Source: a virus (taxonomy: Duplodnaviria > Caudoviricetes). From it: a DNA stretch of 50,267 nucleotides. Of this stretch, positions 1 to 50,267 are shown piece after piece. The first letter of the stretch is position 1. Every line of letters starts with the position of its first letter. The stretch covers positions 1-50,267 of the IMG/VR virus record IMGVR_UViG_3300025103_000026. One strand, given 5' to 3'. Below the pieces are notes generated by a model. The model worked only from the letters and a program-made list of their open reading frames with translations. It was not told where the DNA came from and searched no databases. A program made the position numbers and the translations under genes.

Positions 1-6
1 CTGCCA

Positions 7-1728
7 TTATCTAGCTCCTTGCTGTTGTTGTTGTGCTTGCTGTTCACTCATTCTTGCTATTGCCATAAAAGCATCATCGTACTGAGCTTTAATCTTATCA
101 TGTTGAGCATTCAACCATTGATAATCAGTAGTTTGCTTTTTAAGCTTTGCATCATATTCTGATAACTTACCTTGAATTTCAGCTGTGAATGTTTGAACTT
201 CTGCACTATATTTTGAAAGCTTATTATTGTTTGAGGAATTGACCCCGTTTATTTCTGTAGAATATTTACTTATTCCGTTTTGAAAGTCTGTACTATTCTT
301 CGTTAAATCTTGTGTAAATCTTTGTAATTCACCTTGTACCTGAGCATTGAATTTTGACAAGTCATATCCAGTTTCTGCTTGATATGTTTGAGTAGCTTTT
401 GATATTTCCTGAGAGTACTCTTGAACTCCATTACCAACTCTTGCTGTTTCATTTTGAACATTAGCAGAGTATTCATTTAAAAGATTACTATAATCTGTAG
501 TATATCTTTGGAATGACCGATTCCATTCTTCGTTAGTCCATAGTTGTACAGCAGAATTAACTTCAGCTTGATAATGGGCTAGTTGTTGTGAAAATCTTTG
601 AAGTTTATTAGCTTCATGTTGTTGTTTAAGGTCTACATTTTTTATTACAGCTTGTAAAGTTGCTTGATATTTAACATTTTCTTCATTAAAATCTTGAACA
701 GAGTCTTGGACCTTAGCACCAAATTCTTGTATTTGGGCTGAAATAGCATTTAATCTTGTACCTGCCATTTCTGAATCTTCCTCTTCAGTAATCCATTTTT
801 CTACATCACTAAAGTTTGGAGCTACTGCTGGTCCATCGTATGTAGGAAGAGAACTGTTTAAACTATCTTGTGTTATACTACCTGTTGTGATTGCTATCTC
901 TTGCAGTTGAACATCTGGTATAGCCGGGGGGTTCGGCAAAGTTAATTCATCTATCGTTGCTAATGTCGGAGCTGCGAATACAGGCTTATTAAAAGCTGGA
1001 AAAGTTGGAACACTTGTAAAACTAATATCTGCATCTGCCGGGGCTTGAGGTAGAACAAAACCACCTGGAGCTATAAAACTCGGTAAAGATGTACTTATAG
1101 TATCAATCGTAATTTTTTGTGGTAATGCAGGTAAAGCAATATCAAATGGTAATAATCCACTCTTAGAAGCCATTTTTGATTTTAAAGATTGCATTGAAGC
1201 ATAAAGAACTACTAAATAAACTTTATCTTCTGGAAAATATTTAATAGTACTTGCACCCTGAGCTAAAGCAGCACCTGAATTATCTACAGGTGTACCATTA
1301 ATAAAATAAATTTTATAAGCATCTGGGTCTGAAGACGGAGTAGGATAAACATTTACTTTACCATCATCTTCTATAGTATAAGAAGGATTATATTTTGAAG
1401 TAAAATGAAGACTATCTGTATCAGTAACATTAGATTGTAGCCCTAATGGAATAAATCGACAATCTCTCCAATCATCATCAACACCAGCCTCTCTAACAAC
1501 AGTTAGTACTTTTCCTGAATCAGAGCTCAATGCTCCTTGAGATGTACCTTCTGAAGAACTCCTAACAAACATAAAAGCATCTTGTGATTTAAGTGCTATA
1601 GTCCTGTTGGTTACTTCTAATACACCATCTTTAAGGAACTGTGAAAGTTCATCTCGTGACGGGGATGTCGAGGCTGACCCTATACTAAGGTCTGTTAATC
1701 CATTTACTTGTGCTTCAAAATCTGCCAT
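7..1728 (-). CDS. Virion structural protein (neck/adaptor-like N-terminus, long coiled-coil C-terminus)
   Basis: 573-aa ORF downstream of the capsid genes. Pro-rich linker followed by a Q/N/Y-rich helical region. GAGG RBS. Function inferred from position. Confidence 0.5.
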   Translation of the reverse strand: MADFEAQVNGLTDLSIGSASTSPSRDELSQFLKDGVLEVTNRTIALKSQDAFMFVRSSSEGTSQGALSSDSGKVLTVVREAGVDDDWRDCRFIPLGLQSNVTDTDSLHFTSKYNPSYTIEDDGKVNVYPTPSSDPDAYKIYFINGTPVDNSGAALAQGASTIKYFPEDKVYLVVLYASMQSLKSKMASKSGLLPFDIALPALPQKITIDTISTSLPSFIAPGGFVLPQAPADADISFTSVPTFPAFNKPVFAAPTLATIDELTLPNPPAIPDVQLQEIAITTGSITQDSLNSSLPTYDGPAVAPNFSDVEKWITEEEDSEMAGTRLNAISAQIQEFGAKVQDSVQDFNEENVKYQATLQAVIKNVDLKQQHEANKLQRFSQQLAHYQAEVNSAVQLWTNEEWNRSFQRYTTDYSNLLNEYSANVQNETARVGNGVQEYSQEISKATQTYQAETGYDLSKFNAQVQGELQRFTQDLTKNSTDFQNGISKYSTEINGVNSSNNNKLSKYSAEVQTFTAEIQGKLSEYDAKLKKQTTDYQWLNAQHDKIKAQYDDAFMAIARMSEQQAQQQQQGAR

Positions 1729-1770
1729 TTACTTCCTCTCTAAGCTTGACATAAGCGTGAATGAGTTGTT

Positions 1771-1802
1771 ATTAAAGTAGCCCAAGAAGCATCTTGAGCT
1801 AC
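1771..1802 (-). terminator. Probable intrinsic terminator after the capsid/decoration genes
   Basis: Minus strand reads GTAGCTCAAGA-TGCT-TCTTGGGCTAC-TTTAAT, an 11-bp stem with one G-U pair and a short U tract. Confidence 0.55.
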
Positions 1803-1816
1803 CCTAAGTTATTTAT

Positions 1817-2254
1817 TTAAGCTAATGTAATACCACCATCTGCATTAGTTGCACCTTTTACATAGAAGTTAGTACCATCACAAAGGACTTCTATCCAGTC
1901 CCCTTTAACAGCAACACCATCTGCAAAAGAAATTGTAGTATGACCTGCATCAAATAGACCGTCAGTATTAGTATCGACTTCTAGTTCAACAATACCATTT
2001 GTTACAATAATATTTGTATCAGCAGAAGTTTTTTCAGTTATAATATAATCTGCACCAGAAGGAGCTGCTTTTACTATAAACTTACAATGCCAGCCTGCAC
2101 CAGCATCAGATACTGAAGGTAATGTTGTTGTAAACTCTGTTGCAGAATTTAAGAAGAATACTTTACCACTATCTCCTCTTCCAAGACTTGTAGTCTCAGT
2201 CAAATCCTGACAATATCCAGCCCAACTTGGAGTTGCTATTCCTAATTTAGCCAT
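1817..2254 (-). CDS. Putative head decoration / minor capsid protein
   Basis: 145 aa, beta-rich, with AGGAG RBS. Second gene after the MCP. Confidence 0.5.
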   Translation of the reverse strand: MAKLGIATPSWAGYCQDLTETTSLGRGDSGKVFFLNSATEFTTTLPSVSDAGAGWHCKFIVKAAPSGADYIITEKTSADTNIIVTNGIVELEVDTNTDGLFDAGHTTISFADGVAVKGDWIEVLCDGTNFYVKGATNADGGITLA

Positions 2255-2267
2255 AAGTTACTCCTTT

Positions 2268-2726
2268 CTATACTGCTTCTAAGTCAGACATCCAGACTAA
2301 TAAGCGAGCCTTGCCGGTTGCTGCAGATTTAGTAATAACCTTAGCCTGTATTACATTTGCAGAACTAAAGTATTTAGCAGATTGCTTTGAAGTGTCATCA
2401 TTCCCTTGAAAGATAACATTGTTAACTGTGCCTAAAAACCCAGCATTATGGTCTACATCGCTTAAGAAGAAATCATCATCCCCATCATAACCAATATTAA
2501 TATCGGTAGTTCCAGCAGTTCCACCAGCACCAACAGTAGTTACAAGGACTGCAACTCTTTCAACTAAAGTTCCAGCAGGTACAGTAACTGCACTTGCATT
2601 TAAGACCTGACTATTTTCAACAGCAGCATCATCATCACCAAACCCAAATTCCGGTCCTACCGTTAATTTAGGTGTATCAGATAATTTGCTATCAAAACTA
2701 TTTTGTCCGTACATTGGATTAGCCAT
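2268..2726 (-). CDS. Putative capsid cement/decoration protein
   Basis: 152 aa, immediately after the MCP, strong AGGAGG RBS, beta-rich (VPAGTLVERVAVLV...INIG). Confidence 0.55.
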   Translation of the reverse strand: MANPMYGQNSFDSKLSDTPKLTVGPEFGFGDDDAAVENSQVLNASAVTVPAGTLVERVAVLVTTVGAGGTAGTTDINIGYDGDDDFFLSDVDHNAGFLGTVNNVIFQGNDDTSKQSAKYFSSANVIQAKVITKSAATGKARLLVWMSDLEAV

Positions 2727-2738
2727 AATATACCTCCT

Positions 2739-4274
2739 TTAAGACCAGATAGCGTGGCATTCGGGCATTGACCACTCCATACCAGCTTCTGTTAAAATTA
2801 AATCAACTCTTCTATCTATACCTGTGTTTTCAAGTGTTTGCACACCAACATATACTGAGGTATCTCTGTTTACACCATTACCCACTAATGGTCTATAGCT
2901 ACAATACTTCATGTTAATACCAAGCATTTTAACATTAGTTCCATCTAAGTGAATATTTCTAACAACATTCATATCTCCAAAAGGAGTTGTGATGTTAGTA
3001 GTATCTAAGCCTAATACTTTCTTTCTACCTGTTATTGCTAAGTCAGCACTAAAGTTAGAGTTAATATTAAGGTTATTACTAAAGTATCCACCAAGTTTAT
3101 GTAACCAATTATAAACTGCTGTATTACAGAAGAATATAGTAGCTTTTGAATTATTATAACGAGGGTCTACATAGCTCGATAAGTCATCTAAGAAGTCATC
3201 AGCTGTCTTAGTTGCTGTTGATAAACTAAATGTATTACCATAACCTGTTATATAATCAATCGCACCCTGAGTATACTGAACATTAGAACCATCTGTATAC
3301 TGAGAACCGAATAATAATGATTGCTCAATATCGTATTTATGTTCAATAAGCTTATTCTGCCAAATTCTTGCCCATTCGTTTGGTTCATATTTCAGAACTG
3401 TAGCACGAGCAGTATTTGTCATAGCCATTGAAGTTTTCCAGATTTGAGTCATACCAGTATTAGTTGAGTATGGTTGGTCTTTCCAAGTTTCAGGATAACC
3501 AGAACCTTCAGCATGAGCTGAACCCATAACATGACATCTCATTGGCTCTAATTGGTCATGTATTCTTTGTGTTGAAGGAGTAACAGCTGTTCCAGCATCA
3601 TCAATATTAGCTGTAGTAGTTAAATATTGAGTTCCAGCCTTAACAACTGTACAATCCAGTTGAACCATATCAGGATTAGTAGAAGATGTAGCCGTAGCAT
3701 CATCTTGAGATGAAGCACCTGCTGCATATTCAGTTACGGTATTAACCTTAGCAATCATATATCCAGTCGGGTCTCCACCTGCCGATGAAGAAGTAGGTAT
3801 TTTAACAATTTGACCGGGTAAGAAAAACTTAGGCATTGTACCTGTAGCACCTATTGCAAAATCATTCGTAGTATTACCGAAGACATTTTGAATATTACCA
3901 GTATTTTTATAATCAGTAATCATTCTTAAACTTAAAGTATCACCTGCACCTGGAGCTGCACCTAAATCTGAAGTGGTAACCCAAGCACCTGCATTATCCT
4001 TAGCAGCACCTACATACGCATATCTCTTATGCCAAGAATCTCTTTTTTCTGCCCATTTAAACTGTGGGTCATCAGTTGGTTTTTTTGCGACTTTACTAAC
4101 GAATCTGAAAAACGGGTCTTGGGCTATTGAAAGCTCAGAAACCTTATTACCGAAATTATATTTACGCCTAATGTCACCAGTAAGTAAATCTGTACTCGTG
4201 CCCGGACCTCTACCATCAAAATCGGCAACAGTCAAATCAGTTTGTGGAGTTATCGCACTTAAATAATCAGCCAT
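2739..4274 (-). CDS. Major capsid protein (HK97 fold, SU10-MCP/DUF5309-like)
   Basis: 511 aa with motifs DPFFRFVS..FKWAEKR, TQIWKTSMAMTNTARA and EHKYDIEQSLLFG. Lies after portal and scaffold. Confidence 0.85.
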   Translation of the reverse strand: MADYLSAITPQTDLTVADFDGRGPGTSTDLLTGDIRRKYNFGNKVSELSIAQDPFFRFVSKVAKKPTDDPQFKWAEKRDSWHKRYAYVGAAKDNAGAWVTTSDLGAAPGAGDTLSLRMITDYKNTGNIQNVFGNTTNDFAIGATGTMPKFFLPGQIVKIPTSSSAGGDPTGYMIAKVNTVTEYAAGASSQDDATATSSTNPDMVQLDCTVVKAGTQYLTTTANIDDAGTAVTPSTQRIHDQLEPMRCHVMGSAHAEGSGYPETWKDQPYSTNTGMTQIWKTSMAMTNTARATVLKYEPNEWARIWQNKLIEHKYDIEQSLLFGSQYTDGSNVQYTQGAIDYITGYGNTFSLSTATKTADDFLDDLSSYVDPRYNNSKATIFFCNTAVYNWLHKLGGYFSNNLNINSNFSADLAITGRKKVLGLDTTNITTPFGDMNVVRNIHLDGTNVKMLGINMKYCSYRPLVGNGVNRDTSVYVGVQTLENTGIDRRVDLILTEAGMEWSMPECHAIWS

Positions 4275-4295
4275 ATTAACTGTCCTTTATTTTAT

Positions 4296-5198
4296 TTATT
4301 CAAACAAATTTTCCATAGTTACTGCTTTATCAACGCCTTTTACGACATCGAAGATAGCATCATCAGGACTCGCATCCTTTGCTACGCTATTAGCACTACT
4401 TACGGTATTCGGGTATTGACTTACATTCTTCATCTGATTCATAACCTGTCTTCTAGTACTGTCAGCGATATTACTCGCTTTCTGTCCCTCGGATACAATC
4501 TTATCTAAATGTCCATAGTCCATACCACCTGCAAGCGTATCATTAACCCTTCCCATCCAGCTATCAAATTGGTCTTGTGTCCAATTCTTTTCCTTCATGA
4601 ATGCTTGTTGCTTAGCCCTTGTTTCAGTCTGCTTTGCAGCTTCCTGCTGTTGCGTTTCGATTTCTTGAACTTTATTCTCTACAATATTATTAGCTACTGT
4701 AGTAATCCAATTATTCATAACCGAAGCAGATTGAGACTTAGGGTCATCCAATGCATCATCCATGTCAAAAACGAACTCTTTCTCAAGTCCAAATAACTCT
4801 CTTGGATTAGAAGCTTCGTTAGCCTTCTCTTTCCCAGAAAGATGGTTTAGTACAGCCTGAGCTGCACCGGGGTCATCCTTCATCACACCAATAAGTTCCG
4901 AGTATTTTTCATTATCTTTAACGATTTCTGAAAGTCTCTTTCCTTCAGTTGATGAATCTGAATAACGCTTCTTATATGGGTTTTCTTCTGACTCCCATAT
5001 GTCAGGTTGCTCTGCTTGTTGTTTGGGGTCTCCTTGGAGAGTTGCCAATGGTTGAGCTTGTTCAGCTACCACATCTGTGATAACCTCATCTACGATAGAG
5101 CCGTTCACCTGTTGCTCTAACTCATTAAAAAAATCACCGGGGTCAGAGTTTTCGACTGTTAAATCTTGTTCTGAGTTGTCCTGTATGTTTTCTTGCAT
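4296..5198 (-). CDS. Capsid scaffolding protein
   Basis: 300 aa, acidic N-terminus, coiled coil with YKKRYSDS, located between portal and MCP. Confidence 0.7.
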   Translation of the reverse strand: MQENIQDNSEQDLTVENSDPGDFFNELEQQVNGSIVDEVITDVVAEQAQPLATLQGDPKQQAEQPDIWESEENPYKKRYSDSSTEGKRLSEIVKDNEKYSELIGVMKDDPGAAQAVLNHLSGKEKANEASNPRELFGLEKEFVFDMDDALDDPKSQSASVMNNWITTVANNIVENKVQEIETQQQEAAKQTETRAKQQAFMKEKNWTQDQFDSWMGRVNDTLAGGMDYGHLDKIVSEGQKASNIADSTRRQVMNQMKNVSQYPNTVSSANSVAKDASPDDAIFDVVKGVDKAVTMENLFE

Positions 5199-5238
5199 GA
5201 TTGCCTTTCTATAGGTTTACAGCAGACTAAAATTATCC

Positions 5239-7497
5239 TTATTTAGTTGTAGCCTGCAAGTTATTTGTTTTTTGTGCTCTCATTTCTTTTTGTTGGTCTT
5301 TAAGAACACCATCCATTTCCTTAGTTATCCCCATTTGCCGAACCTTTTCTTCAGCAACTTGGGATTTAAGTTTTGTACTTGAATCTAATAAATTCTTTCG
5401 CATATCATGTTCAACAGACCGTTTAGCATCTTTAATACCAGCCTGTATAACTTGTCTTCTGAGAGTTTCATTATCTCCATTAAGACTTTTAATTTCTTTC
5501 TCTAAACCTTGTACCCGACCTTGAAGTTGAGAATACATAGACTTCCTTTGGGCAATTTTTTCCTTATCTCTAATGTCTGTCTCGGCAAGTACTGCCATAT
5601 CATCAACAACACCAAGCTGAAGAAGTTCTTTAAGTTCTCCAAGATAAGCCCATCTATTAACAGGAAGTCCTGTACCCGGAACAACTCTTACATCAAACTT
5701 AGCACTTGCATAATCATTATACATTCCAATTTCCTTGCCATAATCATTATAAAGCATTTTGTTTATTTCAACATCTTTATATTCATCTTGCTGTGCAATT
5801 GCATTTGGCTGTACGATTCTAAATACTTTATTAATTTTATAAGTAGCTTGAGCATAATCTCTTACAACTAAACCGAATTGTTGTAAAGCAGGGTGTATAG
5901 AGTTTGTAATCCATGCTTTTACTCTTCTTGTTCCATACTCATCATTAGCAAGCAAACCTCTATATGTTTCTGGTTGTGACGAGGTGTCTCCCTGCATAGA
6001 AGAATATATACCAGCTAGATGCTCAATATCCATTTTACCCCTATCTACTATATTAGCAAAAGCTGTAGATATAGGAGCTGGTTGAACAGCTGTTGGAGGG
6101 TCATATCCGTGATTAACAGGAAGTATTGCACCCGGAGCAGTAGCAAACTTTTCCCAATGGTCTTTATCTATAGAACCATCATAAGCTATCCACCTTAAAG
6201 AAGAACCTAATGATGCATTATGAATCATAAGTTGATGTGCTTTATTTAATTCTTTTTGCTTTCCTACTAGTGGAGAAACAACACTCATAGGGTATGGAGT
6301 ACCAGTATACTTGTAGTGTACAGGTATTATCGGATATTCTGTCCCCGGCAAATAACGCTCATATAAAAACTCACCACCTACACATACAGTTACCTTAACT
6401 TTATTATCATAAAACTTAATAGCCTCTACGAGATTATTTTTAAGTTCACCTTTCATAAGGATTTTAAATTCTTTTTCAGATACTACAGTTTGTTCAACCT
6501 TACCAGCTTCTTCCATTGCAGAACTAATACGATTCTGTCTTTCTTGTTGTAATTGCTGTTCTGCTTCTTGCTGTGCTTTTTGAACTTCTAAGTCATGCCT
6601 GCTTTGTATTATAACACCATCTTCAAGATTCTTACCAATAGCCATAATAGTCTCTTCAAGCTTAACTTGAGATTCTGCAATAAAAGATTGCATATCTTGG
6701 TCTATTTGCTGTGTTATAGCATCTATTTCTTCTTGAGTTGGTTGCATTTTATAAAAGACATTTCTATAAGCGACTTTAACCTTTTCATACATCTCATAGT
6801 AAGAAAGAATATCATCTCTCTCCCCGTCAGATTTCCAAGATTCACTTATATCATTATATTGAAAATCATTACCGTCTGATTTTTCCTGCCCTGATACATT
6901 ATATAAACCTTGTCCGGATGCCTTTTTTAATTTTGCAGAGAACTCTGGTAAGTCATTGAGAAGATGACTACGAAGTACTTGCTTATATATTAAAATATAA
7001 CCAGCATCCCTAAAGAGTAAATCTCTCGACTTAGGGTCTGGATACACATCAAAAGGCTCTATAGAGTCAAATACTACTTCTCCCATTCCATGGTCAGCAT
7101 TTGCATCTACCCGGACACGAAAATATCCGATACTTTTAGTTAAGCAATCAGTTACTATTTGATTATAAACAGCTGAACCTTTACTATTGTACCATATATA
7201 GTCTGCCATATCTGAATGTATAGCTGCTACTTTTGAATCACTACCTTCTGTTGCTACAGCTTGCCACTTAGGGTCTTTTTCTGTAACATAGTAGTTTAAC
7301 ATTTCTACAACAGGAATTATTCGATTTATTGTAAATGTAGGCATTCCTTGATTTTTTAAAGCTATTTCTTCATCTCGTGAGAGTTGATTATCAAGATAGA
7401 AATTATGCCCTTCTTGATTTTTATATTCCCATTCTTTGCGAGTATTTCCATTTAACTTATTAAATAGATGTTCTATCTTAGTTGCTCTTTTATCCAT
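5239..7497 (-). CDS. Portal protein (P22-like)
   Basis: Motifs FYLDNQLS, PTFTINRIIPVV and GKQKELNK with a C-terminal coiled coil. Follows TerL. Start placed at MDKR, overlapping the TerL stop. Confidence 0.88.
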   Translation of the reverse strand: MDKRATKIEHLFNKLNGNTRKEWEYKNQEGHNFYLDNQLSRDEEIALKNQGMPTFTINRIIPVVEMLNYYVTEKDPKWQAVATEGSDSKVAAIHSDMADYIWYNSKGSAVYNQIVTDCLTKSIGYFRVRVDANADHGMGEVVFDSIEPFDVYPDPKSRDLLFRDAGYILIYKQVLRSHLLNDLPEFSAKLKKASGQGLYNVSGQEKSDGNDFQYNDISESWKSDGERDDILSYYEMYEKVKVAYRNVFYKMQPTQEEIDAITQQIDQDMQSFIAESQVKLEETIMAIGKNLEDGVIIQSRHDLEVQKAQQEAEQQLQQERQNRISSAMEEAGKVEQTVVSEKEFKILMKGELKNNLVEAIKFYDNKVKVTVCVGGEFLYERYLPGTEYPIIPVHYKYTGTPYPMSVVSPLVGKQKELNKAHQLMIHNASLGSSLRWIAYDGSIDKDHWEKFATAPGAILPVNHGYDPPTAVQPAPISTAFANIVDRGKMDIEHLAGIYSSMQGDTSSQPETYRGLLANDEYGTRRVKAWITNSIHPALQQFGLVVRDYAQATYKINKVFRIVQPNAIAQQDEYKDVEINKMLYNDYGKEIGMYNDYASAKFDVRVVPGTGLPVNRWAYLGELKELLQLGVVDDMAVLAETDIRDKEKIAQRKSMYSQLQGRVQGLEKEIKSLNGDNETLRRQVIQAGIKDAKRSVEHDMRKNLLDSSTKLKSQVAEEKVRQMGITKEMDGVLKDQQKEMRAQKTNNLQATTK

Positions 7498-9062
7498 TAT
7501 GCAATCACCCAATTTTTAGGCATTTGTACGACCTTTCTATGAATACCTTTATGTGTTTCAAGTCCTGTCGGGGGTATAGAATACTTAACTGAATAAGCTA
7601 ATGCATCTATTGTATCATCATGTGCCATCCGTGGACCAAAAGTTATAATCTCATGTTGTAAGTCGTAATGTGTTTTTTTAATTTTTACTGCACCAATAGC
7701 CATCCTTTGTGCAAGGATTTCTTGGATACGGTCTCTTTTTGACATTCTTGTGCCGGGTTTTTCCTGCTTAACTTTTACGGTAAAATCGTTTCTACGCCTC
7801 ATCTCTGATATAATAGATTGGAATACTGGTCTTGACATTGTTGTATCCTCTATGACACTTAAACGGGGCTTAAATACAGAGTTCTGTTCAAATATATAAT
7901 CTACTATTCCTTTTTTATCCTCACCCGGTATAGCAAGAACAGGTAAACTTCTTTTACGAATATAATCTAAAACATAAATATTAGAATCCTCATCTATTGC
8001 TATAACAATTATAACACTAAAATCACTTTCCCTTCTTTCTGAATCTGTTGCCGGGTCTACTCCCATATATGTATTAACTGGTCTTTCCTGTCCATCAACC
8101 ACAATATAGTTCATTCCAGTATCTTCATCATGTTTAAAAGTTCCATCCCAATAGTTTATATGCCTCATATTAAAAATAGAATCTTCCTCAGACTGAACTT
8201 CCATCATATATTCTTGATAAAATTTATTTGCCTGTCCAGAATCAGCATAAAACTTCTTCTTTTCTTCAAGCTTAGATAATGGAAACCAACTATGCCATAA
8301 AGGTTGTCCATTCGGCTGAATTGCTTTATACATTAAAACTTCCCAGCTAAAATCTTCTTTATTTTTTTTAGCTCTTTCCGAATTAACAATAAGATTATTT
8401 ATAAAAGAATCAAAGTGTACAGGAGTACCGTTAATACGAAGCCTACCACCGTCAGGTTCTAATGCCGGATGTACAACTGCAGTTACCATATTTGCATTCT
8501 TAGAGCGACTATCAGCAGTTAGCGTATTATTTTCATCCTCAAAATCATCAAGAATAATAAGGTCATATCTTTTGTGAAGTTTAGCTCCACCACGAATACC
8601 AGATATATTTGATTTAGAAATAAGCTTGCAACCGTTAGAAAATTCAATATCCTGCTCTGTCCATTTTTTACCTTTTAAATCTCCAAAGTAGTATCTTATC
8701 ATATCATTCAGTTCAATATGAGTTTTAATATAATCCATATTGCCAGTCGCAAGCTTTTGAGTCGCAGATACCCAGCCATAAAATAGAGGTTCTCGTGCAA
8801 AACAAAAACTCCTCAGAATATCTGCCTTAGTCAATACTGTTTTTCCATGTCCTCTTGGTAGAATAATAGCAAGATTATTATATTTATAATTCTTGCCATC
8901 TCTTTCAGTCATCTTATCTGCCATCTTATAATGAAACCAAGGAGTATCTGAACGGTTAAAATCGTCTGGTAAAAACAACTTCCCGAAAGCAATTAAGTCA
9001 CGAGAAGCTAAAAGTAAAGCCTCTTCAGCTTTAGCTACATTTTGTGTATTATAGTTACTCAC
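7497..9062 (-). CDS. terL: Terminase large subunit
   Basis: Walker A PRGHGKT, Walker B LIILDDFE, coupling motif GTP, nuclease motifs GVDPA and HDDTIDA. Confidence 0.95.
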   Translation of the reverse strand: MSNYNTQNVAKAEEALLLASRDLIAFGKLFLPDDFNRSDTPWFHYKMADKMTERDGKNYKYNNLAIILPRGHGKTVLTKADILRSFCFAREPLFYGWVSATQKLATGNMDYIKTHIELNDMIRYYFGDLKGKKWTEQDIEFSNGCKLISKSNISGIRGGAKLHKRYDLIILDDFEDENNTLTADSRSKNANMVTAVVHPALEPDGGRLRINGTPVHFDSFINNLIVNSERAKKNKEDFSWEVLMYKAIQPNGQPLWHSWFPLSKLEEKKKFYADSGQANKFYQEYMMEVQSEEDSIFNMRHINYWDGTFKHDEDTGMNYIVVDGQERPVNTYMGVDPATDSERRESDFSVIIVIAIDEDSNIYVLDYIRKRSLPVLAIPGEDKKGIVDYIFEQNSVFKPRLSVIEDTTMSRPVFQSIISEMRRRNDFTVKVKQEKPGTRMSKRDRIQEILAQRMAIGAVKIKKTHYDLQHEIITFGPRMAHDDTIDALAYSVKYSIPPTGLETHKGIHRKVVQMPKNWVIA

Positions 9063-11352
9063 CTGCCTTATAGCCAGAGTGTGTATGAGTATGTGCTACA
9101 TCGCCAGCACTAGCCTCTCCTGATACCGTTACACAGCCACCATGTTCATATACAGGAGTAAATCCAGCTCTATTATCTTGAAGTTTACCACCCATCTCTA
9201 AAGCTTCACCTTCAAGCATACCACCATCTTTATACATTTTTTTAGTATAACCACCTGCCATAAACTGTGGAACTTTACCTGTTTCATTAAGATAGTTAAG
9301 TACATCATCACCAAGCTTTTTAGCAGAGGATTTTTTAATAACATATTCTCCACCTTCCATCTCAATAGGTTGGTTTCCTACATTAGCAGCTATACCACCT
9401 TTTTTATGAGAAGGTCCTGAAAGCATACCACCTTCTTGATATTTAAGACCATATTTCTTTCGCATCTTTTCTTGATATGCTGCTTTGGATTTAGCTATAT
9501 CTGCTTTTCTTTCTTCTCTTTCGCTTTTAAGTTTTACAGATTTCTTAGCCTGTTTTGCTTCATATGCTTGCTTTTGAAATACTTCTTTAGATTTATATTT
9601 TTTACCTGTTGCCGGGTCGAAATAACCTTTTTTCCTAAATATACCTTTAACTTTTTCAACACCTTTTTTAACTTTACCGACACCTTTTTTAACTGCTTTT
9701 CCTAATGGAAAATCAACAACTGCATCTTTTCCATGCTTTTCTTTAAACTTCTTTTCTCTATATTTAGCCTCTATATCAACTTCTGGTTCTTTTTTCTTTT
9801 TCTCTTTTATACCATATTGTTCAAAAGCATATTTTTTAGTCTTAGCATCTAATCTATCCGGATGCTTTTTCATCATCATTTTAAGTTGTCTTCGTTCATT
9901 GTCAGATTTTGGTCTTTTTTCCTTAACTGTTTTAACTTCTACTTTCTTAATTCCCTTTTCTTCCTGTCTTTTCTTATCTGCTTCTGTACCAAGTTCCACT
10001 CTTTTTCTAAACTTTGTTTCTGTTCTTTCAATCTTAGGAGGAGCTACGAACTTTTTAGTTCCCGGCTTATCAACTTGTTTACCTTGAGTCTTTCGTAGAG
10101 ATTTTAAAGTCTTTGGTCCAAGAGTTCCAAATCCGGCATCACCTTCTTTCATTCCCATTGCAGATACTTGATACTTCTTTACAGATTCCGGGTCATCACC
10201 TTTAATTGTTTTTGCAAGGTCTCTTGAGCTCTTAGGAGGTTCAGGTTCTACTTTAGGTTCTACTTTAGTTTTAACTTCTTTTTTAGGTTCTACTTTAGTT
10301 TTAACTTCTTTTTTAGGTTCTACAACTTTATTAGTTGATGTGCTTGAAATAACATTTCCGTCAGCATCATATTTTTTTTGACCAGAATAAACGGGTTTAT
10401 TATCTAAACTTTCTCTTCTTTCACGGTCTTCTTTAGCTGCTTGAGTCTTCCCTACAATATTTCTTATATCAAATAAAGGTTTACCTTTAGCACCGACTTT
10501 AGGGACTGTATCTTCTGTAATGCCTTTAGCCATCTTCTCTGCCATATCTAAAGACTCATCTTCTCTCTTCTTTAGATTTGATAATTGTCCACCAGGAGCA
10601 TATTTTATCTTACTTTTATATCTGGTTTTTTTAACAGGACCAGTTTTGTCATATCCACCTTTGGCAATTTTTTGCTCATATCTTGTTCTATGTGGACTCT
10701 GTGATTGAAGTTTTCTTAATTCATCTACATTAATCCCTAAATTAGCTGCAGTTTGAACTTCTTTGCCTGTCGGTTCTTTATAATGAGAACCACTTTTTTT
10801 AAAAGCCTTATCCCAATACTCTTTTTTAGCCTTACCACCATCTTTAAATATAGGTGTTCCTTCATCGTAAGATTTCTTAAGATGCTTTGCAATTTTTATA
10901 GTAGGTCCTATCGTAGGGATACTTCCTATTGCTTTTAAAATTTTCTGACCTTCAGTAAGAGGTGCTGGTTTACTATGTTTCTTTTTTAACTGTTTAACTC
11001 GGTCTTCAACAGGTTGGTCATGTATAGCTTTTTCCTTAAAAACAGTTGGTTTTGGTTTAACCTTAGGGGCTTTGCCCATCACTCTTCCAGCATCAGCTGC
11101 TAATTCTACATCAGATGGCTTACCACCTTTTTTCATCTTTCTTTTACTGCCTTTCATACGAGATTTTTCCTTTCTGCCACGATTAGTGGACTCTGGTTCT
11201 AATTTAACACCACCGTTTACATGAGAGACATCTAAGTTATCTCCATTACCATAAGTTCCCTTCTCATGGTTTATACGGTTTAATTCTGTTCTTTTTTTAA
11301 TTGAAGAAGGAGAGGATTGGAACTTTGAATATTCATCTTTGTAATCTCTCAC
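9055..11352 (-). CDS. Lys-rich protein with N-terminal HNH-like domain, [YF]xxGG repeats and GPSHxxGG domain
   Basis: N-terminal RDYKDEY...GDNLDVSH...NRGR, very high Lys content, C-terminal GPSHKKGGI..EMEGGEYVI. GTG start overlaps the upstream TGA. Confidence 0.6.
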   Translation of the reverse strand: MRDYKDEYSKFQSSPSSIKKRTELNRINHEKGTYGNGDNLDVSHVNGGVKLEPESTNRGRKEKSRMKGSKRKMKKGGKPSDVELAADAGRVMGKAPKVKPKPTVFKEKAIHDQPVEDRVKQLKKKHSKPAPLTEGQKILKAIGSIPTIGPTIKIAKHLKKSYDEGTPIFKDGGKAKKEYWDKAFKKSGSHYKEPTGKEVQTAANLGINVDELRKLQSQSPHRTRYEQKIAKGGYDKTGPVKKTRYKSKIKYAPGGQLSNLKKREDESLDMAEKMAKGITEDTVPKVGAKGKPLFDIRNIVGKTQAAKEDRERRESLDNKPVYSGQKKYDADGNVISSTSTNKVVEPKKEVKTKVEPKKEVKTKVEPKVEPEPPKSSRDLAKTIKGDDPESVKKYQVSAMGMKEGDAGFGTLGPKTLKSLRKTQGKQVDKPGTKKFVAPPKIERTETKFRKRVELGTEADKKRQEEKGIKKVEVKTVKEKRPKSDNERRQLKMMMKKHPDRLDAKTKKYAFEQYGIKEKKKKEPEVDIEAKYREKKFKEKHGKDAVVDFPLGKAVKKGVGKVKKGVEKVKGIFRKKGYFDPATGKKYKSKEVFQKQAYEAKQAKKSVKLKSEREERKADIAKSKAAYQEKMRKKYGLKYQEGGMLSGPSHKKGGIAANVGNQPIEMEGGEYVIKKSSAKKLGDDVLNYLNETGKVPQFMAGGYTKKMYKDGGMLEGEALEMGGKLQDNRAGFTPVYEHGGCVTVSGEASAGDVAHTHTHSGYKAGE
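10254..10323. repeat. In-frame 30-bp tandem repeat encoding VEPKKEVKTK
   Basis: ttaggttctactttagttttaacttctttt occurs twice plus a partial copy. Confidence 0.8.
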
Positions 11353-11624
11353 GCTTCTGCCTTATAAATTCTTAATTTGCTTTTTGGGCTTTCCTCAAGT
11401 AATATATCTTTAGCTTTATCTGTATGTATCCATATAGGTGTTTGTTCGCCGACATATGAACCTTCTACATTAAAATAAAAGTATTCAACTGCATCGTCTT
11501 GACTCATACCTTGTTTCTCAAGTATTGTAATACACTTATCTACATCATAGATTGCAATGTTCTTAGAAGAAATACCCAGCAATGCATCATTAAATCCATC
11601 TGCTAGTAGTATATCATCATACAT
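11349..11624 (-). CDS. Conserved phage hypothetical protein
   Basis: 91 aa with LADGFNDALLG and AVEYFYFNVEGSYVGEQTP, a pattern I recognise from aquatic phages. Translationally coupled to its neighbours. Confidence 0.7.
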   Translation of the reverse strand: MYDDILLADGFNDALLGISSKNIAIYDVDKCITILEKQGMSQDDAVEYFYFNVEGSYVGEQTPIWIHTDKAKDILLEESPKSKLRIYKAEA

Positions 11625-12306
11625 TTTCTACTAACTCCGGTCTTTGGGCTGCTTCAAGCTGTTCATTGCTAATACCTTGAAAAATCCCCGTAACATTAGT
11701 TACCCTCTGTTTTTCTATAACACCAAATGCATCCCACAGCATATTTAAACTTCTTATCCGGTCTGAATCATTCTTAGCATTATCTGTTATCTCTTTAGCA
11801 GTATTAATTAAATATTTTAAATCTACCCCTAAAGTATCAAATGTATTCTGTAACTTCTCGTTCACTAAAGTATCCACCCTTTCTGTTGTTAATAAAATAG
11901 CAGACTGTTTCTTTGCATATGCTTTGCTCTTTGCCGGGAAAACATCAAGGTAGGCTTCTACTCGGTCTTGACCTTTTGAAACCCGTAAAGCAAACAACTC
12001 TTCTCTCTTTGTACAGGTCTTCCGAGTATGTATTGTTGTGTCTGCTCTCTTACCACTAAGATTATAAATATTAGCCTTCCTTACAGTATCAATTGCCTTG
12101 CAGTATGTTCCTGTACATGTCCCAACAGTCTTATGTCTACCAAGTTTACCCCGTCTGAGTACTTGAATAATACAATCGTCATCTGCAACCACCCAGTCCC
12201 CGACTCGTGCATCCTGCCAATCCTTACGGGGAGATATGTGGTCCGGGAGGTCATCCCCCGGCTCATAGATTGAGTGCACTTTGCCTTTTATAGTATATTG
12301 TCGCAT
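11617..12306 (-). CDS. terS: Terminase small subunit (putative)
   Basis: Helical segment REELFALRV..EAYLDVF..YAKKQSAILL typical of TerS. First gene of the late operon. Confidence 0.65.
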   Translation of the reverse strand: MRQYTIKGKVHSIYEPGDDLPDHISPRKDWQDARVGDWVVADDDCIIQVLRRGKLGRHKTVGTCTGTYCKAIDTVRKANIYNLSGKRADTTIHTRKTCTKREELFALRVSKGQDRVEAYLDVFPAKSKAYAKKQSAILLTTERVDTLVNEKLQNTFDTLGVDLKYLINTAKEITDNAKNDSDRIRSLNMLWDAFGVIEKQRVTNVTGIFQGISNEQLEAAQRPELVENV

Positions 12307-12963
12307 AGGGTAATATAACTATATGTTGCAATACTAAACTGTAAAAATTGTGGGATTTTAATGCTTGGCTAAAATAGAAACATACACCCCCATGCAAAGG
12401 GTTTCCGTACATATAATTCCGTTATTTTCCGTTTTTTTCCACAGGTTATGATTGATGCTGATATCTACAACCTACCACCAATGCTATCTGCTAGGGGTCT
12501 GCTATGCCTTAATCCTACACCTATATAATGCACCACTAAATATTCGTATGCTATCAACCTATTATAATACTTAATCTGATTAGCCACAACCAACACACCA
12601 CCAACCTATCCACCTACCTATCCACCTACCTATCTAAGCCTGTAATAAATAGTCTTGGTGTATATAGGTATTGGTAAAGAATGTGGTACTGTCGGGGGTC
12701 GGGAATCTGTCGGGATGGTAACCAAAGTTACTTTATTAGTAACAATAGTTACTTTATTTAATGCTATGATATTACGCTTACCCTCTGACAATCATAATGG
12801 CACAGGATTTGAACCAATAGATTTAGTTGGTAGTGAGGGCGTTTATTGTGAGTCGAGTCTAACAGGATGAAACAGGATAGTTATTATAGTTGTTGTTATG
12901 ACTACGGGATACAATTTTAAGATGACTCACTACTATTTTAGTAATTAATTAAGGAGTTTAAAT
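12307..12963. promoter_or_regulatory. Divergent non-coding control region (candidate pac/terminus and promoters)
   Basis: About 650 bp between divergent operons, with ACCTATCCACCT tandem repeats and a C-rich to G-rich switch near 12650. Confidence 0.5.
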
Positions 12964-13167
12964 ATGAGATTTATTCTAAACCAAGAACACCCCAATACAC
13001 CATTCAAAGTATCCTGTACCAATTGCAGTGATAACTATCTGATTGAGTATACTTATTCAGATTTAGATGGTGAACCATTTATTTATTGGTGTAGGGAGTG
13101 CTTGGTAATCTGTCGGGGGGAAGAGGTATTGCCTGTTAATTTTATATCACTACTTAAAAATAATTAA
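12964..13167 (+). CDS. Small Cys-containing early protein
   Basis: AAGGAG RBS, CxxC...CxxC. Confidence 0.6.
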   Translation: MRFILNQEHPNTPFKVSCTNCSDNYLIEYTYSDLDGEPFIYWCRECLVICRGEEVLPVNFISLLKNN

Positions 13168-13239
13168 ATGAGTACTTGCTTTGCATTCGCCAAGTGTACG
13201 AAGTTATCCCATCAATCAAATGAACGATTGAATGATTTT

Positions 13240-13572
13240 TGAAATAGGTGGTAACAGAGGGTCAGCCCATACAATAGATTTGAGGTTGACAACTGATTAG
13301 TTAACCATCGCCGAGAATAGACCATTGGAAACACCCATCATCGTAACACCAATGAAACAATCTGTATCAGTCACATAAAGGACTTAGTCAGTATCTATTA
13401 ACAGGTTGGAGTATCAAGTTATCAATGTTGGAAGTTGTAGAGGGTAGCAGTTATCGTAATGATGACAAGGAATGTGCGAGGGGTAGTCAATGAATGGTTA
13501 AGGTAGAAGTAGCGAATCTGCTAGAATATTAAATATTATGGACATTAGAATCTGTATGTTCAGTTATCAGTA
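13240..13572 (+). ncRNA. Candidate large structured non-coding RNA
   Basis: No ORF of 60 aa or more. Multiple nested and crossing helices, an AGUA/GAA-containing loop, a boxA-like TGATTTTTGAAAT upstream and a tRNA-like element downstream. Confidence 0.45.
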
Positions 13573-13660
13573 TGGAATGTATATGGAAGATAGATGTAGC
13601 TAAGGCTTAGTGATTAATTCACAGATAATCTGTCGGGGGTCGATACCTCGCATTCCACTA
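13573..13660 (+). ncRNA. Degenerate tRNA-like element
   Basis: TGGAATG/CATTCCA acceptor-like stem and T-arm CGGGG-GTCGATA-CCTCG, ending in CTA. No canonical D or anticodon arm. Confidence 0.5.
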
Positions 13661-13693
13661 ATTTTTTTAATCAATAAAACAGGAGAATAAATA

Positions 13694-13936
13694 ATGAACA
13701 GAGATTGTCAATTTATAATCGACTTACAGAGCGAGAATAATAAAAAAAGAAATTATAACTTAGGGTGGTACAATTTAATTGTATCTATTCGAGATTTGAG
13801 CCTGTACAATAAGGGTATTAAACCTCATAGAAATTGGAAAATTACACCCTTAAAGAATTACTTTAACATAAAAGGTAATTCAGAAAAAATGTTAGAACAA
13901 TTAAGAATAAAAAAAGATATCCTAACTAACGGCTAA
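13694..13936 (+). CDS. Hypothetical early protein
   Basis: 80 aa, AGGAG RBS. Confidence 0.75.
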   Translation: MNRDCQFIIDLQSENNKKRNYNLGWYNLIVSIRDLSLYNKGIKPHRNWKITPLKNYFNIKGNSEKMLEQLRIKKDILTNG

Positions 13937-13981
13937 ATGTAGATGGTCTTTTGGGGGGTTCAATTCCCCCCTACATTTCTA
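13935..13981 (+). ncRNA. tRNA-like minihelix (acceptor stem plus T arm), copy 1
   Basis: AAATGTAG..GGGGG-TTCAATT-CCCCC-CTACATT-T-CTA followed by a T tract. Confidence 0.6.
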
Positions 13982-14018
13982 ATTTTTTTTAACCAACAAA
14001 ACAGGAGAATAAATAGTT

Positions 14019-14234
14019 ATGAATCCAAAATTAACTGATTATGAGATAACAATTAGCGACAAAAAGAGTGGTCGAGTTTATGATGTTATCGATTTAGAAT
14101 CATATAAAACTGATAAAATCGAAGAGTGGAAAAAATACTTTCCAAATGATATTTTTGATGATGAAAGTTTAAAAAGTGAAATAGTTGAATTAATGGAAAG
14201 CTATCTAACTGATATTATAAAGGAGAATAAATAG
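14019..14234 (+). CDS. Hypothetical early protein
   Basis: 71 aa, flanked on both sides by GGAGAATAAATAGTTATG junction motifs. Confidence 0.75.
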   Translation: MNPKLTDYEITISDKKSGRVYDVIDLESYKTDKIEEWKKYFPNDIFDDESLKSEIVELMESYLTDIIKENK

Positions 14235-14236
14235 TT

Positions 14237-14377
14237 ATGAATACAGAAAAATTTTGCGTCGTTAAAATAGGTGATGATAAGTATTTCAATAGAATATTTA
14301 ATTTCACGGGGAATATGAGTGAATGTATATCATTTGCATCAACCAAAAGATTTGGTGGTGGTGTAGAAGTTATATAA
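14237..14377 (+). CDS. Hypothetical 46-aa protein (not in ORF track)
   Basis: MNTEKFCVVKIGDDK...GGGVEVI, starting at the junction-motif ATG. Confidence 0.65.
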   Translation: MNTEKFCVVKIGDDKYFNRIFNFTGNMSECISFASTKRFGGGVEVI

Positions 14378-14378
14378 T

Positions 14379-14425
14379 AAATGTAGATGGTCTTTTGGGG
14401 GGTTCGATTCCCCCCTACATTTCTA
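14379..14425 (+). ncRNA. tRNA-like minihelix, copy 2
   Basis: Identical to copy 1 except the T loop reads TTCGATT. Followed by a T tract. Confidence 0.6.
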
Positions 14426-14455
14426 GTTTTTTTTAAAACACACACGGGAGTAATT

Positions 14456-14623
14456 ATGTATGTATGCAAAGATGGTTGGCGAGGTAGAGTTGATGAGCCA
14501 TATAAGAACGGCTTAAAAGACAATTCTAAGACTCAAGAACAATTAGAGAGAGAGATTATTAGAGAGACTAATAAGACCTCTAGATATCACAATATTTCTA
14601 AACAAAAACTAGCGAGGTCGTAA
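14456..14623 (+). CDS. Hypothetical early protein
   Basis: GGGAG RBS before ATG 14456. Confidence 0.55.
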   Translation: MYVCKDGWRGRVDEPYKNGLKDNSKTQEQLEREIIRETNKTSRYHNISKQKLARS

Positions 14624-14691
14624 ATGATAGGATTTGTATTATTTCCAATTATTATAATGTCAATTATTGAACTTGCAGAAAGGCTATAATT

Positions 14692-15090
14692 ATGTATAAA
14701 GACAATTATAATATATTTTCTATACATTCAGATTCAATTATGGATGTACTGAAAGCCTACCCAAATACTTGCGATAGTGTTGATAGCAGTTTATTACAAT
14801 TAATTAAATCTAATGTTAATTCTGTACACCCTTACAAAAGATTAACTCTAGATAGTTTTATTTATATTAAACTAGTAAAGGTTGATGATTATGGTTCTGA
14901 CTCAGGATTTAAGAGTGAGTACATTATATCAATGGATGATGGACTACCTAAGATGTATGCTGAGAAGGTATTTGATAGGCTTTTAGAATTAGGTATTAAA
15001 TTCAAGTTAAATGGATTAACCAAAGGGCAAATAGTTTCAAATACAATGAAAAGAATAAATAATAGATATAAAATTGAGGAGAATAAATAG
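14692..15090 (+). CDS. Hypothetical early protein
   Basis: 132 aa, ends EENK* in the junction motif. Confidence 0.7.
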   Translation: MYKDNYNIFSIHSDSIMDVLKAYPNTCDSVDSSLLQLIKSNVNSVHPYKRLTLDSFIYIKLVKVDDYGSDSGFKSEYIISMDDGLPKMYAEKVFDRLLELGIKFKLNGLTKGQIVSNTMKRINNRYKIEENK

Positions 15091-15092
15091 TT

Positions 15093-15332
15093 ATGAGAAT
15101 TACACTTAAAAAAATAAACAGATTATTAGAAAAATATGGATTAGAAATAGTTAAATGGAATGACTCGTATAGTGAATATTATTACTACTCTTCAATTAAT
15201 GATGATGGTGATAAGATTATGATGAATGCATCTGATGGGACAATCCATTGTCACCAATTAAATGAAATGAATATAGTAAAACATATCGAAACCTTTTCAA
15301 CTTTTATTGAATCAACTATGGAGAATAAATAG
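15093..15332 (+). CDS. Hypothetical early protein
   Basis: Junction-motif RBS, ends MENK*. Confidence 0.75.
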   Translation: MRITLKKINRLLEKYGLEIVKWNDSYSEYYYYSSINDDGDKIMMNASDGTIHCHQLNEMNIVKHIETFSTFIESTMENK

Positions 15333-15334
15333 TT

Positions 15335-15520
15335 ATGGATTATAAAACAAAAGTCAATGAATTATGGGATTACTTAGAAAATACAGAAACAGCTACAAAA
15401 GAAGAAATATGCTTAGTGACCTCAATTAATGGAACGAATTTAGAATCCTTAGAGAGTATTTTATATTCTCGCACAGGATGGAGAAGTTTAGAACAAATAT
15501 TACAAATGGAGGATAAATAA
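15335..15520 (+). CDS. Hypothetical early protein
   Basis: Junction-motif RBS, ATKEEICLVTSING..YSRTGWRSLEQ. Confidence 0.75.
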   Translation: MDYKTKVNELWDYLENTETATKEEICLVTSINGTNLESLESILYSRTGWRSLEQILQMEDK

Positions 15521-15741
15521 TGTATAGAAAAAATATATCAAGTTTACTTAGAAATAAAAGAAATGCTTATCACAGAAACATTACCGTAGATAGCATGAAT
15601 GAAATATCAGATGGATATTATGAGATGTTTATTGACAATCTTAATATTGAATACCTTAATGAAGACAAAGCAAGAGCAGTATTAAGAATTATCCACCTAT
15701 TTGAAACAGATTTATTAAATGAAATTAAGGAGGAAGAATAG
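15520..15741 (+). CDS. Hypothetical early protein
   Basis: GGAGG RBS, TAATG coupling. Confidence 0.7.
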   Translation: MYRKNISSLLRNKRNAYHRNITVDSMNEISDGYYEMFIDNLNIEYLNEDKARAVLRIIHLFETDLLNEIKEEE

Positions 15742-15743
15742 TT

Positions 15744-16106
15744 ATGAATAAATTAAAATTAAAAATAGATGGTGTAGGATATGAATATATTGTTCTGAAC
15801 GGGGTTAGTCGGGGGTATAAATGTGTTAGTAATGATGTGATAGAATTTTTTCACCTGAGAAAGCAAAAGAAAAATAGATTTATTGCTGGCTATAGACCTT
15901 GGCAACCTGAGTCGCTCGACATAGTAAATGGTAGTAAATTGGAATTGAAATGCTCAGAGGTTAAAAACGGTAGACCATCCTATGCCCTGTATGACCTTAG
16001 TTATGATGGTACAGAGGGTATGGTATCAGTTAAAGTAGAATTTGTATCTTATGATGGTACAGATTATATGGGTAGAGATTATACATTATTTAGCGAGGAA
16101 AAATAG
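15744..16106 (+). CDS. Hypothetical early protein
   Basis: Junction-motif RBS, internal SYDGT duplication. Confidence 0.7.
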   Translation: MNKLKLKIDGVGYEYIVLNGVSRGYKCVSNDVIEFFHLRKQKKNRFIAGYRPWQPESLDIVNGSKLELKCSEVKNGRPSYALYDLSYDGTEGMVSVKVEFVSYDGTDYMGRDYTLFSEEK

Positions 16107-16108
16107 TT

Positions 16109-16294
16109 ATGACTAAAGGACAATTAATGCAGTTGAATTATACTGCTGATGAATTAAAACAGATAGACCCAAGTCTACCTATGGATGTATCAGAAGACCT
16201 TAGAAGTAAGGGTGAAGATACATATTTTTATGTAATGAATTATAATAATAATTGTCTTGGACAATTAGAAAAAATGGAGAATAAATGTTATTAG
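16109..16294 (+). CDS. Hypothetical early protein
   Basis: Junction-motif RBS. Confidence 0.7.
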   Translation: MTKGQLMQLNYTADELKQIDPSLPMDVSEDLRSKGEDTYFYVMNYNNNCLGQLEKMENKCY

Positions 16295-16473
16295 AAGAAA
16301 AAAATATTAAAGGTATAACGGTACGAATGTATCATAATTGCATTGAGATTAGTAGTATTGTTAATAATCAATACTACCACCGAAAGTATATAGGATATAC
16401 AGAAGAACAAGCAATTAGTTTATTTAAAACAGGTTTATCTTTTTTAGGAGTAAGTACTTTTATAAAATTATAA
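16285..16473 (+). CDS. Hypothetical early protein
   Basis: GGAG RBS, overlaps the upstream gene. Confidence 0.7.
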   Translation: MLLEEKNIKGITVRMYHNCIEISSIVNNQYYHRKYIGYTEEQAISLFKTGLSFLGVSTFIKL

Positions 16474-16488
16474 AATTAAGGAGAATAA

Positions 16489-16740
16489 ATGAAAATAATA
16501 ATATTTAAGGATGCTCAAGGTGATATGAATTGGAGATTTCAATCACAGATGATTCCTTCAAGCACTATACTTGGAGTAATTCAAGTAAAGTTTAAAGATA
16601 TTGAATTGATTGATTTTAATTCTATTAAGATAAATTATGTTAATGAGTTCTATGCGACTAAAAGAGGACTCATTATTTTAATGGAAAATTCAAATAATTT
16701 TGTATTCCATTATGAAAAAGAAAAACAGGAGATTAAATGA
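16489..16740 (+). CDS. Hypothetical early protein
   Basis: AAGGAG RBS. Confidence 0.65.
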   Translation: MKIIIFKDAQGDMNWRFQSQMIPSSTILGVIQVKFKDIELIDFNSIKINYVNEFYATKRGLIILMENSNNFVFHYEKEKQEIK

Positions 16741-17033
16741 AACATTGTAAAAAATGTGGGAATCGATTTAGAACATTAGTTGATGGTATTTTTAGTGGTA
16801 CAGAGATTTGTATTAATCACGACTTTAAATATGGTAGCTATGCAGATGGGGATGGTTGGAGAATTACAGAATATCCAAGTTTAGATACTGAATGTGTATG
16901 GTACTATGAGGTAGCTGAATGGAAAGACGGAAATATTGTTGAAGATGAACTTGGAAATGATGATGGAGAGCATTTTGATAATTTAGAGCATGCTCTTGAA
17001 TATCTTGAAGAACAATTAGAGGAGAGTAAATGA
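16737..17033 (+). CDS. Hypothetical acidic early protein with N-terminal CxxC
   Basis: ATGA coupling, AGGAG RBS. Confidence 0.7.
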   Translation: MKHCKKCGNRFRTLVDGIFSGTEICINHDFKYGSYADGDGWRITEYPSLDTECVWYYEVAEWKDGNIVEDELGNDDGEHFDNLEHALEYLEEQLEESK

Positions 17034-17314
17034 GAATATTAGTTAATAAAAAAGGTGACAAGTTATATTTTAGAGGATGGGAGGGTGCTTTTGCATCCAC
17101 CATTATGTTTATGGCTGAATCATATCAACACGACATTAAAAGAGTAGAGAATAATTTGTCGGCTTATCAACTGAATAAGTTAAACAAAGGTAAGTTAATA
17201 TACTTACAGAGAAGACACCCTAAGTACAAGTTATATGAATCTTTATTGAATCAATTAAAGTGGCTTAAAGGTATAGATGTTTGGACTAAAAACGGATATG
17301 AAGGAGATTATTAA
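17030..17314 (+). CDS. Hypothetical early protein
   Basis: ATGA coupling, GGAG RBS. Confidence 0.7.
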   Translation: MRILVNKKGDKLYFRGWEGAFASTIMFMAESYQHDIKRVENNLSAYQLNKLNKGKLIYLQRRHPKYKLYESLLNQLKWLKGIDVWTKNGYEGDY

Positions 17315-17315
17315 G

Positions 17316-17576
17316 ATGAAGATATTATTTGAGAGAATAGAGTGGTCATTAGGGATGACCTTAATGTCTTTAGTTTCAGCAGTATGTATGTTTATGATAG
17401 TGATGCTTTCATACAATATAGTTGATGACTATGGTAGAGAGAATAGATTGCTCAGAGCAATTGCATCTGACCAAGCACTAATATTAGAAGGCAAGAGAAT
17501 TAATTTCACATCACCACACGAGTTAGAATTAAACCGACAAAAATACAATAAACTATTAGGAGATATGTATGAGTGA
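17316..17576 (+). CDS. Hypothetical membrane protein
   Basis: AAGGAG RBS before ATG 17316, one hydrophobic segment (LGMTLMSLVSAVCMFMIVML). Confidence 0.65.
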   Translation: MKILFERIEWSLGMTLMSLVSAVCMFMIVMLSYNIVDDYGRENRLLRAIASDQALILEGKRINFTSPHELELNRQKYNKLLGDMYE

Positions 17577-18015
17577 AGATACAACATTACGATATTGGTA
17601 TGAAGTAGCAGTTACTTGGGATGAAGATAATGGTACAGATACCATTGCACAATTTGACAGTCTTGAACAGGCTGTAAAGTTTATGAATGATGATAAAGAA
17701 ATTGAATCAGAATTACAACCCGATATGTTTGAGTATGTCGAAAATGTATTTATAGATAAATGGCTTGGTGATACCATTATGCCAAATTATAAAGATAGAA
17801 AGTTTAATGCAATTATCAGAACAATTAACAAGCCAAAAACTAAAGCAGTAATAACTTGGTATGCAGAGGACATTAAAAGTCAATGCGATACACTAACTGA
17901 TAAACAAATAGGGGATGTACTTTCTTTAATTGAAAATAACCACGATGCTACCATTGGGGTCAATTGGGAAGTTATTAATTATTACATAGAAAAAGTTACT
18001 AAGGAGGGTAAATGA
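17569..18015 (+). CDS. Hypothetical early protein
   Basis: 148 aa, AGGAG RBS, C-terminal NHDATIGVNWEVI. Confidence 0.75.
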   Translation: MSEDTTLRYWYEVAVTWDEDNGTDTIAQFDSLEQAVKFMNDDKEIESELQPDMFEYVENVFIDKWLGDTIMPNYKDRKFNAIIRTINKPKTKAVITWYAEDIKSQCDTLTDKQIGDVLSLIENNHDATIGVNWEVINYYIEKVTKEGK

Positions 18016-18129
18016 ACGAAGCAATTAGAAGATTAACAGAGATGCTTAAATGGAGCGATAGACTAGGCAATGATGAAAGGCTTGAAATAGAATTTGCAAT
18101 TAATATTTTAAAAATGATAAGGAGAGTAA

Positions 18130-18354
18130 ATGATGAAAGTTAAAAGTATAAGATACTTTGAAACAAATAGAGGTTTAGGCTATGAAGCCAAGACAGACAA
18201 GGGCAGTATTTGGAATGATGGTAGTGGTGGGGATACATATTTTGAACCCGATTATCCTAAATATAAAAGAAGTCAATTCAACCATCTTTCTGAAGATGAT
18301 TTAGAAAAACTAATAGATGTTTACGAAATAAAAATAGGGGCATTAGTACAATGA
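18130..18354 (+). CDS. Hypothetical early protein
   Basis: AGGAG RBS, YFETNRGLGY..IWNDGSGG. Confidence 0.75.
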   Translation: MMKVKSIRYFETNRGLGYEAKTDKGSIWNDGSGGDTYFEPDYPKYKRSQFNHLSEDDLEKLIDVYEIKIGALVQ

Positions 18355-18671
18355 AGAAAGTTAAAGTAGCAAAAACAATAGAGAGATTTATTAGAAAGCA
18401 TGGCTTAGATACAGATGTTAGGATTTATTTCTCTAATAAGGCTTGGGATTATGATTCATTCGGTAAGAAAACAATACTTACTGACATCAAGGCATCTGAT
18501 TATTTTGCCTATGCAAATGATGATACAATTAGTATGAGTTTTGAGGGAGCATTAAACTCTGCTTTGAATATGTATAATGGGTATGAGTTGTTTGATAAGT
18601 TTAGTGATTTAGATTTTGATGGGTATCATTTCGAGATGGGTGAGTCTTGGAATGGTGCATTTTTTAAATAA
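18351..18671 (+). CDS. Hypothetical early protein
   Basis: 106 aa, ATGA coupling. Confidence 0.75.
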   Translation: MKKVKVAKTIERFIRKHGLDTDVRIYFSNKAWDYDSFGKKTILTDIKASDYFAYANDDTISMSFEGALNSALNMYNGYELFDKFSDLDFDGYHFEMGESWNGAFFK

Positions 18672-18687
18672 AAAAAAGGAGAATAAT

Positions 18688-18900
18688 ATGTGGACTTGTA
18701 TAGAATGTGATAAGAAGTTTAATGGTTTGACAGGGGATACAGATGAGAGGGTATGTTATGAATGTATCGAAGAAGAATATGAAGTTAATGTATCGGGTTG
18801 TTTTACTATTCTTGCTAAAAGCCAAGAAAGTGCAAACAGATGGGTAGAAGATAATATAAAAGAATATATTGGAGAATTAGAAATAGGAGAGGAGGATTAA
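18688..18900 (+). CDS. Hypothetical zinc-finger protein
   Basis: AAGGAG RBS before ATG 18688, CIEC...CYEC. Confidence 0.65.
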   Translation: MWTCIECDKKFNGLTGDTDERVCYECIEEEYEVNVSGCFTILAKSQESANRWVEDNIKEYIGELEIGEED

Positions 18901-19125
18901 ATGAAAAATATAGATTATGATTCAAAAAGTTATAAAATAATGTGTATTATGGATATAATGTTGGACATTAATCCTAATTACAGAAATGATTTTGATGATT
19001 CAGAAGATATGTATATTAATTTATCAAATTTAATTACAAAATTTGAAGAACAAGATAATGGTGATGGTGCTTGGTATGATTCCCTTGTTGATTTTTTACA
19101 AAAAGAATATAAGGAGATTAAATGA
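18901..19125 (+). CDS. Hypothetical acidic protein
   Basis: GGAGG RBS. Confidence 0.7.
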   Translation: MKNIDYDSKSYKIMCIMDIMLDINPNYRNDFDDSEDMYINLSNLITKFEEQDNGDGAWYDSLVDFLQKEYKEIK

Positions 19126-19559
19126 AAACAGAAAATGAAATAAGAGAATACCTTGCTGATTGTAAGGAAGCAGTTAAGGAACTTGATAAAATGCAAGATA
19201 GTCTACAAGCCTGTAAATATGAAGGTATTGTTGAGGGTTTAGAGTTTGCATTGTCAGACACATCACTTGTGACTAAGGAAGAACAATCCAAGTTAAATAG
19301 CATTGCTGACTTTATTCTACATCAGAACTACCCTAAATCAGCCAATGGTATCTTTGCTTATTCAACAGCATACGATATAGACTATGATGTTAATGGTTGG
19401 GGCAGAGATGATAAAGGTATTGAGATTATCGTTTTTGAGGTTGTGTATGGACAAAAAGATGATTGTCATAATACTACACATTCAGTAGATATGAAAGTAA
19501 GAAGAGATGTACTTAATCAATGGGGTGGTAATGGACTACCACAATTAGAGGAGGATTAG
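19122..19559 (+). CDS. Hypothetical protein
   Basis: 145 aa, ATGA coupling. Confidence 0.7.
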   Translation: MKTENEIREYLADCKEAVKELDKMQDSLQACKYEGIVEGLEFALSDTSLVTKEEQSKLNSIADFILHQNYPKSANGIFAYSTAYDIDYDVNGWGRDDKGIEIIVFEVVYGQKDDCHNTTHSVDMKVRRDVLNQWGGNGLPQLEED

Positions 19560-19850
19560 ATGAGCAGATTTTTAAGCGACCATATAGATGACTATTGCAG
19601 AGAGAAATATGGTCATAGTAATTGGGGGTATCTTAATGGATATAGTAAGGAGGATTTGTCGAGGGCTAAACATACTATTGAGGGCAGTATAGTCTTTTGG
19701 AAAAATGGAATGTGCGAAGAATGTGATGATGACAATCCTAATTGGAATGATGAGAATGATGAGAATTATTATCTATGTGATAAATGTAAATCAGTTATAG
19801 ACAGAGATGATGATAGTGAAGCAAAAACAATAGGAGTAGAGAATGAATAA
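19560..19850 (+). CDS. Hypothetical zinc-finger protein
   Basis: GGAGG RBS, CEEC...CDKC. Confidence 0.7.
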   Translation: MSRFLSDHIDDYCREKYGHSNWGYLNGYSKEDLSRAKHTIEGSIVFWKNGMCEECDDDNPNWNDENDENYYLCDKCKSVIDRDDDSEAKTIGVENE

Positions 19851-20091
19851 AGAAGATATATATTTAAATTTATCCCTTGTAATTCACTTGGCAGAAATGC
19901 TTGGCTTGGAAGAACTTGAGGGTGTTCCACTACACAAACAAATCATTGAAGAAGTTAATAAACTTAACCTTATAGAAAGATGGGTTGAGTTTGAAATGGC
20001 TTATGTCTGTGAAGATAATAGTGTAATGAAAACGGCTTTAAAAGAATCTAAAGAAGAATTTATTTCTAAATTTACAGGAAAAAAAAGCTAA
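19843..20091 (+). CDS. Hypothetical protein
   Basis: AGGAG RBS. Confidence 0.65.
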   Translation: MNKEDIYLNLSLVIHLAEMLGLEELEGVPLHKQIIEEVNKLNLIERWVEFEMAYVCEDNSVMKTALKESKEEFISKFTGKKS

Positions 20092-20097
20092 AACAGG

Positions 20098-20131
20098 TTG
20101 CTTGTAAAGTGGAAAGCAATGTATATTATAT
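20098..20131 (+). promoter_or_regulatory. Sigma70-like promoter overlapped by an inverted repeat
   Basis: TTGCTT-N18-TATATT. TTGCTT-N10-AAGCAA is an inverted repeat (possible operator). Confidence 0.5.
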
Positions 20132-20164
20132 AACCCAAAAACAACAAAAAAAAAGGGAAGACAA

Positions 20165-20341
20165 ATGAGTAAAATGAAAGATATGTTAATCGAATCTTAT
20201 GAAGAGCCAACACCTTGTGAGTCTGATTATATGACAGATGAAGAAATGAAAAAGGCTATGCAACAAACACAAGATGACCACCTTCAAGCAATAAATGATA
20301 GGGTTGTTCAAGAAGGTATTGACAGGAGAAAAGGAAAATGA
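20165..20341 (+). CDS. Hypothetical 58-aa protein (not in ORF track)
   Basis: MSKMKDMLIE...RRKGK, coupled to the next gene by ATGA. Confidence 0.6.
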   Translation: MSKMKDMLIESYEEPTPCESDYMTDEEMKKAMQQTQDDHLQAINDRVVQEGIDRRKGK

Positions 20342-20700
20342 TATTAAAATTCAAACAGAAACTATGTCATAATGGTTATCCAATGGTAGACCTTCAAGGT
20401 GAGGGTTATTCAAATTGGGATTGTTATGATGGTCTGATAGAGTATCAAATAGAACTTGATGTTAAAGAGTATGGAATTAAAGACATCATACCATCTATAA
20501 TTTCATTTAGGGTTCATATTGAAGAAATGGATGGGAAGGGTACTAAAACAATCGACTTAAAAGATGTTGAGTATAAAGACTTTGGACAATCTCAAGCTGA
20601 ATCTTGGACACAAAGAGGAGATGCAATATGCAATGGCTTACACATTAGCCATGTAGTGCTAGACTTAGATAGTAGGATTGTAGATGTATGTATGAAGTAA
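20338..20700 (+). CDS. Hypothetical protein
   Basis: 120 aa, IEYQIELDVKEYGIKDI. Confidence 0.7.
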   Translation: MILKFKQKLCHNGYPMVDLQGEGYSNWDCYDGLIEYQIELDVKEYGIKDIIPSIISFRVHIEEMDGKGTKTIDLKDVEYKDFGQSQAESWTQRGDAICNGLHISHVVLDLDSRIVDVCMK

Positions 20701-20951
20701 TTAAATTATCAAATCTAAGTGAAGCAGATATTGGAGAGAATCTTGGTGTAACAAGGCAGTTTGTTCATCAATGGAGTTCGGGTAAAAGACCAATACCAGC
20801 CAAATATAAAGATAAACTATATAAGATACTTTTGAATAGCTTATTAGCTTCAATAGAAAAGCAAAGAGAAGGTATAAAAATGTTAGAAAAAAGTGTTGCA
20901 ATTCAAGTAAGTAAACCACAACACTTAGGAAAACCAAACACAATAAAATAA
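20688..20951 (+). CDS. XRE/Cro-family HTH transcriptional regulator
   Basis: LSEADIGENLGVTRQFVHQWSSGKRPIP. Confidence 0.8.
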   Translation: MYEVIKLSNLSEADIGENLGVTRQFVHQWSSGKRPIPAKYKDKLYKILLNSLLASIEKQREGIKMLEKSVAIQVSKPQHLGKPNTIK

Positions 20952-20955
20952 AGGA

Positions 20956-21633
20956 GTGTTAATGAAAAAAGCAAGTGAAATACTTGAAATGTTAAAAAAA
21001 GATACCGAGAAGCATGAGATTAAATTCCGAGAGGGTAACACCTTTGGAAATAGGGCGAATATGTTAGCCTATATTGATGCAAGGTATGTAATGGATAGAT
21101 TAGACGAAGCAACAGATGGATATTGGAAGAGTGAGTACAAAGAGATTAAGGGTAACTTGTTCTGTGGTATATCTGTTTTGCTTGACGGGGAGTGGGTAAC
21201 TAAATGGGATGTCGGAGTTCCAAGTAACTTTGAAGCTCAGAAAGGTGAAGCATCAGATTCGTTTAAAAGAGCTGGTGTAATGTGGGGTATAGCGAGAGAT
21301 TTATATCATCTTGGTAGATTTACTGCACCACTTGGAGATAATGGCAAAGCACCCTATAATTGGAAGCCAGAAGGATGGGATAAGACAAAGATTGTACCCG
21401 ACTCTTTAGAATTAGCACCACATAACAGACCAACTAAAGAAATAATGGTTTCAGTTGAGGAGTCTTATGCTGAAGCTAAGAAGCTAGGTTTACTAACTAA
21501 AGAATGGGATGAGAAAATGCTGGAGAATATTAATAAATATAAAATCAAACAGCTTGATAAAAAGACAGCACTTTCTATGTTAGAAAATATGCAGAAACTT
21601 TTAAATAACCATAAAATACAAGGAGACTCATAA
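20956..21633 (+). CDS. Rad52/Rad22-family single-strand annealing protein (Sak-like)
   Basis: YIDARYVMDRLDE, WVTKWDVG and KGEASDSFKRAGVMWGIARDLY. Confidence 0.9.
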   Translation: MLMKKASEILEMLKKDTEKHEIKFREGNTFGNRANMLAYIDARYVMDRLDEATDGYWKSEYKEIKGNLFCGISVLLDGEWVTKWDVGVPSNFEAQKGEASDSFKRAGVMWGIARDLYHLGRFTAPLGDNGKAPYNWKPEGWDKTKIVPDSLELAPHNRPTKEIMVSVEESYAEAKKLGLLTKEWDEKMLENINKYKIKQLDKKTALSMLENMQKLLNNHKIQGDS

Positions 21634-22121
21634 TGAGTGAATACAAACCGAATCTAAAAATAGAAGTTGGAGAACCTAAGTTGGTTAAATTTCTATTCAA
21701 TGATGCTATACCTGTGACAACGAAGTTTGGACAAAGGTATAGATATACTTTAAGTACTGCTGGGGTTGAGCATCAAATGTTAGCAACTAGCACCTTGCAC
21801 GGCTTAATATCTCAACACTCACCACTTAGGGATAAGGAGCTTACCATAGGTAAAGTAAAGGTTGATGATAAGATAACTACTTTTACAATTAATGGTATGA
21901 CTATGGATGACTTGAAGAAGAAGGAGGGGAAGGATTTTACCTCTGTCTTGGATGGTAGTAAGTCTGTCGGGAGCTATGATGATGGTGTTGTTTTAAAAGG
22001 TAGTTTAGATGACCTATGGAGAGAGATTAACAAACTCAACAAAGCTTTAAAGGTTGTAATGGAAAGAGCAGAGGCTTTGGAGGGTTCTAAGACTACTGAA
22101 GCTGATGAAGATTTGTTCTAA
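21633..22121 (+). CDS. Putative single-stranded DNA-binding protein
   Basis: Follows Sak. Beta-rich N-terminus and acidic tail DEDLF, with a DEDLPF variant in the duplicated sequence. Confidence 0.65.
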   Translation: MSEYKPNLKIEVGEPKLVKFLFNDAIPVTTKFGQRYRYTLSTAGVEHQMLATSTLHGLISQHSPLRDKELTIGKVKVDDKITTFTINGMTMDDLKKKEGKDFTSVLDGSKSVGSYDDGVVLKGSLDDLWREINKLNKALKVVMERAEALEGSKTTEADEDLF

Positions 22122-22145
22122 GACTACTGAAGCTGATGAAGATTT
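22084..22145. repeat. 31-bp perfect tandem duplication at the SSB 3' end
   Basis: gttctaagactactgaagctgatgaagattt occurs twice. Confidence 0.95.
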
Positions 22146-22151
22146 ACCCTT

Positions 22152-22300
22152 CTAGGTTTAACCTAGGTTTAATACCTATACTTAATAGATTACAACCTAT
22201 GTTTACCTACACATCTAGGTTTAACCTATATTATGCCCTGTGGATAATGTTGATAACTCGCATTATCCGAGGGTATGATAGTGTTAATGATTGTGGATAA
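22152..22300. promoter_or_regulatory. Candidate replication origin: AGGTTTAACCT palindromes plus DnaA boxes
   Basis: TGTGGATAA at 22239 and 22292, TGTTGATAA at 22248. AGGTTTAACCT at 22154 and 22217 plus degenerate copies. Confidence 0.6.
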
Positions 22301-22733
22301 CTTGAGTAAAACTAAAAAATCTGAGCAATTAGGCATGAATTATTCTACTGCTCAAAATAGACTCCGTAAAAAAATATTATTCATGATGATACAGAAATTA
22401 AAACTTGATGAGTGTTTTCAATGTAAAACATTAATAGTTGAGTCTCAAGATTTAAGCATTGAGCATAAAATTCCGTGGTTGGATGGTGATACAAGATTGT
22501 TTTGGGATTTAGATAACATAGCTTTTTCTCATATAAGCTGTAATGCATCAGCATCAAGATATAGTACTAGAAAAAAATACACACACAAGATAGAGGATAG
22601 AGAGAATGAAAAGGGGCATTATCCAAGCAGAACTTGGTATGATAGGGGATGTCGGTGTCATTCCTGTAAGGAAATTAAAAGGCTTTCGAAAAGGAAGCAC
22701 GAAAAAGATGTTGAATTTTTAAAGGAGGAATAA
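22275..22733 (+). CDS. HNH endonuclease with zinc-binding motifs
   Basis: CFQC..LSIEHKIPW..NIAFSHISCN and C-terminal GCRCHSC. True start may be TTG 22302. Confidence 0.8.
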   Translation: MIVLMIVDNLSKTKKSEQLGMNYSTAQNRLRKKILFMMIQKLKLDECFQCKTLIVESQDLSIEHKIPWLDGDTRLFWDLDNIAFSHISCNASASRYSTRKKYTHKIEDRENEKGHYPSRTWYDRGCRCHSCKEIKRLSKRKHEKDVEFLKEE

Positions 22734-22876
22734 ATGAAAACTTTTAGAATAATTTATTATGATGATTTACAGGATGAAAATAGGTGGGTAGAAATTGAAG
22801 CCAAAACAGAAAAAGAAGCTGTAAAGAGATTTAGAGGTAGGTCTATAATTTCAATAAAAGAAAAGGAAGAAAAAAA

Positions 22877-23047
22877 ATGAATTGCTGGCATTGTAAAAAA
22901 AAATTAATATGGGGTGGTGACCATTCTTACGAAGATTGTGGAACTGAGGGAGATGGAATAGTTTCAAATCTAAGTTGCTCAAATGAAGAATGTAGAGTTG
23001 AACAGGTTTTAGTTTATTTTAATACAGAGGAGGAAAAGAATGATTAA
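22877..23047 (+). CDS. Small zinc-ribbon protein (not in ORF track)
   Basis: MNCWHCKKKLIWGGDH...NLSCSNEEC. Confidence 0.7.
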   Translation: MNCWHCKKKLIWGGDHSYEDCGTEGDGIVSNLSCSNEECRVEQVLVYFNTEEEKND

Positions 23048-23187
23048 TTATTATATATGTCTAATATTCGGTTTTATAATGGGCTATTTTATCGCTTGCT
23101 TAATGATGATGGCAAAAGGAAATACAAAAGTTGATATGGATGTCCATAGTTGGAGAAATAATGAAATAAAAGTTATGGGGGAAGAAA

Positions 23188-23469
23188 ATGAGTAAATATT
23201 CGTCAAAATGGGATAAACATTGGGAGGAGCAGACATTCGGTGCTTGGTGGTTACCAAATCAAAAATATATACCGAATAATAATCTTGAAAAGAACAGCAA
23301 TGCAACCTCTATTAGATATTGTAAAGAGTGCGATTCTGTCTATGATAAAGTTTGGTCAAATGGTAGATATAAACTTTATATATGGGAAGATTTTCCAAAA
23401 ACACAAAAGGAGAAGATTTGCCCATCTTGTGAAGGAAAAAAAGATTGCAAGGTTATGAGTGAAGAGTGA
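23188..23469 (+). CDS. Zinc-finger protein
   Basis: YCKEC...DFP...ICPSC. Confidence 0.7.
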   Translation: MSKYSSKWDKHWEEQTFGAWWLPNQKYIPNNNLEKNSNATSIRYCKECDSVYDKVWSNGRYKLYIWEDFPKTQKEKICPSCEGKKDCKVMSEE

Positions 23470-23626
23470 AAATGGTTATAATTATACAGTTAAGTTTTGT
23501 GAAAAGTGCAATCGTGCTTGGGAGAAAGAAGGAAAAAATATCTTAATACATGTTGATTTCCCAACACTTGGATTGAGAAGAGAAGTTTGTAAGAATTGCA
23601 AAAAGGAGGATAATGAAAGAGACTAG
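23459..23626 (+). CDS. Zinc-finger protein, paralogue of the upstream gene (not in ORF track)
   Basis: GTG start, VKFCEKC...DFP...VCKNC. Confidence 0.6.
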   Translation: MKSENGYNYTVKFCEKCNRAWEKEGKNILIHVDFPTLGLRREVCKNCKKEDNERD

Positions 23627-23789
23627 GTGTACTTTATGTGGATTTGATACGACCATTGTTAGGTGTCAGTATCATTGTAATAACTGTGGATTTCTTAGTG
23701 ATTGAGATGATACAGAGAGCCCAAGTTCTGGGTATGATAGTGATGATGAAACATTGTTAATTAATATAATAGGAGAGAAAGATGAATAA
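23613..23789 (+). CDS. Candidate selenoprotein: 58-aa zinc-finger microprotein with in-frame UGA
   Basis: AAGGAGG RBS. Reads MKETRCTLCGFDTTIVRCQYHCNNCGFLSD-TGA(23703)-DDTESPSSGY...GEKDE-TAA. The read-through frame ends overlapping the next ATG. Confidence 0.65.
23706..23735 (+). promoter_or_regulatory. Bacterial SECIS-like hairpin
   Basis: GCCCA-AGTTC-TGGGT. The loop starts 18 nt after the UGA, with G then U at loop positions 2-3. Confidence 0.5.
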
Positions 23790-23964
23790 ATTTTTATATC
23801 AAAGTACGAGTGGTAGGGTGGAAATACTTAGACTTTATGAGAGCATACTATTAACGAATGGGATATTTTCTCGGTTAGATAAGAAGGGATTTAATACTTG
23901 CTATAAAAGATATAGAGAGCTTGGTGGTCGTAGAGAATTTATTTTCTTAGGGGAGTCAAACTAA
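23782..23964 (+). CDS. Hypothetical protein
   Basis: AGGAG RBS, 60 aa. Confidence 0.65.
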   Translation: MNKFLYQSTSGRVEILRLYESILLTNGIFSRLDKKGFNTCYKRYRELGGRREFIFLGESN

Positions 23965-24156
23965 TTGAATAAAAGCGATAAAAGTAAATGGGCGAGAATA
24001 TATGCTAAATGGAGAGAAGCATCTGGAGGCAAATGGTGGCTGTACCAATACTTTAAAATCGCAGACTATGAAATAAGAAAAGCTAACCCTAAAAAACCAA
24101 GAATGGAGGATGTAGTAAAAGACGATGATTGCTACCACATATCAAAAAAAAGATAA
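23965..24156 (+). CDS. Hypothetical protein
   Basis: GGAG RBS before TTG. Confidence 0.55.
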   Translation: MNKSDKSKWARIYAKWREASGGKWWLYQYFKIADYEIRKANPKKPRMEDVVKDDDCYHISKKR

Positions 24157-24316
24157 TTTTACATGTAATAGTTGTATTAATGAGCTATTCAACAAAGAGT
24201 CTTTTGAGTATACTACCTATATAACAAAGGCTAGACTAAAAGTATGTACTAAATGCTTTGTCCAGCAGTTCGGTAAGAAAAATGCTAACGAAATAAAGGA
24301 AGAGAATGAAAATTAA
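24125..24316 (+). CDS. Small zinc-finger protein
   Basis: CNSC...CTKC. Confidence 0.6.
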   Translation: MIATTYQKKDNFTCNSCINELFNKESFEYTTYITKARLKVCTKCFVQQFGKKNANEIKEENEN

Positions 24317-24671
24317 ATATATTAATTTTGGTGTTAGAATACAAAACTATTTCAAGAGCCTTGGATTAGAAACCACCGATGAAATAATTAATTATCCTTT
24401 AGAGGAGTTAATAAATATTAACGGCTTTGGGATGAAGTCATTTACTGCTGTTAAATGCATTCTTGAGGAATTAAAATTGGTGGGAAAAATGAGATACAAT
24501 GTATGGAGTTTTATACAAGAAACAGATTTTGACTTTGACTCAGAATACCCTGTTGAAACAGGAAGAGGGGACTTAGAATGCTCCGTTCAATTATGTGAAA
24601 AATTTAGAACATTTGAGGAAGCTGAAGATTATCAAAGAACAATATCATTTGAGAATAAAGGAGTATGCTAA
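24306..24671 (+). CDS. RNA polymerase alpha-subunit C-terminal-domain-like protein
   Basis: INFGVRIQNYFKSLGLETTDEI..EELININGFGMKSFTAVKCILEELKL matches the alpha-CTD pattern LSVRxxNxL..GIxT..LLxIxNxGxKS. Confidence 0.75.
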   Translation: MKIKYINFGVRIQNYFKSLGLETTDEIINYPLEELININGFGMKSFTAVKCILEELKLVGKMRYNVWSFIQETDFDFDSEYPVETGRGDLECSVQLCEKFRTFEEAEDYQRTISFENKGVC

Positions 24672-24865
24672 TGAGTAGAATATCATCAAAGAGAATGAGG
24701 AAACTTATTAAAGAACAGAAGCCTAAAAAGATGAGCGAATCTAAAAGGCTTAAACTTATTAAGGGAGTAGAGAATATGATGAAGAAAGGTGTAAAAGATA
24801 AAGGAAGAACTAATAAAGCATCTATGACTAAGTATTGTGGTAGAGTATTTAGAGTAAAGCTATGA
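24665..24865 (+). CDS. Small basic protein
   Basis: AAGGAG RBS, K/R-rich. Confidence 0.6.
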   Translation: MLMSRISSKRMRKLIKEQKPKKMSESKRLKLIKGVENMMKKGVKDKGRTNKASMTKYCGRVFRVKL

Positions 24866-25167
24866 ATTGTTCAACTTGTAGATTCCATAGGGCAGAGGGT
24901 AAAACTTTCTTTGGGGTGTGTACATATTTTGAACAAAGAGGAAAGGAAGCAAGAGATATTGAAGATTCTAAAATATATGACAATGGTTGCCATAAACATC
25001 TAAAAGCTATGGAGTGTTTCGAATGTAAAGAGGAGGTTACATTTGACAACTCAACCCTTGCATCAAGCGATGCTGGTGATACTGATAGGTGTTGTGAGCC
25101 TTGTTATGAAAAAATAGTTCAAGAGACTATTAATAATGTAAGGAGGATGGGAATTGTCCAAGTATAA
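24862..25167 (+). CDS. Cys-rich hypothetical protein
   Basis: CSTC..C..C and CFEC..CCEPC. Confidence 0.65.
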   Translation: MNCSTCRFHRAEGKTFFGVCTYFEQRGKEARDIEDSKIYDNGCHKHLKAMECFECKEEVTFDNSTLASSDAGDTDRCCEPCYEKIVQETINNVRRMGIVQV

Positions 25168-25531
25168 TCCAGATTTTGACTTAGATTTAAAGTTCGGTGA
25201 AAAGTATGAAGATTGTTTAGCCGAAATACTTAACAAAGGTAAGGTGGAGGTTAAAACTGAAAGAGATATATGGTATGATACAGGGAATATAGCAATAGAA
25301 GTAAGATATAAAGGTAGACCGAGTGGATTATCCACGACAAAAGCAGATTATTGGGCTCATATAATGACTAAAGATGGGAGTATGAAATTTATATTACTTT
25401 TTCCTGTCGAGGTTTTGAGGAAAAGAGTTAAATATTTATTTAAAAATAACAAAGCCAAAAAAATAATGGGTGGTGATAACAACCAATCTGAGTTAGTATT
25501 AATATCATTAAATGAGGTGGTAGGAAAATGA
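25154..25531 (+). CDS. PD-(D/E)XK-fold nuclease-like protein
   Basis: FDLDLKFGE..VEVKTERD..TGNIAIE..SGLSTTKADYW. Confidence 0.7.
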   Translation: MSKYNPDFDLDLKFGEKYEDCLAEILNKGKVEVKTERDIWYDTGNIAIEVRYKGRPSGLSTTKADYWAHIMTKDGSMKFILLFPVEVLRKRVKYLFKNNKAKKIMGGDNNQSELVLISLNEVVGK

Positions 25532-26307
25532 AAATATATTCATATAGTCAGTTAAATACATTTAAATCTTGTAGTGAAAAGTATAAGATAATGTATGTTG
25601 ATGAAAGAAAAAACACCAAAGAAGGAATTGAAGCTTTTATGGGTAAGAGGGTGCATGATACACTTGAGTGGATTTATAGTCAGTATAATATAAAAAGAAG
25701 TGTACCCTTTAAAGAGATTGAAGAATTTTATGATTGTATCTGGAAATCTAGTTGGCATGATGAGATATATTCAGTTAGAGATTTTAAAACTGAGTTTTAT
25801 TACTCTCTAGGGAAGCATTGCTTGGCTAACTATTATTATAAATATGGTCCGGAGTTTAATCAGAGTGTTTATGCTACTGAATTAATGATTAGTTTTAAAC
25901 TAAATGGATTTAATTTTAGAGGTATAATAGATAGATTAGACTATGACGGGGAGGGTAATTGGATTGTTCACGATTATAAAGCAGGTAAAAGTACATTATC
26001 AGCTCCAGCCACAAAAAGAGATGGGCAGTTAGCACTATATCAAATAGCTGTTATGCAAAAGCCTGAAATAAAAAATATAAAATCAATAGAATTAAGATGG
26101 CATTTCCTCCAACAAGGCTTAGAAAGAAGTGTTATTCATACAGAGGAAAGCTTAAATAAAATAAAAAATAAACTAAAAGATATGATACATTCTATAGAGA
26201 GTGCAGAGTATTTTGAGCCAAAAGAAACAATGCTATGTAATTGGTGTCATTATTGGGATGATTGTTCTGCCAAGCAAACAACAAACCCTGTAAGAAAGGC
26301 TTTATAG
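25528..26307 (+). CDS. RecB/Cas4-like PD-(D/E)XK exonuclease
   Basis: SYSQL..C, GKRVH, GIIDRLD, VHDYK, QLALY and CNWC..C (1+3 Fe-S cysteine pattern). Confidence 0.9.
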   Translation: MKIYSYSQLNTFKSCSEKYKIMYVDERKNTKEGIEAFMGKRVHDTLEWIYSQYNIKRSVPFKEIEEFYDCIWKSSWHDEIYSVRDFKTEFYYSLGKHCLANYYYKYGPEFNQSVYATELMISFKLNGFNFRGIIDRLDYDGEGNWIVHDYKAGKSTLSAPATKRDGQLALYQIAVMQKPEIKNIKSIELRWHFLQQGLERSVIHTEESLNKIKNKLKDMIHSIESAEYFEPKETMLCNWCHYWDDCSAKQTTNPVRKAL

Positions 26308-26308
26308 T

Positions 26309-26959
26309 ATGATGTATAAAGAAATAGAATCTTTATTAAAGAAATGTGAAGAGTTTAAAATAAACCAAACATACGGTCATCCATTTGTTGATTTCAATAT
26401 CAAGATGGTAGGAAAGACATTTGAATCGTTAATAGGCAAAACTGCATTTTTTTTACCAAGCCTAAAAACCCTTTATTTAAAATTTATGTTCAAAAACTCT
26501 CAACAATTTACAGAACAAGGGATAGCAGAACAAGCTATTTATGGTAGAGTAGCAAGAATGTGGGCATCTTTAGTACGGGAGTGGCATGCATATTATATAT
26601 TGTTAGAAATTGGAAATAGTATTTATGATTATGATAGTGATGATATAATTAGAAATGACACATTAGACACAATGAAAGGTATTGATATATACCTTATAAA
26701 TTTGGAAAAACCAAATACTTCTATAAAGCTTGACATTTTTCAATCAACAAAAAGGTCTAATCAATTTAGAAAAATAAAAGATACAAAAAGAGTAAAGGAT
26801 TTAGATATTCCCGGTAATAAATTTCAAATTAAACTAGGTGGTGATAACCTTGAAACAACAACCCAAGTAGTAAATGGTTGGTATTTATTAAAGGAATCAT
26901 ATGCCCATCGTATTATACATTATTACAACAACATAAAAAAAAAGGAAAACAATGGATAA
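26309..26959 (+). CDS. Restriction-endonuclease-like protein (TaqI-family-like, PD-(D/E)XK)
   Basis: GRVARMWASLVREWH...LDTMKGID resembles the RxxRxWxS..H..LD.xGxD pattern of TaqI-like nucleases. Recalled, not searched. Confidence 0.5.
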   Translation: MMYKEIESLLKKCEEFKINQTYGHPFVDFNIKMVGKTFESLIGKTAFFLPSLKTLYLKFMFKNSQQFTEQGIAEQAIYGRVARMWASLVREWHAYYILLEIGNSIYDYDSDDIIRNDTLDTMKGIDIYLINLEKPNTSIKLDIFQSTKRSNQFRKIKDTKRVKDLDIPGNKFQIKLGGDNLETTTQVVNGWYLLKESYAHRIIHYYNNIKKKENNG

Positions 26960-27064
26960 AAAATACACAATAAAGAAATGTAGGATTGACACTACATAGT
27001 TTTAACTACACTTTGTCCAGTAATATATATAATAAACTGGACATACCAAGCAAAAGGAGAAGAA

Positions 27065-27237
27065 TGAAACAATATAATATATCATCTATAGAGGTATGGG
27101 AAAGAACATTAAAGCTTAATGCTTCTTTAGAAATAATAAACGACTTAATAAAAGATATGACAGATGAAATTCATGTCTTAAAAAGAATATCTTACGAATT
27201 AAAGGAAATAGAAAAACATGAAAATAGCAGAAGTTAA
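27065..27237 (+). CDS. Small coiled-coil hypothetical protein
   Basis: AAGGAG RBS before MKQYNIS (start approximate; the ORF track extends it to 26986). Confidence 0.55.
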
Positions 27238-27388
27238 GATGGATAAAAGGGGTAGAATAACCCTGCCAAAAGCATATATGAAAGTAAACGGATTTAAGGA
27301 ACAATCCACTATTGTTGTTAAGTCCAGCAATAAACCTAAACATATATTGTTAGAGTTTACGAATAAGGATTATAAAAGTGTTTCGTGA
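27218..27388 (+). CDS. AbrB/MraZ-type DNA-binding protein (56 aa, not in ORF track)
   Basis: MKIAEVKMDKRGRITLPK signature. Confidence 0.75.
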   Translation: MKIAEVKMDKRGRITLPKAYMKVNGFKEQSTIVVKSSNKPKHILLEFTNKDYKSVS

Positions 27389-27824
27389 GATTGAAATAAT
27401 AGGAATCCCTAGACCACAAGCAAGACATAGAAGTACTAGAGTTGGGGGGTTTATCCGGAATTATGACCCTTGTTATAAATCAAAGAAGGAGTTCTCTGAT
27501 AAGGTCCGTTCTAAAGCTCCAAAAAAGGCTCTTAAAGGAAGTATCTCTTTAAGTTTGACATTCTATATGCCTAGACCAAAAGCCCATTGGAAAACGAAGA
27601 AAGGTCGGTGTACTCAGAATTTAAAAGAGTGGGCAAAAGAGTATAAGCTATGCCGGACAAAACCGGATGTTGATAATCTTGCGAAATATGTTATGGACTC
27701 TTGTAATGAAATTTTATGGAAAGATGATTGTTTTGTTACGAGATTACAGGTTGAAAAGCTTTATGTTGATGATGGGGATAATAGACCGAGAACATTAATA
27801 GAGTTCTGGCTTGTTGAAGGTTAA
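27378..27824 (+). CDS. rusA: RusA-family Holliday junction resolvase
   Basis: GIPRPQARHR, FYMPRPK and KPDVDNLAKYVMD..WKDD. Confidence 0.92.
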   Translation: MFREIEIIGIPRPQARHRSTRVGGFIRNYDPCYKSKKEFSDKVRSKAPKKALKGSISLSLTFYMPRPKAHWKTKKGRCTQNLKEWAKEYKLCRTKPDVDNLAKYVMDSCNEILWKDDCFVTRLQVEKLYVDDGDNRPRTLIEFWLVEG

Positions 27825-28095
27825 AGACGGAAAGGATTACCTCCTTTATATTTCTACCCACGGGTGTTTAGTGTGTGGACATCCTAATCCTGACAGAGAC
27901 CATTTGGATACTGTCGGGATGGGTGGGAATAGGAATGATGATTTGTGGGAGGATTTTTCTGCCATTCCTTTATGCAGAGGACATCATCAAGAGAGGCATA
28001 CAAATATGGAAAAGTTTGAAAAGAAATATAGAATTAATCTATGGAGAGAAAGTCATAGAATATTAATGAGGTGGTTAAGATATGAAAGAGATTAA
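27811..28095 (+). CDS. DUF968/HNH-like nuclease
   Basis: CLVCG..H..GMG..AIPLCRGHHQERH. Confidence 0.8.
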   Translation: MLKVKDGKDYLLYISTHGCLVCGHPNPDRDHLDTVGMGGNRNDDLWEDFSAIPLCRGHHQERHTNMEKFEKKYRINLWRESHRILMRWLRYERD

Positions 28096-28441
28096 AACAG
28101 ATTCGTTTTTAGGATATATGAATGGTAAGAAGTTAGTTATACCTACAGAAGATAAGATGAAAGAATTTATATCGGGACTGTCGGGGGAGGTGATGATTAC
28201 AATAGAGGAGATAAGAAATAGAACTCAGAAACAAAATAATCATTATAGAAAAATCATAAGAGTAATGGCTAAACGACACCCGTTTGATGGTTATACTGCA
28301 GATGAACTACATGAAGCTATGAAGCAAAGATTTGAAATAGCTTCTACTAAGGATTTAAATAGAGAAGAGTTTAGTGAGTTTATTAATAAAGTAATTAAGT
28401 TAGCAAATGAACACGATGTACAGATAGAATCTAATCATTAA
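28082..28441 (+). CDS. NinB-like recombination protein
   Basis: RTQKQN..DELHE..STKDLNREEFSEFI. Confidence 0.7.
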   Translation: MKEIKTDSFLGYMNGKKLVIPTEDKMKEFISGLSGEVMITIEEIRNRTQKQNNHYRKIIRVMAKRHPFDGYTADELHEAMKQRFEIASTKDLNREEFSEFINKVIKLANEHDVQIESNH

Positions 28442-31400
28442 TCAAAAAGTGCAGGACCTTTACTTTTCTTTTCTGCCTTTTTAACTTTCCTTAATTCTTT
28501 TTTTATATAGCTATACTTTTTATTTTCCCAACGACTCCTATTACGACTACCTTTTTCTTTCAAGGCTTGTTTCGCTTTTGTTAATTGAGATTTCCTACCT
28601 CTACCAGCTCTATAATATATTTGGTCTCCAACCCAAGGTATTGCTTTTGGAGTTTCCAATCCATATTGAATACTTTCTTTTTTACTCAGACCTGTAGTTC
28701 CCCACTTACCTATAAGATATATATCATTTACTACATCATTAGCTATACCTACTACTGGAATAGATGTAATTCCAGACCAAGTTTTTTTTATGAGATTTCT
28801 TTCCCTTGCTCTGTCTGTGTAAAATTTACTCATAAAAAATAAACCAAGGAAATTATTCCAAGCATTTTCTCTCCAAGAAGTTTGCTTGCCTAAAAATAAA
28901 TCTTTAACCTCATCTTTACCAAAACCAGCCAACATCATAAATGCAGCCAATCTCATTGGATTTCCATATGCTAAAGCAGTATAAGCTCTTGCATCTTTTA
29001 TGTTACCTTTTGCTCTGGCTTCTTTTGCTTTTTTATTATTTAAAGCAAATTCCTCAACCATTCTATTTGCTGCCCTTAAAGTCCAAGTACTTAATTGATA
29101 TGCTATTCTTGCATTGGGTACATTTGTATAGTATGCAGGTAGTTCTGCATCTGATAAAGGTTGAAAATCCATTAATCCATTTAATGCAACTTCTATAACT
29201 TCATTACTTAAATTACCAGCTTTTAAATCTGCAATAGCTTTATTGTATTTAGCTGTTCCTTCTGGAAATACTTCAGCTATCTTGTCTGTTAATTCTAACT
29301 GCTTTCTTCTTGGGAGCTTATCATACTTTAATAACTTCTTTTGCATGCCATCAATATATGTATTAACAAATGACTCTTTAGCTATAGAGTCTAATTTTTT
29401 AAACCCGGTGTATTTAAATAATTTATTTAATCCACCCATCATGGTATCTGGGTCTGAAAGCTCGTGCATAATTTCATCAATATGCATATCCCTAAGTGTA
29501 ATATCAGATTTATTACCTAATGCTTTACCAATATTTCTTATCATTCTAATAGGATTTGTAGTTGCACCAGCATACATTACTGCTCCTAAATCTCCTATTT
29601 GAGTTAAAGTATTTGCTACATCTCCTAATGTGTAAAAATAACCTATTGCCCTTAACTTGCCAATTCCTTCTGGTGTATTACGAACATCTAATACTGAAGA
29701 TAATACCTTAATAGCCTCTTCTTGCTGGTCAGCATCAAGCTCTCCACCAAGTGTTTGAGATACTAAAGATGTAACTCCATCCTTAATTTTATTACCATCG
29801 CCATCAATAGAAACGAAATCTGCATCATAATGGTCTTTTAATAAAGCTTGCCTTCCTATCGCTTCATTTACTGAGTCAATATAACCAAGCAAAGCATCAG
29901 AGCTACCCTTGTAATATTGAATCATATCTTTATCTATTTTTGTGATAGTCCGAGATTTCCCTTGTTTTAAACCACTCTTGCCCTTTGTGATATTAAAAAT
30001 TAAAGAGTTTATAATCTTTGCTTTTTCAGACTCTCTAAGCCTTGAAGCTTCTTGCTTTAAAATAGCATCACTTAAACCCTTTGTAACTCTCTCTATTTCG
30101 GATTTAGTAAGAGTTTTAATAGATGCAGAAACTTTTCTTTCCTTACCTTGTTCTTTTAATTTCTTCTGTTCAGCTCGTGCTTTTTTCTTTGCAAATTCTT
30201 TAAGCTTCCCATCTATAATATAATTTTTTAAGGCTTGTTCTATAGCACCATCAATTTCTTTACCAACTTCTTTTCTCATATGTCTTCTTAAAGCTTTTAA
30301 ATCATCTACAATTCTGGGATAGTAACCTAATAATCCAGCTTCTTCATTCGCTTCTATATATCCCATATCCAAACCAACTTCATTGGCTCTCTTAACAAGC
30401 CTATCTAATACAGCTCTAACTTTTGGAAATTCTTTTACAAGATTAGTGGTTATTTTTTTAGTTTTATTATCTTTATCTGTTACCTTGATGGTTATATCAC
30501 CAACATCATTACTTAGTTCTGTTAAAGCATTAGCATCGCTATTAGCCAATATACCATTCAACCAATCATTTTGCTCTTGAGTTAATTTTTTAGTTAAAAC
30601 TAACCATGGCTCTACTACTTTTCTATCAATAGATGAGTTTTTCATAGTGCTTGTAACATATCTTCTCATCATTGTTTTAATTTTAGGATTAATCATTACA
30701 GCTCTAAATGAATTTGTCATAGCTGCATTTTTTAGAAAATCAGTTACACCAGCGAGTATACCACTTTTTGTTTTATTCTTTTTAGCTCTCTTCTTTGACT
30801 CTTTGCTTGAAAAATCTCTATAAGCATCTAATGTTCCCGGAGGAGGAGGTGGAGGTGGTGTTTTTATACTTTCAACATCTTTACCTTGTAATATTGCTTG
30901 AGCATTAACATCATTTATTTTTACTTTTAATTTTAATCTTTCTTTCTTAGCACCTTTACCTTTACCGAACTTATCATCTAATTTGTTTAATTGAGTTTGG
31001 TATCCTTCTATTGTCGGGTCTACGGCATACTTAATACCACCCATTTTAGCCATACCTCTTTCTATCTTCTCACCTATTTGGACCTTATTATCATCCCACC
31101 ATCTCTTCATAGCTTTCTGTGCTTTCTTTAGCCATGCTTTAATGTTTTGTTTTGTCTTGGATGAGAACTCAGATAATGTTCTGCCGAAGTTTTGTGCAGT
31201 TACACCTATTCTTTGTCCTTGTTTTTGTAGGTTAGCAGGAAGGTTATCGTAAACAAAATAACCTGTATCTATGATAGTGTTCTTTAGAAGTTTTAAGTTT
31301 GATGGTGTGAAGCCTAAGAACCCAGCTTCAATTGATGCTGTTGTTTGCCTTTGTAAAGGCTTATTAATTACAAAAGTCTTTCCTTTTCTTGTAACTGCAT

Positions 31401-34400
31401 CTGGAATAAAAGACTCAATCTCTAGTAAGTAATCAACAGTTGGTCGGTTTTCTTGCCAGGTATCTATTGTTGTCATAGAGCCTTTTTTAGACTTATTACC
31501 CTCATAGACCTGCACAAGCATAACTCCACCCGGCTTTAACTTATCATAAGCATCTTGAACAACAAATTCTCTTTCATTTTTATTTTCAATAACATTTAGT
31601 ACATTCATCAAAGTTACTGAATCAGCACCTTTTTTTTGGTTAACCTTTTCTAAAACCTTTATATTGTGGATATCATCTCTGGCATATCTATCATAAACTT
31701 GACTGGTTATGCCTTGCTTTTTTAGATATTTAACTCCATCATCAAACCTTCCACCACCATAATCAAGGTTAAATCCTTTTGTTATATAATTCTTTAACTC
31801 TTTTAATCCAGCAGCTACATGCTTTAAAGATGTTTTCTCAGGTTTGCTTCGTGCAGGCTCAACCCCATACATCTTTTTTAAAGTTTTTTCTTTTATTTTT
31901 TCAAGACTTTGGGCTTTTTCTTCTTCTGTGAATTTATCATCGGTCTTTTTAACTTCAGTATCGACTTTATTGACTTCGCTAACTTTTCTGACGGCATTGA
32001 ATCTGTCAGGTCTTCCAGCTCTAAGCCTATCAATGAGTTTCCTTGACTCTTGTTCATAATCTGTTCCTTTTGTTGTTTTACTTCCTATCCCAGAGCTATA
32101 ATATAGGTCTTTTTCTGGAAACCATACTATAGCCTGTAAATCTGCAACCTCTAATCCTGTTTTATCAGCAACTCTTTGCATTACATTTCTCATAAACTGC
32201 CTATCATTACCACCCTCTGGAGCTATTTTTGTCTCAAATCTAAGTAATAATGCTCTAGCTGCAGCGTTTAAAGATGTTTTCTCTTTGAAAGTTCCTATAT
32301 TATGCTTGTCTTTTAGTTTTTTTATTTCCTGCTTTAAGGTCTCTTTATTATTCTTGTATTTTTTTCTTAATCTTTTTAATTGAGGTTTTATTTTCCACTC
32401 GTTACTTTTTGCAAAATCTCTGTAAACAAGCCTTGCTAAATCAAAAACATAATCATCATCATTTAACCTTGAAACATCAACATCATATTGCTTTAATTTT
32501 TTCTTACTTGATTTTAAATACTTCTTAAAACCTTTAATTTGTTTTGTATAATCTTTTGTACGAGATAAATTCCCCCTTAACCTACCAATGGTTCTCATAA
32601 ACCATCTGTCCATAGTAAGATATTGATACTGACCAGACAAGTTCGGATAAAAACCTCCCCCAACTTTTGGTCCAAATATTATAGCACCCGGAACTTTATA
32701 ACCTTTTAACTCACCTTTATTACTCGTTATAACACCAAAATCCATAAGCTCTTTTATGGTATACTCAGTATTTAAAAATTTATTAACATCCGATTCACCT
32801 AAAATTTCTACAAGCTCATTATACCTTTTAAATCCTTCATTAACTGCACCATGCTGTGCACCATATATTTCCCAATCTTCAGGAAATTTTCCGTTTTCTT
32901 TATAGTAATTATAAACAAGCTCACCAAACTCAGTATTTAAAATAACATCTGTTCCATTAGATGTAACTGACAAGGCTACTTTAAATCTTGTTTCAGCATC
33001 TTTATCGGTCAATATTTCAGGATGTATTTCTGCAATAATATTAATAGCATTCTGCATTTTTACAGAATACCAAGCCTGTGCTGATTTAGGGTCTTTTATT
33101 TCTTGATAAACTTCCTGTACTATAAGGTCTGAAAGGTACTCTTCAGTTTCTTTAATTTGCCGAAGGTCTTCTGGTGTCTTCTTTGCTTTTTTAATAGTTT
33201 CATCGCTAACTAAATCCAATCCAAGTTCTTTTTGCAAATCTAATGCTAATTTATTAGCTTGGGCAGCAAAGCTATCTACTTTTAATTTTTCACCTTTTAT
33301 TTTTTGGTTAGCTTTTGAGAAAATTTCTTTTAGATTCTCTATAGACAATAAACCAGAATATTCCTTTACGACTTCCTTATAACTTCTATCGCCTTTAATT
33401 ATTATTTCTGTTTTAAAATCTTTAACCTCTCCCGGCTCTACAATGTAGCTAAGTCCACCAGTTCTTGCCATTGCTTGTTCAATCTTTTCACCAATCTGTA
33501 CTTTGTTCTCACCCCACCATTTTTTAATAGACTTGTTTACTTTTTTAATCCAAGCTTTAATGTTCTTAGGTATGTTCTTAAATCCATCAATAGCAGATTT
33601 AAATGTAGCATCAAAGTTCTTAGGAGTTATACCTAAATTTTCTGCTTGTTGTCGAAGTTTTTTAGGTAGCATTTCGTATGTATACTGAGCAGTTTTAATA
33701 AGACCATTGTAGACAACTTTCATACCCGGTATAGGATTAGGCAGGATAACCATATTAGTCGCACCGTCATCTAATATATCAAATCCCAATTTATCCATTT
33801 CCTCAAGAGCAGCTTGTTTAGCATCGGTTTCAGTATCAGTTTCGGTATCAGCTTCCTGTAGGTCTATAATATTAAAGTCATCATCAAAAGCTAAGTCCCT
33901 ACCTTCAAGTATTTCTTCCATTGATTGAATAGCTGCTTCTGATTCACCTACATTCATATCCGTTTGGTCGTTCTCACTACCGTAATGCTTATCTATATAG
34001 CTTTGGAGTTTCCTTGCTGCTTTTGTAAAACCATCAATACTATTTGTCTTTAAATTTTTAACCCAAGCTAATGGTTTACCAGTCTTACCATTTAGTATAT
34101 CTGCTGTATATACATAGTCTTCATCTTCAGTAAGTTCGGTGTTTACTCTTGTGTCGAGGTCTTGAGATTTAATATCTGCCGGGGTTTCTATTACTTCCGG
34201 TTTTGGGGCTCTAATCATTGTGTCTTTTGTCTTGAAGTCTTTATTTTTCCCTTTATTTAAAACAAAGCCAATAGACTTATAAAATTCTGTTAACTTTGTC
34301 TTACTTGCCCCGAAATCAGATACAGGTGTCAAAGAAAGTGTTATGTTGTTTTTATCTGCATATTCAATGGTTTTCTCTATTGCTTTCCTTGCTTTCCCTT

Positions 34401-37107
34401 TACCTCTTTCTTCCTTTTTTGTTTTAATATCTATAGATACATATTCATTTTTTTTATCTGCTCGTAAATATAATTCGACACCCTCTTTTCTTGAATTATC
34501 TTCTATTTCCTTTAATCCACTTTCTACTTCTTCTTCAGTCTCTACCACTTCATCAACTTCTGGCTCAGTTTCCACTACCTCATCAGCCACGACAGGCTCT
34601 GTTTCTTCTACGGTATCGCTTGGAATATCTGAGATTTCATCTTCTGTCCATGATTCTTTACCTTGTTCATTTATAGGAGCTCCTAATTCGCCTTCTAAGG
34701 CTCTCTTTTTTTTCTCTTTACGAGATAGTCGAGGTTTTTTTGAAGATTTCTTAACTTCAAGAGTTCTTCTTGAAATAGTTTCAAGAGACTTGGCTTCTTG
34801 AAGAGCTACTAATAGTTTATTATATTCTTTCTGATAATGCTGAGTTGAAAAAGGTAAGTCTTTACGGTTTAAGTTTTTTTGTGCTTCTTGTAATTTTTTA
34901 GTTATAGCTTCTACAAGTTTTTTAGAATTTATTAAGTTTACTTTTGCTGAAGCTAATGAATCTTTTTTAGGTCTTATCTTGTTTTGCTTCTTGGTTGTTT
35001 TTATTTCAACCTTATTTTCTTCTGCAGATTCTTTAATCTTCTCATCAATAATTCTATCTGCTATATACTCGCCCTTAGTCTCATAACCATCTTCATCACT
35101 ATCACTATCGAAATCAATTTCATCTGTATTATTTAACTTTATAAGTCTGTTTAATTCTTTTACAGCTCCTTCACGGGCTTCTGCTTCTGTTTCATAACTT
35201 TCAGATTCATATATTAAATCTTCTTGAGCATTGTATGTGAAAACTTTAAAAGTTCCATCATCAGATTCTTCGATTGAGACATCCGATGGTGCAAATGGGT
35301 CATCTACTTTTATACGGACTTGAGAAACAGGCTTTCTTGGATTAGATAAAACACTCGTGCCCATACCCATGACAAAACCAGCATATGCAGATTGTGTTAA
35401 CGATTCCCACTCTTCTTTAGTTACAGGTCTATAATTAAACTTAGTAGCTAATTCAGCAAGTTCTTGCATTCCTTCTGTAACACCCTCAGATGTACCATTA
35501 CCAGCATATCTTAATACTATCTGGGCTGCTCTATTTTTAAATTTATCATTAAGTTTTTTAGAAAGTATCGCCCCCGGACCTGTAGATGTAATAACATCCA
35601 ATCCAAGTTTATCAAGTAAACCAACAACAGGACCGACAGAAACAGCCATAGCATCTCTTTTCCAAAATGGAATCTTTTCACCTGTCTCTAATTCATAATT
35701 AAGCATATCATTTTTTATACTACCCGTATAAACAGAAGTCATAGCCCATTGTAAGAATTTAGGTGCTGAAGAGCCTGCCATCATAAGCCCCATAGTAGGT
35801 CCTTGTTCTAAAACAATTTTACCTAAATGGGTTGGTGAAGTCATTAAATCTAGTAAGTTTTCTGGCTGAACATATTCCGAATCAGGTGCTGATGGAAGTA
35901 ATAACCTTGTCTGCATTTTACCAAAATCTGATATATCTTTAAAGGTTTGTTCTAGGCCTTCGTAATCATATTCTACATCATGACCCATCCACTCCATCAG
36001 GTGGTCATACATAAATACTTTATTAATAACCCTAACTACAGCTGGTATCATATTTACAGATTCGGAAACTAAATCAAGAGCATTATGAATACCTGTTTTT
36101 AACCAAGTTTCAGCTTTGTAACTAGGTTTTCCATCTTCATTAAAAGTAATACCATCTACCTTAGTACCACCACTATCAATAAATTCATTCCTTCTTAGAC
36201 CCTCTTCTCTTCTTAAAGCCCTGACTCTTTTCTTCTCTATAGCTATATCTTCTTGTTCAAATAGCTTTCTTAAACTTTCTCTGTCTTCCGGGTTTTTTTT
36301 AAAATGGTTTTGTGCTGTAGTTACGACACTCTTAGACCAGCTATTTGGGTCTGGCTTACTTCTCTTACCATCTACAGTCCAATCAGTAGCAGGAACGAAA
36401 TCAGCTTTCTCTGAATCCCATATTGATTGAGGAGAATCTTTACGGCTATTTATCAACCATTTTAAATTATTTTTAGCTAATTCATCTCCTGTAACAGCTT
36501 TATTTATAAGTAAAAGGTCATCATTAGAAAGAACACCTTGTTCCATGTAATGATTTGCTGCTTGGGTAATGGTTTCTTGCTCAATATCTTTTGAGTTTCT
36601 TTTTAAAGTCGTAGTTCTTAAGTGTTGATTGTCGCTAGGATTATTTAGCATTGCCTGTTTATATGGGTCATCTTCATTATTCATCATAAACATAGCGTAC
36701 TCTGTAGCATTATTTATCAGTTTTTTCCCTGAATCAAGACCTTTTGCCACAGCATCATCCCTCATTTGTCTTGTTTCTAAACCATTTTCTTTAAGCCTAT
36801 TTTTAGTTTTTTCGTGAAAATCTTTATACTCATCTTGATAGATAGCATAGTTATCGTATTTCTTTGCTGGAGAAGTTATGCCTATATTTTGTTTTATTTG
36901 TCCCCAAGTAGACATTTTCTTAGGTTCTCTTGCTTTTTTTACAGCAGGAGAAAGTTCTGTTTTTGTATTCTTGAAATGAGCCATTGCTTCTTCTGTAGAA
37001 AGCTCATTGGTTTGTTTTTTTTGGGATTTAAAATATTGAGCTGCTTCGTCTGCAGAAAGCTCTAAACTATTTTCATCGGTCATCTCACTTAAAGGTCTTA
37101 AAGCCAT
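28438..37107 (-). CDS. Giant internal-virion/ejection polyvalent protein (GNAT, HhH-glycosylase-like and SAM-methyltransferase domains)
   Basis: 2889 aa, last gene of the ejection cluster. ERGKGKA..FYKSIGF (GNAT), GPKVG..TMDRW..QAIVW, and LDYGGG..NVLNVI (methyltransferase). Confidence 0.75.
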   Translation of the reverse strand: MALRPLSEMTDENSLELSADEAAQYFKSQKKQTNELSTEEAMAHFKNTKTELSPAVKKAREPKKMSTWGQIKQNIGITSPAKKYDNYAIYQDEYKDFHEKTKNRLKENGLETRQMRDDAVAKGLDSGKKLINNATEYAMFMMNNEDDPYKQAMLNNPSDNQHLRTTTLKRNSKDIEQETITQAANHYMEQGVLSNDDLLLINKAVTGDELAKNNLKWLINSRKDSPQSIWDSEKADFVPATDWTVDGKRSKPDPNSWSKSVVTTAQNHFKKNPEDRESLRKLFEQEDIAIEKKRVRALRREEGLRRNEFIDSGGTKVDGITFNEDGKPSYKAETWLKTGIHNALDLVSESVNMIPAVVRVINKVFMYDHLMEWMGHDVEYDYEGLEQTFKDISDFGKMQTRLLLPSAPDSEYVQPENLLDLMTSPTHLGKIVLEQGPTMGLMMAGSSAPKFLQWAMTSVYTGSIKNDMLNYELETGEKIPFWKRDAMAVSVGPVVGLLDKLGLDVITSTGPGAILSKKLNDKFKNRAAQIVLRYAGNGTSEGVTEGMQELAELATKFNYRPVTKEEWESLTQSAYAGFVMGMGTSVLSNPRKPVSQVRIKVDDPFAPSDVSIEESDDGTFKVFTYNAQEDLIYESESYETEAEAREGAVKELNRLIKLNNTDEIDFDSDSDEDGYETKGEYIADRIIDEKIKESAEENKVEIKTTKKQNKIRPKKDSLASAKVNLINSKKLVEAITKKLQEAQKNLNRKDLPFSTQHYQKEYNKLLVALQEAKSLETISRRTLEVKKSSKKPRLSRKEKKKRALEGELGAPINEQGKESWTEDEISDIPSDTVEETEPVVADEVVETEPEVDEVVETEEEVESGLKEIEDNSRKEGVELYLRADKKNEYVSIDIKTKKEERGKGKARKAIEKTIEYADKNNITLSLTPVSDFGASKTKLTEFYKSIGFVLNKGKNKDFKTKDTMIRAPKPEVIETPADIKSQDLDTRVNTELTEDEDYVYTADILNGKTGKPLAWVKNLKTNSIDGFTKAARKLQSYIDKHYGSENDQTDMNVGESEAAIQSMEEILEGRDLAFDDDFNIIDLQEADTETDTETDAKQAALEEMDKLGFDILDDGATNMVILPNPIPGMKVVYNGLIKTAQYTYEMLPKKLRQQAENLGITPKNFDATFKSAIDGFKNIPKNIKAWIKKVNKSIKKWWGENKVQIGEKIEQAMARTGGLSYIVEPGEVKDFKTEIIIKGDRSYKEVVKEYSGLLSIENLKEIFSKANQKIKGEKLKVDSFAAQANKLALDLQKELGLDLVSDETIKKAKKTPEDLRQIKETEEYLSDLIVQEVYQEIKDPKSAQAWYSVKMQNAINIIAEIHPEILTDKDAETRFKVALSVTSNGTDVILNTEFGELVYNYYKENGKFPEDWEIYGAQHGAVNEGFKRYNELVEILGESDVNKFLNTEYTIKELMDFGVITSNKGELKGYKVPGAIIFGPKVGGGFYPNLSGQYQYLTMDRWFMRTIGRLRGNLSRTKDYTKQIKGFKKYLKSSKKKLKQYDVDVSRLNDDDYVFDLARLVYRDFAKSNEWKIKPQLKRLRKKYKNNKETLKQEIKKLKDKHNIGTFKEKTSLNAAARALLLRFETKIAPEGGNDRQFMRNVMQRVADKTGLEVADLQAIVWFPEKDLYYSSGIGSKTTKGTDYEQESRKLIDRLRAGRPDRFNAVRKVSEVNKVDTEVKKTDDKFTEEEKAQSLEKIKEKTLKKMYGVEPARSKPEKTSLKHVAAGLKELKNYITKGFNLDYGGGRFDDGVKYLKKQGITSQVYDRYARDDIHNIKVLEKVNQKKGADSVTLMNVLNVIENKNEREFVVQDAYDKLKPGGVMLVQVYEGNKSKKGSMTTIDTWQENRPTVDYLLEIESFIPDAVTRKGKTFVINKPLQRQTTASIEAGFLGFTPSNLKLLKNTIIDTGYFVYDNLPANLQKQGQRIGVTAQNFGRTLSEFSSKTKQNIKAWLKKAQKAMKRWWDDNKVQIGEKIERGMAKMGGIKYAVDPTIEGYQTQLNKLDDKFGKGKGAKKERLKLKVKINDVNAQAILQGKDVESIKTPPPPPPPGTLDAYRDFSSKESKKRAKKNKTKSGILAGVTDFLKNAAMTNSFRAVMINPKIKTMMRRYVTSTMKNSSIDRKVVEPWLVLTKKLTQEQNDWLNGILANSDANALTELSNDVGDITIKVTDKDNKTKKITTNLVKEFPKVRAVLDRLVKRANEVGLDMGYIEANEEAGLLGYYPRIVDDLKALRRHMRKEVGKEIDGAIEQALKNYIIDGKLKEFAKKKARAEQKKLKEQGKERKVSASIKTLTKSEIERVTKGLSDAILKQEASRLRESEKAKIINSLIFNITKGKSGLKQGKSRTITKIDKDMIQYYKGSSDALLGYIDSVNEAIGRQALLKDHYDADFVSIDGDGNKIKDGVTSLVSQTLGGELDADQQEEAIKVLSSVLDVRNTPEGIGKLRAIGYFYTLGDVANTLTQIGDLGAVMYAGATTNPIRMIRNIGKALGNKSDITLRDMHIDEIMHELSDPDTMMGGLNKLFKYTGFKKLDSIAKESFVNTYIDGMQKKLLKYDKLPRRKQLELTDKIAEVFPEGTAKYNKAIADLKAGNLSNEVIEVALNGLMDFQPLSDAELPAYYTNVPNARIAYQLSTWTLRAANRMVEEFALNNKKAKEARAKGNIKDARAYTALAYGNPMRLAAFMMLAGFGKDEVKDLFLGKQTSWRENAWNNFLGLFFMSKFYTDRARERNLIKKTWSGITSIPVVGIANDVVNDIYLIGKWGTTGLSKKESIQYGLETPKAIPWVGDQIYYRAGRGRKSQLTKAKQALKEKGSRNRSRWENKKYSYIKKELRKVKKAEKKSKGPALFD

Positions 37108-38606
37108 TAATATTTTTCCGGGTTTAGCATTCTATCTTTTAAAATGTTATATTCAGTATCAATATTTCCAGTAGCTGCCTTATCAACTATAGCCTTTAAT
37201 AAAGCACCATATGCCATTTTATCTTTTTTGTCAGTATTAGGATGTTCATCAAATTCTTGATATAAATCTATAATATGTAAAATCTGCTTTTTTGAAGCAG
37301 GTTCTATATTGATAGAGTTACTTATTAAATTAGCCATAGCTTGTTTTCTATAACTTTTAAGCTCACCTCCTACATTTTCGCCTGCCATTATATTTTCTAA
37401 ATTATCTTCATCCCAATTTATTTGCCCTATACCATCCGTATCTGTTGTTTCGCCATATATAAATGTTTCATCATCTCCATAATCCCAAGCTGATGCACCT
37501 GAGCCGGGGGTTGCTGACACTAATCTTTGAAGAGTTGGTAATCCAAAATCTTTTATATTAAGTTCAAAGGCTCTTGAATATAACTTTTGTAATCTTTCTT
37601 TAATTGCATCTGTGCTTGCAACTTGTTCTGGAGTAGCTTCTTTTCTTTCATCTTCCTCGTGATAATATTTTGCATTGTCAGCATTTTCACCATATAAAGT
37701 TCTATCTTCAAGCATCATATTTTCTAATGTAAATATACTTTTTATTGTATCTTCAGCTGAGAAGTTTTCTGGTTTCAATCTTCCCTCAAGAAGTTTTCTT
37801 TTTCTTTCGTTAGTCTCTCTTTCATTTGCATCTTTTTCTATTTTCCAATCTCCATAAACCTTATCTCTTTTCTTTTCCCAATATTTATATTCTTCACCAG
37901 CTCTATCTCTTTGTACTTGAGATTCTAATAATTTTTGCTCATCTAAAGCACTATTAAATCCTACTTCAAAAGCTTCTGGATTAAAAGTATGACTTAAATC
38001 ATCTCTTACTGAAAGCATATTTATAACTTGAGTTTTTGCTGCAGATAGTTCTTTTGTACTTAAACTTCCATCATTATCTGAATCAAAATTACTATAGCCT
38101 GTTATCTCTCCATCTTCATCAAAATCGGCTAAACCTTTTAAGTGTGCTGGTAATTTACTATTTTCATCATAAGTTAAAGGAATATTTTGCAACAGCTCAT
38201 TTCCACTTTTATAACTTGCTATTGTACTCGTTCCCTCTTTTATATAATTCTGAACCTCTTCTAATTTCTTGTTCCCATCACTAATAACCTGCCTCATCCC
38301 ATCTAAGGTCTTCATACCAAGAGCTTGATTAATAAATAAACCACCATTAGTTAAGTCTCTTTCTGGCACTTTAGACGAAAGTGATAAATCTATATTTGCA
38401 ATTTCTTCAGTTTTAACTCCTAATTCATCCCAAGATTTATCTATTTCATTATCCAGTTTTGTTAATTCTTCAAAACCTTGACTCCATATTTCTTTAGTCT
38501 TCCAGTCCTCAAGTTCCATCTCTTTCTTTTGCTTATAACTGGGTTCAAGAAGTTGATTAACTTGTCCAATTGCCATTGATATTCCTCGCCAGTCTACTTT
38601 ACCCAT
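37107..38606 (-). CDS. Putative internal virion (ejection) protein
   Basis: 499 aa, helical and acidic, located before the giant protein. Confidence 0.55.
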   Translation of the reverse strand: MGKVDWRGISMAIGQVNQLLEPSYKQKKEMELEDWKTKEIWSQGFEELTKLDNEIDKSWDELGVKTEEIANIDLSLSSKVPERDLTNGGLFINQALGMKTLDGMRQVISDGNKKLEEVQNYIKEGTSTIASYKSGNELLQNIPLTYDENSKLPAHLKGLADFDEDGEITGYSNFDSDNDGSLSTKELSAAKTQVINMLSVRDDLSHTFNPEAFEVGFNSALDEQKLLESQVQRDRAGEEYKYWEKKRDKVYGDWKIEKDANERETNERKRKLLEGRLKPENFSAEDTIKSIFTLENMMLEDRTLYGENADNAKYYHEEDERKEATPEQVASTDAIKERLQKLYSRAFELNIKDFGLPTLQRLVSATPGSGASAWDYGDDETFIYGETTDTDGIGQINWDEDNLENIMAGENVGGELKSYRKQAMANLISNSINIEPASKKQILHIIDLYQEFDEHPNTDKKDKMAYGALLKAIVDKAATGNIDTEYNILKDRMLNPEKY

Positions 38607-38609
38607 ATC

Positions 38610-39278
38610 TTATCCTATCGTTAAATTTATATCATCAGGTGGTTTAAATGCATCTAATCCCGGATTTGGTTTCCATTTATACTCACTTGCTACAGCTTTT
38701 TTATCCATAGAATTAAGAGCTTGTGTTGTTTGACTTATAATACCTGATGCTTCTCCTTCTATTCTGTCAAGCTCATTAGCCATTTCTGTTTCTGCACCAA
38801 GCTTCTTCTTATCCATTTCAATATCTTGAGCTCCCATCTTCATACTAAGGTCTCCATATATTGCCTTACCTTTTTCTTGGATTGAACGGGCTAAGTCTTC
38901 TCTTGCTCTTCCTGTTGAGCCTGACCCGGCAAATCCAGATTTTGCTTGCTGATTTTCTATCGCTTCTGATTGTTGTTTATTTGCATCCATTATCGCACTT
39001 GCTTGTCTATCTGTTTCGTCTAAAAAACTTTCTTCTGCAAGACCAGCTGCTTCAGTCTCTAAATCCATTTGTTGTTGGTAAGTACTGTCTGGACCAGAAG
39101 ACCTATTAAATTGTCTAAGAAGAGTTCCTAAAGCTTGGTCTGCTGCATCCTTTACTTGCTGTGCTCCTTTGTCTTTAGTTTTACCTCTGTTTCTTTTACC
39201 GGCTTCTGAGCCAGAATGTGCACCTAAAAAACCATACTTACCTTCACTTGGTTTCCATGCTGTTTTTTTCTTAGCCAT
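38610..39278 (-). CDS. Putative internal virion (ejection) protein
   Basis: 222 aa, A/Q-rich coiled coil with SGFAGSG. Confidence 0.55.
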   Translation of the reverse strand: MAKKKTAWKPSEGKYGFLGAHSGSEAGKRNRGKTKDKGAQQVKDAADQALGTLLRQFNRSSGPDSTYQQQMDLETEAAGLAEESFLDETDRQASAIMDANKQQSEAIENQQAKSGFAGSGSTGRAREDLARSIQEKGKAIYGDLSMKMGAQDIEMDKKKLGAETEMANELDRIEGEASGIISQTTQALNSMDKKAVASEYKWKPNPGLDAFKPPDDINLTIG

Positions 39279-39613
39279 TATAAGGTATACTCCATTCTAT
39301 ATTGTATTGGCTTAAAACCAAATCTTCTTTCCCATAATTTTGGGTTTCTTTGTGTTGAAAACTGAATACTTTTACATCCATAGTCTTTAGCAAGTTGTAT
39401 AATCTCTGCCCATCTTTTAATAGTATCTTTCTCCGAATAGGCACTTTCTATCCAAAATATATCACCTTCTATTGAATATTCACACCAAGTCTCGTCTTTA
39501 AATTCACGAACAAAGCTTTTATAATTTGGCTCGACAAACTCTTCTTTAGTATCAAGAGATTTCTCACAATATCTATCCATCTTTTCTTTCATCAAAGGAG
39601 TAGGTTCTACCAC
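39278..39613 (-). CDS. GNAT-fold protein of the virion assembly cluster
   Basis: AKDYGCKSIQFSTQR..WERRFGFK, at the position occupied by T7 gp13-like genes. Confidence 0.55.
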   Translation of the reverse strand: MVEPTPLMKEKMDRYCEKSLDTKEEFVEPNYKSFVREFKDETWCEYSIEGDIFWIESAYSEKDTIKRWAEIIQLAKDYGCKSIQFSTQRNPKLWERRFGFKPIQYRMEYTL

Positions 39614-40788
39614 CTTGCTATGTGTCTTCCTTTTTTAGGCTTCTGAGTTACACCACCAAGGACACTTAATCCTGTGCCAATACCACCAAGAATACCACTT
39701 GCTAAAGTACCGATACCCGGAATTATAGAAGTAACACCTGCTGCTACATCAAATGCACCACCAACCTTACCTAATGCATTATCTGAAGTTGCAATCTGAT
39801 GAGCACCCATTCCAATACCAACTCCCGGGGCAAGTTTACCAACCCATTTTGCACCTGCTTTAGCACCCTCTTTAGCAACAACTTTACCTGCTTCTTTTGT
39901 AGCTGTCTTGGTAAGCTCTTCGGCAGCTTTCTTTTTAGCAAGTTTTGCTGCAATAGCTTTAGCACCTTTCACACCAGCTCTAATTCCTCTTTCCCCTTGT
40001 TCTGCTAAACTATAAATAGCAGCACCTTTATCAACTGCAGTTGAGTCTTTATTCTCTAATGTCTGTGCAGCTCCTAATGCAGAAGTAGCTTCACCATATA
40101 CTTTCTTTCCAATATCAGAGGCTTTCCGAACACCACCTGTAACTTTTGCAACTTTTTCCATCTGTTCGCTACCGACACCTAAAGATTTATATATATCCTG
40201 ACCTTTAAATGATGTATCTGTGTTTATTCCAGGTATTTTGCCGGGTTTTAGTTGGTCTATTATATTTTCAGGCTTACGGAACTCTAAGGGATTTAGTTCT
40301 TGTCGATTGCCTAATACATTTACTTCTTCATATGGGATTCCAACAAAATCACCATCTTGATATTTTTTAACTTTACCACCATTTATATATTTTTTTATAG
40401 GACCACCTAAAGAAAAATCTTCATCCTCATCTTCCCCAACAGTATCTTCTTTGTATAATTTTTCCCTTTGAGATACTAAAGTTTTATAAGCTTTTTTACT
40501 CATACCAGAACCAATATAATTAGTTTTTTCATCAAAACCAGAGATTTTAAATTTTAATTCTTCTGCCTGTTTCATTGCCTTTCTTGTCTTAGATGCTATT
40601 AGAGTTTCATTAATACTTTTTAAAGTATTTGCTCCGGCAAGAATAGTATTTAAAATTCCTACATTTCTTTCACCTAAAGGAGCTTTATATTCTCGCTCTT
40701 CTCGCTTTTGTTCATACTCTTGCATATATGGTTTTAACCAATCGCTAAACATTCCTGAAACATGACCCGGTGTGTAGTTCTTTCCCAT
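39607..40788 (-). CDS. Putative DNA ejection protein with C-terminal Gly-rich hydrophobic helices
   Basis: SIIPGIGTLASGILGGIGTGLSVLGG, plus [YF]xxGG motifs. Confidence 0.55.
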   Translation of the reverse strand: MGKNYTPGHVSGMFSDWLKPYMQEYEQKREEREYKAPLGERNVGILNTILAGANTLKSINETLIASKTRKAMKQAEELKFKISGFDEKTNYIGSGMSKKAYKTLVSQREKLYKEDTVGEDEDEDFSLGGPIKKYINGGKVKKYQDGDFVGIPYEEVNVLGNRQELNPLEFRKPENIIDQLKPGKIPGINTDTSFKGQDIYKSLGVGSEQMEKVAKVTGGVRKASDIGKKVYGEATSALGAAQTLENKDSTAVDKGAAIYSLAEQGERGIRAGVKGAKAIAAKLAKKKAAEELTKTATKEAGKVVAKEGAKAGAKWVGKLAPGVGIGMGAHQIATSDNALGKVGGAFDVAAGVTSIIPGIGTLASGILGGIGTGLSVLGGVTQKPKKGRHIARW

Positions 40789-40877
40789 ATTTTACCTATT
40801 TCTTCCTAGTATAAAATAATATCTATTCATAATACTATTATATATATTTAAGTTCTTATTCAATAGTTTTTATTCTC

Positions 40878-43139
40878 TTAATTTCCTGTAGTTATTACAC
40901 TTGGTAGTGTAGTTGCTTTAATAATGATTGGTGGGTTATAATAAGTTGAACTATGATGATAATTTTTCCCATGATAAATGTAACACTTATTAAATGAACC
41001 ATTAGTTGAACCCCATACATAATATGTTTTACCACTTGAAAGTCCTGTTAAAACCCATTTAACAGTCATCATTAACATATCAGATTCATCTGCATAATGT
41101 ACAAATTCATTGTAATCCCCTTCAGTTGTAACAGGGGTGTAAGATGAGTTACTTTCACTAAGTCCAAGCCTTAGATAATCATTAGTTGAGCTAACTAAAC
41201 AAGTCAATGATACTTCAACATTAGTTGATGGGGGAGCTGTAAAAATTACTGAAAGGTTTGTACCTCCTACTGTAGTTAATAAGGCTGGAGTTGCCCCTGC
41301 TACTTCTATTCTCCCTGAATTTGCTATAATACTATTATTATATATATGAGTATACCCAATTATGGAGCTACTATCAACATAAGCTTTAATTGATTGTTGA
41401 GTAGCGACTCCCATATTATCATCAGATGCCATATCATCTTCATCTCTTACTATATCAATAGTAGAGCCACCATCTTCAAATGTAAGTCTTTGCACCCCTA
41501 TAACTCTCGAACCATCAAAATCAACATTATTGGTAGATTTAATAAATAATGTTGCTCCATCACCCATTATATATTCCTCTGCATCACCAAAGATTACTTT
41601 TCCACTATTGGCTAATTGGACATTCCCATCAAATCTTGAAGCTCCATCATCTACCCATAAAGCATAGTTATTGGTTATTGTTTGCCCTGTGCCTGCTGTA
41701 GAAGGACCTTCAATATATACAGTAGCTGCATTTGTAGTAGTTATACTACCAGAGCTGGGTCTTATAGCATGAAGACTAAATCTTGAGCCATAAAAATTAG
41801 CTGCTGTCCCTCCATCTGCAGTATTATCATCTATATAAGCTGCTGGTGCTACAGCAAAAAACTTACCTGCTGTACTTGGAGTTCCTGTTACTCCAGCGTT
41901 ATCTAATATTAAAGTACCTGTCACAGTACCACCAGCAAGAGGAAGATAGCCATCTAAACCTCCTGTTGTAGAAGATAATGTGCTTATATCTCCACCTGCA
42001 TTTCTAAACTTTAAAACACCATCACCTCCTGTTGATTGTCTTTCTACATATAATCCACCAGTATTAGTACTAACTGGAGCTACTTTTCTTATAGATACAT
42101 CATCAATAAACCATTGAGTTTCAGAAGCATTTTGATAATATATTCTTAAAGCAGAATCAGCAGTTACTAAATAATCTTTTACAATTGCTGTAGTTGATGT
42201 AGATATAGCAAAACTATTCGTAACTCCACCTAATTCAATAGTAAAATCTGATATAGAACCAGTAGACCATATCTTTACACTTACTTGATAAGTGTTGCCC
42301 GGAACTAGTGTTGTAAAATAAGATGTACCAAGTTCAGCACCCTGTTTTTCCTCTGAAGTTGTTCCTGTTATTTCTAAGTATGCAGGAGTACCATCATCTC
42401 CAAATGTAAATGAAGTGCTTTCAGGGTCATATATAACCCAATCAGAAGCTGAAGCAAAATCTCTATTTTTAGAATCAGTTATAAGTTCTGTATCTGATGC
42501 AAGGTTTTCACATTCACGCAAGGCAAGAACTGGTCCATAAGGAGACTGAATAGATACATGTTTTAGCAACATACTTGCCATATTAGTAGAACCAACTGTA
42601 AGTATTGTTTCATACCCTACAGCAAGATGATAACCACCGAGTATTCGTAATAATCCACCATTAAGACTATCAATCATACCAGCTGCAATGGTACTTACAC
42701 CAGCAGAACCTTTTCCAAGATGTAGCACTCCAGAAGATTTAGAATCATCACCAAGAATTAATTGTCCTTTATTTCCTGTACCACCACCTATTGTACTCGC
42801 TTTTCTACTACCAAGTGTCAGCTTACCCGGACTACCGTAGTTTAACTCAAATACTTCACTTGCATTTAATAAGGTATAAGCTTTAGAGTCGGGATTCCAA
42901 CCAAATAATTGCATGGTTCTGCCGGGGTTTTGCATACCTATTTCAGCAGCCCCGTCAAACAAGACTCTTGAATACCAATTATTGTTGTACTTTACAAATA
43001 AAAATATACCCTTACCAGTAATTTCTCTAATTGACATATCACCGTCACTACCCTCTCTTTGGCTTGGTTCACCTTTGCCAATCGTAGTACGGCTTGCCTT
43101 TTTATTGTGAAGTATCCTGCTTATATCACCATATCTCAT
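40878..43139 (-). CDS. Tail fibre / receptor-binding protein
   Basis: 753 aa, G/T/S-rich, with GEP..EGSDGD N-terminus, YLPLAGGTVTG fibre motif and a carbohydrate-binding-like insert. Confidence 0.7.
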   Translation of the reverse strand: MRYGDISRILHNKKASRTTIGKGEPSQREGSDGDMSIREITGKGIFLFVKYNNNWYSRVLFDGAAEIGMQNPGRTMQLFGWNPDSKAYTLLNASEVFELNYGSPGKLTLGSRKASTIGGGTGNKGQLILGDDSKSSGVLHLGKGSAGVSTIAAGMIDSLNGGLLRILGGYHLAVGYETILTVGSTNMASMLLKHVSIQSPYGPVLALRECENLASDTELITDSKNRDFASASDWVIYDPESTSFTFGDDGTPAYLEITGTTSEEKQGAELGTSYFTTLVPGNTYQVSVKIWSTGSISDFTIELGGVTNSFAISTSTTAIVKDYLVTADSALRIYYQNASETQWFIDDVSIRKVAPVSTNTGGLYVERQSTGGDGVLKFRNAGGDISTLSSTTGGLDGYLPLAGGTVTGTLILDNAGVTGTPSTAGKFFAVAPAAYIDDNTADGGTAANFYGSRFSLHAIRPSSGSITTTNAATVYIEGPSTAGTGQTITNNYALWVDDGASRFDGNVQLANSGKVIFGDAEEYIMGDGATLFIKSTNNVDFDGSRVIGVQRLTFEDGGSTIDIVRDEDDMASDDNMGVATQQSIKAYVDSSSIIGYTHIYNNSIIANSGRIEVAGATPALLTTVGGTNLSVIFTAPPSTNVEVSLTCLVSSTNDYLRLGLSESNSSYTPVTTEGDYNEFVHYADESDMLMMTVKWVLTGLSSGKTYYVWGSTNGSFNKCYIYHGKNYHHSSTYYNPPIIIKATTLPSVITTGN

Positions 43140-46100
43140 CTTGTAGATTTTATCCTATAGATAATACTTACATCTTCTATTTCAAATTTAGCTGGTGTTC
43201 CAGCTGCAGATTGTATCATAAGTTGAAAAGAATAAATATTCCTTATTGGAGTAGATGGTATAATTTCTGCTACATAACTTTTAGTCTTTGGATATATATA
43301 TACAGTATCATGCTGACTATGAACGCCCGTAGTAGACTGGTATCCTCTCAAAAGATTTACTTCTGTATTTGCCTTATCAACGCTAGTTACTAGCATAACC
43401 TCTGTACCTATTTTAAGAGCATCACCCTTTTTTATATTTGAAACATCTGAGAGCTCAACATCTGCAGTAGTTAGGTCTGAATTATTCAACCCACTAGAGT
43501 CTGCTAAAGTTACTGTTAATATACCTTTTATAGACTCATCATACTTAAATCCAGTTGTAGATTCACCATAATTAATACTTTTAGTAAAATCAAAATCTTT
43601 AGGTTCTTGTTCTATATCTGCACCATCAGTTTGATAATATATTTTTGTATGTGTTTGACTTATATCATCATCCTGGTCTGTTGTTTTAAATGTTACATAT
43701 ACTTTATATATATTTTTTCTAACTCCCGGCTGTTTAAAATCAATATCTTTGGTTATTGCAGTAATAAACCCATTACTATTTGAATTATTTCTAAACATAG
43801 TAACATATCTTCCCGAAATTATACTACGAGTTATCTCAAATGGTGTATAGTCACTTTTTCCTGTGATGTCAAAATAATAAATATTAGTATCACCACTACC
43901 AAAACCATCAGCCACAGAAGAATCAGTTACTGTACCGAATGTTAAATCGCTTAATTCAGAATTACCATTCATTAATGCTTTTATTGCAGTAGCAAGTTCT
44001 TGGTTTGTATCAAGAGAGTCTGGAACATTTGTATCAAATCCACCTTCATAGTCTGTTAAATCTTGTCCGGGGGTAAAATAAATATCTACATCTTTATCTA
44101 CTTGTCTAAAAGTATCATATGTTTTTACATTTAAATAAAATGAAACTGCCGATATATTCGCTGCACCTGAACCCGGCATATTTAAAAAAGATAATTGTGT
44201 TATCTGTGATACTGAACCTTCTCCAAGTGTTGAAGCATTAACTGATTGGAATAATGACCTTGCTCCCCCAACCCATGGCGAATAAGTCGCTGCTGTATCA
44301 TTTGATTCTGCCATAACCATTGTACCTGTTGAAGTATCTGTATAAAATTTATAATCATCACCGGATGTTGCCACTAAAATAGCTAATGCTTTAAGTGAAG
44401 GTTTTCCCGAATCTGTTGTTCCTTGACCATCTCCAGATACACCATATTGAGCTGAAGGTCCTGTATATGTAATCTTTAATGTATATCCTTGCCTCTCTGC
44501 ACTCCATTTAGTAGTTGATGTATGTGCATTAATTGCATTAACCAACCTAGATATTATAAATATTACATTACTAACTTCTTCGTCATCACTAGGGGTATTA
44601 ACAAATGTTGAAGCTGGTAATACATTAGTTAATGCATCAAAAGTAGTACCTGTCGTGCCTAAACCACTAGTAAATTCTATATCTGCCCCATCTTCTGACC
44701 GACCAAGTACAACTCTCCAACTTACAGCATTATTTTGTTGAAAAGTAGCAGTAGAAATAGGATTAAAATTTATTTCTGCTGTAGGAGGTATTCCCGTACT
44801 CGCACTTACTGCTGAACTTCCACCGTGATTTGTACCTACAGATATATCAACATCATTCGTTTGATTTGTATATTGACCAAATAGCATCTCACCTGAAGAG
44901 TTAAGAATTATGTTTGTCTTTGCTCCTGATTCAAATAAATCCTTCCCATTAGTCCAACTCGTAGTTAAAAAATCATATATATAAACATTTGTAGACATAG
45001 ATGCTGGAGATTGGAATACAATTATTTGTTTCTTGTCGGGGATATAGCCAATCATACCACTAGTTGTTAAGAAATCAGACCATTCTTTATGTGATATTTT
45101 CTGGTCTATAAGATTCTTTACTTGCTTACCATCATAAATATAGCAACCACGCTTATTCGTCCAAACAACTCCTATTTCTGTTTTAGTTACGGCTGCATGA
45201 TGGTCTATACCCATATAACTATGTTCAGATTCTAAAAACTCAATATCTTGAGATATATTTATTATAAAAAGTTTCTGCCTTTTAAATTGAAGTAGTCTAT
45301 CTGCAAAAGTTTCTAATCTTATAATTTCATCACCATCATTTACAGTAACATCTAAAAAGTTCCCTTCTGGGAATGTATCAAACTTATTTACAGGGCTTTT
45401 TATTATTCTATCATTAAACTTTTCTACTATATTATTTGCCTCAGCAGTAGTATCTAATTTCCCGACATTCCCAATATAACATCTTCTATTAGCTATTACA
45501 GCAGTTTTATATTTAAAAATAGTATGCTCATCAGCATCATACCCATTAATAGCTTGATATGTTAATACTTTAGGAGGATGAAGAAAATGAAAAGATGTAT
45601 TTTGTGTAGTTGTTTGAGTTATACTATCTTCTGGACATTCAACATTTTGACCGTCAGTACCAGCACTATCTACAGCCCAAGCTGTATAAGATAAATCATC
45701 GTACTTCTTACAACCTTGAACAAAATCAACTTCCATTAACTGATAATAAATCCCGTCAGAATCATCAGCATCTGTATAATATACTCTTGCCCCTGTAACT
45801 CGTTTATTAAATCTATAATAAGAGCCATAATAATCAGCAGTAAAAGCACAGGCTAATCCTACATTATCAGCAGTATTTGTTTCATAACCTAAATAAAACA
45901 ATCCTGATTCTTGCTTTTCTAAATCATATAAGTAACTTATATAAAACTTAAATGTACCTTGCCATGTTCCATTTGTTGCTGTATCGGTATCTTTATCCAT
46001 TCCATAATGAAACCTTAATCCGTCATCTGCTCCTGAAGCAAGGTTTGGGTAATTGCTTGTATCTACACTATCGTCATTTTCAATAGTAACTTTACCGGGA

Positions 46101-47245
46101 TTATGGTCCTCGCCATCTGCATGTGTAGTATCTGACGGGGGATAAAGCTTTTGGTCTGCAGAAAGCCATTCTAAAAATTGAGCATTGCCTTCCCCATCTA
46201 CAAAGTTAGTTCTATTAATAACTCCATACCACTTAGATATAGTATTGGCATTATTAAAATTAGTATCTATAGCTCTAAGGATACCGTCAGCTATATAATA
46301 AATAGGTTTTGTATCTTGGCTTGGATGGTCTGTAACTACAGTATCATCCTTATCAAGATTAAAAGCACCTGTTCTCCAAATATCATTAGTTAAATCTTTT
46401 ATATCAGCCACATTCTCATTTTGCATAACAACATATTTTGTATCGCTTAATGAAGGCACTTGATATACAGCAAATTGTGTTATATCAAAATCCACATCAT
46501 TATGACTATATGATTGTATACCTATATTCCCATTAGCCCCTTCACCTAATTGAAAAATTGCTGAATATTCTACTTCACTACCCGTTGGAGTAATCCAATC
46601 ACTAAGAGATGTTGAATTTACTGAATTAATACCTCTATGTGCCCAAAATCTCCATTTATTATTATCAGATGTTACATTCCTTCTAGAACTAACTACGATT
46701 TTATAAGTCTTCCCTACACAATCAGAATTTAAATTTCTATATAGTAGCAAATTCCTAACAGTACTACCTAATTGGCATATCATTTGATTATTGCCGTAGT
46801 CATGATGCCATCCACTACCAGTATTATCTTGAGGATGGTCTTGTGAATCGTCTGTATGAACAGATTGAAAATACCAACCAGTAGCTGTGCTATCTGCTAC
46901 AACTGACCAAGTAGTATAATTAGGACTTGCGTCAGTATTAGATGAATGATGAGTTTCATGTGGAGTACTTACATTAAAATCAGTATGAGTGGCAAATATA
47001 TTAGTAGTTGGTACTGGGTTATCATAATCTGATTGAAATGGGAATATTCCATATCCGGGATAAGTAGTTCCACTTAAAGTACCAAAGGTAGAATCTTCCG
47101 TAGTGCCTATTAATCTAATTTTACCATGTTTATCAACCATGATATTTTCAGCTTTAATTAAGGTATTGTCCGGGATATCTCTCTTATTAAAATGAGTATT
47201 TATTCCACCATCAAACCTATTTATTAGATGAGTTTGTTTAGGCAC
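43136..47245 (-). CDS. Tail nozzle/stabilisation protein (tubular protein B-like) with insertions
   Basis: N-terminal FDGGIN..DIPDN..AENI, beta-propeller-like segments, C-terminal TKDIDFKQPGVRKNIYKVYVT. Confidence 0.7.
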   Translation of the reverse strand: MPKQTHLINRFDGGINTHFNKRDIPDNTLIKAENIMVDKHGKIRLIGTTEDSTFGTLSGTTYPGYGIFPFQSDYDNPVPTTNIFATHTDFNVSTPHETHHSSNTDASPNYTTWSVVADSTATGWYFQSVHTDDSQDHPQDNTGSGWHHDYGNNQMICQLGSTVRNLLLYRNLNSDCVGKTYKIVVSSRRNVTSDNNKWRFWAHRGINSVNSTSLSDWITPTGSEVEYSAIFQLGEGANGNIGIQSYSHNDVDFDITQFAVYQVPSLSDTKYVVMQNENVADIKDLTNDIWRTGAFNLDKDDTVVTDHPSQDTKPIYYIADGILRAIDTNFNNANTISKWYGVINRTNFVDGEGNAQFLEWLSADQKLYPPSDTTHADGEDHNPGKVTIENDDSVDTSNYPNLASGADDGLRFHYGMDKDTDTATNGTWQGTFKFYISYLYDLEKQESGLFYLGYETNTADNVGLACAFTADYYGSYYRFNKRVTGARVYYTDADDSDGIYYQLMEVDFVQGCKKYDDLSYTAWAVDSAGTDGQNVECPEDSITQTTTQNTSFHFLHPPKVLTYQAINGYDADEHTIFKYKTAVIANRRCYIGNVGKLDTTAEANNIVEKFNDRIIKSPVNKFDTFPEGNFLDVTVNDGDEIIRLETFADRLLQFKRQKLFIINISQDIEFLESEHSYMGIDHHAAVTKTEIGVVWTNKRGCYIYDGKQVKNLIDQKISHKEWSDFLTTSGMIGYIPDKKQIIVFQSPASMSTNVYIYDFLTTSWTNGKDLFESGAKTNIILNSSGEMLFGQYTNQTNDVDISVGTNHGGSSAVSASTGIPPTAEINFNPISTATFQQNNAVSWRVVLGRSEDGADIEFTSGLGTTGTTFDALTNVLPASTFVNTPSDDEEVSNVIFIISRLVNAINAHTSTTKWSAERQGYTLKITYTGPSAQYGVSGDGQGTTDSGKPSLKALAILVATSGDDYKFYTDTSTGTMVMAESNDTAATYSPWVGGARSLFQSVNASTLGEGSVSQITQLSFLNMPGSGAANISAVSFYLNVKTYDTFRQVDKDVDIYFTPGQDLTDYEGGFDTNVPDSLDTNQELATAIKALMNGNSELSDLTFGTVTDSSVADGFGSGDTNIYYFDITGKSDYTPFEITRSIISGRYVTMFRNNSNSNGFITAITKDIDFKQPGVRKNIYKVYVTFKTTDQDDDISQTHTKIYYQTDGADIEQEPKDFDFTKSINYGESTTGFKYDESIKGILTVTLADSSGLNNSDLTTADVELSDVSNIKKGDALKIGTEVMLVTSVDKANTEVNLLRGYQSTTGVHSQHDTVYIYPKTKSYVAEIIPSTPIRNIYSFQLMIQSAAGTPAKFEIEDVSIIYRIKSTR

Positions 47246-47246
47246 A

Positions 47247-47495
47247 CTATAATCCTAATCGGCTCTCTATCTTTGTAAATCTATTATCTGTCTGCATAGA
47301 CTTAATATTAAGAGTTTCGAGCTTAGAGACCCTATTATTGAGGTCATTTAGCTTAACTTGTATATTATTAAGTTGCTGTACAATCATTTCTGCTACATTT
47401 TCCCCTTTTGTTTTTGTCGGGGTTTCTTTTGTTGTTTGTTTTTTGGTTGTATTTTTTTTAACAACCGGCTTTTTAGTTGTTTTTTTAACTGGCAT
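47247..47495 (-). CDS. Small basic coiled-coil protein
   Basis: GAGG RBS before MPVKK. Confidence 0.55.
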   Translation of the reverse strand: MPVKKTTKKPVVKKNTTKKQTTKETPTKTKGENVAEMIVQQLNNIQVKLNDLNNRVSKLETLNIKSMQTDNRFTKIESRLGL

Positions 47496-47691
47496 TATTA
47501 ACCTCAATAGCATCTTTTAAGGCTTCTTCCATAGCTTCATATAAACCTTCCATAAGCTCTTTTTCTGTTGCCTCTGAAATTAGAGGAATATTTATCTTCT
47601 TATTTAAAGATGTAATAATCTTAGTTTTCATTTCATCATTTAGAATCATTTCAATTGCTAACTTCTTAATAACTGCCACTAACTTATTCAT
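47485..47691 (-). CDS. Hypothetical protein (lysis cluster)
   Basis: LNKKINIPLISEATEK, AGGAG RBS. Confidence 0.65.
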   Translation of the reverse strand: MNKLVAVIKKLAIEMILNDEMKTKIITSLNKKINIPLISEATEKELMEGLYEAMEEALKDAIEVNNAS

Positions 47692-47873
47692 TTGTCATTC
47701 TCCTTCATATATTGTCTTATCGCAGAGATTTCTCTCTCTATTTCTTTAAATCTAACTTCTTGCTCTTGAAATACATCTGTTATTTCATCTATAATAGGAA
47801 ACTTCTTTCCTATAGTCTCATCAATCGCTTTTAATACAAATTTCTTTACTATCTTCTGTATCATTCTTTCCAT
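47688..47873 (-). CDS. Hypothetical protein (lysis cluster)
   Basis: 61 aa, overlaps both neighbours. Confidence 0.6.
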   Translation of the reverse strand: MERMIQKIVKKFVLKAIDETIGKKFPIIDEITDVFQEQEVRFKEIEREISAIRQYMKENDK

Positions 47874-48043
47874 CTTTTATCAACAGTTTCTTTTAAATTA
47901 TTAATTTTATCAATTAATTTAACTATTATATTTTTTAAATCTATAATTTCCTGTTTTAAATCACCTGTAAGATATTTAATAAGAAATATCAAAGCACCTG
48001 CAAGAACACCTACAACTCCTAATTCTTGTATCATTGATTCCAC
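47861..48043 (-). CDS. Holin-like membrane protein
   Basis: N-terminal TM segment (LGVVGVLAGALIFLI) plus coiled coil, near the endolysin. Confidence 0.55.
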   Translation of the reverse strand: MESMIQELGVVGVLAGALIFLIKYLTGDLKQEIIDLKNIIVKLIDKINNLKETVDKRWKE

Positions 48044-48276
48044 TATTTATAAAGCCCCATTAATCCAATCATAGCACCAAAAAATGTAAAAACTAATGCC
48101 ATAATCCCATTAATCTTAGATATATTTCTTTCATTGACTTGCACCTTAATACTAAGGTCATCTAATCTTTTAATTATTCGCTCGGTATCTGATTTAATAG
48201 CTTTAATCTCCACTTCAGTAGCACTTAATGATTTAATAACTGTATCCCTAAATTTTGTATCTTCTGATGATTTCAT
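48043..48276 (-). CDS. Holin/XhlA-like membrane protein
   Basis: Coiled coil plus C-terminal TM segment, directly after the endolysin. Confidence 0.55.
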   Translation of the reverse strand: MKSSEDTKFRDTVIKSLSATEVEIKAIKSDTERIIKRLDDLSIKVQVNERNISKINGIMALVFTFFGAMIGLMGLYK

Positions 48277-48752
48277 ACTTCACAACTCCTTTTAAACCAA
48301 CCAACCCAATATTTTTCCATCTTAGGCTTCTTCATTATTAATTCAGCATAATATAATACTCTATATGCTCTCAATCTAAACTCTTCGACACTTGATGCTG
48401 CTCTTATAGTCGCTGGACCTATGCCACCATCTACATCTATCTTTTCAGAATTTTTACTATTACAAGCTTCTTGCAAAATTTTAATAGCTCGGCTACCCCC
48501 CATATTAATGCACATATCAAGATAAGTATGCCTGAGACGATTAGCGATATCCCCAGTCCTATACTTGTCCCAATAGTCTCTCCTATATAATTCTTTAGCC
48601 CTCTCAATTGTCAATCCTTTTATATCTTCATCTGGATATGCTCTTTGGCTTATCCCTAAATTAGTTAATCCACCAGGGTCATCCTTGTCATCTACAAGTC
48701 CTCCCTCGTGCTTTAATACAACATCTATAATCTCATCAAACTCACTTAACAA
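48273..48752 (-). CDS. Endolysin, glycoside hydrolase family 108
   Basis: HEGG..DDPGGLTNLGIS, VDGGIGPAT and GWFKR. TTG start with AAGGAG RBS. Confidence 0.92.
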   Translation of the reverse strand: MLSEFDEIIDVVLKHEGGLVDDKDDPGGLTNLGISQRAYPDEDIKGLTIERAKELYRRDYWDKYRTGDIANRLRHTYLDMCINMGGSRAIKILQEACNSKNSEKIDVDGGIGPATIRAASSVEEFRLRAYRVLYYAELIMKKPKMEKYWVGWFKRSCEV

Positions 48753-48765
48753 TATATACTACTCC

Positions 48766-48885
48766 TTTCGGTTGATAGAATCTCATAATCTGTGTAGATG
48801 TTGAATACCATCTATATGGATTATTTTCGGTTGATAAAATCTCATAATCTGTGTAGATGTTGAATACCATCTATATGGATTATTT
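48766..48885. repeat. 59-bp tandem repeat (2 copies), each with a 16-bp hairpin
   Basis: Units at 48766 and 48825 differ by one base. Each contains ATAATCTGTGTAGATG-TTGAATAC-CATCTATATGGATTAT. Confidence 0.92.
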
Positions 48886-48900
48886 ATTAGATATATTCTC

Positions 48901-49143
48901 TTAGTCATTATTAGCCCATTCTGCTTTATTTAATTCTGTTCTTATCTCACTATGTGTATAGGTAGTCATTCCATCAAATACTGCTGGTGTATCTCCATCC
49001 CATTTAAGTATAGCTTTTGTGCCATCTAAAGTCTTTCTTAAAGTACTAACTCCACTTTGAATAGCATTAGCACATAAGTTCTCTAATTGCTCATCATCAT
49101 AACTTGCTAAAGTAATAATAACCCATCTTCTGTTTTCAAACAT
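48901..49143 (-). CDS. Small tail-fibre-associated protein
   Basis: TLRKTLDGTKAILKWDGDTP..YTHSEI, coupled to the LamG-domain gene. Confidence 0.6.
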   Translation of the reverse strand: MFENRRWVIITLASYDDEQLENLCANAIQSGVSTLRKTLDGTKAILKWDGDTPAVFDGMTTYTHSEIRTELNKAEWANND

Positions 49144-50255
49144 TATGGAGTATCTCCTGTAAAATCTGAACCATCAAAATTTACCATTATTCCTGAATTT
49201 CCATTCATAAGTTTTAAAGATATATCAGATATAGTACCTACAAAGCTACTTGAACCAAACCTAACTAACCAAGCAGAGTCTTCATGCTTTAAATATGTTG
49301 TATAAGTTCCAGATGAACTTACAGTTCTATGAACATAATCTGTGCCTCTATCAGAATAAATATTAAAAGAACCTGAAGTTCGTGCAACTGTGCATTTTAA
49401 TTTATATATACCTGTAGTAGAGGGTGTTCCTGTATAGCTTAAAGTTTCCCAATCGCTTGCTGCTGAAGTATCAAATGTAATTGTACTTGAACTTATAGAA
49501 GCCTGTTGGGCATCTCCACTACTTCCATCATTATCAGAAAACCAAGGAGTAGAACCATCAGTTATAGTCCCTGATTGACTTCCTGCATTAATTAATTCTG
49601 CTCCAGTTGTTGGATTCACTTCATCTCCAATAACCCCATCAGTTTGTCTATGGTCTAAACTACCATCACCCATTCTCCACCAAGCCTTTAAGTTGCCTGT
49701 TGCAATACCTTCTTTGTGATTGTAAGGTTCTCTACCATTGTAAAGTGTTTTAACTTGTGAGGCTGTTAAAGTAGAATTATATACAGCAACCTCTGATATA
49801 TTGCCATAATATGATAAAAAAGTATTATAGGAATTTTTCCCTATTCTTGCATTTGTAGATACATCCATAGTTCCTGAACAACTTATATAATTCTTAGCAA
49901 CCCCATTTATGTAAGTCTTTATAGTTGTTCCATCCCAAGTGCCTACAACATGATTCCAAGTTCCTGCTGTTACTGCATTTACAGAATCTGCTCCAGTTGC
50001 TGTACCATTAACTTTGCAAATAAGATATTCAGAAGTATCAAAGTATAAAACCATTCCATCATTAAGAGAATCTCTATTTTGCCATATAGAATCATCTAAA
50101 GAATCTCCAGTTACTTTAACCCAAGCAGAAACTGTTATATCTGTATAATTAAATGGGTCGCCTGTCTGTATATAATCATTTGTACCATCAAATGCAAGAG
50201 AATACTCATCTCTGAAGACATCTCCACCTAATACTACTCTTCTTGAAGGGAACAT
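49143..50255 (-). CDS. LamG/concanavalin A-like lectin-domain tail protein
   Basis: SLAFDGTNDYI, TVSAWVK, WNHVVGTWDG, GNISEVAVYNSTLT and WWRMGD. Confidence 0.85.
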   Translation of the reverse strand: MFPSRRVVLGGDVFRDEYSLAFDGTNDYIQTGDPFNYTDITVSAWVKVTGDSLDDSIWQNRDSLNDGMVLYFDTSEYLICKVNGTATGADSVNAVTAGTWNHVVGTWDGTTIKTYINGVAKNYISCSGTMDVSTNARIGKNSYNTFLSYYGNISEVAVYNSTLTASQVKTLYNGREPYNHKEGIATGNLKAWWRMGDGSLDHRQTDGVIGDEVNPTTGAELINAGSQSGTITDGSTPWFSDNDGSSGDAQQASISSSTITFDTSAASDWETLSYTGTPSTTGIYKLKCTVARTSGSFNIYSDRGTDYVHRTVSSSGTYTTYLKHEDSAWLVRFGSSSFVGTISDISLKLMNGNSGIMVNFDGSDFTGDTP

Positions 50256-50267
50256 TAGTCTTTGAGA

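What the first reader, a model, noticed from the sequence alone, without database searches (positions are those of the whole stretch)
13233..13572. Candidate large structured ncRNA at the head of the early region
Seen: an ORF-free stretch in an otherwise dense genome with many complementary segments. Nested pairs include AATAGAT 13273/ATCTATT 13393, CTGATTAG 13293/TTAGTCAG 13384 and CATTGG 13323/CCAATG 13349. TTAACCAT 13301/ATGGTTAA 13494 crosses these, as in a pseudoknot. Local hairpins include GTTATC-GTAAT-GATGAC (13450) and GGTAGA-AGTAGCGAA-TCTGCT (13502, an AGUA/GAA loop-E-like motif). G-U pairs favour the plus strand. The region is preceded by a boxA-like TGATTTTTGAAAT and followed directly by a tRNA-like element that could define its 3' end. 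Established: large phage ncRNAs such as GOLLD and ROOL occur next to tRNAs. Inference: this is a relative of those RNAs or a new class.
Basis: partly seen in the sequence, partly recalled or inferred. Interest (0 to 1): 0.72.

Follow-up and report, generated by a model that had tools for sequence, protein, structure and literature searches.

The report
Structured phage leader RNA, tRNA-like end
Ahead of its early genes this marine phage carries about 430 non-coding bases that fold into a conserved RNA with a signature hairpin and a tRNA-shaped end; the family is not in the RNA catalogue searched, and its job is still unknown.

Summary
The ORF-free gap is real (13168-13693). The window sequence alone folds no better than shuffles (z +0.56). 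Rfam, ROOL and GOLLD included, gives nothing.

Three full-length homologues were found (L086, L084, L234), plus hairpin copies in five more related contigs. They show:
- a hairpin (13261-13290) with a near-invariant 16-nt loop and a fully covarying stem: 91% of cells paired against 47% in shuffles, 7 of 7 pairs compensated;
- helices P1, P5 and P6 with compensatory changes, and P4 read by eye;
- an invariant 16-nt 5' box;
- a tRNA-like module (13573-13657: 7-bp acceptor, T arm, no D or anticodon arm) just before the first early gene's ribosome site.

Two mini tRNA-like terminators follow, at 13936 and 14380.

Best reading: a new family of early-operon leader RNA. My guess at function is that the hairpin and box act on the transcribing polymerase (nut/put-like read-through), and that the tRNA-like modules are RNase P/Z cutting signals. 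Neither is tested, and no RNA data were available. Only four full-length sequences from two lineages exist.

The parts
13226..13247 (+). 5' box. 13231-13246 (AATGATTTTTGAAATA) is invariant in all 4 full-length homologues and marks the upstream limit of shared conservation.
   Evidence: Alignments A1 and A5. Upstream of it, WIN and L234 differ from L084 and L086.
13247..13309 (+). Domain 1. Helix P1 (13247-13251 with 13305-13309) encloses the signature hairpin.
   Evidence: P1 is paired in 20 of 20 cells, and 4 of its 5 pairs have changes on both sides. Domain fold z -2.42, with 3 of 200 shuffles as good. Pair probability 0.94-0.95.
13261..13290 (+). Signature hairpin P3: stem 13261-13267 with 13284-13290, and a 16-nt loop CAUACAAUAGAUUUGA (13268-13283).
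   Evidence: Ten instances from related contigs: 91.4% of 70 cells paired against 47.1% in shuffles (0 of 500 reach it); 7 of 7 pairs have compensatory change; slid controls 30-47%. There is one copy in the window.
13321..13498 (+). Domain 2: a long-range stack of three helices. P4 is 13321-13326 with 13493-13498. P5 is 13331-13336 with 13481-13487, with A13485 bulged. P6 is 13341-13345 with 13475-13479. The stack closes a variable insert (13346-13474).
   Evidence: P5 and P6: 43 of 44 cells paired, and 3 pairs changed on both sides. P4 was read by eye: ACCAUU/AAUGGU in WIN and L086, GCUUGU/ACAAGU in L084, GCUUGU/GCAAGU in L234. MAFFT is one column off there. Pair probabilities 0.54-0.83.
13502..13522 (+). 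A hairpin of different sequence sits at the same place in L084 and L234.
   Evidence: In L086, 2 pairs are changed on both sides, 2 on one side and 1 is broken. The L084 and L234 hairpin is seen in their folds. Its own z-score is only -0.94.
13523..13572 (+). Tail specific to the window. Most of it is absent from L086, L084 and L234.
   Evidence: Alignment A5.
13573..13657 (+). tRNA-like module. Acceptor stem: 13573-13579 with 13651-13657. Central arm: 13589-13594 with 13629-13634, with a 34-nt insert. T arm: stem 13634/5-13638 with 13646-13650, loop GUCGAUA. It has no D arm and no anticodon arm.
   Evidence: Scan. Acceptor and T stem are paired in 47 of 47 cells with letters, with one-sided changes only. 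The central-arm pair is U-G, U-A or C-G across homologues. z is -2.25 here, and -3.64, -4.24 and -1.57 in L084, L234 and L086. ARAGORN and Rfam do not call it a tRNA.
13662..13668 (+). Run of seven T four bases after the acceptor stem. It is a possible intrinsic-terminator tail. It is present in WIN and L086 and absent in L084 and L234.
   Evidence: Sequence and alignment A5.
13936..13990 (+). Mini tRNA-like terminator 1: 7-bp acceptor, 11-nt linker, G/C T arm with loop TTCAATT, then T8.
   Evidence: Weak match to the Rfam mascRNA-menRNA model: 22.7 bits against a threshold of 42.5, E 0.13.
14380..14434 (+). Mini tRNA-like terminator 2, 97% identical to the first. A copy also follows the first early gene of L084.
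13106..13119 (+). A copy of the strand-specific word TAATCTGTCGGGGG, about 110 nt upstream of the 5' box. L234, L084 and L086 have a similar word at the same relative place. Its role is unknown; it could be a promoter or a pause signal.

Best explanation
Window 13226-13657 (+ strand, about 430 nt) encodes a conserved, structured, non-coding leader RNA at the head of the phage's early operon.

Shown: its conserved parts.
- an invariant 5' box;
- a hairpin with a near-invariant 16-nt loop;
- a long-range three-helix stack around a variable insert;
- a 3' tRNA-like module (acceptor stem plus T arm) 36 nt before the first early gene's ATG.

Inferred: the mechanism. The host RNA polymerase transcribes the leader first. 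The box and hairpin act in cis on the elongating polymerase, directly or through a protein, as lambda nut or HK022 put do. This would let the polymerase read through the three tRNA-like terminators packed into the next 800 nt. Host RNase P and/or RNase Z then cut at the tRNA-like modules. That would free the leader and punctuate the early mRNAs, as tRNA-like t-elements do in plant mitochondria.

I put about 0.8 on 'a real, selected + strand structure'. The figure below is for the whole statement, mechanism included.
For: 1. The gap is genuinely non-coding.
2. Hairpin covariation: 91.4% of cells paired against 47.1% in shuffles, 7 of 7 pairs compensated, slid controls 30-47%. All 10 loop-motif hits in contigs collected only by terminase similarity have 4 or more flanking pairs. 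The 15 hits in bacterial and archaeal genomes have 1-4, and 10 of those have only the closing pair.
3. Four-sequence alignment: 99.1% of 111 cells paired, 7 pairs with changes on both sides (2 of 500 shuffles reach this), slid controls 32-50%.
4. The window's own ensemble predicts these same helices with probability 0.54-0.96, except the T stem at 0.33. Forcing them costs 1.2 kcal/mol.
5. L084 and L234 fold better than shuffles: z -3.37 and -2.25.
6. G-U pairs place the structure on the + strand, which is the direction of the early genes.
7. Architecture: a strict scan finds a tRNA-like acceptor/T-arm module between the hairpin and the first early gene in 10 of 12 hairpin-bearing contigs, with quite different stem sequences.
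8. Position argues for action in cis. The leader sits upstream of three tRNA-like elements followed by T runs, all on the + strand within 13573-14434. The remaining 14 kb of + strand genes shows no excess of terminators: 6 found against 4.3 expected.
9. No phage-type RNA polymerase was found. The host enzyme is therefore the likely reader.
Against: - The window sequence and L086 fold no better than shuffles as a whole (z +0.56, -0.01 and +0.56).
- Only 4 full-length homologues exist. They form two pairs of close relatives, so the long-range helices rest on about two independent lineages. I also derived the tested structure from these same sequences.
- P4 could not be counted with the tools.
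- No RNA data, no identified promoter and no mapped ends.
- In L084 and L234 no T run follows the first tRNA-like module. 'Terminator' is therefore not a conserved property of it.
- Stem covariation cannot by itself tell an RNA hairpin from a single-stranded DNA hairpin.
- Nothing tested here bears directly on antitermination or on RNase P/Z cleavage.
- The tRNA-like modules of distant relatives were picked by a scan that demands pairing, so their 100% pairing is circular.
Confidence: 0.4

Rival explanations
1. A stable trans-acting ncRNA. The leader is released from the early transcript, by termination at the T run or by RNase P at the tRNA-like module. It then works as a decoy or sponge, with the invariant 16-nt loop trapping a host RNA-binding protein or a defence factor early in infection.
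For: The loop is conserved to the nucleotide while its stem changes freely. Several relatives carry two copies of the hairpin: L084, L234, L011 and L361, as sponges often do. An unrelated phage group carries the same hairpin 8-17 nt after a tRNA gene, in a different context. This suggests a portable module that binds something common.
Against: The window has a single copy. In L084 and L234 the module runs straight into the ribosome site of the first gene with no T run, which fits a leader better than a separate gene. No partner is known. The motif is absent, as a hairpin, from 185,579 species' representative genomes, so no host RNA that it would mimic was found.
Confidence: 0.2
2. A DNA-level element. 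The hairpin forms in single-stranded or supercoiled DNA. It would serve as a promoter for an injected polymerase (as in phage N4), as an origin or primosome site, or as a packaging or ejection signal at the leading end of the genome.
For: Covarying stems with conserved loops are also the signature of DNA hairpin promoters (established knowledge of N4, recalled). The region lies next to the divergent intergenic region, which has 12-mer repeats, and next to the small-terminase-like gene. There is a 2889-codon ORF of unknown function. A strand-specific word is over-represented 18 against 1.4 and clusters here.
Against: A 16-nt loop on a 5-8 bp stem with G-T wobbles is a poor cruciform. G-U pairs are frequent and all on the + strand. 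The long-range helices P1 and P4-P6 span 60-180 nt, and the tRNA-like module makes sense as RNA. No polymerase domain was found in the giant ORF or anywhere in the record.
Confidence: 0.12
3. A translational or attenuation leader. The short uORF that starts inside the 5' box (ATG 13232, MIFEI...) is translated. Together with the downstream structure it sets expression of the first early gene.
For: The ATG and its first five codons are invariant in 4 of 4 homologues. In 3 of 4 the frame runs into the hairpin loop in the same register (read).
Against: There is no Shine-Dalgarno sequence, whereas the neighbouring early genes carry strong ones (families D1-D3). The peptide is 22, 8, 17 and 22 codons long with no similarity after codon 5. 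More distant relatives keep the hairpin without this box.
Confidence: 0.08
4. A relative of GOLLD or ROOL.
For: It is a large non-coding stretch in a phage next to a tRNA-like element.
Against: No Rfam match at gathering thresholds in the window. No match at E up to 10 inside 13168-13693. Nothing but tRNA genes in 18 related loci. About 430 nt is shorter than those RNAs as I recall them.
Confidence: 0.02
5. A spacer without function. The helices would be chance complementarity and the similarity would be shared ancestry only.
For: Whole-region z-scores are near zero in WIN and L086. WIN and L086 are 77% identical here, which is similar to the 76% of the neighbouring intergenic DNA.
Against: Compensatory changes in every stem tested, with slid and shuffled controls far lower. 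A 16-nt loop is invariant across contigs whose terminases are only 70-76% identical, and whose leaders are otherwise unalignable by blastn or nhmmer.
Confidence: 0.05

Closest known systems
Lambda nut sites and HK022 put RNA (cis-acting processive antitermination elements of phage early transcripts). For put I read the abstract of PMC9378689. nut is recalled.
   Same: It lies on the nascent early transcript, downstream of where early transcription must start and upstream of a series of terminators. A short conserved single-stranded box is followed about 20 nt later by a hairpin whose unpaired nucleotides, not its stem, are conserved.
   Different: No sequence or covariance-model similarity. 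The whole leader is about 430 nt with long-range helices. The loop is 16 nt. Antitermination was not tested, and neither a partner protein nor the host is known. This is a 'works like' proposal, not membership.
tRNA-like processing signals inside longer transcripts: plant mitochondrial t-elements (abstract of PMC1920247) and the MALAT1/mascRNA arrangement (recalled).
   Same: An acceptor-stem plus T-arm mimic, without a working anticodon arm, sits exactly at the junction between a non-coding RNA and the next unit. The mini version resembles the Rfam mascRNA-menRNA model weakly (22.7 bits).
   Different: It is in a bacteriophage operon. The score is below the family threshold of 42.5 bits. In WIN the modules are followed by T runs, so they may also terminate transcription. 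No cleavage data exist.
GOLLD and ROOL large phage-associated RNAs
   Same: A large non-coding RNA in a phage, next to tRNA-type sequence.
   Different: No model match. The size and architecture differ.
Ordinary phage tRNA genes
   Same: A 7-bp acceptor stem stacked on a 5-bp T stem with a 7-nt T-type loop. More distant relatives carry a real tRNA-Met gene at the same relative position.
   Different: No D arm and no anticodon arm. The interior varies from 23 to 54 nt between homologues. ARAGORN and the Rfam tRNA model do not call it.
Catalogue of 8,495 candidate structured RNAs from IMG/VR (PMC10690425; I read the passages returned by a term search).
   Same: The same data source and the same kind of object. 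The authors report tRNA-like candidates and cis elements directly upstream of genes.
   Different: I cannot tell whether the hairpin or the tRNA-like module is among them. Nothing in the passages I read describes this leader.

Membership tests
GOLLD / ROOL (Rfam families) | Match to the family covariance model | tested here: not met
   0 matches at gathering score in the window. None of the 9 matches with E up to 10 in 12400-14400 lies in 13168-13693 or belongs to these families.
GOLLD / ROOL (Rfam families) | Found next to tRNA genes in phage or prophage DNA | tested here: inconclusive
   A tRNA-like module, not a tRNA gene, follows in the window. Real tRNA-Met genes occur only in more distant relatives that lack this RNA.
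tRNA | Cloverleaf with D arm and anticodon arm, recognised by tRNA finders | tested here: not met
   ARAGORN finds 0 genes in the window. No Rfam tRNA match at E up to 10. The folds show an acceptor stem, one central arm and a T arm only.
tRNA-like processing element (t-element / mascRNA type) | A 7-bp acceptor stem stacked directly on a 5-bp T stem with a 7-nt T-type loop | tested here: met
   Three such elements lie on the + strand at 13573-14421, against 0.32 expected in shuffles. They are conserved in L086, L084 and L234, with one-sided changes that keep pairing.
tRNA-like processing element (t-element / mascRNA type) | Cleavage by RNase P at the 5' side and/or RNase Z at the 3' side | not testable with these tools
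   This needs an enzyme assay or mapped RNA ends. No RNA run was listed.
Processive antitermination RNA (nut / put type) | Lies on the early transcript between the promoter and the terminators it overrides | tested here: inconclusive
   Terminator-like elements follow at 13658, 13978 and 14422. No promoter could be identified: sigma-70-like sites number 13 against 11.7 expected.
Processive antitermination RNA (nut / put type) | Makes RNA polymerase resistant to pausing and termination | not testable with these tools
   This needs in vitro transcription or reporter assays.
Intrinsic terminator | A stable stem directly followed by a U run | tested here: inconclusive
   WIN and L086 have a T run 4 nt after the acceptor stem. 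L084 and L234 have none. The consensus scan calls the two mini elements but not the one at 13573-13657.

The most novel reading that the evidence does not exclude
A clade of uncultured marine podophages starts infection with a modular 'leader plus tRNA punctuation' RNA system. A hairpin with an invariant 16-nt loop, preceded by a conserved box, reprogrammes the host polymerase or captures a host factor. Degenerate tRNA shapes (acceptor plus T arm only) serve at once as terminators and as RNase P/Z cutting sites that carve the early transcript. This would be a bacterial-virus counterpart of mitochondrial tRNA punctuation. The same hairpin module has spread to an unrelated phage group, where it sits just behind a tRNA gene.
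Probability: 0.25. Interest if true: 0.8.

Novelty: new variant of a known kind. Interest (0 to 1): 0.6.

Why it matters
If the reading holds, this is an uncatalogued family of phage RNA with a clear, testable anatomy. It sits at the first DNA that enters the cell, in abundant but uncultured marine phages.

It would add a new example of RNA-based control of early phage transcription. It would also be a first case, as far as my searches show, of tRNA-shaped elements used as punctuation of a phage operon.

The 16-nt loop is a ready-made probe for finding its partner. The tRNA-like modules can be tested with purified RNase P in a day.

If the structure turns out to have no function, the finding is still a worked example. 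A single-sequence folding score missed a structure that comparison with relatives shows.

Tried and rejected
- RNA evidence: the look-up of sequencing runs listed no RNA holder.
- Known phages: blastn of 12400-14400 against 50,697 phage records gave no match. The closest named phages by large terminase are only 24-27% identical.
- Homologues by DNA among 80 IMG/VR terminase relatives: none in the region.
- nhmmer with the three-sequence profile over 160 loci found only its own members, L086 and L084, as significant hits.
- Exact-word scans of IMG/VR. The 20-nt 5' box gave 0 hits. A 16-nt piece of the tRNA-like module gave 2 chance hits. The box-gap-loop pattern gave L234, a fragment of the same phage (L411) and one chance hit.
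Of 232 hits, 12 have 5 or more flanking pairs.
- Covariance model of the hairpin (R1) over 83 sources: it recovered its 9 training copies plus one weak hit at 42359-42391 on the - strand (E 0.15), which I dismissed.
- Recoding: TAG=Q and code 4 give no credible ORF.
- Phage RNA polymerase: none by Pfam, PHROGs, PDB sequence search or PF00940 six-frame search. The control genomes did not ring either, so that last blank is weak.
- MAFFT could not put the 5' strand of P4, or the acceptor 5' strands of distant tRNA-like modules, in register. P4 and those acceptor stems are therefore not counted by the pair-counting tool.
- The T-stem count on 13 modules is circular, because the scan required pairing. 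I do not use it as evidence.
- Literature: five full-text searches found no description of such a leader. The supplements of PMC10690425 could hold it and are closed.
- A loop-to-linker kissing interaction was considered by eye and dropped, because L086 breaks it without compensation.

Full report
**Setting.** The window is a whole IMG/VR virus record of 50,267 bp, estimated 90% complete, with about 33% G+C. Structural and packaging genes run on the - strand up to 12306: an SU10-type capsid protein, portal, large terminase and a small-terminase-like 229-codon gene. From 12964 to 28441 a block of small genes with strong Shine-Dalgarno sequences runs on the + strand. The finding lies at the head of that block. 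No named phage is close: blastn finds nothing, and the best terminase identities are 24-27%.

- 13233-13572 folds with z +0.56 on the + strand and +0.12 on the - strand.
- 13226-13657 folds with z -0.01.
- Rfam gives no match at gathering scores in the window, and no match at all inside the gap at E up to 10.
- ARAGORN finds no tRNA or tmRNA.

The comparative evidence reverses that.

**Homologues.** Eighty IMG/VR contigs with a related large terminase (65-76% identity) share no detectable DNA similarity with the gap. The early genes of the window have no tblastn match in them either. A metagenome scan with the small-terminase-like protein gave five closer contigs. Two of them reach the region:
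- L086 is 77% identical over 13226-13504.
- L084 matches only the two ends.

A scan for the hairpin loop found L234, a 56-kb IMG/VR contig close to L084. That makes four full-length sequences in two pairs. L084 and L234 fold clearly better than shuffles (z -3.37 and -2.25). L086 does not (+0.56).

**The signature hairpin.** All four carry, about 20 nt after an invariant 16-nt box, a hairpin whose 15-16-nt loop is nearly invariant. In the window the loop is CAUACAAUAGAUUUGA at 13268-13283.

The same loop, flanked by quite different complementary arms, occurs in the ORF-free head regions of L005, L011 (twice), L015/L016 and L021. Those contigs were collected by terminase similarity alone. L019 has versions with a small stem-loop inserted in the loop.

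On ten instances not chosen for their stems:
- 91.4% of 70 cells pair, against 47.1 +/- 5.2% when partners are shuffled (0 of 500 shuffles reach it);
- all 7 pairs show changes on both sides;
- sliding the partner by 1-3 columns gives 30-47%.

All 10 motif hits in terminase-derived contigs have 4-8 flanking pairs. The 15 exact hits in one genome each of 185,579 prokaryote species have 1-4, and ten of them have only the closing pair. The element is therefore real, phage-specific and on the + strand: it contains six G-U cells.

**The rest of the fold.** In the four-sequence alignment I tested helices that were in register:
- P1 (13247-51 with 13305-09);
- P5 (13331-36 with 13481-87, with a bulged A);
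- P6 (13341-45 with 13475-79);
- the acceptor and T stems of the tRNA-like module.

The result: 110 of 111 cells pair (99.1%, against 92.2% in shuffles, 0 of 500). Seven pairs change on both sides (2 of 500 shuffles reach this). Slid controls give 32-50%.

P4 reads ACCAUU/AAUGGU in WIN and L086, GCUUGU/ACAAGU in L084 and GCUUGU/GCAAGU in L234. It is fully compensated by eye. MAFFT places it one column off, so it is not in the count.

The spacing of P4, P5 and P6 is the same in both lineages: 4 and 4 nt on the 5' side, 1 and 5 nt on the 3' side. The insert they enclose is about 130 nt in WIN, and 70 nt in L084 and L234, where it carries a second copy of the signature hairpin.

The window's own Boltzmann ensemble gives these helices probabilities of 0.54-0.96, apart from the T stem at 0.33. 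Enforcing all of them costs 1.2 kcal/mol. Domain 1 alone has z -2.42.

Caveats: there are about two independent lineages for the long-range helices, and I derived the tested structure from these same sequences.

Four of six do not survive.
- AATAGAT/ATCTATT and CTGATTAG/TTAGTCAG lose their 3' strands to a deletion in all three relatives.
- GTTATC...GATGAC is deleted in all three.
- The TTAACCAT/ATGGTTAA pseudoknot is 69% paired and broken in L086. Its 3' strand belongs to P4.
- CATTGG/CCAATG is invariant in L086, absent in L084 and L234, and overlaps the 5' strand of P4.
- The 13502-13522 hairpin is supported: two compensated pairs in L086, and a different hairpin at the same place in L084 and L234.

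**The tRNA-like end.** 13573-13657 has a perfect 7-bp acceptor stem and a 10-nt linker with a GG. It has a central arm whose middle pair is U-G, U-A or C-G in the homologues. A 5-bp T stem with a 7-nt T-type loop abuts the acceptor 3' strand. The interior varies from 23 nt (L084, L234) to 54 nt (WIN).

It is not a tRNA by ARAGORN or Rfam. Two 97%-identical mini versions, with acceptor plus T arm only, each followed by T8, sit after the first and third early genes. One hits the Rfam mascRNA-menRNA model below threshold. Only these three elements are found in the window, all on the + strand within 850 nt, against 0.32 expected.

A strict scan finds such a module between hairpin and first gene in 10 of 12 hairpin-bearing contigs, with unrelated stem sequences. 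By eye, L015 and L021 have looser versions. That scan gives about one chance hit per 4 kb, as seen in L083, so its value lies in the constant position, not in the pairing.

**What it is not.**
- Not GOLLD, ROOL or any other Rfam family.
- Not a protein gene.
- Not a tRNA.

No integrase-type or polymerase-type explanation emerged.

**How it most likely works (inference).** The element is the first thing transcribed in the early direction. It ends 36 nt before the first early ATG, and only 20-21 nt before it in L084 and L234, with no T run there. It precedes a tight cluster of terminator-like tRNA mimics. That cluster has no counterpart in the remaining 14 kb of early genes.

I therefore read it as a cis-acting leader.
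- The box plus hairpin resembles in layout the boxA-boxB arrangement of nut sites and the put RNA, which acts alone on the elongation complex (PMC9378689, abstract).
- The tRNA-like modules resemble the t-elements that mark mRNA ends in plant mitochondria and are thought to be cut by RNase P or Z (PMC1920247, abstract).

None of this is tested. The rivals are a released decoy RNA, a DNA hairpin signal and a uORF-based leader. They are listed with their odds.

**A second context.** Five contigs of an unrelated phage group carry the same loop on a 12-bp stem, 8-17 nt downstream of a class-II-like tRNA gene. This link with tRNA-type sequence in two lineages is unexplained. It argues that the hairpin is a portable functional module.

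**Novelty.**
- No Rfam family matches.
- Five literature searches found no description.
- A 2023 catalogue of 8,495 IMG/VR candidates of 29-151 nt (PMC10690425, passages read) may list the hairpin or the tRNA-like piece in supplements I could not open.

I rate it a new family, that is, a new variant of known kinds: a phage leader RNA and a tRNA-like processing signal. Interest is moderate to high. The main weaknesses are the small number of full-length homologues and the absence of any RNA data.

Noticed in passing
window 1035-47422; exact copies at 7565, 12689, 13110, 13630 and 28178: The word CTGTCGGGG occurs 18 times with at most 1 mismatch, against 1.42 expected. Fifteen of the 18 are on the + strand, whatever the direction of the genes. 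All five exact CTGTCGGGGG copies are on the + strand. Four copies cluster at the head of the early region: before the 67-codon ORF, about 110 nt before the leader, and inside the tRNA-like module. L234, L084 and L086 have TCTGTCGRGG at the same relative places. It could be a promoter, a pause signal or a nick site; this is unexplained.
   Followed up: partly
window 13934-13992 and 14378-14436; L084 26-67 (- strand): Two 97%-identical 59-nt units hold a mini tRNA-like fold (7-bp acceptor stem, 6-bp G/C T arm, T-type loop) followed by eight T. They punctuate the first early genes. A copy follows the first early gene of L084.
   Followed up: partly
window 12598-12633 and 12718-12758: Three tandem 12-mers (CCACCTACCTAT type, with a fourth 47 nt upstream) and two adjacent GTAAC-4 nt-GTTAC hairpins lie in the divergent intergenic region next to the small-terminase-like gene. 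Similar repeats are seen in L084, L086 and L234. They may belong to an origin or a packaging site.
   Followed up: no
L066, L078, L082 (ARAGORN) and L075, about 1.2-1.9 kb upstream of the small-terminase-like gene: More distant relatives lack this leader but carry a real tRNA-Met (CAT) gene at the same relative position as the window's tRNA-like module. This hints that the module may descend from a tRNA gene.
   Followed up: partly
window 9055-11352 (- strand): A 765-codon ORF with no family assignment sits between the small-terminase-like gene and the large terminase gene. In nearly all relatives those two genes are adjacent. Only short pieces of the ORF match L003, L014 and L075.
   Followed up: no
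L204, L209, L212, L232, L235: An unrelated phage group carries the same hairpin loop on a 12-bp stem, 8-17 nt after a class-II-like tRNA gene. ARAGORN calls the anticodon differently between contigs: Leu CAA, an unassigned 'gg', and a stop-reading TTA. The ORF downstream in L212 is short. This may be a phage group with stop-codon recoding.
   Followed up: partly
window 13232-13300: A short uORF starts inside the invariant 5' box (MIFEI...). It is 22 codons here, 8 in L086, 17 in L084 and 22 in L234. It has no Shine-Dalgarno sequence.
   Followed up: partly
window 28438-37107 (- strand): A 2889-codon ORF in the structural block has no Pfam domain above threshold and no PDB sequence match. Its only hit is one PHROG of unknown function, over residues 868-981.
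   Followed up: partly
L005 1080-1660, L011 1960-2420, L019 1100-1580, L021 900-1420 (coordinates of the upstream regions as oriented): In the sister subgroup the ORF-free leader is purine-rich and studded with the word GACGAG. It has one or two signature hairpins and a 56-nt block that is 93-95% identical between contigs that are otherwise 70-78% identical.
   Followed up: no

Follow-up and report, generated by a model that had tools for sequence, protein, structure and literature searches.

A duplicated intercistronic hairpin and U-tract cassette with tRNA-like geometry in the early region of a Caudoviricetes virus

The window analysed here is the whole 50,267-nt stretch of an uncultured marine Caudoviricetes virus (IMG/VR record IMGVR_UViG_3300025103_000026). 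In its early region the first ORFs on the + strand are tightly packed and the two sizeable gaps among them are occupied by copies of a 59-nt unit, from the stop codon to about 25 nt ahead of the next start. The features of this region are as follows.

13573..13668, + strand: element 0, a weak third element
13573-13579 and 13651-13657, + strand: 7-bp closing stem of element 0 (TGGAATG/CATTCCA)
13634-13650, + strand: hairpin of element 0 (CGGGG-GTCGATA-CCTCG), stacked on the closing stem
13662-13668, + strand: T7 in the tail of element 0, after C and TAA
13694..13936, + strand: 80-aa ORF, ending in the TAA of copy 1
13934..13992, + strand: copy 1 of the 59-nt unit, from repeat search, folding and alignment
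13934-13936, + strand: TAA of copy 1
13936-13942, + strand: acceptor-like 5' strand of copy 1 (AATGTAG)
13943-13953, + strand: linker of copy 1, 11 nt
13954-13970, + strand: T-arm-like hairpin of copy 1
13954-13958, + strand: T-stem 5' strand of copy 1 (GGGGG)
13959-13965, + strand: loop of copy 1 (TTCAATT)
13966-13970, + strand: T-stem 3' strand of copy 1 (CCCCC)
13971-13977, + strand: acceptor-like 3' strand of copy 1 (CTACATT)
13978, + strand: single T after the acceptor-like strand of copy 1
13979-13981, + strand: CTA of copy 1
13983-13990, + strand: T8 of copy 1, following a single A
13984..14015, + strand: U-rich leader and ribosome-binding site after copy 1
14019-14234, + strand: 71-aa ORF between the two copies
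14237-14377, + strand: 46-aa ORF between the two copies
14378..14436, + strand: copy 2 of the 59-nt unit, same anatomy at +444 nt, with CTAG where copy 1 has CTAA
14403-14409, + strand: loop of copy 2 (TTCGATT)
14427-14434, + strand: T8 of copy 2
14456..14623, + strand: 55-aa ORF after copy 2, ATG at 14456, in frame with ORF 14387-14623

The 80-aa ORF has 17 relatives in IMG/VR loci, and it matched none of the Pfam and PHROG families and nothing by tblastn. Relatives of the 71-aa and 46-aa ORFs were not found, the 71-aa ORF having 0 relatives in viral or metagenome contigs. The leader at 13984-14015 is 94% identical to 13662-13693 after element 0; the trailer is common to element 0 and copy 1, and the hairpin is common to copies 1 and 2.

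A repeat search of the window returned the 59-nt unit twice (13934-13992 and 14378-14436; 97% identical) and pairwise alignment of the copies gave 2 differences over the 59 nt. The first-pass annotation had described two 47-nt copies (13935-13981 and 14379-14425) with a single A/G difference between them. This repeat is present and in full measures 59 nt, and within the 47 nt the single difference was confirmed, as only the A/G at 13962/14406, the fourth loop base, falls there; the second, A/G at 13982/14426, lies past the 47-nt core. Its statement that each copy starts at a stop codon is roughly correct. The 80-aa ORF terminates at the TAA of copy 1, while the ORF at 14237-14377 upstream of copy 2 has its own TAA and the unit TAA follows in frame as a second stop. 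Each unit carries stop codons in all three frames. The 24 sequencing runs listed for this region included no RNA run. In assemblies of four DNA runs one X13 contig spanned copy 2 with 0 differences; the contigs were short and matched the window exactly where they overlapped it, with a coverage that excludes 13884-14015 and with it copy 1.

On paper both units form a 7-bp acceptor-like stem, an 11-nt linker and a 5-bp G/C stem with a TTCRATT loop, followed by one base and CTA. All 7 acceptor-like pairs are Watson-Crick, 5 of them A-U, and the 3' strand is continuous through the T stem, which would give a 12-bp coaxial stack. The T-arm motif GGTTCRANYCC is present as GGTTCAATTCC and GGTTCGATTCC inside the GGGGG/CCCCC stems. 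For the 19-nt core 0.01 occurrences were expected in the window and two were present. When the window was shuffled with its dinucleotides preserved, 15 of 400 shuffles contained a loose minihelix, with G-U pairs permitted and a linker of 3-25 nt, and an all-Watson-Crick element of the same geometry arose in 1 of 1500 shuffles of the genome, figures for which the two copies count as one event and which concern an element chosen from a very large scan. Other phage loci, totalling 954,814 bases, gave 2 loose minihelix matches, both A/U- and G-U-rich and, judged by eye, apparently within coding sequence.

tRNA identity of the units was ruled out by ARAGORN, which returned 0 tRNA genes and no tmRNA on the window, and by the Rfam tRNA model RF00005, which gave no match at E <= 10 over the whole record and matched 14/14 control genomes. 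No Rfam family matched the units at gathering thresholds, and the best look-alike was mascRNA (RF01684), whose gathering score is 42.5 and to which the copies scored 22.7 and 22.2 bits. The tmRNA model RF00023 matched the T arm locally (16.3 bits, E 6e-4 in a 2.3-kb search). Like the tRNA-like domain of tmRNA the units combine an acceptor stem and a T arm without an anticodon arm, but unlike it they have U3-A70 in place of G3-U70, no mRNA-like domain with a tag region and no encoded CCA, and this identity was ruled out. A phage attachment site derived from a tRNA fragment was also rejected. Pfam scans of 30 ORFs found no integrase family and the 22-nt 3'-half pattern was absent from the genomes of 185,579 species; the presence of the 5' acceptor strand in the unit was likewise counted against an attachment site.

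Exact and degenerate patterns of the 3' half gave 0 matches in viral, metagenome and genome contigs. A looser pattern in which the T-stem bases were left free matched 77 loci (10 viral and 67 genome), with an ARAGORN tRNA at two of them, both of them tRNA-Leu genes with a non-matching 5' acceptor strand. A few others resemble tRNA 3' fragments and most lie in unrelated sequence; the count is of about the order estimated for chance, most of the remaining matches look like chance and no donor tRNA emerged from them. A covariance model search, proposed as a check by the first-pass annotation, was run from the two copies and beyond the window it returned no credible homologue. Against 50 of 80 related records the model gave one match (G018, E 0.021), which was rejected as a homologue, having no G/C stem, no T loop and, by eye, a position in coding sequence. 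Across the 17 loci of the 80-aa family plus the window it recovered only the window copies together with 4 weak hits (E 1.9-5.2). A 19-nt ribosome-binding-site motif was found at 3 unrelated loci, where the covariance model gave 0 matches, and GenBank phages contained nothing that megablast or blastn could match. Because none of these searches brought up a homologue that keeps the T loop or the 7+5 geometry, the units offer no covariation.

Folding favored a different register from the one drawn on paper. The acceptor-like stem can lose its G7-C66 pair to a sixth G-C pair of the hairpin (13953-13971), and RNAfold preferred the resulting 6-bp T-stem register. The 6-bp G-C hairpin is worth -12.1 kcal/mol and the outer stem contributes just 2-3 kcal/mol, with predicted pair probabilities for the acceptor-like stem in a 245-nt context of 0.00 in copy 1 and some 0.1 in copy 2. 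The whole helix, two tiers separated by an asymmetric internal loop, does not exceed 13-14 bp. The T8 begins 9 nt past the G/C hairpin and 4 nt past the composite stem, and with the bottom A-U pairs unpaired, 5 of the 8 nt in the tail UUUCUAAU are U.

A scan of the early-region + strand placed G/C hairpins with T runs at 13662, 13983 and 14427, with the next only at 18660. A terminator scan with a looser rule listed both copies, whereas a strict rule called neither of the two window units and found terminators in 6 of the 17 relatives' loci. By a d'Aubenton-Carafa-type formula the two units scored -18 to -55 and six terminator-like hairpins of relatives +64, +42, +34, +29, +0.8 and -38. The unit loop is 7 nt, while the terminators of the relatives mostly have loops of 3-4 nt. 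As canonical terminators the units are poor, and the distance between stem and U tract is what lowers their score under strict terminator rules.

Some related loci carry other structures at matching positions. In two relatives of the same layout the first early gene is followed by a canonical terminator, GGGGGAGATG-TAA-TGTCTCCCTC then T8 in L047, and by GGGGAGC-TTCG-GCTCCCC then T5 in L059. Of the related loci, 36 extend at least 1500 nt upstream of the 229-aa gene; an early-strand G/C hairpin with a T run lies within 3.5 kb in 10 of them, 8 of these being intergenic by an ORF test, and a canonical terminator lies within 110 nt after the 80-aa relative in 6 of 17 loci (L091-L093, which are identical, L094, L097 and L100). 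Other relatives have a real tRNA gene at the operon head. L066, L078 and L082 have a tRNA-Met(CAU) without encoded CCA at a distance of 1.2-1.43 kb from the 229-aa gene, and in two of these, L082 and L078, the tRNA runs directly into the ribosome-binding site of a small gene. A tRNA-Met also heads the early operon of G007, L104 has a tRNA-Tyr upstream of its 80-aa homologue, and G002 has a degenerate-looking tRNA-Met-like sequence that is sub-threshold at 18.8 bits. Two of five of the relatives' tRNA genes (L082 and G007) have CTA after the discriminator base, as the units do. These tRNA genes resemble the units in strand and in not encoding CCA, and element 0 is at the same distance from the divergent 229-aa gene; they differ from the units in having a full cloverleaf, another acceptor/T-arm sequence and no U8 after. 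Homologues that conserve the stem and U tract without the T loop or the 7+5 geometry had been named beforehand as the finding that would speak against tRNA mimicry, and the terminators of the relatives, as positional analogues rather than sequence homologues, come close to it, being plain G/C stems with a U tract and without a T loop.

The best explanation, which we hold tentatively, is that the unit is a duplicated intercistronic hairpin and U-tract cassette, probably tRNA-derived, that makes or protects 3' ends. On an early + strand transcript the cassette would present the G6/C6 hairpin, closable by a weak 7-8-bp A/U-rich outer stem, then a U-rich tail (UUUCUAR plus U8) and the leader and ribosome-binding site of the next gene. 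Some transcripts may stop in the U-rich tract, as at a leaky non-canonical intrinsic terminator or attenuator, and the hairpin could shield the upstream message from 3' exonucleases, which would lead to nested immediate-early transcripts. A ribosome at the upstream stop codon would be expected to hold the outer stem open and, as this codon lies in the base of the outer stem, read-through could depend on translation. A terminator or attenuator had already been offered as an alternative by the first-pass annotation, and it fits the position better than tRNA processing, even though the units score poorly as canonical terminators. Intrinsic terminators and attenuators at the start of phage early operons are well known (lambda tR1/tL1 type). 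The units share with them a G/C hairpin and a U-rich tract after the first cistrons on the transcribed strand, and differ in a U8 that lies 4-9 nt off the stem, a T-loop-like 7-nt loop and a 10-11-nt bulge. The tRNA top-half shape was probably inherited from an operon-head tRNA gene like those of the relatives, the ancestral tRNA having lost its D and anticodon arms before it was duplicated. The relatives' true tRNA genes without CCA at the same operon head make tRNA ancestry of the units plausible, a view to which the rarity of the geometry in shuffled sequence (1 of 1500) adds, and since no tRNA with this acceptor and T-arm 3' half occurred in the scanned collections, the ancestry comes without an identified donor.

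Several other readings were weighed against a 3'-end cassette. One, in line with a suggestion of the first-pass annotation, is that the units are tRNA-mimic processing signals like plant mitochondrial t-elements, at which RNase P would cut the 5' end and RNase Z (or RNase E in the AU-rich trailer) the 3' end, splitting the early transcript and releasing a ~43-nt small RNA that may get CCA. An acceptor/T-arm minihelix suffices as a substrate for bacterial RNase P, for RNase Z and for the CCA-adding enzyme, and the exact 7+5 stack, the continuous 3' strand and the GGTTCRANYCC motif all argue for such a role, as does the sole minihelix difference, which keeps a purine at loop position 4. A cut past the discriminator would leave the next gene its U-rich leader and ribosome-binding site. 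The best look-alike, mascRNA, is itself an RNase P/RNase Z product cut from a longer transcript, and the acceptor stem and T arm of mascRNA/menRNA align end to end with both copies, although mascRNA, unlike the units, retains a reduced anticodon-like arm and is a nuclear RNA of vertebrates. The relatives' true tRNAs are co-transcribed at the same place without encoded CCA, so the host must process such substrates beside early messages. However, the mascRNA score is half of the gathering score and the tRNA model found nothing at E <= 10, the acceptor-like stem with its 5 A-U pairs is hardly predicted in context and cleavage by RNase P at +1 of copy 1 (13936) would cost the 80-aa ORF the final base of its stop codon. 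Moreover, no conserved homologue and hence no covariation was found, and the positional analogues of the relatives have neither the T loop nor the 7+5 geometry. The 7+5 T-arm geometry of the first-pass annotation stands on paper, while some of the evidence speaks against its proposed function in RNase P and RNase Z punctuation or as decoys; we judge tRNA-mimic processing somewhat unlikely. The fuller proposal of anticodon-less minihelices, made by the phage from a tRNA gene, as punctuation, with host RNase P/Z splitting the transcript into messages of independent stability and CCA-tailed ~43-nt RNAs that may occupy tRNA-end enzymes, we consider unlikely. A minihelix, if released, might also distract tRNA-binding or defence proteins that target the T arm or the acceptor end, and only its shape and expected early-operon expression speak for this. 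Without an anticodon arm the units cannot decoy anticodon nucleases, there is no G3-U70 or other nameable identity element and no conservation was found; we take a decoy to be extremely improbable.

It is quite unlikely that the units are relics without a function of their own, namely a decayed, internally deleted tRNA gene and its trailer that was copied once by recombination and is harmless in a fast-changing early region. In the collections searched the element was found in this genome only, the surrounding early genes have few or no relatives, G002 shows apparent tRNA decay at the locus of this family, and the near-identity of the copies suggests a recent duplication without sign of selection. 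Unlike what a relic would lead one to expect, the unit ends coincide with a stop codon and a leader start in both copies, and the relatives keep functional-looking terminators at matching places, which argues that the position is probably not neutral. A general endonuclease site is very unlikely, whether for an RNase E-type cut in the AU-rich tail or for RNase III in the two-tier stem. RNase E prefers a single-stranded AU-rich stretch beside a hairpin, a context offered by the hairpin followed by CUAAUUUUUUUUAA, and the two-tier stem with its asymmetric internal loop resembles the R sites, the intercistronic RNase III sites of the T7 early operon. RNase III requires roughly 20 bp, about two helical turns, and the helix of at most 13-14 bp falls short of this; an RNase III intercistronic site of the T7 early type was rejected on length. 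Finally, the units could act at the DNA level, as cassette boundaries promoting recombination and gene shuffling, comparable to the promoter-stem-loop repeats of T4-type phages, or as a protein-binding palindrome. The 59-nt direct repeats do flank a 385-bp cassette of two orphan ORFs, and element 0, copy 1 and copy 2 share modules as a mosaic, but there are just two copies, and the T-loop orientation, the downstream U tract and the direction of transcription point to a role in RNA, leaving a DNA-level element highly improbable.

Forner et al. (2007, PMC1920247) describe plant mitochondrial t-elements as non-decoding tRNA-like structures beside coding regions that carry GGTTCRANYCC, and propose them as cis-signals for RNase P and RNase Z in making mRNA ends. 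By that account t-elements and the units are both tRNA-like, lie beside genes and share the T-arm motif, but t-elements are organellar with mapped RNA ends, some with a non-encoded C, whereas the units belong to a phage. The units further depart from the t-elements described there in that 11 nt replace the D and anticodon arms and a U8 tract follows.

If tRNA enzymes cut the units, these would be a case in which elements without decoding function punctuate phage messages in the manner of tRNAs, the equivalent in a bacterial virus of mitochondrial tRNA punctuation and of plant t-elements, and would also illustrate one fate of the operon-head tRNA genes that relatives keep. Organelles and vertebrate long non-coding RNAs provide known examples of punctuation by non-decoding tRNA-like elements; for tRNA-type punctuation between phage genes a limited literature search found no report. 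If the units are only leaky terminators, they belong to the usual control of early operons, and their tRNA shape says something curious about where they came from and no more.

A virion RNA polymerase with hairpin promoters, an N4-type idea, was dropped, as the 2889-aa ORF lends it nothing: this ORF had no Pfam family and no PDB relative, and its PHROG matches were weak and of unknown function. The untranslated stretch at 13168-13670 (503 nt) showed no unusual structure (z 0.05). Element 0 within it has an MFE of -24.6 kcal/mol (z -2.4), is tRNA-sized and sits where relatives carry tRNA-Met; as a tRNA it was rejected, the Rfam tRNA covariance model giving no match. Local alignment of element 0 to copy 1 without the T run recovered only AATGTA(T/G)ATGG, and 126 of 2000 shuffles scored equally. 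The element 0 17-mer had one match, in coding sequence of an unrelated high-GC phage, and one X19 DNA contig contained the 13634-13668 module with 3 differences and different flanks.

The 59-nt repeat is a two-copy element of a single genome that sits in the position of an early terminator and has the form of a tRNA top half. The record that carries it measures 50,267 bp, with a completeness estimate of 90%, and is laid out as follows.

7-12306, minus strand: head and packaging genes
2739-4274, minus strand: major head protein
5239-7512, minus strand: portal
7497-9062, minus strand: large terminase
9055-11352, minus strand: 765-aa ORF between the terminase and the divergent 229-aa gene
12306-13690: control region, mostly non-coding
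about 12964 to 28441, plus strand: long series of small ORFs
28438-50255, minus strand: large ORFs
28438-37107, minus strand: 2889-aa ORF, no Pfam family
43136-47245, minus strand: 1369-aa ORF, no Pfam family

Rad52-like, PD-(D/E)XK, RusA and HNH proteins are among the products of the small plus-strand ORFs, which we infer from the genome layout to be the early genes. Products recognized among the large minus-strand ORFs (28438-50255) were a GH108 lysin, a Laminin_G_3 (concanavalin-like) domain protein with a weak tail-terminator PHROG match, and a weak tail-fibre match; the 2889-aa ORF gave only weak PHROG matches to families of unknown function and no PDB relative. Megablast, blastn and tblastn found no close relative of the region among GenBank phages. 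The terminase was 65-76% identical to those of 80 IMG/VR loci (of 596 confirmed relatives), and part of the region was present in 24 marine metagenome DNA runs. In relatives the terminase and the 229-aa gene are adjacent, whereas in the window the 765-aa ORF intervenes; this ORF has no Pfam family and, among the loci examined, relatives for only its first ~65 residues.

The two copies (13934-13992 and 14378-14436) differ at two positions and read AATGTAG, an 11-nt linker, GGGGG, TTCRATT, CCCCC, CTACATT, T, CTA, A or G, T8 and AA. The first-pass annotation had described a 7-bp acceptor-like stem stacked on a T arm, with a linker and a terminal CTA, and the sequence bears this out in both copies, with the 3' strand running unbroken from the inner into the outer stem as in tRNA. 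Also as described, the minihelix itself varies between the copies only by A/G within the T-loop consensus; the change is at the fourth loop base, where that consensus has a purine. The other substitution turns TAA into TAG, in a frame where the unit retains a stop. Each copy had been said to start at a stop codon, which is about right: the first TAA of copy 1 ends the 80-aa ORF (13694-13936, plus strand), and in copy 2 the codon is a second in-frame stop. On direct reading all three frames of the unit contain stops, which is unremarkable in A/T-rich DNA.

The window contains two instances of the 19-nt core where 0.01 would be expected, the two copies counting as one evolutionary event. Of 400 dinucleotide-shuffled versions of the window, 15 contained a loosely defined minihelix (5-bp stem with a TTCRANY loop abutting a 7-bp stem, linker of 3-25 nt, G-U allowed), and an all-Watson-Crick version appeared in 1 of 1500 shuffles, the fair null here being some structured intergenic hairpin from a very large scan and not random sequence. 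Other phage loci (954,814 bases) held two loose matches, both A/U- and G-U-rich and, by eye, apparently within coding sequence. Given this rarity in shuffles and in other phage loci, the shape is not expected in random sequence.

ARAGORN reported neither tRNA nor tmRNA, Rfam gave no family at its gathering score, and the Rfam tRNA model gave nothing at E <= 10 across the whole record. A permissive-threshold Rfam search of 2.3 kb returned mascRNA-menRNA as the best match for both copies (22.7 and 22.2 bits against a gathering score of 42.5; E 0.15 and 0.2), aligned end to end across the 7-bp stem and T arm. The tmRNA models matched the T arm locally (16.3 bits in copy 1; 13.2 and 12.8 in copy 2). 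These matches confirm the likeness of the units to a tRNA top half. The units score well under the mascRNA-menRNA gathering score, and with no family at its gathering score, membership in tRNA, tmRNA or mascRNA-menRNA is excluded. The G/C hairpin was predicted to be stable, at -12.1 kcal/mol and with pair probabilities of 0.79-0.92 in a 245-nt context. The outer stem was predicted to be weak: it contributed 2-3 kcal/mol, with a pair probability in context of 0.00 in copy 1 and ~0.1 in copy 2, and z-scores of the isolated elements were modest (-1.2 to -1.9). The weak outer stem weakens the minihelix without excluding it, since the energy model omits tertiary contacts.

A covariance model built from the two copies, the check proposed with the first-pass annotation, did not recover the minihelix outside the window: none of the 50 related records searched (out of 80) gave a credible match, and neither did the 17 loci that carry a relative of the 80-aa ORF or the 3 that share the ribosome-binding-site motif. 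Exact and degenerate 3'-half patterns gave 0 matches in viral, metagenome and genome collections. Among the collections and loci searched, the minihelix is thus known from the window alone. What recurs in the relatives with something at matching positions is either a tRNA gene or a canonical terminator. The tRNA genes are genuine and sit close to where the small-gene run begins; ARAGORN found tRNA-Met in 3 of 34 loci scanned, RF00005 gave three hits above and three below threshold in 21 records, and one locus (L104) carries tRNA-Tyr. Genes and gene-like sequences of this kind are listed by IMG/VR locus or record.

L082 6049-6124, minus strand: tRNA-Met(CAU)
L078 2133-2208, minus strand: tRNA-Met(CAU)
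L066 7090-7163, minus strand: tRNA-Met(CAU)
G007:C1:41911-41983, minus strand: tRNA-Met(CAU)
L075 about 5810-5890, minus strand: tRNA-Met(CAU)
L083 (G002:C1:15200-15700), about 215-290: tRNA-Met-like sequence, preceded by T8
L084 (G014:C1:14700-15200), about 190-260: 5' part of a tRNA-Leu-like gene

CCA is encoded in just one of the five tRNA-Met-type genes examined, that of L075, and CTA comes after the discriminator base in those of L082 and G007. Directly after the tRNA gene of L082 and that of L078, within ~15 nt, comes the next small gene's ribosome-binding site. Positions 1 and 72 of the L082 gene are unpaired by eye. The G002 sequence is intergenic, sub-threshold (18.8 bits) and degenerate-looking; it keeps a CTCATAA anticodon loop, and its T loop is not canonical. 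The ORF beside the tRNA-Leu-like fragment has a start that we take to resemble a phage integrase N-terminus, and the pair suggests that some relatives may be temperate, integrating at a tRNA gene. The likeliest origin of the units' tRNA-like shape is a tRNA gene at the locus that lost its D and anticodon arms; pattern searches of viral and genome collections identified no donor tRNA.

Tentatively, and at somewhat short of an even chance, we read the units as cassettes that form and stabilize 3' ends, because they lie exactly between cistrons on the transcribed strand, because they belong to a group of three hairpin/U-run sites (13662, 13983 and 14427) that all fall within ~1.5 kb of the start of the plus-strand gene run, the next being at 18660, and because relatives have terminators at matching places. 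Canonical terminators follow the first early cistron in relatives such as L047 and L059; 10 of 36 loci carry an early-strand G/C hairpin with a T run no farther than 3.5 kb from the 229-aa gene, and 6 of 17 a canonical terminator within 110 nt after the 80-aa homologue. In most of these the loop measures 3-4 nt and the T run directly adjoins the stem. Relatives' sequence totalling 823,189 bases contained 63 hairpin and T-run sites; none had a 7-nt TTCRANY loop, and one (L039, plus strand, 7972) had the 8-nt loop TTCAAGTT. The terminator scan reported both window copies, while the strict rule that detects the relatives' terminators found none in the two units. Their T8 begins 9 nt past the G/C hairpin and 4 nt past the composite stem, and a d'Aubenton-Carafa-type score was -18 to -55, against +64, +42, +34, +29, +0.8 and -38 for six terminator-like hairpins of relatives. 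Opening the three lowest A-U pairs would place UUUCUAAUUUUUUUU directly after the stem UGUAG/CUACA, and behind this bulged hairpin it would be an acceptable U tract. From these features together we expect termination at the units to be partial at best. The outer stem includes the upstream stop codon at its base; a ribosome terminating there would keep the stem from closing, and read-through could thereby be coupled to translation.

The first-pass annotation had suggested tRNA-mimic processing signals or decoys, or else terminators or attenuators. Its repeated tRNA-shaped hairpins are confirmed; the tRNA-mimic interpretation finds partial support in their shape and none for the function. Processing by RNase P or RNase Z is unlikely in our estimate. 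In its favour, the 7+5 stack is exact in sequence, mascRNA aligns, a T-arm motif of this type has served to find plant mitochondrial t-elements (Forner et al. 2007, PMC1920247), and the host must already process CCA-less tRNAs within similar transcripts. Against it, the outer stem is weak and no conserved homologue was found in the relatives or collections searched. Moreover, cleavage of copy 1 by RNase P at +1 (between 13935 and 13936) would remove the last A of the 80-aa ORF's stop and so leave its message without one. The units could otherwise be relics without function, RNase E or RNase III sites, boundaries of a recombination cassette, or decoys. A limited literature search brought up papers on t-elements, mascRNA-like RNAs, tRNA-mimicking bacterial Y RNAs (PMC4201824) and fragments of tRNA genes (PMC9897764), and among these there was no report of anticodon-less tRNA minihelices between phage genes.

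Upstream of copy 1 lies a weaker hairpin and T-run element, element 0 (13573-13668, plus strand), within a control region that holds further repeats.

12580-12640: strand-biased, C/A-rich low-complexity repeats adjoining the 229-aa gene
12688-12716, 13107-13119 and 13627-13639: AATCTGTCGGGGG / CTGTCGGGGGTCG sites
12718-12758: two tandem copies of GTAAC-N-GTTAC then TTTATT, 21-nt spacing, from repeat analysis
12964-13167: 67-aa ORF with two CxxC-like pairs by eye
13168-13690: ~520 nt without ORF between the 67-aa and 80-aa ORFs
13634-13650, plus strand: element 0 hairpin CGGGG-GTCGATA-CCTCG, just before the first ribosome-binding site of the gene run
14003-14021, 14221-14239, 15077-15095 and others, before early ORFs beyond the control region: copies of AGGAGAATAAATAGTTATG

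CATTCCA abuts the element 0 hairpin and is perfectly complementary to TGGAATG at 13573-13579; C, TAA, T7 and a leader 94% identical to that after copy 1 come next. The enclosed 85 nt give a Y-shaped fold (MFE -24.6, z -2.4, boundaries chosen afterwards). Because the tRNA models found no match and the hairpin overlaps the recurring AATCTGTCGGGGG, element 0 is only suggestive as a third unit-like element. Its position is telling: it sits 1.27-1.35 kb from the 229-aa gene, matching the true tRNA-Met(CAU) genes of L066, L078 and L082, which are on the same strand at a distance of 1.2-1.43 kb from the homologous gene. In run X19, from another marine sample, a 204-nt DNA contig carries the 13634-13668 module with 3 differences, between unrelated flanks and with a ribosome-binding site and ATG after it; the module may occur in other phages too.

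On the plus strand of the control region, AATCTGTCGGGGG has two exact occurrences, at 13107 and 13627, and a third at 12704 that differs by 2 mismatches (6 matches in the whole window against 0.29 expected); it could be a regulator-binding site. By eye, CTGTCGGGGGTCG is present at both 12688 and 13630. The GTAAC-N-GTTAC repeats are operator-like inverted repeats of the divergent control region. The 13168-13690 stretch was not unusually structured (z 0.05) and had no Rfam match. Several early ORFs are preceded by a copy of the ribosome-binding context AGGAGAATAAATAGTTATG (5 copies, 75-100% identity), which encloses the stop of the ORF before, an arrangement suggesting that these ORFs may be translationally coupled. 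The low-complexity repeats beside the 229-aa gene could mark an origin or packaging-related region; two relatives (L015 8856-9138 and L016 6037-6319) carry C-rich CCCCTCCCC-type repeats in 7 copies.
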